Assembly (NCBI GenBank): GCA_002441305.1
Contig: DJVT01000009.1
Location: forward strand, 345,210-409,209
Length of the DNA: 64,000 nt
Origin: Candidatus Omnitrophica bacterium UBA6249
GTDB lineage: Bacteria > Omnitrophota > Gorgyraeia > Gygaellales > Profunditerraquicolaceae
Direction: 5' to 3'
Below are positions 1-64,000 of the stretch, one piece after another. A program made the position numbers and the translations under genes. How positions within the stretch are numbered: position 1 is the stretch's first letter; the number at the start of each line of letters is the position of its first letter. The notes under the pieces were generated by a model. It was not told the origin of the DNA. It ran no database searches and saw nothing but the letters and a program-made list of their open reading frames with translations.

Positions 1-460
1 TGCTGTGGGCTATAGCCAGCGCCAAGGCGTCGGTAACATCCATATAGCGCGGCAAAACCTTAAGCCCCAATACGGAAGCTACCATATTCTGCACCTGGGA
101 TTTTGAAGCCAGCCCCTTGCCCACTATCGCTTTTTTTATTCTCGTTGCGCTATATTCAAAGAAATTTATTTTTTTGCTTGCGGCGGCCAGGCAGATAACC
201 CCCCTCGCCTGCCCCAGGATATACGAAGTGGCGGGATGCCGGTAATGGGAATAAATCTTTTCCAGCACCATGCAGTCCGGCTTCGTATCTTCTATCAATT
301 TTGTTACGCCGAGGTATATCTTATACAGGCGCCGGGAGACGTCCTCTTTCACGGAAGTCTGGATTATCCCCGCTTCATGCAAGACAAGCGGCCCTTTTCC
401 CGCGCCAATCACCCCGTAACCGGTAATGGCGAGAGCCGGGTCAACCCCCAGTATAATCAT
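1..460 (-). CDS. ruvC: Crossover junction endodeoxyribonuclease RuvC (3' end runs off the window)
   Basis: My own translation from the ATG at 460 reads MIILGVDPALAITGYGVIG...GQARGVICLAAA...DVTDALALAIAH. This is RuvC-like, with the catalytic Asp in GVDP and a C-terminal DALA motif. It has a 4-nt ATGA overlap with the yebC stop. It is missing from the ORF track because it is open at the window edge. Confidence 0.85.
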   Translation of the reverse strand, partial: MIILGVDPALAITGYGVIGAGKGPLVLHEAGIIQTSVKEDVSRRLYKIYLGVTKLIEDTKPDCMVLEKIYSHYRHPATSYILGQARGVICLAAASKKINFFEYSATRIKKAIVGKGLASKSQVQNMVASVLGLKVLPRYMDVTDALALAIAHS

Positions 461-1212
461 TCTTCGGAAGCTGCCTCCTTCATAATCTCTTCCGGTATGT
501 CGAAATTGGCATAAACCTGCTGCACATCGTCATGGTCCTCAAGCGCCTCCACCAGGGCCAGCACCTGTTTTGCCTCGTTTCCTTCAACTTTGATCGTAGA
601 AGAAGGGATCATGGTCAACTCCGCATCTTCCCATTTTATGTTCTTTTCCTGCAAGGCCTGTTTTACCTTTTCGAAATCCTGCACGGAAGTGTATATTTCA
701 TATACATTATCCTCGTGCTTCATATCTTCGGCTCCCGCATCCAGGACAATATTCATAAGCTCGTCTTCCTTGATCAGGTCTTTGGCTACGGAAATATACC
801 CCTTCTGGGTAAACATCCAGCTGACCGAACCGGCTCCGGCCATGTTCCCGCCCCTTTTGGAGACAATATTGCGCAGCTCCGCGGTTGAGCGGTTTTTGTT
901 GTCCGTGAGCGAATCGATGAGTATGGCTACGCCCCCCGGCCCGTAAGCTTCATACATTACCGCCTCATAGACCACCCCGGGGAGCTCGCCCGTCCCCCTC
1001 TTTATCGCCATTTTCACGTTATCCGAAGGCATGTTTGCCTCTTTTGCCTTCTGCATTATAGCGCGCAGGCGCGGGTTGCTGTCCGGGTTTCCTCCCCCGT
1101 CCCTTGCTACCACGGTCAGTTCCTTGATAATCTTAGTAAAGGTAGCCCCCCTCTTTGCGTCGGCTATCCCCTTTTTCCCTTTATTTGTCTTCCATTTAGA
1201 ATGACCTGACAT
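457..1212 (-). CDS. yebC: YebC/PmpR family DNA-binding transcriptional regulator
   Basis: 251-aa ORF with the family-typical N-terminus MSGHSKW..NKG..DAKRG..FTK. It has the usual yebC-ruvC adjacency. Confidence 0.9.
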   Translation of the reverse strand: MSGHSKWKTNKGKKGIADAKRGATFTKIIKELTVVARDGGGNPDSNPRLRAIMQKAKEANMPSDNVKMAIKRGTGELPGVVYEAVMYEAYGPGGVAILIDSLTDNKNRSTAELRNIVSKRGGNMAGAGSVSWMFTQKGYISVAKDLIKEDELMNIVLDAGAEDMKHEDNVYEIYTSVQDFEKVKQALQEKNIKWEDAELTMIPSSTIKVEGNEAKQVLALVEALEDHDDVQQVYANFDIPEEIMKEAASEE

Positions 1213-1257
1213 AACCCCTCCTCTGACTTTAATGAATAATGTTCATTCTCTTTTTTA

Positions 1258-1611
1258 AAAAACAGGCAGGATAAGCCGGGTTCTGTATAGATGCCTGCAG
1301 GCTAAACGCATCATCAGTGGCTATTCCTCTCAACCGGAACGTTACCGTTCCGGCTTTAGCAGCATACCCGAGATTGTCTCCCGTAAAAACGGAAGGCGCG
1401 CCGGACAGGCGCTCATCTCCTATTCTACATTGCTCCGCGCAGAGATTGCCGCGTTTCACCTCGCCTTGCGCCTTACGGCGTAAAGCTACTCGTCTCTGTG
1501 GCTCTGATCCGCTTGCCTTGCGGGCAAGGACGGGTATTACCCGCTGCGCTGTCCTGGGGAGCCCGGACTTTCCTCCCTATCTAACGATAGGGCAGCCACA
1601 TCCTGCCTGTT
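1258..1611 (-). ncRNA. rnpB: RNase P RNA, bacterial type A
   Basis: The minus strand carries the conserved blocks GAGGAAAGUCCGGGCUCC (complement of 1558-1575) and ACAGAACCCGGCUUA (complement of 1272-1286). A perfect 12-bp P1 helix forms between 1600-1611 and 1261-1272. The length of about 350 nt fits type A. Confidence 0.9.
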
Positions 1612-2033
1612 CAATAAACTATTCCCCCCTTTAACTTCTTCTTTACTGCTTCCGTAGCCAGCTTATCGGCTAACGCATTCTTCTCCCTGGGGATATGTTC
1701 AATGGAAAAATTCTCAAAGCCGCTTATGAGGCGCATCGCACGCTCATACAGGCTTATCAAGCCTTCATGCCTTACTTTATAAATTTTATTTATCTGCCTG
1801 GCCAATAACTGGCTGTCGGTATTTACTTTTACGTTACCGGCCTTAAGCAAAAGGGCCTCCTCCAAAGCGTATATCAGCGCCGTGTATTCGGCTATATTGT
1901 TTGTCGTCTCACCTATATAGCTCGATACGCTCTTCAGCAATCCGCCGTCAAGGTAGATTGCGATACCTATCCCGCTATGCCCCGGGTTGCCCTTGGAGGC
2001 TCCATCTATATAAATTTCAAAACTACGGCTCAT
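1611..2033 (-). CDS. rnhA: Ribonuclease HI
   Basis: 140-aa ORF with the RNase H fold motifs IYIDGASKGNPG, TNNIAEYTALIYALE and NALADKLA. Confidence 0.85.
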   Translation of the reverse strand: MSRSFEIYIDGASKGNPGHSGIGIAIYLDGGLLKSVSSYIGETTNNIAEYTALIYALEEALLLKAGNVKVNTDSQLLARQINKIYKVRHEGLISLYERAMRLISGFENFSIEHIPREKNALADKLATEAVKKKLKGGIVY

Positions 2034-2749
2034 TCAGGAATGTAAAAAATACGGTTGCACACTTCGCAAGTAACGATATGCTCATACATCTTGATCGAAT
2101 TGATCACCTGCGGCGGCAGGGACATATGGCAGCCGCCGCAGGAGTTATTGATTACCCCCACTATAGCCAGGCCGTCGCGGCTGGAAAGGATTCTTTCGTA
2201 CTCAGAAAGTATCTTGGCGTCTACGCCCTGCACGGCTTGTTCTCTTTGAGCCTGCAGCTGTTTTAAAATATCGTCTATTTCCTTCTCGCGCGACTCGACC
2301 GCCTTTTTCTGCTCGAGGAACTTCTTTTCTTCTTCTTTAAGCCGGTTTTTTTCTTCCTCGACTTTCACCTTCAGCTTATCCGAATCCTCGAAAGAAACAA
2401 GGATCTTCTCCTCGATCAGGGATCCATCTGCCTTGGTATCGGCAATCTGCTGCAGCATAGCCTGGAATTCCTTGTTCGTCTTAAGCGAATACAACTGTCC
2501 CTGCAGTTTTTTCACCGCTTCCGCGTTAGCCGCCAGCTCGAGCTCTTTTTCCTTCCTCTGTTTCTGTAATTCCAGGGATTCTTTTTCGAGGTTAGCCAGG
2601 TTCTGCTTTTTTGCCTCGAAAGCCTCCTCTACAGCCTTAACCTCCAGAGGTTTACCCGCCTTTTCATTATTTAAAGCGTAAATCCTGCTGTCCAGCTCCT
2701 GTAATTTAACTAAAGCGGCGATCTGCCCTTTTAAATCCGGCACAGACAA
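2030..2749 (-). CDS. Coiled-coil protein with C-terminal C4 zinc ribbon (COG1579/DUF164 type)
   Basis: 239 aa. A long charged coiled coil is followed by CGGC...CEVC zinc-ribbon cysteines. It has a 4-nt overlap with rnhA. Confidence 0.7.
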   Translation of the reverse strand: MSVPDLKGQIAALVKLQELDSRIYALNNEKAGKPLEVKAVEEAFEAKKQNLANLEKESLELQKQRKEKELELAANAEAVKKLQGQLYSLKTNKEFQAMLQQIADTKADGSLIEEKILVSFEDSDKLKVKVEEEKNRLKEEEKKFLEQKKAVESREKEIDDILKQLQAQREQAVQGVDAKILSEYERILSSRDGLAIVGVINNSCGGCHMSLPPQVINSIKMYEHIVTCEVCNRIFYIPE

Positions 2750-2773
2750 TTTCCTCTCCCATAGTTAATAAAT

Positions 2774-2847
2774 TGGGCGATAGAGGACTCGAACCTCTGA
2801 CATCTACAATGTGAATGTAGCGCTCTAACCAACTGAGCCAATCGCCC
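2774..2847 (-). tRNA. tRNA-Val (anticodon CAC)
   Basis: A 74-nt cloverleaf folded by hand: acceptor GGGCGAT/ATCGCCC, anticodon stem CTACA/TGTAG with loop TTCACAT, and T-arm AGAGG-TTCGAGT-CCTCT. Confidence 0.9.
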
Positions 2848-2903
2848 GCTAAGAAATGACCCGGCTCAGCTGCAGCCTTACCGCGATCAATCGTTTTATT
2901 CAC

Positions 2904-2977
2904 TGGGCCCACAGGGACTCGAACCCCGGACCAATTGATTATGAGTCAACTGCTCTAACCGACTGAGCTATGGGCCC
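2904..2977 (-). tRNA. tRNA with CAT anticodon (elongator Met, or Ile2 if lysidine-modified)
   Basis: A 74-nt cloverleaf: acceptor GGGCCCA/TGGGCCC, anticodon loop CTCATAA, and T-arm CGGGG-TTCGAGT-CCCTG. It lacks the three G-C pairs in the anticodon stem expected of an initiator. Confidence 0.85.
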
Positions 2978-3032
2978 CAAATTAATATTATATGATACTA
3001 TTTTTAATGTGTTTTGGCAAGATAAAAAGGTT

Positions 3033-6000
3033 TTATTTTTCTTTTTTGACAACGGTAAGGAACTGGCTGACTATCCTCGGGTCAAATTGCGTTCCGGAGG
3101 CCTTTTTAATCATTTCAATGGCCTTGGACTTGCTGAATGCCTTATGGTAGGGACGGTCGCTGATCAACGCCTGGTATACATCGGCTATGGCTATTATCCT
3201 AGCCCCGATGGGGATATCCTCCCCTTTTATCCCGCTCGGATAACCCTTCCCGTCCCATCTTTCATGGTGGTAGAATATGAACGGTATCAGGGCATGCAGG
3301 AACTGGATCGGCCTGATAATGTCTGCGCCGATCTGGGGATGTTTTTTTATCTCATCGAATTCCTTCTTGTTGAGCTTCCCTTTTTTCAAAAGGATATTCT
3401 CGCTTACTCCTATCTTTCCCAGGTCGTGCAGCATGGCGGCCTGCTTTATCAACTCTATATCCTCGCGCGGCAGATCCAGGCACTTGGCGATCTCCGTAGC
3501 GTAATGGACTGTATTCTCTACATGCTCCCCGGTATAGTGGTCTTTCAATTCGATTGTCTTGGCAAAGGCGAAAATCGATTCGGCAAGCCCCTGCTTTGAC
3601 TGCATAGTCAGCTTATCGATCGCCTTTTTCAGCACCTTCACCCCGGCCTTCTTGAATATACCGCCTTTCCCTGATAGTTTTCTTGCATCCAGAGTAGAGT
3701 AAGCCCGGTTGCCCCCCTGTTCTTTGGCTTTCTCCAGCACGCTGCTGGCGAGATTGACAAGATCGGTGCCGCTTTTAGCCCTGTCCTCGGGAAAGGACAC
3801 CGCTGCCAGGCTCAACTTCAGTTTTACCCCATGGGCTTTATTGCCGAAATTGATAAAGCTCAATGATTCCAACAGCCTTTGTGCCATGCTGAAAGCCGAA
3901 TCCCTGTTTAGGCGGGGAGAAATGATCAGAAACTCCTCCCCGTCGTAACGAATAAGGGTATCGTATCGTCTGACCATGCGTTTAAGGTGGGCGGAAAGCT
4001 GCTTTAACACCACATCCCCGAAGGCAATGCCGTAGACATCGTTTATCGACTTGAAATAATCTATATCGAGCATAATCACCGCCAGGCTATGGGCAAACCT
4101 CCGCGTACGGTGGAATTCGACTTCCACCATATCCTGGAGGTACCTGCGGTTATACAATCCGGTTTGCGAATCCACCAGGGAAAGGCTCTTGAGCTTCTTG
4201 TAGGATTTAAGGAGCTCCCCGTGAAGTTTGGTTTTTTCCGCCTCCGCTTTCTTATGCAAAGCGACTTCCTCGAGCAGGTCGGATGTCCTTTCTTCAACTA
4301 TCTCCTCAAGGTGCTCCCTGTAACGCCTAAGCCCCTCTTCGATCTTCTTCCGCTCGCTTATATCGACGTGCACCTCCGCGACCAACCATTCTCCATGTTC
4401 ATTCTGGAAAGGAATGGTGGTAACGGCGGAAGGACGGTTCGCCTCCCTGACCAGGGTTTCCTGGCTGATTACCGTTTTTTTGGTCTTGAATGCCTTTTCC
4501 ACGGCGCAGTCGGGGCAGGGTGATTTACGGCCCATAAAATAATCGTAGCATTTCTTACCTTGCCACGGTCCGTACAGCCTCGCCCATTCCGGGTCGATAT
4601 ACCGTATGCAATAGTCCTTGTCTATAATATCCAGCCCCGTCTTGGTTGCCCCCAATATAAATTCAATCTGCTGGCGCAGCTGCTTAGCCTGGAATTCGGC
4701 GGCCTCTTTAGACCTTACTTCCGCCTCCAGTTCTTTGGTGCGGTGGTCAACCAGAAGCTCGAGTTTCTCGCGGTAAACCTGCAGCTCGAATTCATACTCC
4801 TTGTTTTTCGTAATGTCGCGGTTGCTCGCCCTGCGCCCGAGTAACCTGCCCTCCTTATCGTAAATAGGAACGCATGCATGGCTCACCCAGCGCGTCTGCC
4901 CGTTACGGTTGACTATACGGAAATTCATCTCCAGCTTGGAACTGTTCTTCACCGCTTCATCGATCTTCTTTTTCACGGACCCCAGATCTTCTTTATGCAC
5001 TATCTTGTCCAAAAGCCCGGGGTCGGAAAGGAATTCCTTCTGGGAATATCCGGTTATCCTTTCGCAGGAAGGGGACATATAAATGATCTTATCGTCCATT
5101 CCCTGCCAATACTCCCAATCGTAAGTGAAATCAGCTATCGTGCGAAATCTTTCTTCGCTTAGCCTTAAAGCCTCCTCCGCCTTTTTCTTTTCGGTGACAT
5201 CCCTGGCATACTCTATAACCCCGATAAGTTTATTGGTTTTTTCTTCGATCATAGGGAAGCTGTAAAGGTCCAGATAGCCTATAAGCTTGTTGTTCTCGTC
5301 ATGAAAAGAGGCTACCTTGAAAGCGGGTTTCAAAGTCTTGATCGTTTCGCGCACCGGGCACTCCTCGCAAGGTTTGCTCCTTCCGTGAAAAGCGGCATAG
5401 CATTTTTTGCCTATCATGGGCATATTATGCTTATGCCATCTCTCCTTCGTGGGGTTGACGCGCAAGACATTCATCTCCGGGTCCAAAACACTCAACCCGT
5501 CCTGGATGCTCATAAAGACGCTATTCAGGAACCCGCTTGCGGCGAGCAGCCCCTCTTCGGCCTTGGCGCGCTCCTTGATCTCCTTCCTCAGGTTTTCGTT
5601 CAGGCTGGTCAACTCGGCGGTCCTCACCTTAACCCTTATCTCCAGCTCGGAACGGATATCCCTCTGTTTTTCCTCTTCTTTCCTGCGTTGAGAAACATCC
5701 CTGGCTATGCCGGTAGTCCCGATTAAGTTACCCTGGTCGTCGAATATAGGGGTCTTCACTGTTTCTATCCAGACCTCCCCGTTTTCTTTATTCATCAGCC
5801 TTTCTTCTATGCACTTTTGCTTCCGGCTGTTCATTACCTCCCTGTCGTCTGAACGGTAGCTTTCAGCCAGGTCCTTGGGCCAAAGCTCCAGGTCTGTCTT
5901 GCCGACTATCTCGTCCACGCTGAAACCGCAGGCCCTGGCAAAAGCGTCGTTAACCACAATAAACCTGCCCTCGGTATCTTTCAGCCAGGCCATATCCGGG

Positions 6001-6128
6001 ATATTATTCAAAACGGCTTTTTGGCGCAATTCAGCATTGCGCAAAAGCCGGGCTACGGCCAAATCGTGTTCCCGTTTAAGCGAGTCCATTCCCTCGCTCT
6101 CTTTAGCCTGTGAATCCGCCTTACCCAT
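3033..6128 (-). CDS. Multi-PAS sensor with GGDEF-like domain (motif DGEEF) and C-terminal HD-GYP phosphodiesterase domain
   Basis: 1031 aa. It has repeated PAS-type segments separated by coiled coils. The GGDEF region reads RRYDTLIRYDGEEFLII. The HD-GYP region reads HDLGKIGV...HHERWDGKGYP. Confidence 0.8.
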   Translation of the reverse strand: MGKADSQAKESEGMDSLKREHDLAVARLLRNAELRQKAVLNNIPDMAWLKDTEGRFIVVNDAFARACGFSVDEIVGKTDLELWPKDLAESYRSDDREVMNSRKQKCIEERLMNKENGEVWIETVKTPIFDDQGNLIGTTGIARDVSQRRKEEEKQRDIRSELEIRVKVRTAELTSLNENLRKEIKERAKAEEGLLAASGFLNSVFMSIQDGLSVLDPEMNVLRVNPTKERWHKHNMPMIGKKCYAAFHGRSKPCEECPVRETIKTLKPAFKVASFHDENNKLIGYLDLYSFPMIEEKTNKLIGVIEYARDVTEKKKAEEALRLSEERFRTIADFTYDWEYWQGMDDKIIYMSPSCERITGYSQKEFLSDPGLLDKIVHKEDLGSVKKKIDEAVKNSSKLEMNFRIVNRNGQTRWVSHACVPIYDKEGRLLGRRASNRDITKNKEYEFELQVYREKLELLVDHRTKELEAEVRSKEAAEFQAKQLRQQIEFILGATKTGLDIIDKDYCIRYIDPEWARLYGPWQGKKCYDYFMGRKSPCPDCAVEKAFKTKKTVISQETLVREANRPSAVTTIPFQNEHGEWLVAEVHVDISERKKIEEGLRRYREHLEEIVEERTSDLLEEVALHKKAEAEKTKLHGELLKSYKKLKSLSLVDSQTGLYNRRYLQDMVEVEFHRTRRFAHSLAVIMLDIDYFKSINDVYGIAFGDVVLKQLSAHLKRMVRRYDTLIRYDGEEFLIISPRLNRDSAFSMAQRLLESLSFINFGNKAHGVKLKLSLAAVSFPEDRAKSGTDLVNLASSVLEKAKEQGGNRAYSTLDARKLSGKGGIFKKAGVKVLKKAIDKLTMQSKQGLAESIFAFAKTIELKDHYTGEHVENTVHYATEIAKCLDLPREDIELIKQAAMLHDLGKIGVSENILLKKGKLNKKEFDEIKKHPQIGADIIRPIQFLHALIPFIFYHHERWDGKGYPSGIKGEDIPIGARIIAIADVYQALISDRPYHKAFSKSKAIEMIKKASGTQFDPRIVSQFLTVVKKEK

Positions 6129-6278
6129 CCCGGTATACCCCTCTTTTACTTATGTTTACCCAAACAAAAAAGCAGGGATTATGAAAATCTCTGCTTTTTA
6201 GGTTCGAAACTCCAAACATATTATTTCTCCCGATTAAAAATGCTTGCACCGTATTTTGTAACCTCGTCCTCCGGTATA

Positions 6279-7832
6279 CTAATACTCTCTTTGATGCGCC
6301 AAAGTCATATCCATAAAAGTGCGCAGCCTGCGTGAACGCGACGGATGGCGTAGCTTCTTCAGGGCCTTTGCCTCGATCTGCCTCACCCTCTCCCGGGTAA
6401 CCCTGAATACGTTGCCCACCTCTTCAAGGGTACGCGGAGAGCCGTCCTGGATGCCAAAACGCAAGATAAGGATTTTTTTCTCCCTTTCGGTAAGCGTGCC
6501 CAGGGCTGAATTCATTTCATCCTTGAGCATCGAACGCACAGTCTCGTTAGCGGGAGAAACCGCTTTTTTATCCTGGATAAAATCCCCAAAATGGGTATCC
6601 CCTTCATCGCCTATAGGCATCTGCAGGGAAATCGGCTCCTGGGCTATCTTAAGTATTGCCTTGATCTTGCCCTGGGGAAAACGCATTTTATGCGCGATTT
6701 CCTCGGGAGTAGGCTCTCTCCCGTTTTTCTGGACAAACACTCTCGAAAAACGGATTATCTTGTTTATCGTCTCGGTCATATGCACGGGGATTCTTATCGT
6801 GCGCGCCTGGTCGGCAATCGAGCGCGTGATCGCCTGGCGTATCCACCAGGTAGCGTATGTAGAAAATTTATACCCTCTCTTGTATTCGAATTTTTCCACG
6901 GCGCGCATAAGCCCAATATTGCCTTCCTGGATCAAATCCAGGAAAGAAAGTCCGCGGTTTGTATATTTCTTCGCTATGCTCACCACCAGGCGAAGGTTAG
7001 CCTCGACGAGCTTCTTCTTCGTGCGGCTGAATTTGAGGTGCGCTGATTTTATCAGTTTCAGCTGCTCTTTGGTTTTAGCGTAAGGTTCTGCGATTTGTTT
7101 CAGGATGTGCGATTTGCGCTCATTCTTGAGCCTTCCGGAAGAACGTTTCAGATGATCCAGCTCCCTGACCATAAGACCGAGTTTCCGCACCGCCGATTCG
7201 ATTACGGAAGTGGTAAAATTAAGCTGAAGGATCAGGTTTATCGAATTATTCTCGCTGCGCGAACGCTTGGTTTTCGCCACAAGCCGTTTAAACCTTCCCA
7301 GGACATTATTCTTTTTTATCTTGATGTCTTCCTTGGTCACTTCTTCCATATTGACCTTCTCCGCGAGCACGTCTTCGGCCACGGAAAGGATTTCGTTTCT
7401 GGCGAATTTTGTGGCTAACACCAGGCGCTTGAACCTGTCTTCCGCCTCTTCGATTTTCTTTGCCAGCTCTATCTCGTTCTCCCTGGTAAGCAGGGAGATA
7501 GACCCCATCTGCTTAAGGTACATCTTTACCGGGTCATCCAGGGGCATGAAGCGTTCCTCGCTTTTAAGATGCTCGCTTAAAAGCTCCTCTCTGCCCTGCG
7601 CAAGAGAATGCTTATCCTGCTGTATGCGGCCAGACAAACCGGGCTCTCCATCCCCCTCCACCACCTGAATATCCTCGTTACCGAGCAATTCGAAAAGGTG
7701 GTCTATGGCTACCGTGCTGGAGAAATCCTCGGGAAGCAGGTCGTTGACCTCATCGTAGGTAAGAAACCCTTTACGCTTGCCAAGGGCAATAAGTTTCTCC
7801 ATATCCTTGGTAGGCTGTTCTCTCTTTTTCAT
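6279..7832 (-). CDS. rpoD: RNA polymerase sigma-70 factor RpoD
   Basis: 517 aa. Region 2 reads [37 protein letters not shown] and region 4 reads [28 protein letters not shown]. It lies downstream of dnaG. Confidence 0.95.
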
Positions 7833-7834
7833 CG

Positions 7835-9610
7835 TTAATCGCCTTTCTTTAACAAATTATGGAACTCCCTAAAAAGCACCCCGAGCCTTTCCTTGTCCCC
7901 GACAGACTGGGCGTCCTTGATCTGCAGGTGCAGCTGCTCCCTTTTTGACCTCAACCTTTGAACCTTGATACGCGTAATACAATCCCTGACCGCCTTTTCC
8001 CTCTCCTGCCCAAGCAGGTCGGGCATGAACATAGACTCGCAGACAATCTGCCCGGCGGTATCTTCGCCGAAATAATTCATCAGGACGCTGGGCTCGACAT
8101 TCTTTCCCTGGGAGCACAAATCGTGCATCAGGGAAAATACTTTGGCCGTACGCTCATCCGCAAAGTCGCTCGGGGAAAGCTCCTGCATAATTCTTTCGGC
8201 TAATTCCTTTTCCTCAAGCATAAATTTGATTAAAAGCTTCTCTGCGGGGTGTATCTTCACAACGCTCCTGGCCGGAGGCTGCGCCGAATCGGCATCATGC
8301 CGGCGCGACGGAGGCCCTGCTTTTAATTTTTTAAGCTCTTCAAGCACTGATCCTTCGGAGACCCCCAGTTCTTCGGAAAGACGTTTAATATATTCCGCCC
8401 TGAGTATGGCATTCCCTATCTTGCCGATCGTAAAAAGCATTTCTTCGGCAATCCTGCTTTTACCGTGGGCGTCTTTTATGTCATGCCTGTTCTTTAAAAC
8501 CTTCAATTTAAAATCAAACAGGCTTACCGCATTGTTTATTTTATCCCTCAGGCAGTCCGGGCCGTCCCTGCGTACCAGTACGTCGGGATCCGCGTCTTTT
8601 GGAAGCGGGACCACCTTAACTGCCATCCCTTCTTCGACAAACATATCCAGCCCTCTTAACGTGGCCATCTCCCCCGCGGAATCGCCGTCGTAAATCATCA
8701 CTACGTTATGCGTATATCGTTTTAAAAGCCTGATCTGGTCTGCGGTAAGCGCCGTACCCTGGGAGGCCACAAGGTTGTTTACCCCCTCCTGAAAAGGCAG
8801 GATGAAATCCATATACCCTTCCACGATAAGAGCCAGGTCGTTTTTGCGTATGTGGTCCTTGGAAAGGCTCAAACCGAACAGGTTCTTGCCCTTGGTATAA
8901 ACCGCTGTTTCGGGAGAATTCATATATTTGGGAAGAGAGCTATCCATAACCCTCCCCCCGAAACCGATCAGTCTCGAACGAATGTCAAAAATAGGGAAAA
9001 TAACCCTGTTGCGGAAACGGTCATAATACCCGCCTGAATCCTTGGGCAATATAAGCCCGGCTTTTTCCATCAGGGATAAAGCTACATTCTTGGACCTTAA
9101 ATACGTAATCAGGCCGTCCCACCTGGAAGTAGCGAACCCCAGCCTGAATTCCCTGGCAGTCTTGGGCTTTATGCCCCTGCTTCCCAGGTAAGCGCGGCAG
9201 GCCGCGCCGGATTCGCCATACAGGTTGCCTTCGTAAAACTCCAGGGCCAGCTCATTGACCTTGTACAACCGCTCGTTCAGGCTGGCCTGCCTCGAAGGAA
9301 CGGCGCTTTCCTGCGCGGGAAGTATCACCCCGGCTTTTTTTGCCAGGGCCTCGACCGCCTCCGGAAAATCCATTCTTTCGTGGCGCATCAGGAATTTAAA
9401 TGCGTTCCCGGATTCACCGCAACCGAAACAATGGTATATCTGCCGGTCGGGAGAAACCGTAAAAGAAGGGGTCTTTTCGTGATGGAAAGGGCAATTAGCC
9501 TTGAAATTGCGCCCCGCTTTTTTCAGCGGGATATAGCTGGAGATGAGTTCGACTATATCTATCCTGCTGAGTATGTCTTCCAGTATGTTTTCCGGTATCC
9601 GCATCGCCAT
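7835..9610 (-). CDS. dnaG: DNA primase DnaG
   Basis: It has the zinc finger [29 protein letters not shown] and the TOPRIM segment LIVEGYMD...YDGDSAG. I prefer the ATG at 9610 (MAMRIPENI), just after the upstream stop, over the ORF-track start at 9652. Confidence 0.9.
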
Positions 9611-9611
9611 T

Positions 9612-10496
9612 TTAACGCCTCTTGATCCTTGTAAAACCCGAACACTCAACAACTTTTAATTCCTGCTTAAAATGCCTTTCGATTCCGTCGAGAAGAAGAT
9701 TCAGCCCGAGGACGTCGCTGGAGATATGCCCGGCGATTATCACGCTGAGATTCGCCTCCCTGGCTTTCTTGAGATGCTCCTCGCTCGAATGCATGGAGAT
9801 CAAAGTCCTTACCCCGGCCCGGTAAAGTTTGTCCATCGCTTCTTTAGGCCCCTCTGTCCCGCCGGTCATCTCCAGCATAATCTTCCCTGTCTTGCGAGCC
9901 GGGTTACCCAGGACCACTCGCGGGCCGACCCCAAACCTTTCCGCTATCCTGTATTCCGGAATAGCCTTTAACGCATTGACCGCCTCCCCCAGCGTGCGGG
10001 AGGAGATACAGTTCTTTTTGAAAAAATCCTCGAGGAAAGCATGCACCTGGTTATCCGCGGGAGTATGCAGATTCATGAACGGCAGCCCCAGGATCTTCGC
10101 GGCATCAACCGCCCTGTTATGGTTCTGGGAGAGTATCCTGCGTTCGACCTCGCGCCTTCTCTCCTCAATAAGCCTCGAGGCTGTTCCAGCAGGCAATCCC
10201 GCCTGCTTCAGCAGGTCGACCTGCAAAGAAATCACCTCATGCAAATGCGCATAAGAGCGGCCTTCGGGGTGATGCGCGATTACCAGGTCGAGCTTATCCT
10301 TCTGGCGAATACGGTCAGCCAAAAGTATCTCACCGACCTCCACGTCGATCCCCACCATTACGCTGGACACCTGCGTATCCGGATCGCCGCACAAGATCGA
10401 AGAATCAGCAAAAGACTTGATTCCTCCTTTGCGTTTCCGCGGGTCAGCGCACCTGCCCAAACGGACCGCCTGGCTGTAAAAATCAATCAACTTCAT
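9612..10496 (-). CDS. NIF3 (DUF34) family metal-binding protein, tentative
   Basis: 294 aa with VIAHHPEG and a C-terminal IIAGHISSD, which resemble NIF3 metal ligands. NIF3 homologs sit beside dnaG-sigA operons in other bacteria. Confidence 0.55.
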   Translation of the reverse strand: MKLIDFYSQAVRLGRCADPRKRKGGIKSFADSSILCGDPDTQVSSVMVGIDVEVGEILLADRIRQKDKLDLVIAHHPEGRSYAHLHEVISLQVDLLKQAGLPAGTASRLIEERRREVERRILSQNHNRAVDAAKILGLPFMNLHTPADNQVHAFLEDFFKKNCISSRTLGEAVNALKAIPEYRIAERFGVGPRVVLGNPARKTGKIMLEMTGGTEGPKEAMDKLYRAGVRTLISMHSSEEHLKKAREANLSVIIAGHISSDVLGLNLLLDGIERHFKQELKVVECSGFTRIKRR

Positions 10497-11074
10497 TTTT
10501 TGGCAAAATCGTTTTTGGTTTCCTCTACGACACTGTTAAGCCTCTCGCGGGAGGAAAATTTGGAAAAGACTCCGTTCCACAATATCTGATAGGTATTTGC
10601 CGAAACCACGGAAAACCTGTCGCCCAAATAAGAATGTTTGACGGAACCGATCATGTAACTTACGCTTGAAATCATCAGGATGTAAATCAACAGCCCTACC
10701 GTAAAATACCATCTGAATATCCCGAGGATAAGCCCCCCGTACCTGTTTACGTTAGGAAGCGCCTCCATCTTTATGAAATGCTGAAGCGCCCCGCGCAGGA
10801 GGGAAAATACAAGATAGACAAATACTGAAAGCAGGATAAAAACAATAAAATCGGCAAACTCCAGCGGCATGGTATCGGAAGCATAATGGCGGCGCAGGAT
10901 ATCCGAAATTGACGTATAATAATGAGAAGATATGAATATTGCGGCTACAATCCCTAAAAGTTTAAAAGCCTCCGCAATTACCCCGGACTTAATAGCAACG
11001 TAACATATTCTAAATAATACAATTAGGATAATTAAATCCAGATAATTCATCTGCTGTATGATGCCGGCGAGCAT
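10493..11074 (-). CDS. cvpA: CvpA family membrane protein
   Basis: 193 aa with four hydrophobic helices. The N-terminus (MNYLDLIILIVL...) is typical of the colicin V production family. Confidence 0.65.
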   Translation of the reverse strand: MLAGIIQQMNYLDLIILIVLFRICYVAIKSGVIAEAFKLLGIVAAIFISSHYYTSISDILRRHYASDTMPLEFADFIVFILLSVFVYLVFSLLRGALQHFIKMEALPNVNRYGGLILGIFRWYFTVGLLIYILMISSVSYMIGSVKHSYLGDRFSVVSANTYQILWNGVFSKFSSRERLNSVVEETKNDFAKK

Positions 11075-11147
11075 TTTCCCTCCATTTTATAAAATAATGA
11101 AAAGTATAACATATATCTGCCTGTATTGTCAAGGAAAGGGCTTTCTT

Positions 11148-12098
11148 TTACCTCTTGAACCAGGCAATCGTCCTCTTTAGGCCTTCTTCAAGGGGAATTG
11201 ACGGTTTCCAGGAAAGGATTTTCTTTGCCCGGGTTATATCGGGGCGGCGCTGGCGGGGGTCGTCAACAGGAAGCTCCTTATGGATTATCCTGCTCTTGGA
11301 AGGTATCATCTTCAGCACCAGTTTCGCAAGCTGCATAATCGTAAATTCTCCCGGGTTGCCAAGGTTGACCGGATAATTTTCTTTCGAAAGCATAAGGCGG
11401 AATATTCCTTCAGTCAAGTCATCGACGTAACAGAAGCTTCTCGTCTGCCTTCCGGTCCCGTAAACGCTCAGGTTCTTATTGTTCAACGCGGAAAATATGA
11501 AATTGGGAACCACTCTGCCGTCGTTATGCCTCATCCTCGGCCCATAAGTGTTAAAAATACGCACAATCTTGCTGTCCAATCCGTGCACGCGGCGGTAAGC
11601 CATGGTTAAAGCTTCCGAGAAACGCTTGGACTCGTCATAACACCCTCTCTCGCCTACCGGGTTCACATGGCCCCAGTAGCTTTCGTTCTGCGGATGGACA
11701 AGTGGATCCCCGTAGACTTCGGAAGTGGAAAAAAGCAGAAAAACGGATTTCTTCTTCTTGGCCAGGCCCAGGGCATTATGCGTACCCAGGGAGCCCACTT
11801 TTAAAGTCTCTATCGGATGTTCCAGGTAATCCTTGGGGGAAGCCAAAGAAGCGCAATGCAGGACATAATCCACCGGGCCGGGGATATCTATGCGCCTGGA
11901 AACATCGCACAGCTTGAAATCAAAATCCTTCGCCTTAAGCAGAGGCCTGATATTGCCTTCGCAGCCGGTAGCGAAATTATCCAGGCATATCACGGAATAT
12001 CCATTCTCGATAAGTTTCTCGCACATATGCGAACCGATGAAACCTGCGCCTCCGGTAATCAGAACCTTTTTCTTACGCATGGCTCCTCCAGTAATCAA
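11148..12098 (-). CDS. uxs: UDP-glucuronate decarboxylase (UDP-xylose synthase, SDR family)
   Basis: It has [19 protein letters not shown] and [10 protein letters not shown]...DGRVVPNFI, which are typical of UXS. The true start may be the internal [11 protein letters not shown] at 12080. Confidence 0.8.
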
Positions 12099-13023
12099 TA
12101 GTTATTTTCAAGCCGTTCAGAAAATCTACGGCCGGGGCAAATTTAAGAGACTTTAACGAATTGCTTATATCCGCAGACATCCTGAAGATATCTCCTGCCC
12201 GCTTCTTTTTAAATTCAGGGCGGATATGTTTTTTCAATATCCTGTTAAGGGTAGAAACCAGGTTAAGCACGGTTATATCCCTGCCCCCGGCTATATTAAA
12301 AATACCGCAACCCTGGCGGGGGAATTTTACAGCAAGCATATTCGCCTCCACCACGTTCTCTACGAAAGTAAAATCCCTTGATTGCAGTCCGTTCCCGAAC
12401 ACCGGTGGGCGGCGGCTACGCAGCAGGCAATTGATGAACTTCGGGATAACCGCCGAATACTCGTCGTCAAAAGGCTGCCTCGGTCCGAATACATTGAAAT
12501 AACGCAGAATGACTGTGGGCAGTCCGGAGTGCATGCTGAACATCCGGCAATAATGCTCTCCCGCAAGCTTTGTCAGGGCATAAGGAGAAATCGGGGCAAG
12601 GACAGAATCTTCTCTTACAGGGAACTTCTTTACCTGCCCGTATACCGAACTTGAGGAGGCAAAGACAAAGCGCTTGACTTTATTTGCCCTGGCAGCCTCG
12701 AGCATATTCAGGGTGCCTCCGATATTCACCCGGTTGTAGGCGCCGGGGTTCCTGAACGAACAGGGAACGCTTCTCAAGGCAGCCTGGTGCAGGATGAAAT
12801 CCGTATCCCGGGATGCCTTGCGGCAATCCTCAGGAACACAGATATCCCCTTTTACAAGGTCTATCTTGCCCTTCGAATCTTTCAGGTTAGAGATGCGGCC
12901 GCTGGAAAGATTATCCAATACGCGCACATAATGCCCGCGCCTGACCAGGGCGTCGACAACATGCGAACCGATGAAACCGGCGCCCCCGGTAACCAAAAAT
13001 CTGCTCACGCTCCCTCCGCTCAT
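12073..13023 (-). CDS. NAD-dependent nucleotide-sugar 4-epimerase (WbpP/TviC-like)
   Basis: It has [20 protein letters not shown] (the YxxxK catalytic motif) and [10 protein letters not shown]. It is paired with the upstream NDP-sugar dehydrogenase. Confidence 0.75.
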
Positions 13024-14334
13024 TTACAGGCGCTCTACCTTCTCCTTGTGCGCCCCTTTAAAAACATTCCTGGAATCGAATATCATCCTTGAGCTTTCAA
13101 GAAGAATCCCGTAATCCAGGGATGAATGGTCGGTGGCAATGAGCACGCAATCGAACTTCCTGATATTCGCGGGGCTTAAAACTGCGGACTTCAGATCGAT
13201 CCCTTTCAGTTTCAGGAAAGGGATAAGCGGATCGGAATAAGAAACAATTGCGCCATGCTTTTTCAGGCTGAGTATCACGTCTATGCTCGGAGATTTACGC
13301 AAGTCCTTGACGTCTTTCTTGTAAGTTACCCCCACGACCAGTATCTTTGCTCCGGCGATCCTCTTGCTCCTTTTTGAAAGAGCCAGCTCTAACCTTTTTA
13401 CGACGTATTCCGGCATGCGGTTGATCATTCCGGAAGCCAGCCGTATGAAACGCGAATGGAAACCGAATTTCTTGGCCTTCCAATGCAGGTAAAGCGGGTC
13501 CTTGGGAATGCAATGCCCTCCCACTCCGGGCCCCGGGTAAAACGGCATAAAGCCGAAAGGCTTGGTAGCAGCTGCTCCGATCACCTCCCAAATATCTATA
13601 TTCATTTTATGGGCCATCATGGATAACTCGTCGATCAAACCTATATTGATCAACCTGTAAGTATTCTCCAGCAGCTTGACCGTTTCCGCGCAGCGCGCGC
13701 TGCTTACCGGCACGACTTTATCTATAATAATCCCGTACACCATGCAGGCCAGGCGCCCTGCTTTAGGATTTAAGCCCCCCACAACCTTGGGGATCTTGTT
13801 TACGGGGAAACGCTTGTTGCCCGGGTCGATCCTTTCCGGGGAAAAACAAAGATAGAAATCTTTCCCGTGTTCAAGCCCCCGGGAACGGAATATGGGCAAT
13901 ATCTCTTCTTCCGTGGTTCCCGGATATGTAGTGCTCTCCAGGATGACAAGCGCTCCTTTTTTGATATTCAAAGCCACATCCCCGACCGCTTTTTTTATGA
14001 AAGAGATATCCGGACGGTTCCTGCCTTTCAAAGGGGTAGGCACGCATATCAGTACCGCATCCGCTTCTCCGATATCCTTAAAATTTCCGCTTGCATTAAA
14101 ACAGCCTTCGGAAACGAGCCTCCCCAGTTCCTTATCGCTGATATCGCTTATATACGAAATCTTTTTCCCTATGGAGCTGAGCCTGTCGCGGTCGATCTCT
14201 ATGCCGGTCACCCGGACGCGCTTCCTGGCAAAAGCCGCGGCCAGGGGAAAACCCACGTATCCCAGGCCTACAACCGCCAAACGCAAGCTCCGTTTGTTTA
14301 TTTTAACGCGCAGGTTCCTTATCTCTTTATCCAT
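13024..14334 (-). CDS. Nucleotide-sugar dehydrogenase (UDP-N-acetyl-hexosamine 6-dehydrogenase type, WbpA/TviB-like)
   Basis: 436 aa with the Rossmann motif VVGLGYVGFPLA and the catalytic-region motif GPGVGGHCIPKDP. Confidence 0.75.
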   Translation of the reverse strand: MDKEIRNLRVKINKRSLRLAVVGLGYVGFPLAAAFARKRVRVTGIEIDRDRLSSIGKKISYISDISDKELGRLVSEGCFNASGNFKDIGEADAVLICVPTPLKGRNRPDISFIKKAVGDVALNIKKGALVILESTTYPGTTEEEILPIFRSRGLEHGKDFYLCFSPERIDPGNKRFPVNKIPKVVGGLNPKAGRLACMVYGIIIDKVVPVSSARCAETVKLLENTYRLINIGLIDELSMMAHKMNIDIWEVIGAAATKPFGFMPFYPGPGVGGHCIPKDPLYLHWKAKKFGFHSRFIRLASGMINRMPEYVVKRLELALSKRSKRIAGAKILVVGVTYKKDVKDLRKSPSIDVILSLKKHGAIVSYSDPLIPFLKLKGIDLKSAVLSPANIRKFDCVLIATDHSSLDYGILLESSRMIFDSRNVFKGAHKEKVERL

Positions 14335-15625
14335 TGCCTTTACCCACTCCTATATATGAGAACCCCAACTTCCGCAACGGACGCGGGTCGTATATATTCC
14401 TGGCGTCGACCAAAAGCGGCCTGCGGAGCATCTTCTTTAATTTTACAAAATCCAGCTCTTTGAACTCATTCCACTCCGTGGCGACAATCAGGCAATCCGC
14501 CCCTTTGGAGGCATGGTACAGATCTTTGCAGAAAACGGCGTTTTGCAGGAGGTCCTTTGCCCTGGACATTGCCTTGGGGTCATAGACCCTTACCCTGGCG
14601 CCGTCCTGCAAAAGGGAATTGACCAAGTCCACGCTCGGGGCGTTCCTTAAATCGTCCGTATCGGGTTTAAAAGCCAGCCCCAGGACGGCTATAGTTTTAT
14701 CCTTTACGATCCATAATTCATCCTTGATTTTCTGCAGTACGAACTTTTTCTGCTCCTCGTTCGTATTCCTTACCGCCTTCAAAATCTGGAAGTCATAGCC
14801 TATCTTCTCGGCTATGCTGATAAAAGCCTCCAGGTCTTTGGGAAAACAGGAACCCCCGTAGCCTATCCCCGCGCGCAGGAAATGCCTGCCTATGCGGCTG
14901 TCCAGCCCCATCCCCTGGGCGACCTCTTCCACGTCCGCGCCGACTTTATCGCAGATTCTGGATATGGCGTTGATAAAAGAAATCTTTGTCGCCAGGAAGG
15001 CATTGGAGGCGTGCTTGATCAACTCGGCGGATTTTATATTGGTAAACAGGATCGGGCGGTTAAGCGGCTGGTAAAGGCTGGACATGATCCTCCTGGCCTT
15101 GGAGCTCTCCACCCCCAGGATGATGCGGTCGGGGCGGGTAAAGTCGTTTATCGCCGACCCCTCCCTGAGGAACTCCGGGTTTGAAACCACATCGAATTTA
15201 TGCCCTTTTTTCACGTAAGTAGCGATGGTCTTCTTTACCCAGGCGCAGGTCTCCACCGGCACGGTGGACTTCTCCACGATCAGCCGGTAGCCGTCCATAT
15301 TCTGCGCTATGCTGCGGGCTACATTTTCTATGCCTGTCAGGTCGGCCTCGCCGTTTTCAAGGGGAGGGGTCCCTACGGCGATAAAAATAACCTCGCTGCC
15401 CCTGACGGCAGACCTGATATTCGAGGTGAATTTCAGCCTTTTGTTTTCCCGGTTTTTTCTTACCAGCTCCTCCAGGCCCGGTTCGTAGATAGGAACCGCC
15501 CCTTTATTCAAAAGAGAGACTTTTTTTGAATCGCTGTCCGCGCAAATAACATTATTCCCCAGCTCGGCAAAGCAAGTTCCGGTAACCAGGCCGACGTATC
15601 CCGCCCCTATGATAGAAATGTTCAT
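14327..15625 (-). CDS. ugd: UDP-glucose 6-dehydrogenase
   Basis: 432 aa with MNISIIGAGYVGLVTG, GYGGSCFPKDL and GLAFKPDTDD. Confidence 0.9.
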   Translation of the reverse strand: MNISIIGAGYVGLVTGTCFAELGNNVICADSDSKKVSLLNKGAVPIYEPGLEELVRKNRENKRLKFTSNIRSAVRGSEVIFIAVGTPPLENGEADLTGIENVARSIAQNMDGYRLIVEKSTVPVETCAWVKKTIATYVKKGHKFDVVSNPEFLREGSAINDFTRPDRIILGVESSKARRIMSSLYQPLNRPILFTNIKSAELIKHASNAFLATKISFINAISRICDKVGADVEEVAQGMGLDSRIGRHFLRAGIGYGGSCFPKDLEAFISIAEKIGYDFQILKAVRNTNEEQKKFVLQKIKDELWIVKDKTIAVLGLAFKPDTDDLRNAPSVDLVNSLLQDGARVRVYDPKAMSRAKDLLQNAVFCKDLYHASKGADCLIVATEWNEFKELDFVKLKKMLRRPLLVDARNIYDPRPLRKLGFSYIGVGKGNG

Positions 15626-15645
15626 TTAATCCCCCGGTATAAAGT

Positions 15646-17838
15646 TTATTGGGAACCGGATTTCTTCTCGCTCATCGACTGATCGAACCCGAATTCGTTC
15701 TCGGGGAAGGCCTTGAGCCTGAAGGTAAAGAATATGGTCGTCCCGGTATCCTCTTTCTTGTTCAACGCCATATCCAATTCCCAGCAGTGCAGGTCCCTGG
15801 TAAGGCCGTATTCCTGTTCCTGCCATCCGCTGTCAAGGTAAGAAGTCTGCTTGAAATTAAAACGCTGGTACACCCTGAATCTCCATTTCGGGGTTAACTT
15901 CCAATTAAAACCGAGCGTGGCCTCGTTCTTGCCTTTTCTCTCATAACGCTGCCCGATGCTCAAAGAACGCCCCTTGCCCAGATCAAAAACAAGGTCATAG
16001 TTAGCCAAAGAAAAACTCCCGTAATTCACATTATCATGGTCCGAATGTTCATAGGTCGCCTCGCCTTCCAGGCGCATCCAGGAATAAGGAATTATTTTCA
16101 GCTTAAACAATACGTCGGAAAGCTGGCTTTTCAGCTCGTTCCCAGTATTGGTAAGAATGCTGTTTTGCCCGGTTTTCGGATCGAACACATATTCGGTGGT
16201 AATAAGCAAATCCACGAAATCCACGCTATTGCCGTCGCGTTTCGTCTGCAGTTTATTGGACAACCCCAATGAAGCGGTGTTGCCCCGGGTTATCGAATCC
16301 ACCCCGTCTATCTGCTTGATGTTGCTGACGGGGATCGTGGGGGCATGCGTATACAGATAGCCCACGGAAGGAGTGATTACATGGCGCAGCCCATTTATAT
16401 CCAGCCCGAGAAAATCGCTCTTGACGTTATAAATACGGTAGAACTTCGTGCTCACGTCCGCCCCTCCGTAAAAGATCGTCCTGATAATCCCGCTCTCCCC
16501 GTTTTCGCCCTTATCGTAAAAAGTCTGGCGGCTCGAGACATAGGGACGGAACTGGAGAAAAGCGATCTTGGTGGGCAGGGAAACGGTATTAGTGGTATCC
16601 AGCCGCGTAGAGGTTACGTCATCTGCGGTTTTGGGTTCGGTATCCGCTTTCTTGTCGTAAGAGCCGAACTGCGTGGAGTTCTCGAAATACAGCGGGGTCC
16701 CCTCCAGCTGGAGGGCCGGCAGGCTGTAATTTATCTCCGGCATCTTGTCGACCTGGTCGAACCAGTGGTTGGTGCGTTTCTGCATGAGTATATCGATGCT
16801 GGAATAATTAAAAGAGTGGTGAAAGAGCGCGTAGCTTAAAGGTTCGGAATCCTTTTCATATTCGCGGAAAAAATAATCCTTCAGTATGTTCCGTTCCGGA
16901 TCGTATTTTCTTCTCTTGTCCCCGATTTTATAAAGTTCTGCTACCAAATTAGTCTGGGGGTCGATATCCCATTTATGGCGCCAGCGCAGAAAATAACGCT
17001 GGAATTTATCCGGCGCCCCGGGGGATTTGCTGTCACCGTCTTCATCGGTATAATAAAACTTGAAATCCCCTCTCCCGAAAGGCCCGCGGCTATAATTAAG
17101 CCCAAACCCCTCCCCCCAGCCCAACTTGTTGCGGTAATCCAGGAAAATCCTGCCGTTCAGGCTTTGCGTAAGGTTGTAACGCCAGGCGCTCAACATATAA
17201 GCCCCCCAGTCCTTGCGCGTCCCCGGCTCCAGCTGCACATGCATTATCGGTTCTTCCATGGAATAGTTGAACTGCGGCAGGGATATGACCGGTATTGCGC
17301 CCAGGTATAAAATTACCTTCCTGGCGCGCACCTTATCCCCGGGAAACATATTGATTCTCTTCGAGGCTATGCGAAAATGAGGATGGTCCATGCTGCAGGT
17401 GGTAAAATAGCCGTTCTTTGCCACGAACTCTTCATCGCTCACCTTCTCTACCGTCCTCGCCCTGCCAAAATAGGGATTGGCGCGGAAATTAGCATCATAG
17501 ATTATCCCCGACTTGCTGGTGAAATCGTAAACTATCCTCTCCCCCGTAACCACGCCCTTCTCATCCTCAAGCCTCGCGTTGCCCTCGGCGGTAGCCTCCT
17601 TAGTCTGCATATTGACCTTCAATTTGTTGCAAGTAAGCTTGGAGCCTTTATATATTACCTCTATGTTCCCCGTAGCGGTCACCTCTTTGTTATCCGCAGA
17701 ATATTCCACATTATCCCCGTTTATAATTATAGGGGACTCCTTGCCTTCTTCGGCAGGAAGCGCCCGCGGGGCAAAAACCAGGAAAAACAAGGTAGCCGCG
17801 AGGATAAAAGTATTCGGGGGAAATCGTTTATTTGACAT
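15646..17838 (-). CDS. lptD: LPS-assembly outer membrane protein LptD (OstA)
   Basis: 730 aa with a signal peptide. It has an N-terminal OstA-like region ([21 protein letters not shown]) and a long beta-barrel-type C-terminus. Confidence 0.8.
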
Positions 17839-18487
17839 TACCGGCCTTGGGAATTTTTTTATAATCTTCCAGAAACTTGCTTAAACCCGCATCCGTCAGG
17901 GGATGCTTAAGCAGTTGTTCGATCACTGCAAAAGGAATCGTTGCTATATCGGCGCCGATCAAAGCGGCCTTGGCAACGTGCACGGGATTGCGCACTGAAG
18001 CAACTATTATCTGCGTTTTGAATCCGTAATTATCATATATCTTTTTTATGTCCCCGATCAAGCCTATGCCTTCCTGGGCGACATCATCGAGCCTGCCGAT
18101 AAAAGGCGAGATGTAAGTAGCTCCCGCCTTTGCCGCGAGCAGCGCCTGCACGGGGGAAAAACAAAGGGTAACATTGGTCTTGATCCCCTCCGAAGAAAGT
18201 ATCTTTACCGCCTTCAAGCCTTCTTTTATCAAAGGTATCTTGATTACGATGTTCTTGGCGATTTTCACCAGTTCGCGAGCCTCATCCGTCATACTAGAAG
18301 CTTCCACGCTGATTACCTCTGCGCTGACCGGTCCGTCGACTATCGCGCATATTTCTTTCAAAACCTGGGTTGGATTACGCCCTTCCTTGGACATCAGGGT
18401 GGGATTGGTTGTCACCCCGTCGATTAAACCGAGGCTTGCAGCCTCCGCTATATCCTTCACATTCGCCGTATCGATGAATATCTTCAT
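17828..18487 (-). CDS. Fructose-6-phosphate aldolase / short-form transaldolase
   Basis: 219 aa reading [10 protein letters not shown]...GVTTNPTL...NIVIKIP...TNVTLCFS...ISPFIGR. Confidence 0.9.
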
Positions 18488-19423
18488 TTAACACCTTCCT
18501 TTCAGAATCCTATCCCTCACCAGGCAGGCGGCCCCTATCATCCCCGCATCGTTACCCAGGCTGGCCCTAAGCACCTTGACTCTCTTTGCCTGCACGCTCA
18601 TCGCCCTCAGGCGGATATTCCTCTTCACGCTCTCCAGGAGGACTTTCCCGGCTCCGGCAACTCCTCCCCCGATCACCACGGCGTCAAGATTGAGCAGGTT
18701 TACCGCTCCGCTTAAAGCCAGACCTATCCTTCCTCCGATCTTTTCCCAAAAGGCAGCGGCGGCGGTATTCCTTGACTTGGCCATCAGGCTTAATTTTTCA
18801 AGAGTGATCCCCGGCCCGAATATCCTGCGCGCATCCTTCAATATCCTGGAATTCCCCACATACGCTTCAAGGCATCCCCGTGACCCGCAACCGCAAACCG
18901 GACCGCGTTCGTTAATGGGGATATGCCCTATCTCTCCGGCCGCATTATCGCTCCCCCGGTAAAGCGAGCCTCCGATGATCAATCCGCCCCCTACCCCGGT
19001 GCCGAGAGTGATGCATAAGGCGTTCCTGTAACCTTTCGCCGCTCCGAGTTCATGTTCGGCAAGCGCCATAAGCTTGGCGTCGTTATCGATAAAAATCTTC
19101 AATCCCGTCTGGCGTTCAAGCAGCTCTTTAAGCTTTACCTCTTTCCACCCTTTTATGTTGGGAAGGAAATGCACCAGCCCCCTGGATGCGTCTACCGGCC
19201 CGGGAAGGCCGATCCCCACCCCTGCTATATCCCTTCCTGACAAATCAAGCTTTGCGATAAAATTATTTATCGAAAAGGCTATCCCGCGGATAAGTCTTTC
19301 TTTATCGATAAAACTCTTTGTGCTGAAAGAACTTCTGTCCTTGATCCTCAATCCGCTGTCGAACAGGCAGCATTTAAGGTTCGTTCCGCCCAAATCTATG
19401 CCCACAATCAGTCGTCGGTTCAT
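18488..19423 (-). CDS. ROK family sugar kinase (glucokinase)
   Basis: 311 aa with the ATP motif GIDLGGTN and the ROK zinc motif GHIPINERGPVCGCGSRGCLE. Confidence 0.85.
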   Translation of the reverse strand: MNRRLIVGIDLGGTNLKCCLFDSGLRIKDRSSFSTKSFIDKERLIRGIAFSINNFIAKLDLSGRDIAGVGIGLPGPVDASRGLVHFLPNIKGWKEVKLKELLERQTGLKIFIDNDAKLMALAEHELGAAKGYRNALCITLGTGVGGGLIIGGSLYRGSDNAAGEIGHIPINERGPVCGCGSRGCLEAYVGNSRILKDARRIFGPGITLEKLSLMAKSRNTAAAAFWEKIGGRIGLALSGAVNLLNLDAVVIGGGVAGAGKVLLESVKRNIRLRAMSVQAKRVKVLRASLGNDAGMIGAACLVRDRILKGRC

Positions 19424-19488
19424 GGGTGGTATTTTATATTAAAAAACCCGTCCTTTCAAGGAGATTCTGGCAGTGCGGGAGGATGGCT

Positions 19489-20484
19489 TTACGAAGGATA
19501 AAAACATACCTTGTTCTTCCCGGTCTCTTTAGCCAGGTAAAGCGCCTGGTCCGCCATCTCGATAAGCTCCTGCATTTTTTCGTTATTATCGGGACATGCC
19601 GATATCCCTATGCTCACGGTAACCCTCAGCTCTTCGTCATAAGCCTTGATCACGGAAGATTCTATGGCCTGACGGATACGCTCTGCGGCAAAACCCGCCT
19701 GCTCCTTGTCCGTTTCCGCAAGCACGACCGCAAGCTCTTCCCCTCCATAACGCCCGATAAAATCTATCTGCCTGATCATCTCGCTTATCTTCCTGGATAC
19801 CTGGCGCAGTATAGCATCGCCCACCAGGTGCCCGTAACGGTCATTGAACTGCTTGAAATTATCCAGGTCAATCATCAAAAAACATAAATGCAGTTTATTC
19901 TTCCTGGAACGCTTGAGCTCTTCGCTGAAACGCTCGAGAAAATACCTGCGGCAATACGCCTGGGTAAGGGCATCCATAATGGCCATGTCCTGTATCTTCT
20001 TGTATAAATGCGCCCTTCTCAAGCCGATAAGGAGCTGCTGCACCAGGATGCCGAATTTATCCTTGTCCGATTCGGGGACCCCTTCCACCGCCAGGTATCC
20101 GGCATCCTGGTTTTCGGCGGTATTCAGCGGCATTACCATAAAATCGCCGTATTTGATCAAATCGGCGTCATTCTTGATATAATGGCAGCTCTTGAAATTT
20201 ATGTGCTTGGCGAGGTTGTCCCTGAAAACAGCGAATATCTTTTCCTCATCCAAGCTCTTGCAGATATCCTTAGTAAGCTCATACAGCGCCAGGGTATCGA
20301 CAAAAACCTTGTTCAATTTTACATTCTTCGAATCAAGGTCTTTCTTCCCCTGCTCCAGCCTCTCGAACTGGGAAAGAAGCAGGCTGTACTCCTGGTCCTT
20401 CCTTTTCGCCCTCCCGGCAAGTATCTCGCGCAGGAAGGTTATCCAGCAGAATGTAATTATGAAAAACAAGGCTATGTGGAGCAT
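19489..20484 (-). CDS. Membrane-anchored diguanylate cyclase (GGDEF domain, motif GGEEL, RxxD I-site)
   Basis: 331 aa with an N-terminal TM helix and MIRQIDFIGRYGGEELAVVL. Confidence 0.8.
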   Translation of the reverse strand: MLHIALFFIITFCWITFLREILAGRAKRKDQEYSLLLSQFERLEQGKKDLDSKNVKLNKVFVDTLALYELTKDICKSLDEEKIFAVFRDNLAKHINFKSCHYIKNDADLIKYGDFMVMPLNTAENQDAGYLAVEGVPESDKDKFGILVQQLLIGLRRAHLYKKIQDMAIMDALTQAYCRRYFLERFSEELKRSRKNKLHLCFLMIDLDNFKQFNDRYGHLVGDAILRQVSRKISEMIRQIDFIGRYGGEELAVVLAETDKEQAGFAAERIRQAIESSVIKAYDEELRVTVSIGISACPDNNEKMQELIEMADQALYLAKETGKNKVCFYPS

Positions 20485-21755
20485 ACCCGGTTTCTGCCTT
20501 TCTTCTTGGCCTCGTACATGGATTTATCCGCCATTTGTATCAGCTCATCCTCGTCTTTGGTATCCAGCGGCATACAGGCCACCCCTATGGAAACGGTGAC
20601 AGAGGTATTCTGCCGCCTTAAGAGGATCGTCTCGGTCTGTATCCTGCGGCGCAGCTCTTCGGCAACCTCCAAAGACCTGTGTTTGTCCAGCCCCGGGAGC
20701 ATCACCAGGAACTCTTCTCCCCCGAACCGGCATAATAAAGGGTTAAACTGGGCGAGCGTCTCCTTAAGCAGGGAACCCACCTTCTTCAACACGAAATCCC
20801 CGGCGATATGCCCGAACTTGTCGTTATACTGTTTGAAAAAATCTATATCGACCATGAACATGCATATGCGCTGATCGAGGCGGTTGCACCTTTTCGCTTC
20901 ATCCTTGAGCCTGCCGATAAAATACTGTTTTGAGTATAACCCGGTAAGGTCATCATGTATTGCCAAATCCTGGGTCTTCTGGAATAACAGGCTGTTCTCC
21001 AGGGCTACCGCGCCCAGCCCGGAAACCAGGGAGAGGAAACGCAGGTCATCCTGGTTAAAGGACCCCCTTTTGTCGCTTTCAAGCCTCAATATCCCGAGAA
21101 GCGAATGGTGGCTGATCAAGGGTGAGCTGATAAGGGAAAGGACCGGGCGCATCTCCTGGCTCCTTACCGTATCCAGGTCAAAACGGAAATCGTTTTTCAA
21201 ATCCTCGATGATCAATTCATGGGAATGCCTCAATACCCAGTAATCGAATATGTCCCCCTCCTTGGACAGAATGACCATCCCGCTGTTTTCTTTCACCGAA
21301 TGTATCAGGTTTAATTTCTGGCTGCGGCTGTCCAGAAGATAAAAAAGAACCGTCCCCGAAGAATTCGAAATCAGGGAATAAACCGTGGAACTGAGCACAT
21401 TGACCAATACCTCCAATCTCAGGCTGCGGTTCAGGTCCTCGATCACTTTCTTTAAATTGTCATAACGGGTAATCTTGAATTTAAGGGAAGCGCCCAGCTC
21501 CAGTGACTTTCTGCTCTCCGCATTTATCACATTGATCCGCTCTCTGGTTTTTTCTATGTTCGACTCAGAGAGGAATATTTTTTCGGAGAAGAAGCGTATC
21601 AGGAAGAAAGAAACGGTCAGGTTCAGCGCCGCGAAGGCGAGAAAAAATACAGGCTGTATTTTATGGTGGAAAAGGAATATATCTGCCGACAGCCCGACAA
21701 GACAAACCAACAAAGCTAAGAAACAAGCCTGTTTACGGAAATTTTGTTGCCGCAT
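20472..21755 (-). CDS. Membrane GAF-GGDEF diguanylate cyclase
   Basis: 427 aa with two TM helices, a GAF-like middle region and CRFGGEEFLVML. It overlaps the next GGDEF gene by 13 nt. Confidence 0.8.
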   Translation of the reverse strand: MRQQNFRKQACFLALLVCLVGLSADIFLFHHKIQPVFFLAFAALNLTVSFFLIRFFSEKIFLSESNIEKTRERINVINAESRKSLELGASLKFKITRYDNLKKVIEDLNRSLRLEVLVNVLSSTVYSLISNSSGTVLFYLLDSRSQKLNLIHSVKENSGMVILSKEGDIFDYWVLRHSHELIIEDLKNDFRFDLDTVRSQEMRPVLSLISSPLISHHSLLGILRLESDKRGSFNQDDLRFLSLVSGLGAVALENSLLFQKTQDLAIHDDLTGLYSKQYFIGRLKDEAKRCNRLDQRICMFMVDIDFFKQYNDKFGHIAGDFVLKKVGSLLKETLAQFNPLLCRFGGEEFLVMLPGLDKHRSLEVAEELRRRIQTETILLRRQNTSVTVSIGVACMPLDTKDEDELIQMADKSMYEAKKKGRNRVCST

Positions 21756-21785
21756 ATACCCCTCTAAGTAACCCCGGGAGGGAAT

Positions 21786-22889
21786 TTAGACGATAGTCTC
21801 TTCGGTGCCCTTGTCGAAGAAATGGACTTTGCTCATATCGAAGACCACATCCATCTCCTGGTTGACCTTCGGCCGGTCATGTGCGCCGACACGGGCGATA
21901 AAGGTATGCCTGCCCGTATTCAAATAAAGGTACACCTCTGAACCCATCGGTTCGAAGACTTCGCAATTAACCTTTACGATGTTCTCGGGAGGAGCCTCGG
22001 ACACAAACAGCTTATCGTAGATGTCCTCCGAACGTATGCCGAAAAGCACATCTTTGCCGACATAAGGAAGCATTTTCTTGTACATATCCTCGACGACCTT
22101 GACCTGTATCTTACCCTCGTCGAAATAAAGCCTGCCCTCTTTTTTGATTATCCTGCCCTGCATGATATTCATAGGAGGGGAACCGATAAAGCTGGCTACA
22201 AATTTATTCTTGGGATGGTCGTATACGTCTATCGGGTCATCCAGCTGGTTAAGCACCCCGTCTTTCATTACGGCGATGCGGTCCCCCATGGTCATGGCCT
22301 CCACCTGGTCATGGGTAACATAAATAATGGTGGTCTGAAGCCTTATGTGCAGTTTGTGGATCTCCGTGCGCATCTGCACGCGCATCTTGGCGTCAAGGTT
22401 GCTCAGGGGCTCGTCAAACAAGAAAACCATGGGCTTGCGTACGATCGCCCTGCCCACGGCCACTCTCTGCCTTTCCCCCCCGGAAAGCTCGCGCGGCTTC
22501 CGGTTAAGCAGGCGTTTTATCCCCAGGATGTCCGCGGCCTCGTTGACCCTCTGGGCGATCTCCTGCTTGGGTATATGCCTCAGGCGCAGGCCGAAAGACA
22601 TATTCTCAAAAACGGTCATATGCGGATACAAAGCGTAATTCTGGAAAACCATGGCTATATCTCGGTCTTTCGCCGGGATATCGTTTACGCGCTTGTTGCC
22701 TATAAATATATCCCCCGAACTTATATCCTCAAGCCCGGCGATCATCCTCAAGGTCGTGGACTTGCCGCATCCCGAAGGGCCGACCATAACCATGAATTCT
22801 TTGTTCTCGATACCCAAGTTAACATTATTCACCGCCATTACGTTTCCCGGAAAGATCTTACAGACATTCTTTAAGCTTACCTGAGCCAT
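21786..22889 (-). CDS. ABC transporter ATP-binding protein, MalK/UgpC/MsmX type
   Basis: 367 aa with Walker [10 protein letters not shown], signature LSGGERQR, Walker [10 protein letters not shown] and a C-terminal regulatory TOBE-like domain. No permease gene lies adjacent. Confidence 0.9.
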
Positions 22890-22937
22890 TTTCCTTTACT
22901 CCTTAGTATGGTGATTATATATATTCATTATATAGGC

Positions 22938-23777
22938 TCAACCGAAATAATCAAGTAAACGGCTGAGATTTTCTTTCATGTTCTTGCGGTGAACGATCAT
23001 ATCGATAAGGCCGTGCTCCAGGAGAAACTCGGAACGCTGGAACCCTACCGGCAGTTTCTGCCTTATGGTCTGCTCGATTACCCTCGGCCCGGTAAAGCCT
23101 ATCAAGGCCTTGGGTTCAGCCATGATTATATCCCCTACTCCTGCGAAAGAAGCCATTATCCCCGCCATAGTAGGATTGGTAAGCACGGACACGTATAGAA
23201 GGCCCGCTTTGCGGTGGTAAGAAAGCGCTCCGCAGGTCTTGGCCATCTGCATGAGGCTGAACATCCCTTCGTACATACGCGCCCCGCCGCCCGAGCCGGA
23301 AACTATGATCACGGGAAGCTTACTCTTGGTAGCGAACTCTATCGCCCGGGTTATCTTTTCCCCCACCACGGATCCCATAGACCCCATGATAAAACGGGAG
23401 TCGGTAACCGCGATCACCGCGCGTATTCCGTTGATTTTTCCTTCGCCCGAGACCACGGCATCCTTTAACCCGGTAGCCTCCTGGTCCTGCTTGAGCTTCT
23501 CTTTATATGTCTTCGGCCCCTTGAAATCGAGGGGATCGGCAGAAACCATATCCTTGTCGAACTCTACGAAAGTGTCCTTATCGAAAAGCAGGTTCATCCT
23601 TTCGTATGCGGTCAGCCCGAAGTGATAGTTGCATTTTGGGCATACCCTGAAATTTTCCTCGAGAGTCTTGTTGTAAAGCGTCTCCGAGCAATCCTCGCAT
23701 TTGGTCCACAGCCCCTCGGGGATCTCCTTTTTCTTTACGCGTACTATGGTATATTTCGGCTTGCCGAATAAGGCCAT
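22938..23777 (-). CDS. accD: Acetyl-CoA carboxylase carboxyltransferase beta subunit
   Basis: 279 aa with the N-terminal zinc ribbon CEDCSETLY...CPKCNYH and a carboxyltransferase core. Confidence 0.9.
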   Translation of the reverse strand: MALFGKPKYTIVRVKKKEIPEGLWTKCEDCSETLYNKTLEENFRVCPKCNYHFGLTAYERMNLLFDKDTFVEFDKDMVSADPLDFKGPKTYKEKLKQDQEATGLKDAVVSGEGKINGIRAVIAVTDSRFIMGSMGSVVGEKITRAIEFATKSKLPVIIVSGSGGGARMYEGMFSLMQMAKTCGALSYHRKAGLLYVSVLTNPTMAGIMASFAGVGDIIMAEPKALIGFTGPRVIEQTIRQKLPVGFQRSEFLLEHGLIDMIVHRKNMKENLSRLLDYFG

Positions 23778-23782
23778 CTTCG

Positions 23783-25078
23783 CTAAATATCCCTTTCTTC
23801 CAGTTTATTGATTGCCAGCCCGGAAAGCACCTTGGGATAAAAATAAGTGGATTTCGGAGGCATCTTATTACCACCCAGGGCCACGTTGATAATCTGTTCT
23901 ATCTTCACGGGATTCAGAAAAAAAGCTATTTTCATCGGGTCGGCATCCACCTCCCGGACAAACTCCTCCGCGTCCGGCTCATACCTTACGTTCGGCAGGT
24001 TGTCCAGGTCAAAATCGAGGATATTTTTCAAGACGAGGTAATTCAGGATCGCCACATCCAGGGTCCTGTATTCCTTCGGCTTATCGGAAATAATCCTGTC
24101 CAGTATTTTTATATTCTTCAACCTGAGCAGGAAATATTTTCCGTCTTTATAGACGCCTATAAGGTGCTCCGAACAGCCGGCCTTTTCCAGGAGAAAAAAG
24201 AAACGCACTTTATCCTTGACCTGGTCAACATCGAAGTATTCTTTCGCCCTGGAGATAAAATCATTCAGGTCCAGCTCTTTGCCGAGAGTAAAAAGACGGT
24301 GGATGGGTGAAATGGAAAGCCCCCGGGAATCGGTATTTGTAAAATACGACATGCAATAATTAAAATCCTCTTCGCCGGAAAAGTTCTGGCCCAGTTTCTC
24401 GCGCATGAGATTGCGGTAAGCGCACGATACTTCGTAACGGTGGTGGCCGTCGGCTATAAACATATTCTCGCTCTCCATGCTCGATTCCACCATCTCAAGA
24501 ACCTCCGGGTCATCCAGCCTCCACAACCTGTGGATCGTCTTTTCGCCGTCAACAACCTCGATAAAAGGGCGCTTGCTCCATATATACTTATGGAAAAGAC
24601 GCTGGATAATCCTTTTCTTATCCAGAAAGATAACAAAAATCGGGCTGAGGTTGGCTTTTACCTGTTTGACCAGGTTGAAACGGTCCTGCTTGGCTTCCGC
24701 GTGGGTATTCTCATGCCCGAAAACCGCCGAACCTTTCTCATCCCCCAGCCTCAACAAGGATATGAAGCCATGGCGGGTCTTCTTTTCCCCCCTGATAACG
24801 TACTGCTGGCTGTAAAAATAAATCGCCGGCTTTGCGTCACGGACAAGTATATCGTCTTTTAGCCATTCCCGGAACAAAGAAGCGGCATTGCTGTACTTGT
24901 CTTTTCCCGAAGAATCCCTGGAAAGCAAGATATGGATAAGGTTATAAGGCGACCTCTCCCGGTAAGACTCCTGGGCCGAAGGAGAAATAACGTCGTATGG
25001 AGGACACACGACGTTATTGAAATCTTCTATACGCTCCGGGTTATATACTAACGCTTGGAAAGCTTTTACCTTGCTCAT
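23783..25078 (-). CDS. DUF1015 family protein
   Basis: 431 aa with the family-diagnostic FIADGHHRYE motif. Confidence 0.75.
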   Translation of the reverse strand: MSKVKAFQALVYNPERIEDFNNVVCPPYDVISPSAQESYRERSPYNLIHILLSRDSSGKDKYSNAASLFREWLKDDILVRDAKPAIYFYSQQYVIRGEKKTRHGFISLLRLGDEKGSAVFGHENTHAEAKQDRFNLVKQVKANLSPIFVIFLDKKRIIQRLFHKYIWSKRPFIEVVDGEKTIHRLWRLDDPEVLEMVESSMESENMFIADGHHRYEVSCAYRNLMREKLGQNFSGEEDFNYCMSYFTNTDSRGLSISPIHRLFTLGKELDLNDFISRAKEYFDVDQVKDKVRFFFLLEKAGCSEHLIGVYKDGKYFLLRLKNIKILDRIISDKPKEYRTLDVAILNYLVLKNILDFDLDNLPNVRYEPDAEEFVREVDADPMKIAFFLNPVKIEQIINVALGGNKMPPKSTYFYPKVLSGLAINKLEERDI

Positions 25079-25166
25079 TAAAAATACATTAAAGTTTGGT
25101 TAAAACAATATGTAGAGTATTTTATCATATAAAACAATAAAAACAATGATTTTAAAGCTTTTTTAA

Positions 25167-25427
25167 TCAATGGCTGGAACAACCGGTGCAGCCCTGGCCG
25201 GCTTGGGGGCAGGAAACAGGCTTACTATCCCCTGAAGGGACACCCGCCTTTTTGTAGTCCGTAGCGTAAAACCCGGGGCCCTTGAATATAAACCCCCCGG
25301 TACTGCTGATAAGCTTCCTCACCTTCTTGGAGCACTTGGGGCATTTTGTCACAGGCTTGGCTTTTATGCTCTGCAAAACCTCGAATCTATGCTTGCATGA
25401 TAAACATTCATATTCATAAGTAGGCAT
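25167..25427 (-). CDS. FmdB family zinc-ribbon protein
   Basis: 86 aa starting MPTYEYECLSCKHRFEV...CPKC. Confidence 0.8.
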   Translation of the reverse strand: MPTYEYECLSCKHRFEVLQSIKAKPVTKCPKCSKKVRKLISSTGGFIFKGPGFYATDYKKAGVPSGDSKPVSCPQAGQGCTGCSSH

Positions 25428-25444
25428 ACAATTCTCCTTTTGTC

Positions 25445-26608
25445 TTACCGGAATGTCTTCTTTATCCTTTCACTGAAGCTGTCTTTCGGGTTATCTGACT
25501 CCCCGCCGGCTTTGGCAAATTCCTCGATCAATTGCCTTTGCCGTCCGGACAGCTTGGTGGGAATATCTATGTTCACTTTAACCAGCTCGTCCCCGATATC
25601 GCGTGAATGCAGATCCGGGAATCCTTTTCCCTTAAGGCGGAATGTCTTTCCGCACTGGGTTCCCGGGGGGATCTTCATCATCATCCTTCCGTCCAGCCCC
25701 GGGACCTCCGCCTCCCCCCCGAGTATGGCCTTGGTCAAGCTGATATTCACCGAAGTCGAGATATCATTATGGTGCCTTTCAAAGATATCATGCGGCCTTA
25801 CCTCGATCACAACATACAGGTCGCCGCGGCTGGCCGTTCCAGCTTCGCCTTCCTGGCGTACGCGCAGCTGTGACCCCGTGTCCACCCCGGCCGGGATCTT
25901 GACCTTTATCTTTTTAGTGACCCGCATCCGGCCTTCTCCGTGGCACTCCGGGCAGGGGGCTTGTATTATCGAGCCTTCCCCTCCGCAGCGCTGGCATGTC
26001 TGCGCGAGCTGGAAAAAACCGTTGGAAACCACCGTCCTTCCGGACCCCTTGCAATGGGGGCAGGTGGTCTTCTTCGTTCCCGGTTTCGCCCCGCTGCCTG
26101 CGCATACAGAGCATATTTCATAACGCGGCACGCTGATTATTTTTTCAACCCCGGAAAAAGCCTCCTCCAGGGAAATATCGATAGTTATCTGCAGGTCCCT
26201 GCCGCGCTTCCTTCCCTGCTGCCCCTTGGAATGGCGGGTGCCGAAAATATCAAATCCAAGATCGCTGAATATCTCTTCGAAAATCCCCCCTCCCGAAGAG
26301 AATCCCCCGCCCATGCCCCCAAAGATACTGCTGAAATCCGCGCCTTTGAATATATCCTCCTGGGCATACCTCTGGTCAATCCCTGAATGCCCGTATTTAT
26401 CGTATAAATCCCTTTTCGCGGAATCGGAAAGCACGGCGTAGGCCTCGGAAACCTCCTTGAACCTCTCTTCAGCCTCTTTTTTCTCTTCCGCAGGGACCCT
26501 GTCGGGGTGGAACTTCAAAGCCATCTCGCGGTAGGATTTTCTTATATCCTCCGCGGAAGCATTCTTGGGAATCCCCAGGATTTCATAATAATCACGTTTT
26601 GCGGACAT
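25445..26608 (-). CDS. dnaJ: Molecular chaperone DnaJ
   Basis: J domain (DYYEILG...HPD), G/F-rich linker and four CxxCxGxG zinc repeats. Confidence 0.95.
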
Positions 26609-26669
26609 CTACGCACTTCTTTCTATGGACTTTTGGAATACGGACCCCATACAGGGTTTTTCCGTATAC

Positions 26670-28607
26670 TTATTTTTTGTCGTCTTCTTCCTTGTACTCC
26701 GCATCTATAATATCCTCCTTGCCGGGCTGCGAAGAAGGGGCATCCTGCTCAGGCTTTGCCTCCTTTTCCCCTGCCCCTGCCGAAGCGGAAGATTGCTTTG
26801 CGTCTGCCTGCTGCTTGGCCGCCGCCTGCTTGTAAATCTCCTCGGCAAGCTTATGCGAAGACTTGGTCAGGTCGTCCATCCCTTTCTTGATCCTCTCCAC
26901 ATTCTTGTCTTTTACCGCGCCTTTTAAGTCGTTAAGCTTTGCCTCTATATCCGCGCGTTCGGCCTGGGTTACCTTATCGCCGTAATCCTTGAGCGATTTT
27001 TCCGTAGCATAGACAAGATTGTCGGCCTGGTTTACCACCTCGACCTCTTCCTTCTTCTTGCTATCTTCAGAAGCGTACTTTTCGGCCTCGCGCACCATTT
27101 TTTCTATCTCTTCTTTAGACAGCTTTTTCGGGGCGGTAATCTTAATGGACTGCTCCTTGCCCGTGCCAAGGTCCTTGGCGGAAACGTGCACTATGCCGTT
27201 AGCGTCTATATCGAAAGCAACCTCCACCTGGGGCACTCCGCGCGGCGCGGCGGGAATACCCACCAGGTCAAACCTGCCCAGCTCCACGTTGCCCTCTGCA
27301 TCGGCAATCGGGCGTTCCCCCTGGATAACCCTGATAGTAACCGCGGTCTGATTATCCGCTGCCGTGGAGAAAACCTGCGATTTGCGCGTAGGGATAGTAG
27401 TATTTCTTTCTATCAGCTTGGTGTTTACCCCTCCCAACGTCTCGATCCCCAGGGACAGCGGGGTCACGTCGAGTAAAAGCACATCCTTAACATCCCCCTT
27501 GATAATCGCCGCCTGGACCGCAGCGCCAAGCGCCACGCACTCCATAGGGTCTACGCCGCGCTCTATCTTCTTGCCGGTAAAATCCTCCACGAACTTCTGC
27601 ACTATAGGCATACGTGTGGGGCCGCCGACCATGATAATCTTGTCCACCCCTTTATCCGCAAAACTAATCCCTTCTTTCTCGAACGACTCCTTGGCATCTT
27701 TTAAGGCGTTCTCCAGCGGGATCCTGCAGCGCTCTATTATAGGAGCAACCAGCTCCTCCAGTTTCGCCCTGTTGATGCTCATAGTCAAATGCTTCGGGCC
27801 AGAGGCATCCGCAGTAATAAAAGGAAGGTTGATGTCTGTGGTAACCGTGCTGGAAAGCTCCACCTTCGCTTTTTCCGCCGCTTCACGCAGCCTCTGCATA
27901 GCCATCTTGTCGTTTTTAAGGTCTATGCCTGTCTCCTTTTTGAACTCCTTTACGATGTGGTCGATCAAGGCGTTATCCATATCCGTCCCGCCGAGCTGCG
28001 TATCGCCGCTGGTGGCCATTACCTTGAAGCCGCCCTCTTTCCACATCTCCATTATCGTTACATCGAGAGTCCCACCGCCCAAATCAAAAACCAGTATCTT
28101 CAGCTCTTTCCCCGCCTTCTCCAAACCGTAAGCCAGGCATGCGGCTGTAGGCTCGTTTATGATCCTGAGCACCTTCAATCCCGCTATCTCCCCGGCATCC
28201 TTGGTAGCGGTTCTCTGGTTGTCATCAAAATAAGCCGGGCAGGTTATGACTACCTCCTCCACCTTATCCCCCAGATAAGCCTCCGCGTCCTGCTTGACTT
28301 TTTGAAGGATAAAAGAAGATATCTGCTGAGGAGTATATTCTTTTCCAAAAACATTGAACTTGTAATCAGAACCCATTTTGCGCTTAGCCGCCTGAATCGT
28401 GCCTTCGGCGTTTATGGCCGCCTGGCGCCTTGCCGGCTCGCCCACAAGCTTCTGCCCGTCTTTAGTAAAGGCTACGAAAGAAGGGAAAGCCTTGCCTGAG
28501 GCCACTCCCGCGCCTTCGGCCGAAGGGATAATTACCGGTCTGCCGCCTTCCATCACCGCAGCAGCCGAATTGGATGTACCTAAGTCTATTCCGATTACTT
28601 TTGCCAT
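26670..28607 (-). CDS. dnaK: Molecular chaperone DnaK (Hsp70)
   Basis: 645 aa with [18 protein letters not shown] and an acidic C-terminal tail. Confidence 0.97.
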
Positions 28608-28636
28608 GTTTTCCTCCTTATTGCTATTGCTGAAAT

Positions 28637-29185
28637 TTATTTTTTGGAAACTTTCACCTTGGCGGTCCTGATTACCCGCTCATGCATCAAATAACCCTTT
28701 TGCAACACCTCGACTATAGTATTCTCGGGAAGGTCCTTGTTTTCTACCTGCATCAAGGCTTCATGGTAATTCGGGTCAAATACCCGCCCTTCTGCATCGA
28801 CCGGTTTTACCCCGTGCGTCTTAAGCAGTTCATAGAGATGCGCCAATATCATCTCTACGCCTTTCAGGAAAGCATCGAGGTCCTCGTGCTTATCCTCTGC
28901 CAGATTGATAACCCTTTCCAGATCGTCCAATATATTGAGCAGCTCCAGGACTACCCCCTCGCTGGCATACTTAAAAAAATCCTGCTTTTCTCTCTCCAGA
29001 CGTTTACGCATATTCTCAAAATCCGCCTGGGAACGAATCATCCTATCCTGCAGCTCTTTGGCTGTTTCAAAGGCATTCTTGAGTTCGGCGTACTCGGATT
29101 CCTTAATCGTCACCATGCCGTCATTCTTGGCATCCTTGGCTTCTTTATGGCTTTCCTGGTTGTCTTTCTTGTCTTCCGTCTTCAT
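28637..29185 (-). CDS. grpE: Nucleotide exchange factor GrpE
   Basis: 182 aa with [12 protein letters not shown] and a C-terminal beta domain. It lies in the hrcA-grpE-dnaK-dnaJ order. Confidence 0.9.
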
Positions 29186-29916
29186 ATCTCGTTAAGCACC
29201 TCCGTTAAAACGTCGGAAATATACCGCATGACCGGGATAATGTGGTCATATTCCATGCGCATCGGGCCGAGTACGGCAAGCCTCCCGGAAGGGCGGTCAT
29301 TGATCCTGTAGCTGGTGACTATGAGCGAGCAGTTCTCCATCTCCGGAAGGCCTATCTCCCCGCCGATATAAATTTTTACCTTATCCGAAAAATCGCGGTT
29401 GACGATATCCAAAAGCCTGCTTTTATCTTCTACCAGCCTTACCAGGAGCCTTATCTTGTCGATATCCCTGAATTCCGGCTGATCCAGTATGCGGCTTATC
29501 CCCTTATAGAACATCTTGTCCTGCCACTCCAAAAAAGAGACTATGCCGGCATAATGGGTAATCTCGGAGATCACCTCGGAGGTATTCTCCAGAGCATCAT
29601 CCAGGCGGCGTATCTTTTTCTTGCATTCTTTGAGGATACTCTCCTTCTCCTCGTCGAGAAGCTCGATTTGATTGATGAGGAAATCCACATAGTAACGGTA
29701 CCCCCTATCCGTAGGCACCCTCCCCCCGGAAGTATAAGGATGTTTTAAATACCCGGACTCATCGAGTTCGGAGAATATATTCCTTATGGTAGCCGAACTC
29801 AAATCAAACTCTTCGGCCATATCCTCGGAGGCTACGGGAACCGCGCTCCTGATATAACGGCTGATTGCCGAGTTCAAGATCATTTTCCTGCGGGAATTAT
29901 AATCGATATTACGCAC
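29182..29916 (-). CDS. hrcA: Heat-inducible transcription repressor HrcA (short form, 244 aa)
   Basis: Its N-terminal winged helix reads PVASEDMAEEFDLSSATIRNIFSELDESGYL..P.TSGGRVPTDRGYRYYVD. A CIRCE operator lies upstream. Confidence 0.85.
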   Translation of the reverse strand: MRNIDYNSRRKMILNSAISRYIRSAVPVASEDMAEEFDLSSATIRNIFSELDESGYLKHPYTSGGRVPTDRGYRYYVDFLINQIELLDEEKESILKECKKKIRRLDDALENTSEVISEITHYAGIVSFLEWQDKMFYKGISRILDQPEFRDIDKIRLLVRLVEDKSRLLDIVNRDFSDKVKIYIGGEIGLPEMENCSLIVTSYRINDRPSGRLAVLGPMRMEYDHIIPVMRYISDVLTEVLNEI

Positions 29917-29993
29917 GCTTCTCCTCTTTCATAAGCTCTTAAAATTTACGCTAAGGGGTAATTTTAGCACAAACTGGCGCTTTGTCAATAATA

Positions 29994-30020
29994 TTAGCAC
30001 TTAAATCATGAGAGTGCTAA
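29994..30020 (-). promoter_or_regulatory. CIRCE operator (HrcA binding site)
   Basis: TTAGCACTT-N9-GAGTGCTAA matches the consensus TTAGCACTC-N9-GAGTGCTAA at all but one position. It sits 78 nt upstream of the hrcA start. Confidence 0.9.
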
Positions 30021-30036
30021 TATCAGGTTAAAAAAA

Positions 30037-30291
30037 TCAGAACTCTTTCTCCAGTATGATTTTCACGCCATGAATGTTCACGTGTTTCTTCTCCATCAAA
30101 TAATGCACGTATTCGAGTTTTTTCAGGTCTTTGAATGAATACAGGCGGTTCCCTTTACCTGCCCGCTTAGCGCGCACCACTCCCGCCTTATCCAGCTGCC
30201 GCAAGGTCCATACAGGTATATCCACCAGCCTGCACACCACCCCGATCACATACACCGGGTCTTCCGGGTCTATTTTTACCCTATAAGGCAT
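30037..30291 (-). CDS. MerR family HTH regulator (HspR-like position upstream of the dnaK operon)
   Basis: VYVIGVVCRLVDIPVWTLRQLDKAGVV is a MerR-type HTH. I moved the start to the ATG at 30291 (MPYRVK, preceded by GGAGGGG) because the promoter below overlaps the longer ORF-track start. Confidence 0.65.
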   Translation of the reverse strand: MPYRVKIDPEDPVYVIGVVCRLVDIPVWTLRQLDKAGVVRAKRAGKGNRLYSFKDLKKLEYVHYLMEKKHVNIHGVKIILEKEF

Positions 30292-30309
30292 GCCCCTCCG
30301 CATGGAAAG

Positions 30310-30338
30310 AGTATAACACAACTAATACATATTGTCAA
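30310..30338 (-). promoter_or_regulatory. Sigma-70-type promoter candidate for the MerR-like gene / heat-shock operon
   Basis: The minus strand reads TTGACA (30338-30333), a 17-nt spacer, then TATACT (30315-30310). Confidence 0.5.
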
Positions 30339-30365
30339 GTAGAATGATTATTATAATTAGATAAT

Positions 30366-31625
30366 CTAACAGATAATGCGCATCTCGCCGTGCCTGTTGA
30401 GCTGCTCGAAAAGGCTGCGCGGCATCCTGAGGCTTATGCTTACCCCCTCCTCGAGATAGTCTATTTTGTCTATCCTGGCCTGGCGGTAAAGCATATCCAC
30501 AAGCTTCATCGAGGAATGCGGTACGAGGACTTTTAAATCCGCGATCATTCCCGAAAAATACTCCCCCATGCGCCTGATCAGCCCTTCCATATTCTCGCCG
30601 GTCTTTGCGGACAGCACCACAGCTTCGGCAAACTCGTTTTTTTGCAGTTCCAACCAGCTCCTGTCGCAAACCAGGTCGACTTTATTCAAAGCTGTAAGGA
30701 AAGGCTTGTCGGACAGTCCAAGCTCATCCAGCACTTCGCGTACCGATTCTTCGTGTTCATGCACGCGCTGGTCGGATATATCAAGCACATAGATGAGTAG
30801 ATCCGCTTCCTTCACCTCCTCCAGTGTGGCCTTGAAGGCCTCGATCAGATGATGCGGAAGCTCATGCAGGAACCCAACGGTATCTGAAATAATAACATCC
30901 TGTCCGTTTTCCAGCCGCAGGGCTTTCGAGAGCGGGTCCAGCGTGGTAAAGAGTTTTTCCGATACCGGCTGAGACGATCCCGTCAAGCGGTTAAGCAAGG
31001 TGGATTTTCCCGCAGAGGTATAACCGATAAGCGCCACTAAGGGCAGGCAGCTATTCTTCCTTCTCTTATTGATCGTACGCCGGTGCGACCTGAATGATTC
31101 CAGGTCGCTCTTTAATTTCCCTATCCTCTTCCTGACCTGGCGCCGGTCGACCTCGAGTTTCGTTTCTCCCGGCCCTCTAGTCCCTATGCCGCCGCCTAAA
31201 CGCGAAAGCATAATCCCTTTGCCTGTCAGGCGGGGAAGAAGATACTCCAGTAAAGCGAGCTCCACCTGGGTCTTTCCCTCGGGGCTTTTGGCCCTCTTGC
31301 TGAAAATATCAAGGATCAGCTGGGTGCGGTCTATGGTCTTCCTACCTATGACGCCCTCCAGATTACGCTGCTGGGTGCCGGAAAGGTCATGGCTGAAGAT
31401 CACGGTATCGGCATTCTCATCCGCGGATAAGAGGGCGATCTCCTCCACCTTGCCTCTTCCTACGAGATAAGCAGCGGACGGCTTCTCGCATACGCAAACA
31501 AGATGCCCGGCAATCCCTACACCGGCCGAGGAAACAAGCTCCTCAAGTTCGGAAGAAACATCCTCCATGCGCCAGCGCCGCCTTTCGCTCTTTATTTCTA
31601 TACTTACCAAAACAGCTCTTTCCAT
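30366..31625 (-). CDS. hflX: GTPase HflX
   Basis: 419 aa with the HflX N-terminal domain and the G motifs GYTSAGKST, DTVGF and NKVD. Confidence 0.9.
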   Translation of the reverse strand: MERAVLVSIEIKSERRRWRMEDVSSELEELVSSAGVGIAGHLVCVCEKPSAAYLVGRGKVEEIALLSADENADTVIFSHDLSGTQQRNLEGVIGRKTIDRTQLILDIFSKRAKSPEGKTQVELALLEYLLPRLTGKGIMLSRLGGGIGTRGPGETKLEVDRRQVRKRIGKLKSDLESFRSHRRTINKRRKNSCLPLVALIGYTSAGKSTLLNRLTGSSQPVSEKLFTTLDPLSKALRLENGQDVIISDTVGFLHELPHHLIEAFKATLEEVKEADLLIYVLDISDQRVHEHEESVREVLDELGLSDKPFLTALNKVDLVCDRSWLELQKNEFAEAVVLSAKTGENMEGLIRRMGEYFSGMIADLKVLVPHSSMKLVDMLYRQARIDKIDYLEEGVSISLRMPRSLFEQLNRHGEMRIIC

Positions 31626-31626
31626 A

Positions 31627-32544
31627 TCAATCCCCGTCTTTCAAAAGAGAATAAATCCTTCCGGCGATACGCTCCGGTGCATCCCTCCTGCCGGCTTCAA
31701 CCCAAATAATGCGCTTATCCTTTCTGAACCAAGTAAGCTGGCGCTTGGCGTAACGCCTGCTGTTCCTTTTGATAAGCTCCTTGGCGCTGTCCAAAGAAAT
31801 TTCGCCCTTAAAATAACTTTTAAGCTCCCGCAACCCTATGGCATAACGCGCGGTCCTGCTCAGCCTGCGCCCAAGCAGACTCTTGGCCTCTTTTAACAGG
31901 CCAAGCGAAAACATCTTCTCCACTCTCGCGTCTATCCTGGCATACAGGTCATTACGATCCATACTCAAACAAAATATGCGCACGGTATGCGTATCCGCCA
32001 GCCCGTTGCGCCTCTTTTGCAGGGCGGATATGGGATGGCCGGTGCTCTCGTACACCTCGAGAGCGCGCACGATACGTTTTTTATCGTGGAGATGTATCTT
32101 CTTAGAGGCCTCCGGGTCAACCTTGGCCAGGCGCCTGGCCAAGATTCCGCCGTCCAATGCCTCCAGGCTTGCGCGCAGCCCGGGCAGGGTTTCCCGTTCC
32201 TCGAATATGCCATCGACAAGAGAAGAAAGATAAAGGCCGGTTCCGCCGGTAAAAAGCGGTGTCCTCCCCCTGCTGAAAATTTCCTTCACGGACTTCAAGG
32301 CCAGACGCCTGTATGCGGAAACGTTCCACTCCTTTTGCGGGCTGACTACTCCCAGCAAATGATGTTTAACCGATTTCAACAAAGCCCTGCGCGGGGCTGA
32401 GGTAATTATATTCATATCCTTGTATATCTGCATTGAATCGCAGGATATGATTTCTCCTCCTATCTTCTTCGCCAATTTCACCGAGACTTCGGTCTTTCCG
32501 ATCCCGGTCGGACCCACCAAGAATACCACCATGTCACAAGGCAC
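31627..32544 (-). CDS. miaA: tRNA dimethylallyltransferase MiaA
   Basis: 305 aa with the P-loop GPTGIGKT and DSMQIYKDMNIITSAP. Confidence 0.9.
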   Translation of the reverse strand: MPCDMVVFLVGPTGIGKTEVSVKLAKKIGGEIISCDSMQIYKDMNIITSAPRRALLKSVKHHLLGVVSPQKEWNVSAYRRLALKSVKEIFSRGRTPLFTGGTGLYLSSLVDGIFEERETLPGLRASLEALDGGILARRLAKVDPEASKKIHLHDKKRIVRALEVYESTGHPISALQKRRNGLADTHTVRIFCLSMDRNDLYARIDARVEKMFSLGLLKEAKSLLGRRLSRTARYAIGLRELKSYFKGEISLDSAKELIKRNSRRYAKRQLTWFRKDKRIIWVEAGRRDAPERIAGRIYSLLKDGD

Positions 32545-34390
32545 GTTCCGCCCCTCTCAGCCTGCTTTCGATAAAATCCTTCTCCCTGCGCTGCCATTTG
32601 CGCACCTTATTTTGAGCCTCGATCAGCATCTTGCCGGACATTTCGGAATCTCCGGATTTCTCATAAGCGTAAGCCATCTCGAGGTAAAGCCCAGGGTCGT
32701 CGGGGACATAACGCAGGCCCTGCCGCAAGATATCCAGCGCATCGTCCCAGCGCCCAGACCTGTTATACATATACCCGAGATTGTAATAAGCGTCCGGATA
32801 AAAAGGTGCCTCTTCCAGCACGCGTTTAAATAACCGCTCCGCCTTTTCATATTCGCCCAGCTCATAATATACGGCGGCAAGGGAAAACAAAACCCTGGGG
32901 TTTTCCGGATGCAGGTTTAATGCCGAATTAAGCTCCTTCAGTGCTCCGTCGTAATCTTTGTCCTTTGCAAAATTTACCCCGGAAAGGAAATGGCCCCGAA
33001 AGGAAGCCTCTTGGGAGGATGCCGAGGCATTACGCAAAGCAAGGTGCCTGGAGAACAAGAGCGCAAGTGCGCACAGAAGTGCGATAACGGCAGGTTTGAA
33101 ATATTTCTTTTGTTTTAAACCCTCCCAGAATACGCAAACCGCCAATCCGGAAAATACCGACAAAAAAGGTACCATCATTATCCGGTTTTTGGAGATAACA
33201 AAGAAAATCACCGTGTTCAGGGAAAACCCGACGACTGCCAGGCATAACAGCGTCTTCAGGCGCGATCCCGGGGCAAAAAACAATCCTGCCAGGGCAAGCG
33301 GCATAATTAACGCCAAATCGCTCATCTGCCCCCCAGGCATACCCCCTCCCCCGGAAACGATTTTATACTCCGGGTCGCATATATTCTCCTCCGGGGAAAA
33401 AGTAAACAAGATTTTCTTTAAAAGCAGGCGTCCGTACTTGCAGGGACTCTTTGAAATAAAAGACCATGATTTTCCCAGCCAATAACTGCATACCTCAAAA
33501 ACAGAAGGGTCCTTCCCCTCGTAGAGCCCGGCTTCTCCGCGGGCCTCCCTGTATAAAGATTCCTGGTTTGGAGTGAAATGTTTCGGGAGATAATAAGAAC
33601 CTGCAGACTCGGGATTATTCCCCAGGTAAAAATTAAAACCGGCATTCCGGGAAAAGAACGCCGGTTTTCCGTCGCTCGCAAAATTCATCCCGGTGAGCAA
33701 AGCGGCAACCAGGAGAAAACCCGCGCAAAAAGAAAAAAACATTTTTAGCCTGCCGGGTAATCCTGGCGTAGCCCCGCTTAACGCCCAAAACAACCCCAAA
33801 AAACCAAAAACCAGAATGCCCCCCTGCAGGGAAACGCATATGCCGAGAAACAACCCGCCCCAGAAAAACAGGCGCAAAGAACCGTTTTTTCCCAGCAGTA
33901 ATATAAAGAGAAAAAACAGCGAATTCAAGAAAATGGCGGGCGAAGTATAAATAAGCAGGTTATCGTAAAATACGAATAGCCCGTAGAAAACACATAATAA
34001 ACCGGCCGCAAACCCTGCTATCCTGCTGCCGCATAATCTACCGATAAAATAAACCAGCACGCAATTCAACGCCCCGAGGATATTTTGCGCCATATAGGCC
34101 AAGGCCAGGGAACCATGCCCCAGCTTGAGGAAAAAGGCCAGAATGTAAGAATAAAGCGGCCAGCTTATAAATATCTTCCAGCTCAAGAAATCGCCGCTGT
34201 TTATATCCAGGGCGCGTAAATAGTAAAAATAACTGTCGGAATAAGGCAGGAGCGGGTATGCCTGGGTTAAAGAGTACTGGCGCAGGTACAAAAGCCGGAA
34301 CGCCATGGCAAGCGAAAACAGTATGAGAATAAACGCCGAATCTTTTCTGGAGACGGATATTTTAGAATCTGGGAATAGGCGATGAGGCAT
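32534..34390 (-). CDS. Polytopic membrane glycosyltransferase-like protein (GT39/ArnT-like) with C-terminal TPR repeats
   Basis: 618 aa. About 11 hydrophobic helices are followed by TPR-type repeats (AVYYELGEYEKAERLF..., AYYNLGYMYNRSGRWDDA...). Confidence 0.5.
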   Translation of the reverse strand: MPHRLFPDSKISVSRKDSAFILILFSLAMAFRLLYLRQYSLTQAYPLLPYSDSYFYYLRALDINSGDFLSWKIFISWPLYSYILAFFLKLGHGSLALAYMAQNILGALNCVLVYFIGRLCGSRIAGFAAGLLCVFYGLFVFYDNLLIYTSPAIFLNSLFFLFILLLGKNGSLRLFFWGGLFLGICVSLQGGILVFGFLGLFWALSGATPGLPGRLKMFFSFCAGFLLVAALLTGMNFASDGKPAFFSRNAGFNFYLGNNPESAGSYYLPKHFTPNQESLYREARGEAGLYEGKDPSVFEVCSYWLGKSWSFISKSPCKYGRLLLKKILFTFSPEENICDPEYKIVSGGGGMPGGQMSDLALIMPLALAGLFFAPGSRLKTLLCLAVVGFSLNTVIFFVISKNRIMMVPFLSVFSGLAVCVFWEGLKQKKYFKPAVIALLCALALLFSRHLALRNASASSQEASFRGHFLSGVNFAKDKDYDGALKELNSALNLHPENPRVLFSLAAVYYELGEYEKAERLFKRVLEEAPFYPDAYYNLGYMYNRSGRWDDALDILRQGLRYVPDDPGLYLEMAYAYEKSGDSEMSGKMLIEAQNKVRKWQRREKDFIESRLRGAERAL

Positions 34391-34394
34391 AACT

Positions 34395-35162
34395 TTAAGG
34401 AATGACCTTTGTAGGGTGCCCCTGCCGGGAAAGCCTCTTGCCTATGCTCGAAGCCTGCTCACGCGAACTAAATTTCCCCACCCTTACCCTGTAACCTCCG
34501 GAAGAGCTCTCTACGTAAGCCGGGTACCCTGCAGCGAAAAGCTTGTTTTTCAATTTAAGGGCGTTTTTCTTGTTGGCGAAAAAACCTACCTGGACGGCAA
34601 AACTTTCCGGCTCATTCTGCAAAATCCCCGCCGCAGAAAAGGCGTCTTTAGAATATCTTAAATCGAGGCTCAAGGGGAAATCCCTCTTCAGCTTAAAAAG
34701 GTACTCTTCAGAACGCTCCTTCTCCAGCCCCTTGTTAGCCAAACGGCTCAAACGGAATAATACGCTTGCCTTGAGGCTTGTCCCTGGGTAATCCTCCAGC
34801 AGTTTCTTATACGCATATTCGGATTTACGCAGGCGGCCCTCGAGTAAATCCACATCCGCCAGCGAGAATAAGGCGCGCTCCCTATTCCTGCTGATTGGAT
34901 TGTTCGCTACCCGGCGGAGGCATTCTTCCGCCTTGCCCAGGTTGCCTGCCTTCATATAGCTTAATCCTAAAAGGTAATTTAAATCGTCGGCGCCCTGGAT
35001 ATTGAAATACCCCAGCTGCGCCTCCGCCTCGCTTATCACCCTATGGTAGTTCCCTTTCAGAAAATAAATTTTCACGCTGTCCAAACCGGCAGCCATGAGA
35101 AAAGAAGGAAAAGACAATACGCATAAAATAAATATGCCTGTTCTTGCCATCAGCTTGTGCAT
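34395..35162 (-). CDS. TPR plus SPOR domain protein (peptidoglycan-binding)
   Basis: 255 aa with a signal peptide, TPR repeats and the C-terminal SPOR segment FAVQVGFFANKKNALKLKNKL...YRVRVGKFSSREQA. Confidence 0.7.
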   Translation of the reverse strand: MHKLMARTGIFILCVLSFPSFLMAAGLDSVKIYFLKGNYHRVISEAEAQLGYFNIQGADDLNYLLGLSYMKAGNLGKAEECLRRVANNPISRNRERALFSLADVDLLEGRLRKSEYAYKKLLEDYPGTSLKASVLFRLSRLANKGLEKERSEEYLFKLKRDFPLSLDLRYSKDAFSAAGILQNEPESFAVQVGFFANKKNALKLKNKLFAAGYPAYVESSSGGYRVRVGKFSSREQASSIGKRLSRQGHPTKVIP

Positions 35163-36349
35163 TACCGGCCCCTCAATCTATTGGAAATCTCTCTCTGTAA
35201 ATCAAGAATGCGTTTATGCCTGTCTTCCTTTTCTTCCTGGGTAAGGGAATCGGCCAGTTTAGAAGACTGCGTATTCGGCCTGGGGGAATATTTGAATATA
35301 TATGAAGCGTTAAACCCGACGTTCTTGAGCAAGGCACAGGTCTCCTGGAAATCCCCCTCTGTTTCTGTGGGGAAACCTACGATAATATCCGTAGTCAATG
35401 TACCCCCTGTAACGATTCTACGATAAGAGTCGGTTAAAGCCAAGTACTCTTTTACGGAGTACCCGCGGTTCATAAGCTTGAGTATCCTGTCCGAACCGGA
35501 TTGCACCGGAAGATGCAGGGATTTCTCCAGCTTCTCCAGGTCCCTGATGGCGCGGAAAAATTCTTCATTGGCGTCTTTAGGGTGGGAGGTGAAAAAATTA
35601 AAACTCTCCAGCCCTTCCAGCGCGTTTACCTCTTCAAGAAGCCCCCTGAAACCGGAATCCCCCTGGCAATAAGCGTTTACATTCTGCCCCAGGAGGGTAA
35701 TCCTGGATATACCCGAACCCAATGCCCGGAGGATCTCCTCTATAACGCTGGACTGCGCGCGGTGGCGCAATGGCCCGCGCACATACGGAACAATACAATA
35801 CGAACAAAAATTTGAACAGCCCTCGGAAATAACCACGTAAGCATGACTCTTGTCCGCGCGGAAAGAAGTATGATAGACCTCATCCGGCCTCTCCTTGGCC
35901 GCAGTCTCCCAGACCTTCCGCTGGAATAACCCCTCATCCTGGCTCTGTCCTAAAGCAAGAAGCCGGTCAAGAATCGAGGGTATTTTGCCGATATCCTGCG
36001 GCCCCACCACAAAAGAAATCGCCGGGTCGCGCTGGAACGCCTTGTCTTGATAATTCTGCGCCATGCACCCGGCCAACCCGATAATCTTACTGCCTTTATA
36101 ACTCCCGATCAGGCTCCAGACACGGTCCTCGGCATGCTTGCGTACGGAGCAAGTATTAAAGATCACGACATCGGCGTCTTGATCGGAATCACAGACCCGG
36201 TAACCGGCACCCTGGAGAAGCCCGCAGATAATCTCGGAATCCCGGACATTCATCTGGCATCCGAAGGTACGCAAAAGCACACGTAGCTTCTTCGGGCTTT
36301 TGCCTCCGGAATCGCCTGTATTGTCGTCTTTTCGTTCGTTTTCAACCAT
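35162..36349 (-). CDS. miaB: tRNA-i6A37 methylthiotransferase MiaB. The 5' end (36278-36349) is supplied by the integrated element.
   Basis: 395 aa with the UPF0004 domain LRTFGCQMN, the radical-SAM CSNFCSYC motif and a TRAM C-terminus. The first 24 codons lie to the element side of the 20-bp att core and overlap the integrase 3' end in another frame. Confidence 0.85.
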   Translation of the reverse strand: MVENERKDDNTGDSGGKSPKKLRVLLRTFGCQMNVRDSEIICGLLQGAGYRVCDSDQDADVVIFNTCSVRKHAEDRVWSLIGSYKGSKIIGLAGCMAQNYQDKAFQRDPAISFVVGPQDIGKIPSILDRLLALGQSQDEGLFQRKVWETAAKERPDEVYHTSFRADKSHAYVVISEGCSNFCSYCIVPYVRGPLRHRAQSSVIEEILRALGSGISRITLLGQNVNAYCQGDSGFRGLLEEVNALEGLESFNFFTSHPKDANEEFFRAIRDLEKLEKSLHLPVQSGSDRILKLMNRGYSVKEYLALTDSYRRIVTGGTLTTDIIVGFPTETEGDFQETCALLKNVGFNASYIFKYSPRPNTQSSKLADSLTQEEKEDRHKRILDLQREISNRLRGR

Positions 36350-37935
36350 TTCATCCCCTCTTCATAGCAAGTCTTCCAAGGCTCATTCAACTCAAACTTC
36401 ACGATTTCCTGATTCTGGATAGTAATCGACTTAAAGACAATCCGCATGAACGTCTTTATAAGGTAGTCCAATTGGTGATTGTCGCTTTCGGGCGTACTGC
36501 GCAACCTTAAAAGGAAATCCTGCGTCGCTTTCACCAAATTGACGGAATTGCGCTTGTCCAGAATCTTAAGATGAATGGCCTTGATATCCTGCTTTAGTTT
36601 TTTCTCCTCATTACTTAAAAGCTCGGCTCTGTCCTTATAAAGCCCCATATTTATTTTGTCTTCTGAAAATAATTCGTATATAGCCCTTTGCTTCTCCACG
36701 TTCTTTTTAAGAAGCGCTTCCTTCTCCTCCAACTGCTCCATATATACCCGCTCCGGCTCAGAAGCGTTAAGCCGAATCATGTCGCCTAATTCTTCCAGCA
36801 CGTGAAGATTTTTTCTAATAACTTCAACGATATCCCAGACCTGCTTATTGATAGCATCAGCAGTCACGGATTTATTGTTGCACTTAATATACCGAATCCC
36901 TCTAGACGAACATCTATACCACGGACGCCTCATTTTGGTGCGGTGATTAACGATATGCGTCATCCCGCGATAATTACCGCCGCATTCATTGCATTTTAAT
37001 ATACCGGAAAGATGATAAACATTATTCCTGAATCTAACTATGCCATTAGTGCGGTTTCGCTTGAGAAGCGTGGAAGCCTCGTCAAACTCCCTTTGCGAAA
37101 TAATCGGCTCGTGCGTATTCGGGACCTCGATGATCTTGGAAGGATCATTCTTGATATAGCAATATCCCTTTCCCTCGCCATTTTTAGTCTTGATCTTTGT
37201 ATCGTAACGCCGCTTATTCCAGACCAGCATTCCCAAATACACTTTATTTTTAAGGATATCCGAGATGAATTTAGTATAAAACTTCCCGCCCTGCCGCGAA
37301 GGGATACCAAGCATGTAATAATGCCCGGCAATCTGCGAAGTGCTCTTGCCATTTATATACATCGAGAAAATTTCTTTGACGATTTTCGCTTCTTCAGGGT
37401 GGACTTCCAGTTTCTTGGCTTCCTTATTATAACGATAGCCATACGGCGCGTAACGCGCTCCCTGCCAATGCCCCCGCTTAACACCTACAACCATACCCGG
37501 AAAAACGCGCTCAACTAAACGATTACGCTCAAATTCCGCGCAACTGCCAAGCATTTGAATCGCCATTTTGCCCGCGCTCGATGTAGTATCAAACGGCTCA
37601 GTCGCTGATTTATAGCCAACACCCAAAGAATCAATCTCCTCAAGCAATCCTAACAGATCCTTGAGCCGACGACTTAAGCGATCTTGTTTATACACCAAGA
37701 CCAAATCAAACTGCTTATTGCGGGCATCGAAGAGAAGCCTCTGTAATGCCGGTCTATCCATATTGCCGCCGGAATAGCCGTCATCCATATAAACATCCCG
37801 GCCCGACATACTGCAAAAAACATCCCAGCCGAAGTTCTTCGCATATTGCAAAAGATACGTTCTCTGCACCTCCAGCGAAAATCCTTCGCGAGCTTGATCC
37901 TCTGTGCTAACTCTTGTGTATAACGCTACCCTCAT
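36250..37935 (-). CDS. Large serine recombinase (integrase 1)
   Basis: 561 aa with the resolvase catalytic domain ALYTRVSTEDQ, a recombinase domain, the zinc ribbon CNECGGNY...CSSRGIRYIKC and a coiled coil. Its last codons cross the att core. Confidence 0.9.
   Translation of the reverse strand: MRVALYTRVSTEDQAREGFSLEVQRTYLLQYAKNFGWDVFCSMSGRDVYMDDGYSGGNMDRPALQRLLFDARNKQFDLVLVYKQDRLSRRLKDLLGLLEEIDSLGVGYKSATEPFDTTSSAGKMAIQMLGSCAEFERNRLVERVFPGMVVGVKRGHWQGARYAPYGYRYNKEAKKLEVHPEEAKIVKEIFSMYINGKSTSQIAGHYYMLGIPSRQGGKFYTKFISDILKNKVYLGMLVWNKRRYDTKIKTKNGEGKGYCYIKNDPSKIIEVPNTHEPIISQREFDEASTLLKRNRTNGIVRFRNNVYHLSGILKCNECGGNYRGMTHIVNHRTKMRRPWYRCSSRGIRYIKCNNKSVTADAINKQVWDIVEVIRKNLHVLEELGDMIRLNASEPERVYMEQLEEKEALLKKNVEKQRAIYELFSEDKINMGLYKDRAELLSNEEKKLKQDIKAIHLKILDKRNSVNLVKATQDFLLRLRSTPESDNHQLDYLIKTFMRIVFKSITIQNQEIVKFELNEPWKTCYEEGMKWLKTNEKTTIQAIPEAKARRSYVCFCVPSDAR
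36258..36277. repeat. att core copy 1 (CATCCGAAGGTACGCAAAAG), the junction between miaB and element 1
   Basis: Identical 20-mer to 54295-54314. It lies inside miaB codons LLRTFGC and inside the last codons of integrase 1. Confidence 0.8.
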
Positions 37936-38113
37936 TAGTATCCTTTAGTGTCTCCCGCCATTCTTTAATCTTGGCGATACACTCGTCCGTAAACACGGGC
38001 CAGTCTTTGTAGTCGCGCTTGGGCTTAACCCAACCCTTGCGGATCCAATTGATCATGGTCTGCCGGTGAACACCCAGCTTTTTTGCCGTCTCTGTCATGG
38101 TGTAAGTTTTCAT
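37907..38113 (-). CDS. Excisionase-type (MerR-like, HTH_17) DNA-binding protein, a candidate recombination directionality factor
   Basis: MKTYTMTETAKKLGVHRQTMINWIRKGW...; 51 of 58 aligned residues are identical to the element 2 copy. Its 3' end overlaps the integrase start by 29 nt. Confidence 0.65.
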   Translation of the reverse strand: MKTYTMTETAKKLGVHRQTMINWIRKGWVKPKRDYKDWPVFTDECIAKIKEWRETLKDTNEGSVIHKS

Positions 38114-38139
38114 AATTGGCACCCTCTAAGATTAGTGCC

Positions 38140-38168
38140 CAGTATACCGTATTATACAACCCTATACA
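38140..38168 (-). promoter_or_regulatory. Promoter candidate for xis-int (conserved in both elements)
   Basis: The minus strand reads TTGTAT (38168-38163), a 17-nt spacer, then TATACT (38145-38140), with an internal TATAAT. The same block recurs near 56705-56735 in element 2. Confidence 0.4.
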
Positions 38169-38365
38169 AGGGTTTTCTTCTCCGCGTCATACGAGGACAG
38201 GAACATTTTTGACAACAACTCAATGCCTTCAAAAAAGGATTTACGCGCCTCCTGAATCTCAATGCTGGATAGGCCGCGGCCTTTTAGCTTTATCTCTAAA
38301 GCATCCCAGCCCCTAAGGCTAACCGCCTGATCATTATTTGTGCGTACATCCTTGCTCATTTTCAC
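38162..38365 (-). CDS. Conserved small element protein, unknown function
   Basis: 67 aa. SLRGWDALEIKLKGRGLSSIEIQEARKSFFEGIELLSKMF aligns with the element 2 ORF at 56734-56928. Confidence 0.55.
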   Translation of the reverse strand: MKMSKDVRTNNDQAVSLRGWDALEIKLKGRGLSSIEIQEARKSFFEGIELLSKMFLSSYDAEKKTLV

Positions 38366-38373
38366 CGCTACCC

Positions 38374-38456
38374 ATTAGGACATTAGGACATTTTTCGTGT
38401 CGTATGATGTCCGGTTTCACTGACATACTGACATAACTCGTGTCAGTGAATGTCAG
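38374..38456. repeat. Short-word arrays upstream of the small ORF (operator/iteron-like)
   Basis: ATTAGGAC occurs twice in tandem (38374-38391). CTGACAT occurs twice (38420, 38428), followed by inverted TGTCAG twice (38441, 38451). Confidence 0.6.
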
Positions 38457-38600
38457 TCAAAACACCCCTCAAAACCATCGAAATACCCCAAAATTGACAC
38501 TTTTTCCGCAAAGAATGCCTGTTTTGAGCCTTCCTGACCACATTTTGACGCTCTCCGGATAACCCCATATGACATGACATCACTTTTTCAAAATTTTAGA

Positions 38601-38712
38601 TCACTGACAAACTGCGCCTCGCCCGACCCTCACCCGACACCGGCTGCCAAGGACCCGTAAACAAAATGCGTGCGGAGGAGGGCGGAAGGTGTCGCCCTCT
38701 GCCAGACGCATT
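38601..38712. repeat. Conserved GC-rich motif copy 1 plus adjacent hairpin
   Basis: TCACTGACA..GCGCCTCGCCCGACCCTC..AAGGACCC (38601-38656), with an invariant 18-mer at 38614-38631. A hairpin AATGCGT...ACGCATT follows at 38665-38712. Confidence 0.8.
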
Positions 38713-38781
38713 TATCTGGCAAAACTTTCGCGATGGAAGAAGTTAACAAGAACATCGATCCGGTTCCTCCGCATTAGATTG

Positions 38782-39465
38782 TTACTCAGCAACCAACTCT
38801 ACCTGCTCCACTGGCTTTGCGGGCTCAGGCCGATATTTTTTCATAAGGTTATTAATCTCCTGCTCGAGGTCGAAATGCGATACCCAGTGATCCCTGACAC
38901 GGATATCCTCCTCGATATCTGCCGTTGTCGGCCTGCGAAGCTCGGCGATACCCTTTTCTTTCTCAGCATGAAAAATACTGTGCGGCTCTGTTCCTAAACT
39001 GGGGCTAAACGCGGGGTAATCTTCCAAATGCCGTCGGGTAGTCTCTGGATGACCGTAGATAGCAAATGCTAAGGCAAACAACCGGCCCTTCGCCTTCCAC
39101 AGATCGAGGATCAACGTCTCCTTCTCTCTGTTCATGGCTTTACGGTCTTCGATGAGCCTTTTCATCTCTTCGTCCCGCTTCTCCGTCAACGCTTCCTCCA
39201 TTTTCGTCTTGAGTTTAGCGAGGCTCTCGGCAACGACATCGAGATTGATATTGCATTCCTCCAACGCCAAATCCGCTAGCTTCACAGCCTCGGGATTAAT
39301 CCTCTCGCCGCACATAACCCGGCTTCTGATTTCTTTTGCTTTCTCTTTAGCTTCAGTTTTTTCCTGCTCGCAGAGCTTCTGCTTTTCTTCAAGCGCCACA
39401 ATCTGCTCGGCGATCTCTTCCGGCGTGCTTTTGCCCTTTAACACGTTTAAAAAATTCAGTTTCAT
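38782..39465 (-). CDS. Coiled-coil hypothetical protein (variable slot of element 1)
   Basis: 227 aa, charged and helical. I recognise no motif. It occupies the position held by the Nu1-like gene in element 2. Confidence 0.5.
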   Translation of the reverse strand: MKLNFLNVLKGKSTPEEIAEQIVALEEKQKLCEQEKTEAKEKAKEIRSRVMCGERINPEAVKLADLALEECNINLDVVAESLAKLKTKMEEALTEKRDEEMKRLIEDRKAMNREKETLILDLWKAKGRLFALAFAIYGHPETTRRHLEDYPAFSPSLGTEPHSIFHAEKEKGIAELRRPTTADIEEDIRVRDHWVSHFDLEQEINNLMKKYRPEPAKPVEQVELVAE

Positions 39466-39559
39466 TTTTCGTTCCTCCTGTATTTGTTGATTTGAATTAC
39501 TATTCTTCTGCCTTGGTTTTTACGTTTGCCTACATCTTTCACCTCCCCTTTTTCTACCC

Positions 39560-39772
39560 TCTGAACGTTGTGAACATTGACTACTCTTATTTTTCTAACT
39601 GCCTCTAATGACCCCCTACAAGGGGCTTTCCCTCTTTCTCTTTTCTTTTTTAGAAAAGGAAAGAAACGACATTCACAATATTCATGAATCCCACATCCTC
39701 TTGTAGATTATGAGGATAATCCGTGACCAAAGCTGTGAACGTAGCCCGTCCACAGTCACAATGGTCACACCT
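39560..39772. repeat. Iteron-like word pairs and an AT-rich tract downstream of primase 1 (replication origin candidate)
   Basis: TGAAC occurs at 39562 and 39571, TTCA(C/T) words at 39671 and 39680, and GTCACA at 39755 and 39764. Each pair is 9 bp apart. An A/T-rich imperfect palindrome lies at 39630-39665. Confidence 0.4.
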
Positions 39773-42136
39773 TTAATACGGCCTTGGATCGTCTTCATCA
39801 CAAAAATCCTTTCCTTGTTCACCTTCATTCACGCCTTCGTTCACACTGCCTTTAAAAAGCGAATTACCCTTTATCCTGCGTAAGATAACCAGCTTCCTGC
39901 CGGTACCGGCTTCACGCTTTTCCGGACGTAAAATATCAATGCCCACACTGCGCATAACCGGAGCGATGCGCATAAGCTCTGAACCAAGTGCCCGGGCGTT
40001 GCCGGGTAGCGTCTTATCAAAACCGGTTTCCGGCTTAATGCTCTCAAGCAGTGTGGTCGCAGAACCCGCCCACTCGCCTCCGTTTGACTCCACAAGATAG
40101 ACCAACTTTTGCGCGAATGTGCTCTCTTCTGCGGTGTCCTCCCATTTATGATCAACCGATTGCTGATACCGCTTAAAAAATTCCTCCCGGGAGAATCCCA
40201 AATGCTGTGACAACGCCGCACCCCACTGCGCGAAATCCGACATCCTAAAACGCTCATGCCCGGACACACCGTCAATAACTGCCATTGCGTTTGAAATTGC
40301 CGAAAAGAAACCGCCGAGAATACCGGGAAGCGAAGCCCGCCATTCGTAAGCGATGACTTTCTCCGGCCTTGTCTCTTTTAAGATTGGTATATCGAAGATA
40401 ACTGAACGGTCTAATAGATCCGGACGGCATATAGCACTGCCGATACCGTTTAAAACGAAACATCGGCGATAGGTCCTGATGAATTCCTCATCATTGGTGT
40501 AAAGCGATCGCTTCATATCTCCCTCGCCTGTTACTGCCCGGCATAAAAAATCACTGAACCACTCAGACACGCGAGAAAAATTGTCGAAATTATTCAACCA
40601 GTGTTTATCCGCGATCATCTGCGCCTGCTCTAAATCCTTAGGCACAGAAATGGACATCACCTTGGAAGGATCGCACAGGCTTTTAATCATCCGGGAGTTG
40701 TTAGACTTTCCTGTTCCCTGCTCGCCTATCTGCACTGGTATGACATGAGGAATATCGGGAATAAAGAAAGTCGCTACCGCCGTCATGAATAGACAAGCGT
40801 CATCTTTATTGATATTGCAAAACTCCAAAAGCTTTTTAGGATCAGAGCCCTTGACCGGAAAAACCTGCTCTGCCTGATGGGGGTATCGCTTGAATATTGG
40901 AGGCAGGAAAACAACTTCCCATCCATCTTTAGTAATAATGACCCCGCGCCAGTCTTGAGTGGTCAGGTCATAATAAATAGCCCCGTTATGCCAACCGACA
41001 CGGTTATATAGCTCAACCTGCCTTCCGCCTTCGCACTTCGCCTCAATCTGAACTTTCGCCTGCTTTATAGCTTCGCTCCCGGGCGGATGGCCGAAGTCCT
41101 GCCGGTAACGCAGAGCGCAGTAATTCCTGAAGCGGGAACTGCTTGTCTGGCAAACCTCAAGATGTTTATCAAACGGAAGAACAACGTAAGGATTACCTTG
41201 TTGGTCGCGCAGATATTCGCTAACCGTTTCTTCACAGTCACGGGTGATAATTTCGCCTTGGGTAAGTTTCTTCTGCTTCGGAGATGTTGACGCCTCAAAT
41301 ACATTTTCGGTGTCTTGGACGGCCTTCTGAATAACGCTTTGCCCGTAAGTCTTGCCGTCACCAAAATGTTTCTCATCCCACTTCGGCCGCATAAGCCCCG
41401 ACTGCCGGAACAACGCATCCATCTGCCCGGCGTCTTTGCTTGTCCAAAACGCCAGCTTGTTGCACAACGCCAGATCCGCCTCACTTTGAGAGGGATAATC
41501 GGTCTGCCACTGGCCCGAATAAAGCCGCTGAAACCTCTCCGCGTCTTTACTCTTGGCGATCAAGGTAAGAATGTCGTCTGCGGGCCCTTTATCCACAAAC
41601 CGGCTGAATATATCTTTAAGCGCATCAGTGCACTCGTTAAGCTCAGCCGGATAATTTTCAAGGCGGTTGCCGGTAACGGTAAAGAATCGGCCATTGGTAT
41701 AAATCTCCAAGCCGATCTTGGAAATTTTGCAGGCCCGGGCGATCTCGCCTTTACAAAGGATATGAATACCTGTGCCGCTTGGCGAATATTCGGAATATGA
41801 ATTAATCGCCTTGAGAATCTCAACCGCATACGGCGCGATTGATCCGTCTTTGACGCAGTGGTCAATATCCACGCCCACATACGGCGGCTGAAACATAAAG
41901 CCAATGCCCGCGTAGTTACGCTGAATCGCCAAATCTAAAGCCATTTCAAAATCAGTCCATGTTGCAGGATCGTTGCTTTTCGCAGGCGCGCCGGTCATAA
42001 CATTCATCGGAATCTTGTCAACACGGCCATTGTTCTCTCTGGTGACATAACCCACCCACGCCTTTTGAGACCTAATCTCGGCGGGAATAATTGAAGGCAT
42101 CTTGTTAAAATCTATCATTGCTGTTTGCATCGCCAC
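39773..42136 (-). CDS. Prim-Pol (AEP) primase fused to a DUF3987-like P-loop helicase
   Basis: 787 aa with the N-terminal AEP motifs VGVDIDHC and SPSGTGIHIL, and the PriCT-like block YPSQSEADLALCNKLAFWT...LFRQSGLMRPKW. The Walker A motif is GEQGTGKS. Confidence 0.8.
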   Translation of the reverse strand: MAMQTAMIDFNKMPSIIPAEIRSQKAWVGYVTRENNGRVDKIPMNVMTGAPAKSNDPATWTDFEMALDLAIQRNYAGIGFMFQPPYVGVDIDHCVKDGSIAPYAVEILKAINSYSEYSPSGTGIHILCKGEIARACKISKIGLEIYTNGRFFTVTGNRLENYPAELNECTDALKDIFSRFVDKGPADDILTLIAKSKDAERFQRLYSGQWQTDYPSQSEADLALCNKLAFWTSKDAGQMDALFRQSGLMRPKWDEKHFGDGKTYGQSVIQKAVQDTENVFEASTSPKQKKLTQGEIITRDCEETVSEYLRDQQGNPYVVLPFDKHLEVCQTSSSRFRNYCALRYRQDFGHPPGSEAIKQAKVQIEAKCEGGRQVELYNRVGWHNGAIYYDLTTQDWRGVIITKDGWEVVFLPPIFKRYPHQAEQVFPVKGSDPKKLLEFCNINKDDACLFMTAVATFFIPDIPHVIPVQIGEQGTGKSNNSRMIKSLCDPSKVMSISVPKDLEQAQMIADKHWLNNFDNFSRVSEWFSDFLCRAVTGEGDMKRSLYTNDEEFIRTYRRCFVLNGIGSAICRPDLLDRSVIFDIPILKETRPEKVIAYEWRASLPGILGGFFSAISNAMAVIDGVSGHERFRMSDFAQWGAALSQHLGFSREEFFKRYQQSVDHKWEDTAEESTFAQKLVYLVESNGGEWAGSATTLLESIKPETGFDKTLPGNARALGSELMRIAPVMRSVGIDILRPEKREAGTGRKLVILRRIKGNSLFKGSVNEGVNEGEQGKDFCDEDDPRPY

Positions 42137-42351
42137 GTCCGTATTTGGTTAAGTATTGCCCGGAGTTTACTGTCGTTATATGGCACGCGACAGGTATAAA
42201 GCCACATCTCGACCTCTGAGGCGCGAAACATAACTTCCCCGCTTGGTAGCCTAAAATGCGGGATAAGCCAATTCTTCACCAGATAGTCAATCTGGCTCCG
42301 CCTTAGATTGAGATGAGTCATAAGCCGTTCAACAGTCAATAAGCCTTCCAT
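42115..42351 (-). CDS. AlpA/excisionase-family HTH regulator
   Basis: 78 aa. LLTVERLMTHLNLRRSQIDYLVKNWLIPHFRLPSGEVMFRASEVEMWL matches the HTH_17 pattern. It overlaps the primase start by 22 nt. Confidence 0.6.
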   Translation of the reverse strand: MEGLLTVERLMTHLNLRRSQIDYLVKNWLIPHFRLPSGEVMFRASEVEMWLYTCRVPYNDSKLRAILNQIRTWRCKQQ

Positions 42352-42460
42352 GTGATATCCTCCTCGCGAATTTCTTTTCTACTTGGAGTTTATCACTGGA
42401 AAAATCATGCCTTCCCAGCTTTACCCAAATTTGCTCAAATTTTTACATTGATTGTGCGTA

Positions 42461-42488
42461 AAAAAGAAAAAACGCCCTAAGGCGTTTT
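42461..42488 (-). terminator. Rho-independent terminator after the 203-aa gene
   Basis: The minus strand has the stem AAAACGCC / GGCGTTTT with a 4-nt loop, followed by a T-run. Confidence 0.7.
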
Positions 42489-42522
42489 AGTGGGAATTAC
42501 TGCTATTTTTGTTTTGGAAATA

Positions 42523-43134
42523 CTACTGAGAGGAGTCTTGATCGTCAGCGGTAGGAAGTTCTTCGGCGGCGATCTGCCATTTGCTTCCGATCTTGCGGGC
42601 TAATAACTGATTATTCTCAAGCCAGTTTTGCATGGTCTTACGGCTGATATTAAAAACCTTGGCCCAATGCGTGATTGGATACGGGCTTGACCAGCCGCTA
42701 CGCGGGATTAATTTCGGTCTTATTCTAAACTCAGAAGACATTATCCTGTTTCTTGCACCCATAATACGGTGCATCATCCCAAGTTGCATATCTTTCGTCT
42801 TTTCACACCATTCATTGTAGCCTCCGGGAAGCCACGTTGGAAGCTCAGGGATAACCGGTGTTTCATTCGGCCCGAATAGATATTCTATAATGGGGATAGC
42901 CGCTTGATTGGCTTCCTGATAAAGATTTCCCAAGTCAGGCTTTTTTACTTTATGCTTCTTTAGCGTTTTCTCATACTTGTGGAATACATCATCTTTTGTC
43001 AGCCAATCATAGGAATCGATTGATGAAAGACCGAGCCTTTCAATAGTCAACACCCACTCACTGGAGGCCTTCTCATACGCTGACCACTTTTTCCAGAACT
43101 CCGTAACGCAATCGAGTTTATTCTTTTTATCCAC
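42523..43134 (-). CDS. Conserved 203-aa element protein with C-terminal excisionase-type HTH
   Basis: It aligns along its whole length with 60633-61244 of element 2. The C-terminus reads ITHWAKVFNISRKTMQNWLENNQLLARKIGSKWQI. Confidence 0.7.
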   Translation of the reverse strand: MDKKNKLDCVTEFWKKWSAYEKASSEWVLTIERLGLSSIDSYDWLTKDDVFHKYEKTLKKHKVKKPDLGNLYQEANQAAIPIIEYLFGPNETPVIPELPTWLPGGYNEWCEKTKDMQLGMMHRIMGARNRIMSSEFRIRPKLIPRSGWSSPYPITHWAKVFNISRKTMQNWLENNQLLARKIGSKWQIAAEELPTADDQDSSQ

Positions 43135-43179
43135 AACGGATTATCCTAATCATTGTTAAAATGACCAACATCGCTTCAT

Positions 43180-43395
43180 TTAATCAATACGTAAAGTGCT
43201 GTCCTTAAAAATATTTTTTTCTTCATTCTGGTTCAGTTTTCTAAAAACAAATAGGTGTTCATGCATGATTAAAAGGAAATCCTTGTCCTGCGCGCTCCAG
43301 TATCTGGTAGTCGAACAATTGTGTTGTACTTTTATAACATCTTCTTTGAGTAGGAATCCGGCTTTTAAGAAGCGTCGCATAACAGAAAATGCCAA
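43180..43395 (-). CDS. Hypothetical 71-aa ORF (weak)
   Basis: An ORF with no motif in AT-rich DNA. An equally long antisense ORF overlaps it. Confidence 0.25.
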   Translation of the reverse strand: MAFSVMRRFLKAGFLLKEDVIKVQHNCSTTRYWSAQDKDFLLIMHEHLFVFRKLNQNEEKNIFKDSTLRID

Positions 43396-43462
43396 CGGAA
43401 CATAATGCCTGCGTCGGCGAGTATCTCCGATGAGGATGGCGCAATATTGAAGGCCAATTTAC

Positions 43463-43681
43463 TCAGTCAGCTTTTTCTATATCTTTTTCCTCCTCTGAAA
43501 CACGATTATCTTCACCGCATTGAATAGACAGGACAAGCGGCCCCTTTGCAAAATTCATACAAATTACACCCTGCGAGTCAACAACACCGTTTATATCGGT
43601 ATCTTCCGATAACTGCCAGCCACTATTTTTTAATGTGGCTAATATTTTCTTCGCCTCTTGAATATGATTTTTATCGAGCAT
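43463..43681 (-). CDS. Small hypothetical protein translationally coupled to the DpnI-like gene
   Basis: 72 aa from the internal ATG (MLDKNHIQEAKKILATLKNSGWQL...). It overlaps the DpnI-like stop by 11 nt. Confidence 0.4.
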   Translation of the reverse strand: MLDKNHIQEAKKILATLKNSGWQLSEDTDINGVVDSQGVICMNFAKGPLVLSIQCGEDNRVSEEEKDIEKAD

Positions 43682-44468
43682 TTTCTTCCTTATGCTCCAA
43701 CGGCGTAAGCCGATACTTGCCACGACCGATGAATTCCAAATACCCTTTATCACGTAAAATTTGCAATTGCTGCCTGATCTTATCCTTGATGTGTTTATTG
43801 CCAGGATAAGCTCTCTTTAATTCCTCTTCAAATTTATAAACATCATCTAACAAAAAGTCTTTTTTGTCTAAACGGTCGATGCATTTCATAACCGTTAATG
43901 TCCACCCTCTCGATTCAGATCGGGAAGATTCCCTTAAAAATAGAGTCCTCCGCCATTCAGCCGACACCTTGTCTTTTGGCGAAACCTGATGATCACGTAT
44001 AAAATATATCTTCCCGGCCTCAGGGATAGAACGAAGCAGAATATTGCAACCAACCCAATGGCTCCGCCTAGCCTCAGGTGAGAGCGGTTTTCTCATCTCA
44101 ATAATATCGGCCGTAAAAAAATGTTTTGGGATTACCAAAAAATTTACAACCGCCCATGATGTAATCGAATAATTCAAAAAGAAAAAATTTGGATTATTTA
44201 GATCTTTTAGTCGCTCGAGCATCGTCTCATAAGCGCCATCGACTACTTTATCTCCGATTTTGTCTTTTTTGCTCTTTAACTCAAATTCCTCTCTACAACT
44301 TAGGCAAAAGAAATCCGCGACAGGCCTGCTATTCGGAAATTGCCTAAGAGAAAGCCCACAATTGGGACAATATATCTCTCGCTCAACCCAGTTCTCGGTA
44401 AGAACTCTGGCCTTCTGAGAAGGACTTTTGTATGCCGCCGATAGGCGCTGATCAAGATCGAGGTTCAT
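43671..44468 (-). CDS. DpnI-like methyl-directed type IIM restriction endonuclease (Dam-replacing family)
   Basis: 265 aa that aligns throughout, from memory, with S. pneumoniae DpnI. Shared blocks are SQKAR.LTE.WV....YCPNCG, NRPVADF.C..C.EEFELKSKK, NPNFFFL, SRGWT and NHIK.KIRQQLQILRDK...F.GRGKYR. Confidence 0.85.
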   Translation of the reverse strand: MNLDLDQRLSAAYKSPSQKARVLTENWVEREIYCPNCGLSLRQFPNSRPVADFFCLSCREEFELKSKKDKIGDKVVDGAYETMLERLKDLNNPNFFFLNYSITSWAVVNFLVIPKHFFTADIIEMRKPLSPEARRSHWVGCNILLRSIPEAGKIYFIRDHQVSPKDKVSAEWRRTLFLRESSRSESRGWTLTVMKCIDRLDKKDFLLDDVYKFEEELKRAYPGNKHIKDKIRQQLQILRDKGYLEFIGRGKYRLTPLEHKEENAR

Positions 44469-44622
44469 ATTGGATAGCCGTAGCCAGTCTCCTTAAAACC
44501 GAATAAATATGATCACAATCCTCACCGGCTTCTAGCCAGTTTTTCTTTTCATCATCCCAGCAATAATCCAAGACACGCCTAATATCATCTTCCACCTGCT
44601 CATTCATTATTATTGATCGCAT
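44452..44622 (-). CDS. Possible 56-aa ORF overlapping the DpnI-like start (below the ORF-track cutoff)
   Basis: My own translation is MRSIIMNEQVEDDIRRVLDYCWDDEKKNWLEAGEDCDHIYSVLRRLATAIQYEPRS. Its stop lies 17 nt inside the DpnI-like gene. Confidence 0.3.
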   Translation of the reverse strand: MRSIIMNEQVEDDIRRVLDYCWDDEKKNWLEAGEDCDHIYSVLRRLATAIQYEPRS

Positions 44623-44634
44623 AGGCCTCGTTGA

Positions 44635-45768
44635 TCACCTTTTTTCTTTTGATGCCGAAGAATCTTTTAATGCCCGCTCAATTTCTTTAATTGTCGGCAA
44701 ACTTGATTTCAATTCCTTAGGTAATGCCCGTGTAATTTGATATTCAGACACCCCGATGGCTTTGGTTACGCCTTTCAAAGCATATTCGGCAATAATCTGA
44801 TTCTTATCCTGACACAGGATAAGTCCTATCGTTGGCCTATCTTGTTCATGACAAAGTTGGGCGTCTACCACATTACAATAAAAATTCATTTTTCCCGCGT
44901 ATTCTGGTTTAAATGGCCCCCGCTTGAGATCTACGACAATGAAGCACCGCAAACGCAAGTGGTAAAATAAAAGATCCAGATAAAATTCTTTCGCGCCTAT
45001 GTTCAAGAGATACTGTCGGCCTACAAATGCAAAGCCCTGCCCTAACTCAAGGAGGAATTTCTCAACGTGTGCGAGAAGGCCCAACTCAAGTTCTCGCTCA
45101 TGAAAAGGTTCCGATAAAGTAAGAAAGTCAAAGATATACGGGTCCTTTAAACTTTGCTCTGCAAGATCCGATTGAGCTGGCGGCAATGTCCGCGAGAAGT
45201 TATGAATCACTTTTCCAGAACTTCGATGAGCTGCTGATTTAATCATTGCGCTCAATCTATCGCGACTCCAGCCCTGTTCTATCGTCTGCTGCATATACCA
45301 CAATCTATCATCAAGATCACTTACTTTCTCCATGAGAAGCACATTATGAAACCATGGCAATTTTGCAGCAACCTGCTGCAAAATTAAAGAATGCTTCTGA
45401 CGAGCTTTATTTTTTGCAGCACCCTGCTGCATAATTAACGGCTTCCCATATTCCCGGGCAAAGCGAATCATATACCCAATATTTCTCTCCGAAAAACCCT
45501 TTACCTCTGGCATTTCATTCCGAATATCCCTGGCTAATTTAGGAATAATTGCCGCGCCCCAACCAGCTCTTGCTTGACGTTCAATAATGGCCCGTCCGAT
45601 ATCCCAATAAAGGACAACCATTTCATTATTGACAGCGAACGTGGCTTTAACTTGTGCCGACCGAATACGCTCTTTCACCGCTTTTAAAAAAACAGGATAG
45701 TCGGAAGGCAACCCTGATAACTTTTTAACAGATAGTGAATTACTTGATGGCGACATCTTTTTTGTCAT
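44635..45768 (-). CDS. DUF1016 / YhcG family PD-(D/E)XK nuclease-domain protein
   Basis: 377 aa with the typical YhcG N-terminus (..RIRSAQVKATFAVNNEMVVLYWDIGRAI...). The C-terminal nuclease core reads YLDLLFYHLRLRCFIVVDLK. Confidence 0.8.
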   Translation of the reverse strand: MTKKMSPSSNSLSVKKLSGLPSDYPVFLKAVKERIRSAQVKATFAVNNEMVVLYWDIGRAIIERQARAGWGAAIIPKLARDIRNEMPEVKGFSERNIGYMIRFAREYGKPLIMQQGAAKNKARQKHSLILQQVAAKLPWFHNVLLMEKVSDLDDRLWYMQQTIEQGWSRDRLSAMIKSAAHRSSGKVIHNFSRTLPPAQSDLAEQSLKDPYIFDFLTLSEPFHERELELGLLAHVEKFLLELGQGFAFVGRQYLLNIGAKEFYLDLLFYHLRLRCFIVVDLKRGPFKPEYAGKMNFYCNVVDAQLCHEQDRPTIGLILCQDKNQIIAEYALKGVTKAIGVSEYQITRALPKELKSSLPTIKEIERALKDSSASKEKR

Positions 45769-46397
45769 AAATCATCCTCTAAATTAGGAATCGTATGGAC
45801 TACTACTCCCTGAGCCTGAAAATCATTTCCCGCCACAATAGGTTTATGATTTTTATTCGTCGACCGTGGTTTTAATACCACCGTATGGGCAGAAGCCGAA
45901 TATTCTTTGATTGTAACCTCATTATCGACTAAAGCAACGATCGCCTCTCCGTTTTCGGCGGTTCGTTGTTTCTTAACCAGAATAAAATCCCCATCGTTAA
46001 TTCCTTTTTTATTCATAGAATCACCCTTGGCGCGCAAAAGGAAGTATTTATGCGGAGGTTTAGCGAGTTTCGTTGAGACAGGAAATACAGCTTGAATATT
46101 CTCTTCAGCAAAAATCGGCATTCCACATGGGGCCGTACCCACCAAAGGGATATCAATCGTTTGAATATTAGCCTTATCCTCAAAATCCCGGACGATTTGT
46201 AAAGATCCGATCGGGCTCCTACGAAGAATACCCTTCGAGATGAGTTTATTAACTAACAGAGAAGCAGATCGAGGTGAGCGGTATCCCAGCGTCTTCATCA
46301 AATCGCGCAATGAAGGACATCGACCAAAATTAATTATCGAGCTTCTTATTTCTTTTAGGGCAATATTTTCTTTATCTGAAAGCGTTAATGTTCTCAT
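45765..46397 (-). CDS. LexA-like repressor (winged-helix plus S24 peptidase)
   Basis: It has a LexA-type DNA-binding N-terminus (PSLRDLMKTLGYRSPRSASLLVNKL) and an S24 core (GDSMNKKGINDGDFILVKK, catalytic Ser/Lys context). I use the ATG at 46397. It has a 4-nt overlap with the DUF1016 gene. Confidence 0.8.
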   Translation of the reverse strand: MRTLTLSDKENIALKEIRSSIINFGRCPSLRDLMKTLGYRSPRSASLLVNKLISKGILRRSPIGSLQIVRDFEDKANIQTIDIPLVGTAPCGMPIFAEENIQAVFPVSTKLAKPPHKYFLLRAKGDSMNKKGINDGDFILVKKQRTAENGEAIVALVDNEVTIKEYSASAHTVVLKPRSTNKNHKPIVAGNDFQAQGVVVHTIPNLEDDL

Positions 46398-46414
46398 GTA
46401 TACAATTGTATACA
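46397..46414. promoter_or_regulatory. Perfect 18-bp palindrome abutting the lexA-like start (operator candidate)
   Basis: TGTATACAATTGTATACA is two self-complementary TGTATACA octamers joined by AT. It has an SOS-box-like TGT...ACA periphery. Confidence 0.6.
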
Positions 46415-46687
46415 ATATGAATAAGAAGTCAATGATTTTTTGCGAATTTTATAAGACAAATGTCAGTAGTGCCAAATGTCCATTTGCCAGCAAATATTAA
46501 ATTCTCGTGGGCATTTTCATGTCCATCCATGTCCATCAAAATGCCCTTTTTCGGCCTTCCCGGGAGTCCCTAAAACACCCCTAAAATCGCCTATTTCCCG
46601 TCGCTGGACGCTCATTTTGGCCGGGTTGACCACTTATGCCCAAACCCCAAAAGTGATGGACATGGACATCGATTTTTTTAACCACTA

Positions 46688-46815
46688 TCACTGGCTCCTT
46701 GCGCCTCGCCCGACCCTCACCCAAGCCCCCTTCCAAGGACCCAGTGCCACTTAACAACATATTTCGTAAATACAAGAATCCTCCCGCAATAAGGCATTAC
46801 GGAAGGATTCTTGTA
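46688..46815. repeat. Conserved GC-rich motif copy 2 plus adjacent hairpin
   Basis: TCACTGG..GCGCCTCGCCCGACCCTCACCC..CCAAGGACCC (46688-46742). A hairpin TACAAGAATCCT...AGGATTCTTGTA follows at 46771-46815. It is preceded by GGACAT/ATGTCC word arrays at 46461-46536 and 46656-46669. Confidence 0.8.
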
Positions 46816-46911
46816 AAAACATTACTTCTTTCTCTTTTTAGCCTTCTTCTTATTTGCGACCTTATCCCCCATCGGTTCTCACCCCCCTTCTATTTTTTAA
46901 CGCTTATAATA

Positions 46912-47328
46912 TCAAGAGAGAGCTTCGCCGTTCGCTTCCGGTTGATAAATGATTTTTTCAACCTGCAGTTTCGCAACACCTGCAGGCACTTTCCATTCAA
47001 TAATATCCCCAACGCTATATCCGAGTAATGCCGTACCAATCGGCGCTAAGATTGAAACTCTCCCCTGACTAGCATCGGCCTGATCGGGGAAAACCAATTG
47101 ATACGTTATTTCTTCTTTTGTGTTTAAATCTCGCAAATGAACTTCCGAGCTCATCGTGATAATGTCCTGCGGAATATCTTGAGATTTTATGATTTTGCCC
47201 CTGTTCAGCTCAGCTTCTAAATCCTGCAAATACTTCTCTTCTTCTTTTTTAAATTGTCTCGCAACCATTATCAATTCCCGTAATCTTCTCATATCATTAT
47301 CGGTAATATATATAGTTTTACTTGTCAT
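46912..47328 (-). CDS. rnk: Rnk / GreA-GreB family regulator (nucleoside diphosphate kinase regulator-like)
   Basis: 138 aa that aligns from memory with E. coli Rnk. Shared blocks are ...VVTM.S.V...........L V.P........VS.LAP.G.ALLG..VGD.I.W..P.G......V....YQPEA. Confidence 0.75.
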   Translation of the reverse strand: MTSKTIYITDNDMRRLRELIMVARQFKKEEEKYLQDLEAELNRGKIIKSQDIPQDIITMSSEVHLRDLNTKEEITYQLVFPDQADASQGRVSILAPIGTALLGYSVGDIIEWKVPAGVAKLQVEKIIYQPEANGEALS

Positions 47329-47345
47329 TTTTACCCCCTCCCTTT

Positions 47346-47663
47346 TTATCCAACAACACGGTTGACATTCATTACAAAAAGAATACCTTGTCCCGGCTCT
47401 TTTAAGTTACCATGTTTTTCCAGTACTTTGATGAGTTTCTCTCTGTTAACATCCAGCGTCAGAAGAATTAAAATCTCTCTAGATGAACCAATCTGCAAAC
47501 CAATTGTGCGTCTACCAGCTTCTGTACACAGCCCCTTACCGGAAAGCACAGTAGCGCCAAAAATCCCAGTGTCTTTAAGGACTGGCATTATTGCCTTTAT
47601 TTTTCCTTTCGGAAGAATAGCCACAATCAGTTTAAGCATCCCGAACCTCTTTCTCTTCATCAT
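47346..47663 (-). CDS. PII-like small signalling protein (beta-alpha-beta x2 pattern)
   Basis: MLKLIVAILPKGKIKAIMPVLKDTGIFGATVLSGKG..., then a T-loop-like segment, then ...GQGILFVMNVNRVVG. The probable start is the internal MLKLIV at 47639. Confidence 0.5.
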   Translation of the reverse strand: MMKRKRFGMLKLIVAILPKGKIKAIMPVLKDTGIFGATVLSGKGLCTEAGRRTIGLQIGSSREILILLTLDVNREKLIKVLEKHGNLKEPGQGILFVMNVNRVVG

Positions 47664-47985
47664 TTCATATCCCCTTTAACTTGTTTTAAATATCCAGCCA
47701 ATAGATCTCATCGACCAATCTGATATGTTCTAGCATCTTCCGAAAGTTTATAAAAACCACGGCTCAAACCGTAACATTAAATTTTATGCCAAATTATCAT
47801 TCGGATTACGGTATAAGCCTGAAAATAATCGAATTCAGCAATAGGCCTCCAGTGTTTTTCTGAGATTGCAGGAGGCCCATTGATCCATGAAGGTTTATCG
47901 TCCCTTTCGTTTTTTACCTTTTTTTGATCGCCACATAATCCCCATCGCCATTCACCTCCTTTCAAGGTCAATGTCGGACAGATTA

Positions 47986-48441
47986 TTAAACGTTTAATAC
48001 TTCTTTCACCCTTCGTTTAATATATTCCATATTAAAAGGCTGATATACCCACTCTTGCACCCCCAATTCAATTAACTTCTCTTTGCCTCTGATATCTTGT
48101 AACGATGACACCACAATAACGCAGGTCCTTAAGCTCATCTTTTTGATTTGCCGCATTATACTTTCGCAATACTCAATCGTCGTTGTAACCCCAACAATAA
48201 CCATATCCACGCGCTTTTGAGCTAACAACTCAAATATTTCCGAATGGCTGGACAGAGAAACCGTATGATAGCCGGATTTTTCCAGAAGCTCTCTAAGGCC
48301 CCGGCCGGGATCATAGTATTTTTGAGCGATCAAAATGGTCAGTTTCGTTCCAATTTTATAGTCCTGCCTCTGTCTAAATAACCGGATTAAGACGCGCCAC
48401 ACCTCTGACATCCTCAATGGTATAAAAAGCACCTTGATCAA
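47986..48441 (-). CDS. Receiver-like domain protein lacking the phospho-acceptor Asp (pseudo-receiver)
   Basis: It has the REC-type pattern LTILIAQ...VDMVIVGVTT...CVIVVSS...KP-like FNM. The canonical DD pair and phospho-Asp are replaced (QK.. and G). The start is uncertain because the ORF overlaps the upstream gene. Confidence 0.5.
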   Translation of the reverse strand: MIKVLFIPLRMSEVWRVLIRLFRQRQDYKIGTKLTILIAQKYYDPGRGLRELLEKSGYHTVSLSSHSEIFELLAQKRVDMVIVGVTTTIEYCESIMRQIKKMSLRTCVIVVSSLQDIRGKEKLIELGVQEWVYQPFNMEYIKRRVKEVLNV

Positions 48442-48910
48442 ATTTCTTTATTATGCCTAAAACGTTATCTAACAACTTGCGCCGGACAATGACAAAAACA
48501 ATCTTCACCGGCCCCGCTGTCCCCTGTCCGTCAATCGTCGTTGCGCCGTATCCTTTGGAACGAAAATATCTCAATAAACTAGCCGGATTTTTATTCGTTA
48601 TAAACTGGACAGCTAAATTGCCTATGGCGATTTTTCGTTCGATTGTAATACCTACAAAAGTGCCCATACTAAAGCCGCCCGCAAAAGCGATATAGCTGAT
48701 CGGGTTATTCAAATTCTGCATAATTTGCGATATGCCGATAAGCCAAACAAGCATCTCAAAAAATCCAATAATAGCAGCTAATGCCCTTATCCCTCGGCTG
48801 ACAAAAATAATCCTGACAGCAGCCATACTGACGTCTGCCGCCCGCGCGAGAAAAATTAAAATAGGAATCAATATTGGAACAAAATCATTTTGCGGAATAA
48901 CAAAAGACAT
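48374..48910 (-). CDS. UPF0316 family membrane protein with DUF2179 domain
   Basis: 178 aa with three TM helices (...ARAADVSMAAVRIIFVSRG...) and a C-terminal soluble domain (GYGATTIDGQGTAGPVKIVFVIVRRK). Confidence 0.6.
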   Translation of the reverse strand: MSFVIPQNDFVPILIPILIFLARAADVSMAAVRIIFVSRGIRALAAIIGFFEMLVWLIGISQIMQNLNNPISYIAFAGGFSMGTFVGITIERKIAIGNLAVQFITNKNPASLLRYFRSKGYGATTIDGQGTAGPVKIVFVIVRRKLLDNVLGIIKKFDQGAFYTIEDVRGVARLNPVI

Positions 48911-48957
48911 GTCTAAAATACCTCCTTTTTAATTCTCGCTACTTAACACTGGCTAAG

Positions 48958-49140
48958 TTATTTTTCCCTTATGGACTCCTGGAATCCTATAGGCCACCCA
49001 GTTTTAAATTGATAAAACACACACCTTATAAAACTACCACGGCAATGTTCTTCCTGTCGTTTCTCACTGGGAGAAAAGGCATTACTCGATACTCCTTCGC
49101 AAAAATTATTCCTTTCTTTCGATATAAAATACGGACACAT
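48958..49140 (-). CDS. Small 4-Cys protein, paralog 1 (MCPYF...C...C..F..C..YQ)
   Basis: 60 aa. It shares MCPYF, four Cys at matching spacing, and a terminal YQ with the ORF at 50606-50797. It starts 3 nt after the dual-REC stop. Confidence 0.55.
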   Translation of the reverse strand: MCPYFISKERNNFCEGVSSNAFSPSEKRQEEHCRGSFIRCVFYQFKTGWPIGFQESIREK

Positions 49141-49142
49141 GA

Positions 49143-49871
49143 TTAATTTCCTCTGCCAACATTAAGAATGCGCTCAACTTTCTCTATGAGGATGCTGACA
49201 CCTTCCGCTTTATCAAAATAATCGTCCGCTTCTTTGATTAAAGACTGCTGATCATCTTTCGGAAAGACGCTAGACACTATGATTTTTACTGGAGGGGTTC
49301 TTCCCTTGATTCTTTCATAAACTTCCATGCCGATTTTCTTGGGAAGCGCGATATCAAGAATGACTAATCCAATACCCCGCTCTTTAGCAAACAATTCAAG
49401 TCCCGACTCTCCGTCTTCGGCTTCCAGAGTGCGGTATCCAAGATTCTCCAATTGGTTACTGAATAACTTTCTTATTTTGAATTCATCTTCGATAATAAGT
49501 ATCGTGTTTAACGGCATTAAACTGCGCGCAACTTTCTTGATTTTCTCAAGCAAAATATCGACACCTTGAGCTTTGTCATAGTACTCTGCGGCATCTTTCA
49601 TTATTTCCCGCTGTTCTTCAACAGGATAAACGCTCGTTACAATTACTTTTATGCTCTTATGAAATACCTGCATAAGATCAAACAATACGCTTCCATAAAC
49701 ATGAGGAAGGTTGATGTCCAGCAGGATAATATCAAAATGTTTTCTAAGTAAAATTTCGCTGGCTTGCACGGCGTCAGAAACGCTTACCACTGCATACCCT
49801 TCGCTTTCAAGCAATTCCGCATGTAACTTTCGCACCTTGTCCTCATCTTCAACTATCAATATCCTCATCAT
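49143..49871 (-). CDS. Response regulator consisting of two tandem receiver domains and no output domain
   Basis: 242 aa. REC1 reads ILIVEDE...FDIILLDINLP and REC2 reads ILIIEDE...GLVILDIALP. Both end with a similar ..DDYFDKA.GV.IL.EK motif. Confidence 0.8.
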   Translation of the reverse strand: MMRILIVEDEDKVRKLHAELLESEGYAVVSVSDAVQASEILLRKHFDIILLDINLPHVYGSVLFDLMQVFHKSIKVIVTSVYPVEEQREIMKDAAEYYDKAQGVDILLEKIKKVARSLMPLNTILIIEDEFKIRKLFSNQLENLGYRTLEAEDGESGLELFAKERGIGLVILDIALPKKIGMEVYERIKGRTPPVKIIVSSVFPKDDQQSLIKEADDYFDKAEGVSILIEKVERILNVGRGN

Positions 49872-49943
49872 TTAGAATTCCCGTCTTTTATTCGTTTAAT
49901 AAGCAGCAGTAAGGCTGGGAAAGCGTAAAATTGCGAATAATTC

Positions 49944-50609
49944 TCAAATCTTGGCAATATTCACAGTGTGCGTAGCAATATCTCTTACGCTCTGAATAAT
50001 AAATAATAAAACAGTTTCGCCTCTCACCGTCGATTCTGCTGTTTTATTTGTCTCTATTAACTCATCCTGTCTACGGCTGCATATCTTTTTTAGTGTCAGG
50101 CTTGTTAAAACAGTTTTCTTCGCTAACGCCGTGTCTTGTTTTAAAAATGAAATGACCGAATCCCAAACTATATTTTGAAAAATTATAGCGAATTGAGAAA
50201 TATTGATTTTATCCTTGTCAGGGATATTTGTATTCAAGCTTAATAAGCTCTCCGCAATACCGGCGGTTAAGTCCGTAATTTGTTTTAATTCGCTACTAAT
50301 GTTTATGCTTGAAGAGATGAATTTCAAGACACTGTCCTCGGGGTGATATTGTCTAACGATATTAGTAAAATATTCTTCGTAAGCGACGCAAAGAACCCTT
50401 ATTTTTTTGTTATTATCTATTATCTCTTGCGTATTCTCGGCATCAAAACGCATCAGAACGCCAGAAATGTTTCTTATTGCCTCCTGCGTCAAACGGCAAA
50501 TTTGAAGTAAATCATCGTTTAATTTCCGAAGTTCTTTCTCAATGGCTATCATTAAAACATCCTCCGTATTCATCCAATAATTGCGCAATAACCAAACTAA
50601 AATATTCAT
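49944..50609 (-). CDS. PhoU-domain-like protein
   Basis: 221 aa in two helical repeats ending in PhoU-like ...ELKQITDLTAGIAE and ...SVRDIATHTVNIAK. Confidence 0.5.
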   Translation of the reverse strand: MNILVWLLRNYWMNTEDVLMIAIEKELRKLNDDLLQICRLTQEAIRNISGVLMRFDAENTQEIIDNNKKIRVLCVAYEEYFTNIVRQYHPEDSVLKFISSSINISSELKQITDLTAGIAESLLSLNTNIPDKDKINISQFAIIFQNIVWDSVISFLKQDTALAKKTVLTSLTLKKICSRRQDELIETNKTAESTVRGETVLLFIIQSVRDIATHTVNIAKI

Positions 50610-50797
50610 GCCTCATCACTTTTTGATCCCCGCACGGATTTGATAATAATGGACTTCATTTGTAATTGATAGAGTGGGCAATTCATAAATTTACCGACAC
50701 AATATTGTCTTTTGCGTTTGATGTTGGGGCGAAATAAACCGTCTCCGTAACATCCGCAATGACCAATCGGTCTTGTAGCAACAAAATAAGGACACAT
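50606..50797 (-). CDS. Small 4-Cys protein, paralog 2
   Basis: 63 aa from the internal ATG (MCPYFVATRPIGHCGCYGDGLFRPNIKRKRQYCVGKFMNCPLYQ...). It has a 4-nt ATGA overlap with the PhoU-like gene. Confidence 0.55.
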   Translation of the reverse strand: MCPYFVATRPIGHCGCYGDGLFRPNIKRKRQYCVGKFMNCPLYQLQMKSIIIKSVRGSKSDEA

Positions 50798-50967
50798 GAT
50801 GCATTTCCTCTTAATAAGCAGCAACCCCTGGCCCCTGTAAAATTGAGGCTGCGAGAAAATGTTAAACAATCTCAAATCGTTGAATATTTTTTAAGCCCCT
50901 TAGCTGCTACAAATGTATCAAAAAGGGGATTAACGAAAGGTTAAATAATAATTAAAATTTTTAATGA

Positions 50968-52026
50968 TTATTCGTGAGGATTCGGAGGGATATCGCCGGC
51001 AATTCGAGGCAGGTCTACGGTAAAAACAGTGCCTTTTCCGATTTGACTGGACACCGTTATTTCACCTTGATGAAGTTTTGCTATTGATTGTGCGATGCTT
51101 AACCCTAATCCACTGCTGGGAGCAGTATCTTTTATTTTCTCACCAATCCGAAAGAACTTATCAAAAAGTCGCGGAAGGTTTTCTTGTTCGATGCCGATAC
51201 CGGTATCAGCGATGGAAATTCTGATGCGATCAGTTTCAAAATGGGCAACAATATCTATTTTCCCATCCTGCGGCGTGTATTTTATAGCATTATCAATAAG
51301 ACTTAAAAATAAACGCCGAAGATTTGGTTCATCCGCATTCACCAACGCCGTTGTGTCGGGAACTTGAGCATTGACCGCTATATTCTTTCCCGTGGCTAAA
51401 ATCTTGGCCTTTTCAAACAACACTATAACAAATTGACTTAAATCCAAAGGCTGTAGCTGCAAATCGTTGGAACGATAATTGACGCGAGTCAACAATAAGA
51501 GGTCTTCAATGATCTTAAACATCCGTCGCGTTTCTTCTAAGCTACCGATAATAACTTGCTTATACTCTTCTTTATCCCGTTCCTTTTTTAGGGCAACTTC
51601 CGCCTCTCCTCTCATGATTGCGAGAGGCGTTTTTAGCTCATGGGCAATATACGAACTCGATTCGGTGATATAGGCAAAGGCGGCTTCAAGGCGAGAAATC
51701 ATGTCATTGAAAGCCTTAACTAAAAACTGCGTCTCTTCACCGGCATTCTCGACCTTAACTCTTCTGCTTAAATCCTCATGAGTAATGCCCTCAGCTACCT
51801 CGGCAACTTCCTTGATTGGTTTAATAATCTTTCCTATTGAAATCTGGCTCATTAAATAACCCAGCAAAAAAACCGGAGGTAAAGGCATTAAAAGATAACA
51901 AATCATTTCAATATTCCGAAAATTGGGACGAAGCAAAAAAAGAACAGTATAATAACCCCCTAAAAATACACTCAATAATATGATGTATAAAAAACTGCGT
52001 TTAAAGCTAACGGTTTTGAAACGCAT
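50968..52026 (-). CDS. Sensor histidine kinase (2 TM, HAMP, HisKA, HATPase_c)
   Basis: 352 aa with H-box HELKTPLAIMRG, N-box LIDNAIKYT, and G-boxes DTGIGI and GLGLSIA. Confidence 0.9.
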   Translation of the reverse strand: MRFKTVSFKRSFLYIILLSVFLGGYYTVLFLLRPNFRNIEMICYLLMPLPPVFLLGYLMSQISIGKIIKPIKEVAEVAEGITHEDLSRRVKVENAGEETQFLVKAFNDMISRLEAAFAYITESSSYIAHELKTPLAIMRGEAEVALKKERDKEEYKQVIIGSLEETRRMFKIIEDLLLLTRVNYRSNDLQLQPLDLSQFVIVLFEKAKILATGKNIAVNAQVPDTTALVNADEPNLRRLFLSLIDNAIKYTPQDGKIDIVAHFETDRIRISIADTGIGIEQENLPRLFDKFFRIGEKIKDTAPSSGLGLSIAQSIAKLHQGEITVSSQIGKGTVFTVDLPRIAGDIPPNPHE

Positions 52027-52697
52027 TATTCCTCCCTTATCGTGTAACCTTTACCATGAATGGTATGAATAAGCGGTTTCTTAAAATCTTTATCTATCTT
52101 ATTACGTAAAAAACTGATAAATACATCAATAACATTGGTGAAACTATCGAAATCCTCATGCCAGACATGCTCAGAAATCGTTGTCCGGGTAACAACATGA
52201 TTGGCATTAAGCATTAGGTATTCCAGAAGCGCGAATTCCTTACTGCTGAGCTGAATTTCTTTTCCCGCTCTTTTAACGTTATGACGTAATTGGTCTAGTT
52301 CTAAATCTCCAATTTTTAAAATGCCAGTCTTATCATCCCTATTCCTTCTTAGTAATGCTCCGATCCTAGCCGAAAGCTCTTCGAAATCAAACGGCTTCGC
52401 AAGATAATCATCCGCTCCGGAATTTAATCCTAAAACCTTATCCCTCACCTGATTTTTTGCGGTAAGCATTAAAATGGGCACGTTGATCTTCTTTTTTCTT
52501 AACTCTCGGCATATAGTGATCCCGTCTATATGCGGAAGCATGACATCAAGAATAATCAAATCATACGGGTTTATTTCCGCCAGAAACATGGCTTTCTCCC
52601 CATCGGTCGCCACATCAACAACATAATTCTCTTCTTTCAGCCCGCGCTCAATAAAATTAGCTATTTTTATTTCATCTTCTACTAATAATATCCGCAT
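52026..52697 (-). CDS. OmpR-family response regulator
   Basis: 223 aa with the REC domain ILLVEDE...DLIILDVMLP...LTAK and a winged-helix C-terminus. Its stop overlaps the kinase start. Confidence 0.9.
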   Translation of the reverse strand: MRILLVEDEIKIANFIERGLKEENYVVDVATDGEKAMFLAEINPYDLIILDVMLPHIDGITICRELRKKKINVPILMLTAKNQVRDKVLGLNSGADDYLAKPFDFEELSARIGALLRRNRDDKTGILKIGDLELDQLRHNVKRAGKEIQLSSKEFALLEYLMLNANHVVTRTTISEHVWHEDFDSFTNVIDVFISFLRNKIDKDFKKPLIHTIHGKGYTIREE

Positions 52698-52714
52698 TAT
52701 TTGCTCCTAAGAAT

Positions 52715-54175
52715 TTATTCTTTTAATCGTGCCAAAGCACATTGCAAAACAGAAAAATCTTCCGCATTTGCCAGCACCAATAAAACATCGCCGCCCTCGA
52801 TCACGGTTGACCCGGACGGAATAACAAATTTGTCGTTGCGCGAAACAAGCATGATCAGGCATTTCACCGGAACATTCAATTCCTTGATCATCTTGCCAAT
52901 AGCCTCTGAATTATACGGCACGATAACATCCGTCAGTTCCGCGTCAATGCCTTCAACTTTCTCAAATTCTATAGGGTATGCTTTCTTGTCAGGCAAAGGC
53001 ACATCCAACTTTAGCAGTTTTGAAACCAGAGGAATTGACGTGCCCTGAATAAAAACAGAAGCAATGACAATGAAAAACACGATATTAAAAATTGTCTCGG
53101 CCTGAGGAATGCCTGCCGCGAGCGGAAATGTGGCCAAGATGATCGGAACCGAGCCCCTCAATCCTACCCACGAAAGCATGATCTTTTTCGGCACGGCGAA
53201 TTTAAACGGAAGTAAGCAGAGAAAAACGCTCAAAGGCCGGGCAATAAACATGAGGACAATCGTAACCAGCAACCCTGTTCCGATAAGCGGAACCAAGTGA
53301 GAAGGATAAACGAGCAAACCTAAAGTCACGAACATGGCAATTTGGCTGATCCAAGCCAAACCGTCATGAAATTTCATAATGGATTTCTTATTAGGAAATT
53401 CCGTCTGCGCTAGACCGAGCCCAGCAAGATAAACCGCAAGGATCCCGTTTCCCTTTAAAAGAACTGCAATAACGTAAGTAAACAAGATCAATGAAATTGT
53501 TATAATTGGATAAAGGCCTTCATAATCTAATTTAAGCCGCTTGATAAAGAAAACGATGGCCTTCGCCATTAAATAACCGACAAGCGCCCCCATCCCCATA
53601 TCCAGAACGAATCTCGGAATCAGCGAAACGAGCCCTGATCCTTTCACGGTCAAAAGGCTCAAAAACCCCATTGTCAGAAAAATAGCCATCGGATCATTAC
53701 TGCCGGACTCGAATTCGAGCAACGGTTTCAATGGCTTCTTCAAACTTATGCGTCTTGATCTTAGAATAGCGAATACGGCGGCGGCGTCTGTAGATGAAAC
53801 GATAGATCCAAGCAACACACCGTCTAATAGAGAAAATTTGAGGACATAAACAGCAAACAACCCCGTAATAATTGCCGTAACCAATACTCCAAGAGTCGAA
53901 AGCACGATCCCCGGGAGAATAATTGGTCTTGTGTCTTTCCAGTTAGTATCAAGCCCGCCTGAAAAGATAATAAATATAAGTGCCAAAATACCGATCTGCT
54001 TCGCCAGTTGAGCATTATCAAAATAGATCTTGCCGATCCCTTCCGATCCGGCAAGCATCCCAACCGCCAAAAATAACAACAACACGGGAACCGCGAACTT
54101 GTCCGATATCTTGCTCGAAACAACGCTCACGAACATTAAAACCGAAGCCCATAATAAAATAGTTTCAAATGCCAT
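52715..54175 (-). CDS. nhaP2: K+/H+ antiporter NhaP2/CvrA type (CPA1) with C-terminal TrkA-C (RCK_C) domain
   Basis: 486 aa with about 12 TM helices, an N-terminus typical of NhaP2 and a C-terminal RCK_C-like segment (VIPSGSTVIEGGDVLLVLA). Confidence 0.8.
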   Translation of the reverse strand: MAFETILLWASVLMFVSVVSSKISDKFAVPVLLLFLAVGMLAGSEGIGKIYFDNAQLAKQIGILALIFIIFSGGLDTNWKDTRPIILPGIVLSTLGVLVTAIITGLFAVYVLKFSLLDGVLLGSIVSSTDAAAVFAILRSRRISLKKPLKPLLEFESGSNDPMAIFLTMGFLSLLTVKGSGLVSLIPRFVLDMGMGALVGYLMAKAIVFFIKRLKLDYEGLYPIITISLILFTYVIAVLLKGNGILAVYLAGLGLAQTEFPNKKSIMKFHDGLAWISQIAMFVTLGLLVYPSHLVPLIGTGLLVTIVLMFIARPLSVFLCLLPFKFAVPKKIMLSWVGLRGSVPIILATFPLAAGIPQAETIFNIVFFIVIASVFIQGTSIPLVSKLLKLDVPLPDKKAYPIEFEKVEGIDAELTDVIVPYNSEAIGKMIKELNVPVKCLIMLVSRNDKFVIPSGSTVIEGGDVLLVLANAEDFSVLQCALARLKE

Positions 54176-54229
54176 AAGTGAATTCTGTTTTTACCTTAAC
54201 CAATTCAATTTTTTTGCATAACTTCTTAA

Positions 54230-56110
54230 TCAATCTGCACCTATCAACGCCTCCGCCAAATCCGCCATGCTGTGTCTATAAGGTAGACAACGGCCATCCG
54301 AAGGTACGCAAAAGTATACGCTTTCCCTTCGGGGAACCTTCGCCTTCGGCTCGGTTTCCTCGGTGCTTTTCTTCGCCTTTTTTGGCGTCATTTCTCTCTT
54401 TGTTTGACATTTTACTCCTTCTTTCAAACTGTCATCCTGAGGAAGGCCGCAGGCCGACCGAAGGATCTCATCCTTAGCCAGATTCTTCGCCTTCGGCTCA
54501 GAATGACGGACTTTCAGTGCCTCGTCATAGCACATCTTCCACGGCTGATTAATATCAACCTTAACAATTTCCTGATTTTGAATATATATCCCTTTAAATA
54601 TAATCCTCATAAACGTCTTTATAAGGTAATCCATCTGCTGGGTGTTGGGATTACTCCTCAATTTCAATAGAAAATCCTGCGTGGCTTTCACCAGATTAAC
54701 CGCGTTACGTTTTTCAAGGATCTTTAACTGGATCGACTTTATATCCTGTCTGAGCTTCTTCTCCTCATTCCTGAGAAGTTCAGCCTTGTCTTTATAAATA
54801 TCAATATTGATCTTATCCTCTGAGAAAACCTCATAAAGCGCCTTCTGTTTTTCAAGGTTCTTGGCCAACGCCTTTTCCGTATCTTCCAACTGCTCGATAT
54901 AACACTGTTCAGGCTCAGTTGCGCTTAACTTGATCATGTCCCCCAGTTCTTCGATAACATGCAAATTTCTACTTATCGTATCAATAATATCCCAAACCTG
55001 TTTGTTGATCCCATCGGCCGTAACTGATTTATTCTTGCACTTAACATACGATACACCGACAGATGAACAGCAATACCACGGCCTACGTTCCTTCGTCCTG
55101 TGGTTCTTCGTTAAAGTCAACCCTCGGTAATTTCGCCCGCATTCATGGCATTTTAAAACACCGGACAGGTGATAAACATTGTTGCGAAATCTCACGACTT
55201 TATTTGTGCGGTTTCTATCAAGCAGTTTCTGCGCCTTATCAAACACCTCTTGAGTGATGATCGCTTCATGGCAATCCTTCACCTCAATAATCTTAGACGG
55301 ATCATTATTCACATACTTGTATCCCTTACCCTCGCCATTATGCGTTTTCTCTTTTTTCTCATACCGCTTTTTATTCCACACCAGCATGCCCAGATACGTC
55401 TTATTCTTGAGAATCGATGAAATAAATTTGGTATAAAACTTCCCGCCCTGACGTGATTTGATGCCTAAATTATAATAATGCCCGGCGATCTGAGACGTAC
55501 TTTTACCGCTAATATACATATCAAAAATCTCTTTAACGATCTTCGCTTCTTCGTCGTGGACTTCCAGCTTCTTGATCTCTTTATTGTAACGGTAACCATA
55601 AGGAGCATACCGTGCGCCTTGCCAGTGCCCACGCTTAACTCCCACAACCATGCCCGGGAATACGCGCTCAACCAGACGATTGCGTTCAAACTCCGCGCAA
55701 CTGCCCAACATCTGTATTGCCATCTTACCCGCGCTTGATGTGGTATCAAACGGCTCAGTCGCTGATTTGTAACCGATCCCTAACGACTCAAACTCCTCAA
55801 GTAACGCCAAAAGATCCTTTAACTTCCTGCTAAGCCTGTCCTGCTTATAAACCATTACCAAATCAAACTGCTTATTCTTCGCGTCAAACAAAAGCCTCTG
55901 CAAAGCTGGCCTGTCCATATTTCCACCGGAATAACCGTCATCCATATAAACATCTTTACCGGACATCGTGCAAACAACATCCCAGCCAAAGTTCTTGGCA
56001 TACTGCAAAAGGTAATCCCGCTGAACTTCCAGCGAAAACCCCTCCCGCGCCTGATCCTCTGTGCTGACTCTTGTGTATAAAGCTACTTTCATGTTCTCCT
56101 GCTCTGTCAT
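54230..56110 (-). CDS. Large serine recombinase (integrase 2) carrying an in-frame repeat insertion near the C-terminus
   Basis: 626 aa, collinear with integrase 1 (ALYTRVSTEDQAREGFSLEVQR..., zinc ribbon, coiled coil). The probable start is MKVALY at 56092. The tail reads across the att core into the distal arm of element 1. Confidence 0.9.
   Translation of the reverse strand: MTEQENMKVALYTRVSTEDQAREGFSLEVQRDYLLQYAKNFGWDVVCTMSGKDVYMDDGYSGGNMDRPALQRLLFDAKNKQFDLVMVYKQDRLSRKLKDLLALLEEFESLGIGYKSATEPFDTTSSAGKMAIQMLGSCAEFERNRLVERVFPGMVVGVKRGHWQGARYAPYGYRYNKEIKKLEVHDEEAKIVKEIFDMYISGKSTSQIAGHYYNLGIKSRQGGKFYTKFISSILKNKTYLGMLVWNKKRYEKKEKTHNGEGKGYKYVNNDPSKIIEVKDCHEAIITQEVFDKAQKLLDRNRTNKVVRFRNNVYHLSGVLKCHECGRNYRGLTLTKNHRTKERRPWYCCSSVGVSYVKCKNKSVTADGINKQVWDIIDTISRNLHVIEELGDMIKLSATEPEQCYIEQLEDTEKALAKNLEKQKALYEVFSEDKINIDIYKDKAELLRNEEKKLRQDIKSIQLKILEKRNAVNLVKATQDFLLKLRSNPNTQQMDYLIKTFMRIIFKGIYIQNQEIVKVDINQPWKMCYDEALKVRHSEPKAKNLAKDEILRSACGLPQDDSLKEGVKCQTKREMTPKKAKKSTEETEPKAKVPRRESVYFCVPSDGRCLPYRHSMADLAEALIGAD
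54295..54314. repeat. att core copy 2 (CATCCGAAGGTACGCAAAAG), the junction between element 1 and element 2
   Basis: Identical to 36258-36277. It lies in the 3' end of integrase 2. Confidence 0.8.
54431..54507. repeat. Inverted pair of the GTCATYCTGA...GAAGRATC repeat family (miniature element) inside the integrase 2 ORF
   Basis: GTCATCCTGAGGAAGGCCGCAGGCCGACCGAAGGATC (54431-54467) faces GATTCTTCGCCTTCGGCTCAGAATGAC (54481-54507). The pair is translated as RHSEPKAKNLAKDEILRSACGLPQDDS. Confidence 0.8.
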
Positions 56111-56138
56111 TCTGAGGCCCCGCAGGGGCCGAAGAATC
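56106..56138. repeat. Solo copy of the same repeat family between xis2 and int2
   Basis: GTCATTCTGAGGCCCCGCAGGGGCCGAAGAATC. It is absent from the homologous xis1/int1 junction, where the two genes overlap. Confidence 0.8.
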
Positions 56139-56314
56139 TAATCTTTCAAAGTCCCCCGCCATTCTTTAATCTTCTTAATACACTCATCCGTAAACACCGG
56201 CCAATCCCTGTAATCGCGCTTCGGTTTGATCCAGCCTTTACGCACCCAATGGATCATAGTCTGGCGATGCACCCCTAAAATCTTTGCCGTCTCTGTCATC
56301 GTGTATGTCTTCAT
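56138..56314 (-). CDS. Excisionase-type HTH protein, RDF candidate (element 2 copy)
   Basis: MKTYTMTETAKILGVHRQTMIHWVRKGW...; 51 of 58 residues are identical to the element 1 copy. Confidence 0.65.
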   Translation of the reverse strand: MKTYTMTETAKILGVHRQTMIHWVRKGWIKPKRDYRDWPVFTDECIKKIKEWRGTLKD

Positions 56315-56323
56315 AAGCAAGTT

Positions 56324-56360
56324 GTCATCCTGACCCTGAACGAAGTGAAGGGGAAGGATC
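56324..56360. repeat. Repeat family copy on the 3' side of the GIY-YIG gene
   Basis: GTCATCCTGACCCTGAACGAAGTGAAGGGGAAGGATC. It ends at the GIY-YIG stop codon. Confidence 0.8.
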
Positions 56361-56653
56361 TAAATAATACTTTCATATAAATCCTTCCACTCCGGGTTAT
56401 TCTTTTCAATTAAAGCGATCTTCTTTTTCCTAAGCCATCCTTTAATCTGCTTCTCTCGTTCTATAGCTGTCATCATGTCATCCGAAACTTCAAAATGAAC
56501 CAATTTATGCACATTGTATTTTTTGGTAAATCCATCGACCATTTTATTCTTATGCTCATAAACCCGCTTAACCAGATCACTCGTTACACCTGTATAAAGA
56601 ACCTTATTATGCACATTCGTTAAAATGTAAACGTATCCTTGTTTTTCTCTCAT
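56360..56653 (-). CDS. Small GIY-YIG nuclease-domain protein (UPF0213/COG2827 type)
   Basis: 97 aa with GYVYILTNVHNKVLYTGVTSDLVKRVYEHK (GIY...YTG), then ..E...IK.W.R.KK. Confidence 0.85.
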   Translation of the reverse strand: MREKQGYVYILTNVHNKVLYTGVTSDLVKRVYEHKNKMVDGFTKKYNVHKLVHFEVSDDMMTAIEREKQIKGWLRKKKIALIEKNNPEWKDLYESII

Positions 56654-56658
56654 CTTCA

Positions 56659-56693
56659 GATCCTTCGGTCGGCTTCGCCTCCCTCAGGATGAC
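56659..56693. repeat. Repeat family copy on the 5' side of the GIY-YIG gene, inverted relative to 56324-56360
   Basis: GATCCTTCGGTCGGCTTCGCCTCCCTCAGGATGAC, which is the reverse complement of GTCATCCTGAGGGAGGCGAAGCCGACCGAAGGATC. Confidence 0.8.
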
Positions 56694-56733
56694 GTGCCGT
56701 TCATTGAAGGCCAGTATACCTCATTATACAACC

Positions 56734-56928
56734 TTATACAAGAGGATTCTTCTCCGTATCATAGCAAACCAAAAACATTTTCGATAAGACCTCTATCCCA
56801 TCATAAAACGATTTACGAGCCTCCTGTATTTCCGCGATAGACATACCCCGGCTTTTGAGTTTTTCCTCTAAAGCCTCCCATCCCCGCGAATTCTCCGTAA
56901 TTGTTCTATTCTTCTGCTTCTCCATCAT
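56734..56928 (-). CDS. Conserved small element protein (element 2 copy)
   Basis: NSRGWEALEEKLKSRGMSIAEIQEARKSFYDGIEVLSKMF aligns with 38162-38365. I chose the start by homology (MMEKQKN). Confidence 0.55.
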   Translation of the reverse strand: MMEKQKNRTITENSRGWEALEEKLKSRGMSIAEIQEARKSFYDGIEVLSKMFLVCYDTEKNPLV

Positions 56929-57532
56929 GACCTTTACGTACACCGGCAAATTCGTCGATAATATCGGCTATCGCCTCATAAAGAAGCGTTTCAATTTCCC
57001 GAGGTTCTCTCATCGCTAAACGAGGCGCCATTATTGTCGGCAATGCTAAAAATGACCGCTTAACTACCATGATCCTCTCAATTCTTCCCTTCTCAACTTC
57101 ATCTCTTGGCAAGACCTCGCCTAAAGCCTTTTTTAAATCAATCTCTGACAAAAGAGCCTTGTTCTTCCGATATTCAATATCCCATTTTTCCTTCTCGGTA
57201 TCCCGCACATCCCGATAACTCTGCTGAGTCATTCGCCATGCCTTAATTTCCAAAAGATCGTAATGACCTTCGGGCGTCACAGGCATTCCTTCTTTCGCCC
57301 AGTAGTAAACAGTCCTGACAGACACATTCAAAGCCTTGGCGACCTTCTCTTTGGTATCCACAATACCGTTAGGTAAATCAGATTCCGCCTCAAGCCTTTC
57401 AAGTTCTTTAAGCTCTGCTGGTGTTAGCGGCGTACCGCTATGAAGCTTCTCATACAGATATAAGTGCCGCTTTTTCCGTGCTATCTCCACGATATTGGGT
57501 TTCTTGTTTTCCGCTGTTTTATTCTCTTCCAT
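56906..57532 (-). CDS. HTH protein resembling a phage Nu1-type small terminase subunit (tentative)
   Basis: 208 aa. KEKVAKALNVSVRTVYYWAKEGMPV...YDLLEIKAW, followed by a coiled coil, parallels the lambda Nu1 layout (HTH, ..GMPV.., ..W.., helical C-terminus) as I recall it. Confidence 0.4.
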   Translation of the reverse strand: MEENKTAENKKPNIVEIARKKRHLYLYEKLHSGTPLTPAELKELERLEAESDLPNGIVDTKEKVAKALNVSVRTVYYWAKEGMPVTPEGHYDLLEIKAWRMTQQSYRDVRDTEKEKWDIEYRKNKALLSEIDLKKALGEVLPRDEVEKGRIERIMVVKRSFLALPTIMAPRLAMREPREIETLLYEAIADIIDEFAGVRKGHDGEAEE

Positions 57533-57687
57533 ACTGAAATCCTCCGTTTCAAAATTTGCAGGTTATTAACCCCTGATTCAGACCTTAAAATCTTTAAATA
57601 CTCCTTTTTCTATAGGGAAAATACACTTCTCCCTTGCTTCGCCGCTTCAATCTTATTGAACATGCAACCTAAAAATTGAAGTTAATA

Positions 57688-57790
57688 TCACTGACAGACC
57701 GCGCCTCGCCCGACCCTCGGCAAACCCCCGTGGTAAGGACCCATTGTTTAAAAGATGCCGGAGTTACATGTAGTCGCAAGACTACACTCC
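57688..57790. repeat. Conserved GC-rich motif copy 3 plus adjacent hairpin
   Basis: TCACTGACAGACCGCGCCTCGCCCGACCCTCGG..GTAAGGACCC (57688-57742). A hairpin GGAGT..GTAGTC-GCAA-GACTAC-ACTCC follows at 57760-57790. Confidence 0.8.
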
Positions 57791-57899
57791 TGCCCTCAGG
57801 CGACGGAAAACGCGCGTCCACCCAGAATCCCGGTTTCCATTTCTTCTTTTTCTTTTTTCTATACCAGTTGTAGTAATACATTTCTTATTCTCCCTTTCC

Positions 57900-58035
57900 G
57901 TCATGCGCCGAATGACAGAAATGACAACTTTTCCCACACTTATTTATTTTTTCTTTCCTGCTTTCATCCCCTTCCACTCCTCCATCCCTAAACACAATTA
58001 ATGAATATTCCTGTCATTCTTGTCATAGTTGTCAT
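57900..58035. repeat. Inverted iteron clusters flanking an AT-rich spacer at the primase 2 stop (origin candidate)
   Basis: ATGACA occurs at 57912 and 57921. The inverted word TGTCAT occurs at 58012, 58021 and 58030. All recur at a 9-bp period and are separated by about 85 bp of T-rich DNA. Confidence 0.5.
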
Positions 58036-60176
58036 TAATAAGGCCGTCCGGAAATATCCACTTCACCCTCTCTGCGAAGCCGAATGCCTTTCCACGTCCT
58101 CGCGGAACTACACCTTCCTTTATTAACCGAATCATATTGCCGGATTAATTCACGGCCGAAAGTGATCTTGCTAAGCGGCCGATACCCGCTATCCAGACAC
58201 CAGTTGTTATATGCCTGATACAGATCATCCTTGCTGATATCATCATGCGCATCGAGAACACACATCTCCTCGACAAAGATGATCACGTTATTGTTCTCCT
58301 TGCGATACTCATCTTTTACGTTAAGCATTGAGGCGCTTTCCTCAAAATATCCACGATCCCTTAACCTCTTCAGTCCGTTAAGCGCCCACAAGAAAATGCC
58401 ATCAAGCTCACTTGAAGCGATCTTGTATTTAAGTTTATGATCACGTTCTTCTTTATTGAATTGACGGTTAAAAGGCAGGATTAAAAGACGGCGGTAATAC
58501 CCTTCGCTCTTATCACCCACGCGCGGCATATTGTTTGTCGAAAATAGAAGCTTGCAGTAAGGCTTAAACTGAAAAGGCTGTCCATACTTCTCATCAGCCG
58601 AAATCGTATCGCCGGTAACGATGGCCTTGAACATATTGTCATAGACATTCGTCTTAGCATTGGTCTCAAGGCTGATATTGACCAGCTTGTCCCGAAGCCG
58701 GGCGATATAGTGCGAATCATTAAACTTCTCAAGCGCGATCGATGAACAATTTTCTTTGCCGATAAGCTCCTCAAGCACATACAAAACAACACTCTTGCCG
58801 TTCGCTCCCTCGCCAAATAAAAAGAGTGCCTTCTCATAATCATTTTCCCGCGTCAGGCAATACCCGAAAAATTCCTGCAGTAACTCAATACGCTCCGCGT
58901 CATTTTCAAATATCTGATCCAGACTCTTTTTCCATACCGGACAGTCGGCATCATCCTGATACGTCACATTAAGCTGATTAATGGAATACACATCCGCTGA
59001 ATGCGGAACAAGCCGCATATTATCAATGTCATAAAGCCCGTTTTTGACATTCAGAAAAGAAACACCATTAATAATGTCCGGCTTAATAAATGTCTCGGTC
59101 TTTAACGCCACAAGCACATTGCGAAGCCTGCTTGCCGAAAACATCGCCCCGCAAACATCCTTGATCCATTTCTGCACCTCTTCGATAAAAAGCGACCGGT
59201 AACAACCGCTTTGGTATTCATAATATGTATCCGCGAAATTAATCAGCCTGTGCTTCTCAAGAATGGCGTCCGCCACTTCATTGGAGTTTATCTTCTTAGG
59301 TGTATATTCTGATGAATTGCCCGCGCTGTAAACATCACGGCAACCGGCAATAGCTTTAGCGATAGTATCCGCACCGTACGTCCTGCCGTCACTGAAATGC
59401 GCTTCATCCCATTTCGGCCGCATAAGACCCGATGAACGAAACACAAGATCCATAAGCCCGGCATCTTTACCTGTCCAGAACGCCAGCTTATTGCAAAGCG
59501 CCAGATCCGCTTCACTTTGCGAAGGATAATCCGCATGCCAATTCCCTTCATACAGCCGGAAAAACGCGTCCTTATCTTTACTTCTCTTGACCCTGTTCAA
59601 AATCGTCTTAACGCTCTTGCCCTGTTTCTCTGTTCCCTGAACCTCCGCGAAAACCCGATTCAATTCATCCTTACGAGTCTCAATGGAGCTCTTGCCCGCA
59701 ATAATCCGTCCGGTGATCGTAAAAAACCGGTTTTTCGAATACATCTCAACATTACAAGAGCTGAACTTGCGTTCACGCGCGATCTCACCCTTACAGATAA
59801 TATGTGCGCCCTTGCCGCCGGGAGAATATTCCGTATAACTGTTTAATGTGGAAATAATCGTTCGGGCGAGTGATGACATACCGTCGTCAGTCATGCAACT
59901 GTCTATATCAATCCCGACATACGGCGAAGTGATGGCAAACCCTATCGCGTCCAAATTAAGCGCCTCAACTCGCTCCAATAACTCATCAAACGAACACCAT
60001 GTGCTTGAATCATTACACTTGGCAGGCCCGCCGGTTTTGATATTTATAGGAACTTTCTTCGGCTTTTTCCTGGGTTGAGGCAGAAATTTAAATCCAACCC
60101 AGATAGAAAGGTCTTTTAACTCTTGAGGGATATTATCAATATCCCACCTTTTCTCTTTTCTTCTCTCTTCGTTCAT
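58035..60176 (-). CDS. Prim-Pol (AEP) primase fused to a P4/D5-type SF3 helicase
   Basis: The N-terminal half is homologous to primase 1 (VGIDIDSC, SPGGKGAHII, YPSQSEADLALCNKLAFWTGKDAG...). The C-terminal half is of the P4-family type, with FLFGEGANGKS. I place the start at MNEERRKEKRW (60176), 4 nt after the upstream stop. Confidence 0.8.
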   Translation of the reverse strand: MNEERRKEKRWDIDNIPQELKDLSIWVGFKFLPQPRKKPKKVPINIKTGGPAKCNDSSTWCSFDELLERVEALNLDAIGFAITSPYVGIDIDSCMTDDGMSSLARTIISTLNSYTEYSPGGKGAHIICKGEIARERKFSSCNVEMYSKNRFFTITGRIIAGKSSIETRKDELNRVFAEVQGTEKQGKSVKTILNRVKRSKDKDAFFRLYEGNWHADYPSQSEADLALCNKLAFWTGKDAGLMDLVFRSSGLMRPKWDEAHFSDGRTYGADTIAKAIAGCRDVYSAGNSSEYTPKKINSNEVADAILEKHRLINFADTYYEYQSGCYRSLFIEEVQKWIKDVCGAMFSASRLRNVLVALKTETFIKPDIINGVSFLNVKNGLYDIDNMRLVPHSADVYSINQLNVTYQDDADCPVWKKSLDQIFENDAERIELLQEFFGYCLTRENDYEKALFLFGEGANGKSVVLYVLEELIGKENCSSIALEKFNDSHYIARLRDKLVNISLETNAKTNVYDNMFKAIVTGDTISADEKYGQPFQFKPYCKLLFSTNNMPRVGDKSEGYYRRLLILPFNRQFNKEERDHKLKYKIASSELDGIFLWALNGLKRLRDRGYFEESASMLNVKDEYRKENNNVIIFVEEMCVLDAHDDISKDDLYQAYNNWCLDSGYRPLSKITFGRELIRQYDSVNKGRCSSARTWKGIRLRREGEVDISGRPY

Positions 60177-60180
60177 TTCT

Positions 60181-60411
60181 CTACACTCCGTTTTGAAATA
60201 AAAAGTCTTTAACTTTGCGGTAGCACTGAAAAAGTTCTTCTTCTTTAGAATTATTAAAAAACTTATCCGCGAGCTTCTTCGCCTTCTCGCAATCCTCGAA
60301 TAGAACACGCTTTTGACGGCCGTAACCCGAAAGCGCCTTCATCACACAACCCTTCTGAACTAAATACGCGGCCAGATATATGTTTCCCGCTTCAAAATAC
60401 TTCTCTTCCAT
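60181..60411 (-). CDS. Small protein upstream of primase 2 (possibly DUF5659-like)
   Basis: 76 aa reading MEEKYFEAGNIYLAAYLVQKGCVM.... It occupies the slot held by the AlpA-like gene in element 1 but is not homologous to it. Confidence 0.4.
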   Translation of the reverse strand: MEEKYFEAGNIYLAAYLVQKGCVMKALSGYGRQKRVLFEDCEKAKKLADKFFNNSKEEELFQCYRKVKDFLFQNGV

Positions 60412-60544
60412 TGTTCTCTACTCCCCACTATAGGTATTACGTTTTTGGCTTCAGAATTTCGCTTCTATTTTGAGTTTATCAGAAGAAAAAATGAGCCTTC
60501 CCGGTTTTACCCAAGATTGCCCAATTTTTATCAAAGACTAAGCA

Positions 60545-60583
60545 TAAAAAAATGGAGACAGCCCAATGAAGGACCATCTCCAT
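60545..60583 (-). terminator. Rho-independent terminator after the 204-aa gene
   Basis: The minus strand has the stem ATGGAGA / TCTCCAT followed by TTTTTTTA. It is positionally equivalent to 42461-42488. Confidence 0.6.
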
Positions 60584-60632
60584 AAAAGAAATTATTCAGA
60601 TTTTTTTGCTATTTAGGAATAAAAGGAATCAA

Positions 60633-61244
60633 TCAGAAGGAAGAATCTTTGTCATCCGAAGCGGGAAGTTCTTCGCAGGCGATCTGCCATTTAGTGCCGA
60701 CTTGGCGGGCTAGGATCTGGTTATTCTTAAGCCAGCTCTGCATGGTTTTGCGGCTTATATTGAAAACTTCAGCCCAATGAGTTATTGAGTGAGGATTTGA
60801 CCACCCGCTTCGAGGAATCAATTTTGGTCTGGTCTTAAACTCCGAAGATAATATTCTATTCCTTGCCCCCATAATACGGTGCATCATATCAATGTCCATA
60901 TCTCTCGTCTTTTCACACCACTCGTTATAACCGCCGGGAACCCACGATGGGAACTCGGGTATAACCGGCGTCTCATTAGGCCCGAATAAAAACTCCAAAA
61001 TAGGTATAGCCGCCTGATTAGCTTCCTGATGAATCTTTGCTAAATCAGGCTGTTTTACTTTATGCTTCTTGAGTGTTTTCTCAAACTTATTAAACACATC
61101 ATCTTTTGTCAGCCAATCATAGTGATCGGTCGATGAAAGTCCAAGGCGGTCAATAGCCAGCACCCACTCACTGGCGGCTTTTTGGTATGCCATCCACTTC
61201 TTGGCAAATTCCGACACACAATCAAGTTTACTTTTCATTTTCAT
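60633..61244 (-). CDS. Conserved 204-aa element protein with C-terminal excisionase-type HTH (element 2 copy)
   Basis: It aligns end to end with 42523-43134. I chose the start MKMKSKLD (61244) by homology instead of the 240-aa ORF-track start. It overlaps the stop of the giant ORF by 17 nt. Confidence 0.7.
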   Translation of the reverse strand: MKMKSKLDCVSEFAKKWMAYQKAASEWVLAIDRLGLSSTDHYDWLTKDDVFNKFEKTLKKHKVKQPDLAKIHQEANQAAIPILEFLFGPNETPVIPEFPSWVPGGYNEWCEKTRDMDIDMMHRIMGARNRILSSEFKTRPKLIPRSGWSNPHSITHWAEVFNISRKTMQSWLKNNQILARQVGTKWQIACEELPASDDKDSSF

Positions 61245-64000
61245 TATGAAATTCTTCCCATACAGGCTTGAGGAAATGAACCCCGCGCCTTCCATATGTC
61301 GAACAAATAAAATCAGCGTCCTTTGCGTCACCTTTAGTAAATATTCTTCGAACAATTAGCTCTACATCTTCTTGTCTAAACGTAGGCGTCATATTTTCTA
61401 AGATTTTTTTAAAAATACGTCCTATGCGTAGAACACTTTCATCATCATCGTATTGCGCCAAGTATTCAATAAAAAAAGTAGATCTATGCTGTCGATCGAC
61501 ATGAGGCGCGCTCAAAAGCAGCCATTTTTCTTCTTCTTCACCAATTCTATCTAAAATAATTGTCAATTCTGCCATCCTGCCAAGAAAATCCTCATATTCG
61601 TCCTTAAGGTTATCTTTTACAATATCTGGGTTATTAAACGTCCAGCGCCAGAATTCCAAGATTTTATTCTTATGATCTTCCGGAAGTTCTTCTTTTGAAT
61701 CCTTATCTGCATCTTTTTTACGTTTAGTCCGTCCAGTAATAGACCAAAAAAATCCGGCTATTTCCATCCAGCGATCAGGTTTACCTAGTTTTCCAGCATC
61801 CATTAAAACCTTCCAAAACAAACTCTCATCTCCGTCATCATTCTTTTCGCTTAGAGATTCTCCCAAGTTTAAATAGCCTACACAAATATGCTCAACAAGC
61901 CGTTTATCGACACGATCATCAAACACATTACAAGATATGCCTTTTTTATAATTTTCTCTCATGAGATCATATAAATCCTTATAGACCCGCGCACCTGTTA
62001 AATAACCCTCCATGAACATTTGCCATTGAAAATCAAAAACAGTTTGCTTGGAAAAATAATTTATCTTTGCCTTTGCGTAATCAGCATCTAAATAATTAAT
62101 TTGAGGCAAATAAGACCCCATCCAAATATAGCCGTCTATACCTATGGGCAGAAAACGTTCAAATTTATCATTACCCCAGTTTTCCTGCTTTTTCTGGGTA
62201 GCCCTTGCCACCCTCAAGGAAAATGAAAGATAATTCATAACTGTTCTTCCAAGCGTAGTATTTAATACATACGTCAATGCGTCACGTTGCGTATCCGGCT
62301 GAGCCTCACCTTTTAGAAACGGTATTATCAGATCAAAAACTTTCTCAGCTTGATCAAAATATTTAGCATCAAAGGCACGTTTATCATCCTTAGAGCCATC
62401 TGCAATCAAGTCTGATAGGCTCTCGATAATCCATAAATAACGACCTTTACCGCTATCCTCTCCTTGAGCAGAAAGGGCTTCTTTAATAATTAACTCTTTT
62501 CCCCTGCTTAAATAAGTAATACAAAAAGCAAAATATTTCTCCCAAGCTATATCTTTCCCCTCATTCCAAGCGTCTTTGATTCCCCGAATGATTCTGTGTA
62601 AGTAAAAATAATCTATGTCGATACATTGTTGCAAAGCATCCATAAATTTATCAGGTTCATCTTTTACCGTAGACTGCAAAACATCAGCTAATCCTTCTTT
62701 ATCCGGCTCTCCTTCAAATGTCCCATGCCAAAAATCGGCCCCTTTGAATTCATTCAAATACTTAATAATTTCAGCAACGGGCATCTTCAATATTTCTTCT
62801 TTTGAAAGGGGAGATTTATGTGTTACAAAGCCACCCTTAAATGTCGAACGCTCAGGCATATAATCTTTCCCATCCTTCGGGGCGGCCTTATCTTTAGCTT
62901 CTTCATACAAGGAAACAAAGTCTTCATTATCCTTGAGGGGAGAAAGCCATTTAAATTTCCAGTAAAAGGTAAGTTTTTCTCCCTCTTTTAAGTAATATTC
63001 AGGAACGGCATTAATAAAGACCTTTATCCTGCTCTTGATTTCATCATCAAATTCTGAATTATGATGAAGTAGAACATCATATAATTCGACTTCCAGATCA
63101 GACTCCTCTAAAACATTTGGTATCAGTTCGAATAGTTTCTTTAAAAGATGATGACAATCTTCCCAATACATATCAACACATAGAAGAATAAACCTTTCAA
63201 ATATAGGAAAATCGTATTTAGGCTCCAGAAATAATTCCAGAATCTCCTTTGCCTCTGCAATATCATTTTCACATTTAGATAGCAAAATCTTCTTGAAGAT
63301 AGTCGTTAAAACTTCTTCTGCGCTACTGGCGTGATCGCTTACGCCATTAGCCAAAGAACGACACCATATATGCGAATAATCAGAAAATAGACCTTCATAA
63401 ATCCCCTCAATCTTTTTAATGAATTTTGCATCTTTTTCCCAATCTACCCCATCAGGTAGGTTTTCCTTAATTCTGTCAAACATCTCTTTCTTATCAGATG
63501 ACTCAAGCTCAAAGCTTTTTATTATGTCGTTTGGAGCTTCTTTATGAAGCGCCCAGAAATCAGCTTCCCGATTTGTCTTCTTTAATTGATCTTCGGTGTA
63601 TTTGCTTATTACACAAGAATAAAAATTGTCTTTAAATCCTAAGGGACGCGATTCATCTTCTATCCTTCCGACCCAAATTCTATAAACCTCGTTCTCTGAT
63701 ATTTCAATAGTGGCATAATAATTTTTCTGCTTAAATTGTAATGCTAACCTGAGCTGATCTGCTATCCCAAGTAAAACTTTAGAAGAACACTTCTTGCCAA
63801 TTTCATCACCATGTTTATTGAAAGCTTGGTTTATCCAGTAGGCATCCCACTCCATTCTCGCATCTTCTCGCTTGGTTATTCCCCGAACATTGCCCCCCGA
63901 TTTGATTTGCGTTATCGCATCTATAATAATATTTGCGTATTCGTAGTCAGGCCCGTAATCATCATTAAGAAATTTTGGCAATAATTTTTCGCCTATATCG
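61228..64000 (-). CDS. Large orphan protein of more than 917 aa, mostly alpha-helical. The reading frame is still open at the window edge.
   Basis: It is a long uninterrupted ORF in visibly AT-rich DNA. The track start at 63981 is a TTG, and the 19 nt upstream to position 64000 contain no in-frame stop. I found no Walker A or other recognisable catalytic motif in the visible part. Confidence 0.7.
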   Translation of the reverse strand, partial: DIGEKLLPKFLNDDYGPDYEYANIIIDAITQIKSGGNVRGITKREDARMEWDAYWINQAFNKHGDEIGKKCSSKVLLGIADQLRLALQFKQKNYYATIEISENEVYRIWVGRIEDESRPLGFKDNFYSCVISKYTEDQLKKTNREADFWALHKEAPNDIIKSFELESSDKKEMFDRIKENLPDGVDWEKDAKFIKKIEGIYEGLFSDYSHIWCRSLANGVSDHASSAEEVLTTIFKKILLSKCENDIAEAKEILELFLEPKYDFPIFERFILLCVDMYWEDCHHLLKKLFELIPNVLEESDLEVELYDVLLHHNSEFDDEIKSRIKVFINAVPEYYLKEGEKLTFYWKFKWLSPLKDNEDFVSLYEEAKDKAAPKDGKDYMPERSTFKGGFVTHKSPLSKEEILKMPVAEIIKYLNEFKGADFWHGTFEGEPDKEGLADVLQSTVKDEPDKFMDALQQCIDIDYFYLHRIIRGIKDAWNEGKDIAWEKYFAFCITYLSRGKELIIKEALSAQGEDSGKGRYLWIIESLSDLIADGSKDDKRAFDAKYFDQAEKVFDLIIPFLKGEAQPDTQRDALTYVLNTTLGRTVMNYLSFSLRVARATQKKQENWGNDKFERFLPIGIDGYIWMGSYLPQINYLDADYAKAKINYFSKQTVFDFQWQMFMEGYLTGARVYKDLYDLMRENYKKGISCNVFDDRVDKRLVEHICVGYLNLGESLSEKNDDGDESLFWKVLMDAGKLGKPDRWMEIAGFFWSITGRTKRKKDADKDSKEELPEDHKNKILEFWRWTFNNPDIVKDNLKDEYEDFLGRMAELTIILDRIGEEEEKWLLLSAPHVDRQHRSTFFIEYLAQYDDDESVLRIGRIFKKILENMTPTFRQEDVELIVRRIFTKGDAKDADFICSTYGRRGVHFLKPVWEEFHNENEK

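What the first reader, a model, noticed from the sequence alone, without database searches (positions are those of the whole stretch)
54431..56138. Cargo-less copies of the same repeat are tolerated inside the integrase ORF and split the xis-int overlap
The inverted pair at 54431-54507 has the same two-armed layout as the GIY-YIG cassette, but only 13 bp separate the arms. It sits in-frame inside integrase 2, where it is translated as RHSEPKAKNLAKDEILRSACGLPQDDS. It accounts for much of the roughly 45-residue extension that integrase 2 has over integrase 1 just before the att-core-encoded tail. A solo copy (56106-56138) lies exactly where xis1 and int1 overlap by 29 nt in element 1. In element 2 it gives Xis a shorter C-terminus and gives Int a new upstream ATG (MTEQEN). 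I counted five arms of this family within 2.3 kb of element 2, and I noticed none elsewhere in the window.
Basis: seen in the sequence. Interest (0 to 1): 0.6.

Follow-up and report, generated by a model that had tools for sequence, protein, structure and literature searches.

The report
Ssn-nuclease hairpin repeats colonising an integrase

Summary
Five arms of one repeat (GTCATYCTGAG-[mini-hairpin]-CGAAGRATC) lie within 54431-56693 and nowhere else in the 64 kb (5 hits against 0.18 expected). Two arms bracket a 97-aa single-domain GIY-YIG gene. This is the architecture published in 2025 as SRM-ssn-SRM (Chenal et al., PMC11893778). Ssn nucleases bind such hairpins only as ssDNA and cut just 5' of them. 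The window's arms keep the key determinants (GTC, palindrome, following C) but fall outside the published search pattern.

The insert in integrase 2 is derived: 107 of 116 orthologues lack it. The nine that carry an insert all carry it at this one spot, as different repeat types and junctions. One relative keeps only a GTCAT remnant.

The spot is not an arbitrary place in the ORF. It is where the integrase's ordered body ends. It also lies directly upstream of the RBS and ATG of an overlapping, element-encoded replacement 5' end of the target gene (miaB-like). The solo arm sits at the xis|int junction, where relatives carry a whole ssn cassette. So all copies sit at gene boundaries. MTEQEN is probably not the real start.

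How the repeats spread remains unknown. Interest is moderate to low.

The parts
54431..54468 (+). Arm A1, an SRM-like hairpin of ATCCT type (GTCATCCTGAGGAAGGCCGCAGGCCGACCGAAGGATCT). It is the right arm of the pair in integrase orientation, and its GTCAT strand is antisense to int.
54469..54479 (.). 11-nt spacer between the two arms of the pair (CATCCTTAGCC on the + strand).
   Evidence: Spacers of 8-14 nt occur in homologous pairs elsewhere.
54480..54507 (-). Arm A2, an SRM-like hairpin of ATTCT type (GTCATTCTGAGCCGAAGGCGAAGAATCT). It is the left arm of the pair. The identical arm occurs at the same site in L013, L097 and L122.
54276..54410 (-). Leader ORF overlapping the 3' end of int2 in another frame (MSNKERND...KRILLRTFGW...). 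It is the homologue of the element-encoded replacement N-terminus of the miaB-like target gene. Its SD (GGAG, 54415-54418) and ATG (54408-54410) lie 13-23 nt downstream of the pair.
54295..54312 (-). att core shared with element 1 (TTTGCGTACCTTCGGATG). It is read through by the int2 ORF.
54230..56092 (-). int2, a large serine recombinase of 620 aa counted from the probable start M7 (MKVALYTR). The ORF is open up to 56110 (MTEQEN). The pair encodes residues ~527-553 (620-aa numbering; derived by hand from the alignment).
56096..56100 (-). AGGAG Shine-Dalgarno for the int2 M7 start. It lies in the 13 nt that accompany the solo arm.
56106..56139 (+). Arm A3, a solo SRM-like hairpin of ATTCT type (GTCATTCTGAGGCCCCGCAGGGGCCGAAGAATCT) at the xis|int junction. 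It supplies the AG of the xis2 stop codon and the ATG of the MTEQEN extension.
56138..56314 (-). xis2, an HTH_17/MerR-like excisionase candidate (58 aa from ATG; 60 aa from the upstream TTG at 56320).
56324..56361 (+). Arm A4, an SRM-like hairpin on the 3' side of ssn. It overlaps the ssn stop codon and lies 9 nt upstream of the xis2 ATG.
56360..56653 (-). ssn-like gene encoding a 97-aa single-domain GIY-YIG nuclease.
56658..56693 (-). Arm A5, an SRM-like hairpin on the 5' side of ssn. The cassette 56324-56693 is inserted between the conserved promoter-like TTGTATA...TATAAT and xis.

Best explanation
The five arms are Ssn-related hairpin motifs. These are short DNA hairpins that, as single strands, are the binding sites of the single-domain GIY-YIG ssDNA endonuclease encoded between two of them. 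By analogy with the characterised SsnA proteins, the nuclease would cut a few nucleotides 5' of GTCAT, only on the GTCAT strand and only in ssDNA.

The nuclease gene and its repeats are a selfish or semi-domesticated passenger that entered element 2. The repeats settled at its three gene boundaries: promoter|xis (the cassette), xis|int (the solo arm), and integrase body|miaB' leader (a BIME-like heterotypic pair).

The pair survives because three conditions hold. It is 81 nt net and open in the integrase frame. It falls where the folded integrase ends and a poorly conserved, disordered tail begins. A copy of the SD+ATG of the overlapping leader is kept downstream of it.

I infer that the insert is neutral filler for recombination. 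I also infer that the solo arm merely replaces translational coupling of xis and int by an independent SD.

What is shown: the identity and geometry of the repeats, the derived state of the insert, its recurrence at the same sites in relatives, and the remnant and extra arms at the same site that suggest loss and accretion. What is inferred: cleavage specificity, neutrality, and that Ssn itself spreads the repeats.
For: The architecture and its determinants match the published system. Chenal et al. 2025 describe ~94-aa GIY-YIG genes flanked on both sides by hairpin repeats. They found that the GTC upstream of the palindrome is needed for cutting and the C after it for binding. All five arms read GTC-ATYCT...AGRAT-C.

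The protein is a 97-aa GIY-YIG-only protein. It is 59-61% identical to homologues in L011 and L012, which are flanked by canonical NTS-type repeats GTCATTCCCGCGAAAGCGGGAATC.

In 80 homologous loci from many phyla, outward-facing arms flank the gene on both sides in 50 and on one side in 23. Thirty-six loci have the window's CTGA arm class.

The insert is derived. 107 of 116 orthologues are empty, the filled ones are confined to the crown clade, and parsimony needs at least 6 state changes.

The sites recur. SRMs occur at int nt ~1576-1590 in 8 loci (of roughly 59 that cover the site, my hand count), with at least 6 different junctions. They occur 33-113 nt upstream of the int ATG in 6 loci, four of them as whole ssn cassettes.

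There is evidence of loss and accretion. L098 keeps only CCGTCATGGG at the site, and L122 and L097 carry extra partial arms.

On tolerance, pLDDT drops from 84 (residues 521-530) to below 50 after residue 547. All 10 retrieved copies of element 2 carry the cassette in the same context, and the four whose int 3' end I aligned (window, L001, L003, L006) carry the identical pair, one of them (L003) integrated at the miaB-like site.

In-frame pairs also occur in linkers of a primase-polymerase (L015) and a DprA (L016).
Against: The published SRM search pattern gives no hit on any arm, so membership rests on the key determinants and on context.

No direct comparison with N. meningitidis SsnA or with cd10448 was possible.

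Cleavage, and any role of Ssn in spreading the repeats, is untested. A GIY-YIG nuclease alone cannot join DNA.

The recurrence at one site could owe much to recombination between co-resident related elements rather than to independent insertions.

The match between the repeat type at the integrase site and the resident ssn type rests on only two independent lineages.

Neutrality of the insert for integrase function is inferred from a structure prediction and from sequence variability, not measured.
Confidence: 0.72

Rival explanations
1. The hairpins work at the RNA level. Placed at each gene boundary of the ssn-xis-int-leader transcript, they would act like REP elements: 3' stabilisers, processing sites, or insulators that uncouple translation of neighbouring genes. 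The element would keep them for that reason.
For: All copies lie 9-23 nt upstream of a start codon or SD on the transcribed strand. As RNA the solo arm folds at about -17 kcal/mol and the pair at -39 kcal/mol. The solo arm replaces a 4-nt or 29-nt xis/int overlap with a hairpin plus an independent SD.
Against: RNA fold z-scores are weak (-0.3 to -2.0). There are no terminator-like T tracts and no Rfam match. Most orthologous elements do without any hairpin. Characterised Ssn proteins do not bind RNA (PMC11893778). The conserved unpaired GTC and C argue for a protein/ssDNA site rather than a plain stem.
Confidence: 0.12
2. The pair is what remains of a second ssn cassette that lost its gene by internal deletion in place, and the solo arm is what remains of a cassette that once sat between xis and int.
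For: The pair has the same outward-facing geometry as the cassette. Four relatives carry a complete cassette exactly at the xis|int junction, with the downstream arm where A3 lies.
Against: For the pair: the arms are heterotypic (ATTCT + ATCCT) with an 8-14-nt spacer, and this same unit recurs in unrelated genes, at the same integrase site in distant relatives, and in tandem arrays on a viral contig. That behaviour fits a unit in its own right. No ssn-derived sequence is left in the 11-nt spacer. For the solo arm this rival remains plausible.
Confidence: 0.1
3. The repeats and nuclease are used by the element itself. They might process its own single-stranded replication or transfer intermediates, or destroy incoming ssDNA of competing elements such as element 1's relatives that target the same miaB-like site.
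For: In Neisseria, SsnA restricts incoming ssDNA that carries its motif (PMC11893778). Element 2 has a primase-helicase. Two related elements compete for one att core in this window, and element 2 occupies the miaB-like site in another sample.
Against: The motifs are on the element that carries the nuclease, not on the rival: element 1 has none. Most related elements have neither. Nothing here bears on ssDNA intermediates.
Confidence: 0.06

Closest known systems
Ssn nucleases with their Ssn-related motifs (NTS/dRS3 of Neisseria; Chenal et al., Nat Commun 2025, PMC11893778)
   Same: Both have a single-domain GIY-YIG protein of ~95 aa. The gene is bracketed by inverted hairpin repeats that face outwards. 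A GTC precedes the palindrome and a C follows it. Extra solo copies and clusters occur nearby. The distribution spans many phyla.
   Different: The window's hairpin has a 5-bp outer stem, a GA/GA internal loop and a variable GC-rich inner hairpin, and it does not fit the published degenerate pattern. Copies form heterotypic pairs. Copies are read through in frame within genes, whereas NTS are reported as 2% intragenic in N. meningitidis. The host is an integrative element of Omnitrophota. No biochemistry is available here.
REP/BIME elements with RAYT (IS200/IS605-like Y1) transposases
   Same: Both are short hairpins recognised as ssDNA. They form pairs in inverted orientation with short linkers (BIME-like), flank the gene of the protein that recognises them, and sit at gene boundaries within operons.
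   Different: The associated protein is a GIY-YIG nuclease, not an HUH/Y1 transposase, so no strand-transfer chemistry is evident. REPs are by definition extragenic.
Rickettsia palindromic elements (Ogata et al. 2000, 2002, as reviewed in PMC10969869)
   Same: Both are palindromic repeats inserted in frame into protein-coding genes, translated, and tolerated at positions compatible with the fold.
   Different: RPEs are ~100-150 bp and have no known partner enzyme. The units here are 24-81 bp and travel with an ssn gene. Sequence relatedness was not tested.
Bacterial MITEs (Correia, ERIC, Nezha and others)
   Same: They are small, non-coding, bounded by inverted ends, sometimes intragenic with in-frame fusions, and present or absent between close relatives.
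   Different: There is no transposase-derived terminal repeat. The target-site duplication is not clear-cut: only an imperfect ~15-nt repeat of the target. The arms are themselves hairpins and also occur singly.

Membership tests
Ssn nuclease family (cd10448, SsnA-like) | Single-domain GIY-YIG protein of about 90-100 aa with no DNA-binding extension | tested here: met
   The protein is 97 aa. PF01541 covers residues 6-78 (E 1.6e-17) and there is no other domain.
Ssn nuclease family (cd10448, SsnA-like) | Assignment to cd10448, or significant similarity to N. meningitidis SsnA (NMB0047) | not testable with these tools
   No CDD is available and no Neisseria sequence is held. As a proxy, the protein is 59-61% identical to the L011/L012 proteins, which are flanked by canonical NTS-type repeats. 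It is 57-62% identical (best tblastn segment) to Nitrosospira (L059), Burkholderiales (L058, L086) and Rhodocyclaceae (L025) homologues, three of which (L058, L059, L086) have the same canonical repeats. PDB and NCBIfam gave nothing useful.
Ssn nuclease family (cd10448, SsnA-like) | Catalytic GIY/YIG tyrosines, arginine and glutamate conserved | tested here: met
   Y7, Y9, Y20, R30, H34 and E67 are invariant in alignment A4. The paper's inactivating mutations were Y6A, Y17A and E64A in the Nm protein.
Ssn nuclease family (cd10448, SsnA-like) | Gene flanked on both sides by hairpin repeats in inverted orientation | tested here: met
   A4 and A5 abut the stop and start codons of the gene. The same arrangement holds in 50 of 80 homologous loci.
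Ssn nuclease family (cd10448, SsnA-like) | Binds its motif only as ssDNA and cuts a few nt upstream; no activity on dsDNA or RNA | not testable with these tools
   This needs purified protein and oligonucleotides.
Ssn-related motif (SRM/NTS) repeats | Match to the published degenerate pattern HGTCWYN(0-2)YYVSBRHN(0-5)WNVSBRGN(0-2)RNCYNB | tested here: not met
   There are 0 matches in the whole window, the five arms included. The arms have a CTGAG...CGAAG internal-loop design that the pattern does not allow.
Ssn-related motif (SRM/NTS) repeats | Oriented hairpin with GTC just 5' of the palindrome and C just 3' of it | tested here: met
   All five arms read GTC-ATYCT...AGRAT-C, with compensatory C:G/T:A changes.
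Ssn-related motif (SRM/NTS) repeats | Many copies, clustered, in genomes that carry an ssn gene | tested here: inconclusive
   There are 5 copies in 2.3 kb next to ssn and none in the other 61.7 kb. The rest of the genome was not available.
MITE | Terminal inverted repeats with a target-site duplication, and presence/absence polymorphism | tested here: inconclusive
   Inverted arms and presence/absence between orthologues are met. The flanking repeat is only an imperfect ~15-nt duplication that also has a functional explanation, namely keeping the SD+ATG of the leader.
REP/BIME-RAYT | Association with an IS200/IS605-like Y1 transposase | tested here: not met
   The associated gene is GIY-YIG. 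I noticed no Y1 transposase-like gene in the ORF lists or the gene tables of the loci examined, but I ran no systematic domain search of the window.
Rickettsia palindromic elements | Palindromic repeat inserted in frame in coding genes and translated | tested here: met
   In-frame pairs occur in int2, the L015 primase-polymerase, the L016 DprA and L022 ORFs. Membership by sequence was not tested, and the size differs (77-81 bp against ~100-150 bp).

The most novel reading that the evidence does not exclude
The Ssn/SRM unit is a genuinely mobile element of a new mechanistic class, driven by a GIY-YIG ssDNA nuclease. Its hairpins, singly or as heterotypic pairs, would insert preferentially into purine-rich translation-initiation regions that resemble the 3' half of the hairpin stem (GAAGAAT at xis|int, GGGGAT at the leader start). 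Insertion would duplicate ~15 nt of target. The hairpins could excise leaving a GTCAT footprint (L098) and accrete further arms at occupied sites (L122, L097). On this reading the integrase site in this window and its relatives would be a natural series of insertion, turnover and excision alleles, from which the unknown transposition mechanism could be worked out.
Probability: 0.15. Interest if true: 0.7.

Novelty: new variant of a known kind. Interest (0 to 1): 0.35.

Why it matters
The Ssn/SRM pairing was described only in 2025. Its biology outside Neisseria, and the way the repeats multiply, are still open.

This locus and its relatives offer three things. First, they provide a hairpin class that the published search pattern misses, so censuses based on that pattern undercount. 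Second, they show that these repeats can be carried in frame inside real proteins in Omnitrophota, in the manner of Rickettsia palindromic elements. That matters for annotation, because RHSE...NL / ...LPQDD and RFRGND peptides are repeat-derived. Third, they form a compact set of empty, filled, swapped and remnant-bearing alleles at two fixed gene boundaries of a small integrative element. This is the kind of material needed to test whether and how Ssn spreads its own recognition sites.

For integrase biology the message is modest. The C-terminal tail of this large serine recombinase family, which runs across the att core, tolerates arbitrary filler.

Tried and rejected
- Rfam with permissive thresholds over 53800-58200 gave nothing relevant.
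- Searching the nuclease against PDB sequences and NCBIfam gave no informative hit.
- The published SRM degenerate pattern gave 0 hits, so it could not serve as a membership test.
- The terminator/promoter scan did not flag the arms as terminators.
- The first literature search (GIY-YIG + inverted repeats + miniature) returned only irrelevant papers.
- An IMG/VR scan with the inner junction of the pair (GAAGAATCT N8-14 AGATCCTTC) gave 127 matches. Of these, 112 lack the outer GTCAT/ATGAC arms and many fall in one recurring coding context, so only 15 are true pairs.
- I considered a clean target-site duplication. The flanking ~15-nt copies are too diverged (about 8-11 of 15 identical), and they have a functional explanation as well, so the point is left open.
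- I considered that the extra CGAAGAATCT at 44656 is a half-site remnant. It has no hairpin or GTCAT nearby, so it is chance.
- I considered that the repeat segment is ancestral in the integrase. The phylogenetic distribution rejects this.
- The match between repeat type at the integrase site and type of the resident ssn looked like evidence for spread in cis. It rests on two lineages in which the two sites are only 2 kb apart, so it carries little weight.
Full report
1. THE OBSERVATION

The 10-mer GTCATYCTGA occurs five times in the 64-kb window, all between 54431 and 56693. Shuffles predict 0.18 occurrences. Allowing one mismatch adds nine hits against about five expected, and none of these has a matching 3' half. 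A hairpin scan that does not use the consensus returns the same five, plus six consensus-less hits, about what I estimate for chance.

The arms are A1 54431-54468(+), A2 54480-54507(-), A3 56106-56139(+), A4 56324-56361(+) and A5 56658-56693(-). Their consensus is GTCATYCTGAG, then a variable GC-rich mini-hairpin, then (C)GAAGRATCT.

Each arm folds the same way. The outer stem is 5 bp, ATYCT/AGRAT, and a C:G pair in three arms is replaced by T:A in two. A 2-nt internal loop and an inner stem follow.

A4 and A5 abut the stop and start codons of a 97-aa ORF (56360-56653, minus strand) that is nothing but a GIY-YIG domain.

A1 and A2 lie inside the ORF of a large serine recombinase, int2 (Resolvase + Recombinase + Zn_ribbon_recom domains). 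They are read as RHSEPKAKNLAKDEILRSACGLPQDDS.

A3 lies between the excisionase-like xis2 and int2.

2. COMPARISON WITH ELEMENT 1

int1 (36250-37935) is 73% identical to int2. DNA alignments show three segments in element 2 that element 1 lacks:
- a net 81 nt at the pair;
- 44 nt at the xis/int junction, made of A3 plus AGAGCAGGAGAAC, which carries an AGGAG 5 nt before the ATG of MKVALYTR;
- the 370-nt cassette A5-gene-A4, inserted between a conserved promoter-like TTGTATA...TATAAT and xis.

3. WHAT THE REPEATS ARE

A literature search led to Chenal et al. 2025 (PMC11893778). They show that single-domain GIY-YIG proteins of ~94 aa (family cd10448, 'Ssn') are encoded between inverted hairpin repeats. 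These repeats are called NTS in Neisseria (CGTCATTCCCGCGMAVGCGGGAATCYRG, a subset of dRS3) and 'SRM' in general.

According to that paper, the protein binds the hairpin only as ssDNA and cuts a few nucleotides upstream. The three nucleotides before the palindrome matter for cutting, and the C after it matters most for binding.

The window's arms have exactly this frame: GTC, then a palindrome beginning AT, then C. Relatives of element 2 carry canonical NTS-type repeats (GTCATTCCCGCGAAAGCGGGAATC) around a protein that is 59-61% identical to the window's.

A scan of one genome per species with an alignment of these proteins returned 80 loci from many phyla. Outward-facing arms flank the gene on both sides in 50 and on one side in 23. 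Thirty-six loci have the window's 'CTGA' arm class.

Proteins with the same arm class are more alike than proteins with different classes (64.1% against 55.9% identity, permutation p < 0.0005). Phylogeny was not controlled in this test.

The published degenerate SRM pattern, however, matches none of the window's arms. The window's hairpin is therefore a variant outside the published search definition. I could not compare the protein with the Neisseria enzyme or with cd10448 directly.

4. IS THE INSERT IN THE INTEGRASE DERIVED?

The protein search with int2 returned 486 hits at E <= 1e-50; I aligned the 120 listed representatives with int1 and int2, and 116 of these could be scored for the insert. 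Of those, 107 lack any insert and read ...CYEEG[ML]KW[LQ]K....

The nine that are filled all carry the insert at the same spot. It appears either as pairs of the window's type (int2, P0121, P0144) or as solo or double NTS-type copies read as [ML]D[SPA]RFRG[NDH]D (P0122, P0123, P0130, P0133, P0141, P0151). No repeat-derived insert occurs anywhere else in the ~550 residues.

On a neighbour-joining tree of the pre-insert 520 residues, the filled sequences are confined to the crown clade and are interleaved with empty ones. Parsimony needs at least six state changes.

A metagenome scan gave 80 more orthologous loci. In a census of these and of the earlier loci, most have no such hairpin at all. 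The hairpins cluster at two places:
- Site A, int nt ~1576-1590: el2, L011, L012, L013, L014, L096, L097, L122.
- Site B, 33-113 nt before the int ATG: solo in el2 and L013, and a whole ssn cassette in L011, L012, L119 and L170.

A single further in-frame copy sits at another position in a distant integrase (L169). I did not follow it up.

At the DNA level, site A shows at least six different junctions within about 17 nt.
- L098 is 89% identical to int2 and has the same att tail. It has no hairpin but keeps CCGTCATGGG, which looks like a deletion footprint.
- L122 and L097 have extra partial arms.

The insert is therefore derived, recurrent and subject to turnover. How much of the scatter reflects independent insertion, and how much reflects recombination between related elements that share one att site, cannot be settled here.

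5. WHERE EXACTLY THE PAIR SITS

In element 1 the int ORF runs across the att core (TTTGCGTACCTTCGGATG, found twice in the window). It overlaps, in another frame, the first 33 codons of the miaB-like radical-SAM gene: MVENERK...LLRTFGCQMN. The element therefore supplies a replacement 5' end for the gene it interrupts.

The SD and ATG of that leader are the very sequence GAAGAGGGGATGAAATGG at which the inserts occur. In every filled allele, a second and diverged copy (for example GAAGGAGTAAAATG) follows the insert and starts the leader. Examples are MSEKERND... in L012 and MSNKERND... at 54410-54276 in the window.

AlphaFold, run with 77 aligned sequences, gives pLDDT 84 for residues 521-530, 56 for 531-540, and below 50 from residue 547 onwards. 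The pair thus lies precisely between the end of the folded integrase and the start of the overlapping leader.

The solo arm lies at xis|int and the cassette at promoter|xis. Each lies 9-23 nt before a start codon. All three are gene boundaries, which is where such repeats usually sit.

Several other empty relatives have a 4-nt TAATG/TAGTG overlap of xis and int, so the 29-nt overlap is peculiar to element 1.

The MTEQEN extension starts at the ATGAC of the arm. Most orthologues start at M[KR]VALYTR (only 15 of 122 have any N-terminal extension), and gene callers chose that start in most copies. The extension is therefore probably not used.

6. THE PAIR AS A UNIT

The pair is heterotypic: an ATTCT-type arm, 8-14 nt, then an ATCCT-type arm. 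The same composition occurs:
- at site A in L013, L097 and L122;
- in frame in the linker of a primase-polymerase (L015, 65% identical to the element-1 protein, which lacks the insert);
- between the two domains of a DprA (L016);
- in further ORFs of L022;
- at 15 matches on IMG/VR viral contigs, four of them tandem pairs on one contig.

This resembles BIMEs built from REPs more than a cassette that lost its gene.

7. MECHANISM AND RIVALS

The best-supported reading is a passenger Ssn/SRM system whose hairpins accumulate near the nuclease gene at gene boundaries. The integrase copy persists as neutral, in-frame filler.

An RNA-level role has little support. Fold z-scores are weak, there are no terminator features, there is no Rfam hit, and most relatives lack the hairpins.

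In-place loss of a second ssn gene is unlikely for the pair but possible for the solo arm.

A role in the element's own ssDNA processing or in competition between elements cannot be excluded. It has no support here, because the motifs are on the nuclease-bearing element, not on its rival.

How the repeats spread is unknown. The imperfect ~15-nt duplication around the inserts could be a target duplication. It could equally be the footprint of selection for keeping the leader's SD and ATG. The resemblance of both sites to the 3' half of a hairpin stem is recorded only as an idea.

8. VERDICT

The system belongs to a family described in 2025, with a hairpin variant and an in-frame, boundary-hugging habit that the paper does not describe. 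Novelty: new variant of a known kind. Interest: moderate to low (0.35).

Noticed in passing
window 36250-36349 and 54276-54410 (minus strand): The integrase ORF runs across the att core. In another frame it overlaps an element-encoded SD+ATG and about 30 codons that rebuild the N-terminus of the interrupted miaB-like radical-SAM gene (MVENERK...LLRTFGCQMN in element 1). The element therefore repairs the gene it integrates into.
   Followed up: partly
window 36258-36275 and 54295-54312; L003 5990-6451: The two related integrative elements share an identical 18-nt att core. Element 1 sits in the miaB-like gene and element 2 at a secondary site upstream of a Na+/H+ antiporter. In another metagenome (JGI 3300037067) an element 2 copy with the same repeat pair and int 3' end sits at the miaB-like site. 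A Ca. Velamenicoccus archaeovorus integrase (P0235, 42% identical) has the same CLPYRHSMADLAEALIGAD tail, so the secondary site seems conserved.
   Followed up: partly
L011 5413-5452 and 5887-5922; L012 5070-5093 and 5370-5395: Further hairpin repeats (ATTGC and NTS types) lie inside or at the end of the host miaB-like gene next to related elements. One ends 7 nt before the next gene (miaA-like).
   Followed up: no
L016 1652-2836: A DprA homologue (the protein that loads RecA on incoming ssDNA in transformation) carries an in-frame repeat pair between its DNA_processg_A and winged-helix domains. This is curious because SsnA limits transformation in Neisseria, but it is probably coincidence.
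   Followed up: partly
L226 8571-8951: An IMG/VR viral contig has four tandem heterotypic repeat pairs, three of them 87 nt apart (the fourth 175 nt on), forming a BIME-like array.
   Followed up: no
L169, about nt 1137 of the integrase match: A distant integrase (43% identical) has an NTS-type hairpin within its ORF at a different position (about residue 379), apparently read through.
   Followed up: no
L011 and L012 2267-3000; L119; L170: In four related elements the whole ssn cassette sits between xis and int, often with one or two extra arms. In the window it sits upstream of xis. The cassette position thus differs between close relatives while the arm next to the int start is kept.
   Followed up: partly
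window 15249-15269: GTCTCCACCGGCACGGTGGAC has a perfect 7-bp stem with a GCA loop, framed by GTC and C, inside a host ORF. It does not begin with AT like the repeat family and is within chance expectation for the scan.
   Followed up: no
one search hit table: Most near-identical homologues of the nuclease sit on very short contigs of 0.5-3 kb. This is what one expects if the cassette and its repeats break metagenome assemblies, that is, if they are multi-copy in those populations.
   Followed up: no

What the first reader, a model, noticed from the sequence alone, without database searches (positions are those of the whole stretch)
56321..56696. A GIY-YIG gene precisely framed by inverted ~35-bp repeats is present in element 2 and absent from the homologous site in element 1
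The 97-aa GIY-YIG ORF (56360-56653) is bracketed by GTCATCCTGA...GGAAGGATC (56324-56360) and its inverted relative GATCCTTCGG...CTCAGGATGAC (56659-56693). The flanks outside the cassette align with element 1. For example, CCAGTATACC.(T/C)ATTATACAACC.TATACAAG occurs at 38138-38170 and at about 56711-56743. In element 1 the xis gene and the small ORF are only about 40 bp apart. This presence/absence difference between two paralogous backbones, together with the terminal inverted repeats, marks the cassette as an independently mobile unit: a nuclease gene with TIR-like ends.
Basis: partly seen in the sequence, partly recalled or inferred. Interest (0 to 1): 0.7.

Follow-up and report, generated by a model that had tools for sequence, protein, structure and literature searches.

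The report
Ssn nuclease gene with hairpin repeats
The small nuclease gene framed by inverted repeats is a new example of the Ssn family described in 2025, single-strand DNA cutters that sit between their own hairpin target repeats; here it rides inside an integrated satellite-like element, and related elements show it is an add-on rather than part of the backbone.

Summary
A 97-aa GIY-YIG ORF (56360-56653, minus strand) is bracketed by two inverted hairpin repeats, and the ~390-bp block is missing from the homologous site of element 1.

This is a known kind of module. The protein is a gapless 51%-identical homologue of the 94-aa Neisseria SsnA, and the three residues whose mutation abolished cleavage in SsnA align. 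The repeats keep the two SsnA recognition features, GTC 5' of the stem and C 3' of it. Chenal et al. 2025 (PMC11893778) showed that such proteins cut single-stranded DNA just upstream of such hairpins, and they described the repeat-gene-repeat layout.

The window's repeats are a variant: a 5-bp outer stem, a tandem GA/GA internal loop and a variable inner hairpin. They fail the published search string. They flank most relatives sampled and their stems covary.

Three more copies lie in element 2: one between xis and the recombinase gene, and an in-frame doublet in the recombinase tail. Among 55 related elements, 52 have the empty site. Other Ssn lineages occupy a second site. So absence is the usual state.

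The cassette here is old, shows no target duplication and is shuffled by recombination. Transposition of the unit remains unproven.

The parts
56659..56693 (-). Upstream Ssn-related hairpin repeat (SRM, GA-type). It reads GTCATCCTGAGGGAGGCGAAGCCGACCGAAGGATC on the gene's sense strand. Its 3' arm GAAGGA lies 8 nt before the ATG and may serve as a ribosome-binding site (inference).
   Evidence: Pattern match. Same hairpin architecture when folded as DNA. Y at -1 and T at +1, as in the family consensus.
56360..56653 (-). ssn gene: a 97-aa single-domain GIY-YIG protein of the Ssn family. Predicted to be a site-specific single-stranded-DNA endonuclease.
   Evidence: ORF. Pfam PF01541 E=1.6e-17. Gapless 51% identity, E=7e-34, to the 94-aa Neisseria gonorrhoeae SsnA orthologue, with Y9/Y20/E67 aligned to Y6/Y17/E64.
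56324..56360 (+). Downstream SRM (GA-type), in inverted orientation. It reads GTCATCCTGACCCTGAACGAAGTGAAGGGGAAGGATC on the + strand and overlaps the stop codon by 1 nt.
56694..56700 (-). About 7 nt (ACGGCAC on the gene strand) just outside the upstream SRM. It has no counterpart in empty alleles and is possibly part of the inserted unit.
   Evidence: Alignments of filled against empty alleles. The boundary is approximate.
56098..56140 (+). Solo SRM insertion between xis and the recombinase gene, 43 nt in all: an 8-nt leader CCTGCTCT, the SRM at 56106-56138, then TA. It supplies the xis stop codon and separates the two genes, which overlap in relatives.
   Evidence: Pattern match. Absent from the close relative L169 and from element 1; shared with the mosaic L188.
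54431..54507 (.). SRM doublet: 54481-54507 reads forward on the - strand, then a 13-nt spacer, then 54431-54467 reads forward on the + strand. It has the same convergent layout as the cassette but no gene. It is translated in frame within the recombinase C-terminal tail (…RHSEPKAKNLAKDEILRSACGLPQDD…).
   Evidence: Present in L091, L095, L101, L131, L134, L141, L164 and L169. Absent from element 1, L096, L156 and L102.
56138..56316 (-). Excisionase-like HTH gene (xis), immediately downstream of the cassette on the same strand.
   Evidence: Pfam HTH_17/MerR_1. PHROG excisionase.
54230..56092 (-). Large serine recombinase of element 2.
   Evidence: Pfam Resolvase, Recombinase and Zn_ribbon_recom.
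56711..56743 (-). Conserved intergenic motif (CTTGTATAAGGTTGTATAATGAGGTATACTGG on the gene strand), upstream of the cassette. It is shared by nearly all related elements and is a candidate promoter/operator of the xis-rec operon (inference).
   Evidence: Conserved in all alignments. Not flagged by the sigma-70 consensus scan.
38116..38138 (-). The homologous empty site in element 1: the spacer between the conserved motif and the xis start.

Best explanation
The cassette at 56324-56693 is an ssn module. It consists of a gene for a 97-aa stand-alone GIY-YIG nuclease of the Ssn family, flanked on each side by one copy of its cognate hairpin repeat (an Ssn-related motif, SRM) in inverted orientation.

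By homology with the four Ssn enzymes characterised in vitro, the protein should act as follows:
- It binds the hairpin only when the DNA is single-stranded.
- It reads the GTC just 5' of the stem, the stem itself and the C just 3' of it.
- It cuts that strand a few nucleotides upstream of the hairpin.
- It does not act on duplex DNA, on RNA or on the complementary strand.

Because the two flanking hairpins are inverted, the two predicted cut sites lie just outside the two ends of the cassette, on opposite strands.

The module sits in the leader of the xis-recombinase operon of a satellite-like integrative element, in the sense orientation, so it is probably co-transcribed with that operon. 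It is an accessory acquisition of this element lineage, not backbone.

Element 2 has also accumulated a solo repeat and a gene-less repeat doublet. Repeat content differs between close relatives, so the repeats turn over faster than the gene moves.

Shown here: identity, homology, repeat structure and covariation, gene-repeat association, and presence/absence pattern. Inferred: the biochemical activity of this particular protein, its expression, and any role of the nuclease in spreading the repeats or in restricting incoming single-stranded DNA.
For: Protein:
- Pfam GIY-YIG only, 97 aa.
- tblastn hit E=2e-23 to a Neisseria gonorrhoeae chromosome filed in the plasmid collection.
- That locus encodes a 94-aa protein with Y6, Y17 and E64 and carries six NTS copies (at most 1 mismatch) within 400 nt on either side.
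- BLASTP is gapless at 51% identity, E=7e-34, with Y9/Y20/E67 aligned to the three residues whose mutation abolished cleavage (PMC11893778).

Repeats:
- All five window copies have Y-GTCAY, a 5-bp stem, and RTC-T.
- These retain the GTC (critical for cleavage) and the 3' C (critical for binding) of the published NTS.
- All five fold into the same architecture as DNA.
- In 80 loci from many phyla, 183 of 223 distinct matches to a pattern that does not demand complementarity have complementary outer stems, in 9 stem variants. The chance expectation is 1.6%.

Association:
- 69 of 82 homologues have at least one correctly oriented repeat within 150 nt, and 43 of 82 have one on both sides.
- Nuclease clades track repeat types.

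Accessory status:
- 52 of 55 related elements are empty at this site.
- Other Ssn lineages with canonical NTS-type repeats sit at the xis|rec junction.

Repeat turnover: element 2 and L169 differ in solo copies and in inner hairpins.
Against: - The five repeats do not match the published SRM search string or the NTS consensus. Recognition by this protein is therefore inferred from conserved flanks and from association, not demonstrated.
- No biochemical data exist for this protein or for any GA-type repeat.
- Folding energies of three of the five hairpins are no better than shuffled controls under nearest-neighbour DNA parameters, with z from -0.3 to -1.2. Those parameters do not credit sheared G·A pairs.
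- No repeat occurs in the other ~58 kb of the window. A genome-wide role like that of NTS in Neisseria is therefore not evident here.
Confidence: 0.85

Rival explanations
1. The repeat-gene-repeat unit is an autonomous transposon, an IS-like or REP/RAYT-like system. In this reading the Ssn nuclease, with host replication and repair functions, excises or copies hairpin-bounded DNA. The solo repeats and the gene-less doublet are its non-autonomous derivatives.
For: - Ssn cassettes of two lineages occupy two different intergenic sites in one element family.
- The solo repeat at xis|rec is a 43-nt insertion whose 5' edge lies 8 nt upstream of GTCAT. That is about where Ssn enzymes cut.
- Doublet spacers resemble the cassette's first and last bases (…GATGA|GATCC…), as expected of internal-deletion derivatives.
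- Many homologues lie on ~1-kb contigs, typical of repeats that break assemblies.
- The layout was already noted as IS-like by Chenal et al..
Against: - There is no target-site duplication and no clean junction at ~95% flank identity.
- All close relatives of this ssn (88-100% identical) sit at the same site in the same element family.
- The cassette's divergence roughly matches that of its flanks.
- GIY-YIG enzymes hydrolyse DNA and are not known to form the covalent intermediates used for strand transfer (established knowledge).
- The complementary strand of the hairpin is not cut, so the two ends cannot be processed on one strand as in IS200/IS605.
Confidence: 0.25
2. The gene is a classical free-standing homing endonuclease. 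It cuts the empty allele in a co-resident related element, and repair copies the gene in with co-conversion of the flanks.
For: - It sits at a fixed intergenic position between conserved genes of related mobile elements.
- Its distribution on the recombinase tree is patchy.
- Filled alleles share their own flank family.
- In one pair, ssn is clearly more similar than its flanks: third-codon-position identity 0.75 against 0.54-0.58.
- Two related elements coexist in this very window.
Against: - The protein is the bare 97-aa catalytic domain, with no DNA-binding domain of the kind homing GIY-YIG enzymes carry.
- Its characterised relatives do not cut duplex DNA at all, and they recognise the hairpin carried by the filled allele, not the empty site.
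- Mosaic recombination alone explains the pattern.
Confidence: 0.07
3. The cassette is ancestral to the element family and was deleted from element 1.
For: - The cassette is old. Third-position identity between distant filled alleles (0.59-0.63) is as low as that of the flanking genes.
- Filled alleles occur in several separated branches of the recombinase tree.
Against: - 52 of 55 recombinase-anchored relatives are empty, including the most divergent ones (L138, L140, L099) and all of element 1's nearest neighbours.
- Empty alleles share a coherent 19-nt spacer that is not what joining the flanks of a filled allele would give. Many independent precise deletions would be needed.
- The elements are demonstrably mosaic.
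Confidence: 0.1
4. The hairpins are transcription terminators or RNA-level regulatory structures, unrelated to the nuclease.
For: They are GC-rich stem-loops in intergenic positions on either side of a gene.
Against: - No T-tract follows them, and none was called as a terminator.
- There is no Rfam match even at E up to 10.
- One pair lies inside a coding region.
- They occur in both orientations.
- The conserved unpaired GTC and C flanks match the DNA recognition determinants of SsnA, which does not bind RNA.
Confidence: 0.03

Closest known systems
SsnA / NTS of Neisseria meningitidis and the wider Ssn family with SRM repeats (Chenal et al., Nat Commun 2025, PMC11893778)
   Same: - Single-domain GIY-YIG protein of 94-97 aa, 51% identical without gaps, with the catalytic Y, Y and E aligned.
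- Hairpin repeat with GTCAT at the 5' edge and ATC at the 3' edge.
- Repeat-gene-repeat layout with inverted repeats.
- Extra copies clustered nearby.
   Different: - The repeat has a 5-bp outer stem, a tandem GA/GA internal loop and a variable inner hairpin, instead of one continuous 7-bp stem. It fails the published search string.
- The host is an Omnitrophota-type genome.
- The module sits inside an integrative satellite-like element.
- No copy is seen elsewhere in 58 kb, against hundreds genome-wide in Neisseria.
- No link to natural transformation is known here.
REP sequences, REPINs and RAYT (TnpA-REP) transposases
   Same: - A single small nuclease gene flanked by inverted copies of a hairpin repeat.
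- The repeat also occurs as solo copies and as inverted doublets.
- Recognition of the hairpin in single-stranded DNA.
   Different: RAYTs are HUH/Y1 enzymes that form covalent 5'-phosphotyrosine intermediates. Ssn is a GIY-YIG hydrolase with no known strand-transfer chemistry.
[quoted passage not shown]
   Same: - Subterminal hairpins recognised as single-stranded DNA.
- Cleavage at a distance from the hairpin.
- No target-site duplication.
   Different: - In IS200/IS605 both ends are processed on the same strand, whereas here the two hairpins read on opposite strands.
- The enzyme family is different.
- No conserved target tetranucleotide is seen.
Free-standing GIY-YIG homing endonucleases of phages (Seg and Mob type; I-TevI-like)
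   Same: - GIY-YIG catalytic domain.
- Intergenic position between conserved genes of related mobile genomes.
- Patchy distribution.
   Different: Those enzymes carry C-terminal DNA-binding domains, cut duplex DNA of the empty allele and have no flanking hairpins.

Membership tests
Ssn nuclease family (cd10448-type, SsnA-like) | Single-domain GIY-YIG protein of about 94-100 aa with no extra domain | tested here: met
   The protein is 97 aa. The only Pfam hit is PF01541, covering residues 6-78. Nothing was found in NCBIfam above cut-off, PHROGs or PADLOC.
Ssn nuclease family (cd10448-type, SsnA-like) | Sequence homology to Neisseria SsnA (the paper's criterion: E < 1e-10) | tested here: met
   tblastn E=2e-23 to N. 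gonorrhoeae NZ_CP119140.1. The gene there encodes 94 aa and is surrounded by NTS copies. BLASTP gives 51% identity over 93 residues, gapless, E=7e-34. The N. meningitidis protein itself (CAX49033.1) was not available.
Ssn nuclease family (cd10448-type, SsnA-like) | Catalytic residues whose mutation abolished cleavage in SsnA (Y6, Y17, E64) | tested here: met
   Y9, Y20 and E67 align with them (the mutants are described in PMC11893778).
Ssn nuclease family (cd10448-type, SsnA-like) | Assignment to CDD model cd10448 | not testable with these tools
   No CDD library was available.
Ssn nuclease family (cd10448-type, SsnA-like) | Site-specific cleavage of single-stranded DNA only, upstream of the hairpin, with no activity on duplex DNA or RNA | not testable with these tools
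   This is a biochemical property. It has been shown for four homologues and is inferred here.
Ssn-related motif (SRM / NTS) repeats | Hairpin-forming repeat of 20-50 nt flanking ssn genes on both sides in inverted orientation | tested here: met
   Window copies are at 56659-56693 (-) and 56324-56360 (+), with folds. Of 82 homologues, 43 are flanked on both sides and 69 on at least one side.
Ssn-related motif (SRM / NTS) repeats | GTC immediately 5' of the palindrome (critical for cleavage) and C immediately 3' of it (critical for binding) | tested here: met
   All five window copies read GTC-A…T-C. The family profile has Y at -1, T at +1 and C at +2, and nothing conserved further out.
Ssn-related motif (SRM / NTS) repeats | Match to the published degenerate search string HGTCWYN(0-2)YYVSBRHN(0-5)WNVSBRGN(0-2)RNCYNB, or to the NTS consensus | tested here: not met
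   There are no matches in the window, with one mismatch allowed for the NTS consensus and none for the search string. The same scripts do find canonical copies next to the 61-65%-identical homologues in L011, L030, L100 and L107, and in L093 and L142, where canonical copies lie in the recombinase tail with no ssn homologue detected in the locus. The window's repeats are a structural variant with a GA/GA internal loop and a nested hairpin.
Ssn-related motif (SRM / NTS) repeats | Stem maintained by compensatory change (structure rather than sequence conserved) | tested here: met
   183 of 223 distinct pattern matches are complementary, in 9 stem variants, against 1.6% expected by chance. Between element 2 and L169 there is a compensatory C/T change in an otherwise near-identical context.
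Insertion sequence / transposon | Target-site duplication, or a precisely definable junction between filled and empty sites | tested here: not met
   L110 against L174 and L103 against L183, at ~95% flank identity, show the 19-nt spacer replaced by about 12 nt, the cassette and 9 nt. There are no direct repeats.
Insertion sequence / transposon | Near-identical copies at different genomic sites | tested here: not met
   All places found for proteins 88-100% identical are at the same site of the same element family. Only distinct lineages (61-65% identity) occupy another site.
Free-standing homing endonuclease | Nuclease domain joined to a DNA-binding domain that recognises the empty allele | tested here: not met
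   The protein is only the 97-aa catalytic domain.

The most novel reading that the evidence does not exclude
SRM-ssn-SRM modules are a class of mobile DNA in bacteria whose 'transposase' is a bare GIY-YIG single-strand nuclease. The enzyme nicks just outside each hairpin on opposite strands, and replication or repair then copies hairpin-bounded segments (the cassette, solo hairpins, gene-less doublets) to new places. This would make SRMs the GIY-YIG counterpart of REP/REPIN-RAYT systems. The filled and empty alleles in this satellite family, and the 8-nt leader carried by the solo insertion at 56098-56140, would then be the first natural footprints of that process.
Probability: 0.25. Interest if true: 0.75.

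Novelty: new member of a known kind. Interest (0 to 1): 0.35.

Why it matters
The Ssn family was described only in 2025. How its hairpin repeats multiply, and whether the repeat-gene-repeat unit moves, was left as an open hypothesis.

This window and its roughly 80 relatives give a natural series of filled and empty sites in one well-alignable family of elements:
- cassettes of two Ssn lineages at two sites;
- a solo repeat gained between close relatives;
- an in-frame doublet;
- a possible footprint.

They also show that the commonest repeat type around this branch of the family escapes the published search pattern, so the reported gene-repeat association may be an underestimate. The repeat variant also offers further specificities for single-strand-DNA tools.

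None of this changes the classification of the finding itself, which is a new instance of a known system.

Tried and rejected
- Rfam at gathering threshold on the whole window, and at E up to 10 on 54200-57000: no family matches the hairpins.
- PDB sequence search with the protein: no hit.
- NCBIfam: only a sub-threshold hit to the group I intron endonuclease model.
- PHROGs and PADLOC: nothing for the nuclease.
- Viral contig scan: no relative found.
- Literature searches pairing GIY-YIG with Omnitrophica, REP or YhbQ/COG2827, and searches for the literal repeat sequence, returned nothing relevant or only primers. The Ssn paper surfaced in a search combining GIY-YIG, transposase and single-stranded DNA.
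- Supplementary files of that paper are not held, so its list of curated SRMs could not be compared.
- The sigma-70 promoter scan did not flag the conserved motif upstream of the cassette, so calling it a promoter stays an inference.
- The ten places found for the identical protein all belong to the same element and have no indels, so they give no within-population polymorphism.
- I looked for a target-site duplication, a conserved target motif, or conservation more than 1 nt upstream of the repeats, and found none.
- I considered an RNA motif (kink-turn-like or hammerhead-like CUGA…GA). I dropped it because the element occurs in both orientations, lies inside a coding region, and matches DNA recognition determinants of an enzyme that does not bind RNA.

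Full report
**What is in the sequence**

The ORF at 56360-56653 (minus strand) encodes 97 aa. Its only Pfam match is the GIY-YIG catalytic domain, E=1.6e-17, residues 6-78.

The pattern GTCATYCTGA-N(5-35)-GAAGRATC occurs five times in the 64-kb window, against none in 100 shuffles:
- 56659-56693 (-) and 56324-56360 (+), which bracket the ORF;
- 56106-56138 (+), between the excisionase-like gene and the recombinase gene;
- 54481-54507 (-) and 54431-54467 (+), an inverted pair 13 nt apart inside the 3' end of the recombinase ORF.

A structure-based scan found the same five copies plus one probable chance hit. It found none in the other ~58 kb.

The self-comparison of the window confirms two paralogous backbones. 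36349-38115 aligns with 54512-56316 at 72%, and 38139-38313 with 56711-56885 at 75%. Between them, 23 nt in element 1 face 394 nt in element 2.

One qualification applies. The two arms share only the outer GTCATCCTGA and GAAGGATC, and each arm is a hairpin on its own. They are not 35-bp copies of each other.

**What it is**

A literature search found Chenal et al. 2025 (PMC11893778). That paper describes the Ssn family and reports the following:
- Ssn proteins are single-domain GIY-YIG proteins; N. meningitidis SsnA is 94 aa.
- They bind a hairpin repeat only as single-stranded DNA. The Neisseria repeat is NTS, CGTCATTCCCGCGMAVGCGGGAATCYRG; the general term is SRM.
- They cut a few nucleotides upstream of the hairpin, in the variable flank.
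- They have no activity on duplex DNA, on RNA or on the complementary strand.
- The three nucleotides 5' of the palindrome (GTC) matter most for cleavage, and the C just 3' of it matters most for binding.
- Y6A, Y17A and E64A abolish cleavage.
- The genes are typically flanked by their repeats, an 'NTS-ssnA-NTS' layout that the authors call IS-like.

A protein search of the plasmid collection hit a Neisseria gonorrhoeae chromosome filed there, at E=2e-23. That locus encodes a 94-aa protein with Y6, Y17 and E64. It carries six NTS copies (at most 1 mismatch) within 400 nt either side.

The window's protein aligns with it without gaps at 51% identity, E=7e-34. Y9, Y20 and E67 fall on those three residues.

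Homologues 61-65% identical to the window's protein (L011 second copy, L030, L100, L107) are flanked by canonical NTS-type repeats and also align gaplessly. The protein is a member of the Ssn family.

**The repeats are a variant of the known motif**

None of the five copies matches the published degenerate SRM string or the NTS consensus. They keep the 5' (Y)GTCAY and the 3' RTC(T). Between these lie a 5-bp outer stem, a tandem GA/GA internal loop and an inner stem-loop. The sequence and length of the inner stem-loop differ from copy to copy, and it is often closed by a GNA triloop.

In 80 loci from one-genome-per-species contigs, homologues are 58-86% identical to the window's protein. The phyla include Omnitrophota, Chloroflexota, Ignavibacteriota, Cyanobacteriota, Bacillota, Legionellales and CPR. 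In these loci:
- 69 of 82 homologues have a correctly oriented repeat within 150 nt, and 43 of 82 have one on both sides, upstream forward and downstream reverse.
- Of 223 distinct matches to a pattern that does not demand complementarity, 183 have complementary stems, in nine stem variants, against 1.6% expected.
- Outside the motif nothing is conserved, apart from Y at -1, T at +1 and C at +2. This agrees with cleavage in a variable flank.
- On a tree of the nucleases, the NTS-type repeats go with one clade and the GA-type with most of the rest.

**Context**

Element 2 carries a large serine recombinase, an HTH excisionase-like gene, a 208-aa protein resembling small terminase subunits (PHROG 57, E=2e-20) and a D5/NrS-1-type primase. 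Element 1 has the same recombinase, excisionase-like gene and small ORF, a primase of the same type, and no counterpart of the 208-aa gene. They look like phage-satellite-type islands.

The cassette lies between a conserved 30-nt motif and the excisionase-like gene, in the sense orientation. It is therefore probably co-transcribed with the xis-recombinase operon. The 3' arm of the upstream hairpin, GAAGGA, sits 8 nt before the ATG. Both points are inferences; the consensus promoter scan did not flag the motif.

**Insertion or deletion?**

A metagenome scan anchored on the recombinase gave 78 related loci.
- Where both flanks are visible, site A (small ORF | xis) is empty in 52 of 55 loci. Site B (xis | recombinase) is empty in 48 of 57.
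- A GA-type ssn cassette occupies site A in L120, and in every place found for the 88-100%-identical proteins.
- An NTS-type ssn cassette occupies site B in L100, L107 and L011.
- On a recombinase tree, filled alleles appear in several separate branches among empty ones. Element 1's closest relatives are all empty.

So absence is the common and probably ancestral state.

Several results argue against a recent hop:
- Third-codon-position identity of ssn between distant filled alleles (0.59-0.63) equals that of the flanking genes. Only one pair shows an excess: 0.75 against 0.54-0.58.
- Filled and empty pairs with ~95% flank identity (L110/L174, L103/L183) show no target duplication. They differ in the 12 + 9 nt abutting the cassette.
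- L188 is a visible mosaic of two element lineages.

The simplest reading is one old acquisition at site A, followed by allele shuffling through homologous recombination between elements. Elements of this family can co-reside, as they do in this window.

**The repeats turn over faster than the gene**

Element 2 and L169 are ~90-95% identical in nucleotides. They differ as follows:
- The solo repeat between xis and the recombinase gene is a 43-nt insertion in element 2: an 8-nt leader, the hairpin, then TA (window 56098-56140). It supplies the xis stop codon and is absent from L169.
- L169 has an extra decayed copy upstream of the conserved motif.
- The downstream hairpin of the cassette and the second hairpin of the doublet differ by 12-nt inner-hairpin indels. 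The cassette's downstream hairpin also carries a compensatory outer-stem change. The upstream hairpin is identical in both.

The doublet in the recombinase tail is in frame and translated. It is present in nine related loci (L091, L095, L101, L131, L134, L141, L164, L169, and possibly L011, whose 2655-2764 pair was not mapped to the recombinase tail). NTS-type copies replace it in L093 and L142. It is absent from L102, which nevertheless keeps CGTCA at the spot.

Doublet spacers resemble the first and last bases of the cassette (…GATGA|GATCC…). This suggests internal-deletion derivatives, but that is an inference.

**How it most likely works**

By homology, the protein binds its hairpins when DNA is single-stranded and nicks a few nucleotides 5' of GTCAT. 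With inverted flanking hairpins, the two predicted nicks fall just outside the cassette on opposite strands.

What this achieves for a satellite-type element is not known. Three options remain open:
- restricting single-stranded DNA that carries the motif, as SsnA does to transforming DNA in Neisseria;
- stimulating recombination at hairpin sites, which would fit the mosaic alleles;
- driving the spread of the hairpins.

I put 0.85 on the identity and inferred biochemistry, about 0.25 on nuclease-driven transposition of the hairpins or the cassette, and under 0.1 on classical homing.

**Verdict**

The finding is real and well described. It is a new member of a kind published in 2025, not a new type of element. 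Its added value is comparative:
- a repeat variant that escapes the published search pattern;
- a family of elements with filled and empty sites, which could be used to test whether Ssn modules move.

Noticed in passing
L136 1445-1725; L120 2220-2496; L150 2217-2497 and 2131-2193: A second, different small GIY-YIG gene (86 aa, MQYVYVLKSTKDGKWYTGCT…RFLSLTG; Pfam GIY-YIG 2.9e-14; ~37% identical to the window's Ssn). It is bracketed by a simple 12-14-bp terminal inverted repeat, CCCCGTTAGAGA…TCTCTAACGGGG, whose right arm encodes the protein's last residues. It sits at site A in L136 and at site B in L120 and L150. L136 against L091 gives a clean filled/empty pair (GGGGTYATTT^ATTATGAAG). L150 also has a gene-less inverted pair of a related sequence. 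It is not present in the window.
   Followed up: partly
window 54230-61355 (element 2) and about 36250-43134 (element 1): Both elements look like phage-satellite-type islands: a large serine recombinase, an HTH excisionase-like gene, a D5/NrS-1-type primase and, in element 2, a 208-aa protein resembling small terminase subunits (PHROG 57, E=2e-20). Element 1 abuts a MiaB/RimO-type radical-SAM gene (35162-36349), which the recombinase ORF overlaps. Element 2 abuts a Na+/H+ exchanger gene (52715-54175). Most relatives use the radical-SAM site.
   Followed up: partly
L125 680-1300; L137, L141, L145, L151 and L156, about 1830-2510: The xis|recombinase junction is a cargo hot spot in related elements. 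Insertions of 520-660 bp carry ORFs of 171-218 aa with no Pfam match. One is a recurrent ~197-aa protein with N-terminal hydrophobic segments.
   Followed up: partly
L102 about 4085-4105, against window 54431-54520: L102 lacks the hairpin doublet in the recombinase tail but retains …GCCGTCA^TGGGG…, the conserved CGTCA 5' flank of the first hairpin. This could be a footprint of loss or a pre-existing target.
   Followed up: partly
L188 2280-2861, against L183 and window 55780-56375: L188 is a mosaic. Its ssn 3' end is L183-like, its xis and solo hairpin are element-2-like, and its recombinase becomes L183-like again further on. This is direct evidence that these elements exchange segments by homologous recombination.
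   Followed up: yes
window 56324-56360 and 54431-54467, against L169 2294-2318 and 4132-4156: The inner hairpins of the repeats differ by 12-nt indels between elements that are otherwise ~90-95% identical. One copy has a compensatory outer-stem change (GATCC…GGATGAC against GATTC…GAATGAC). The inner part of the repeat is hypervariable.
   Followed up: partly
L011 2104-2397: The second (NTS-type) ssn copy in this Omnitrophota genome has an in-frame stop codon (…LVFFE*TNDV…), so it is probably a pseudogene that still sits between intact repeats.
   Followed up: no
L003 beyond position 5359 (window about 54295); L009 positions 1-108: Two contigs carrying the identical gene depart from the window's sequence near the end of the recombinase ORF and inside the small ORF. 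These could be alternative junctions of the element or assembly artefacts.
   Followed up: no
window 1258-1610 (-) and 2774-2977 (-): Bacterial class A RNase P RNA (180 bits) and two tRNA genes.
   Followed up: no
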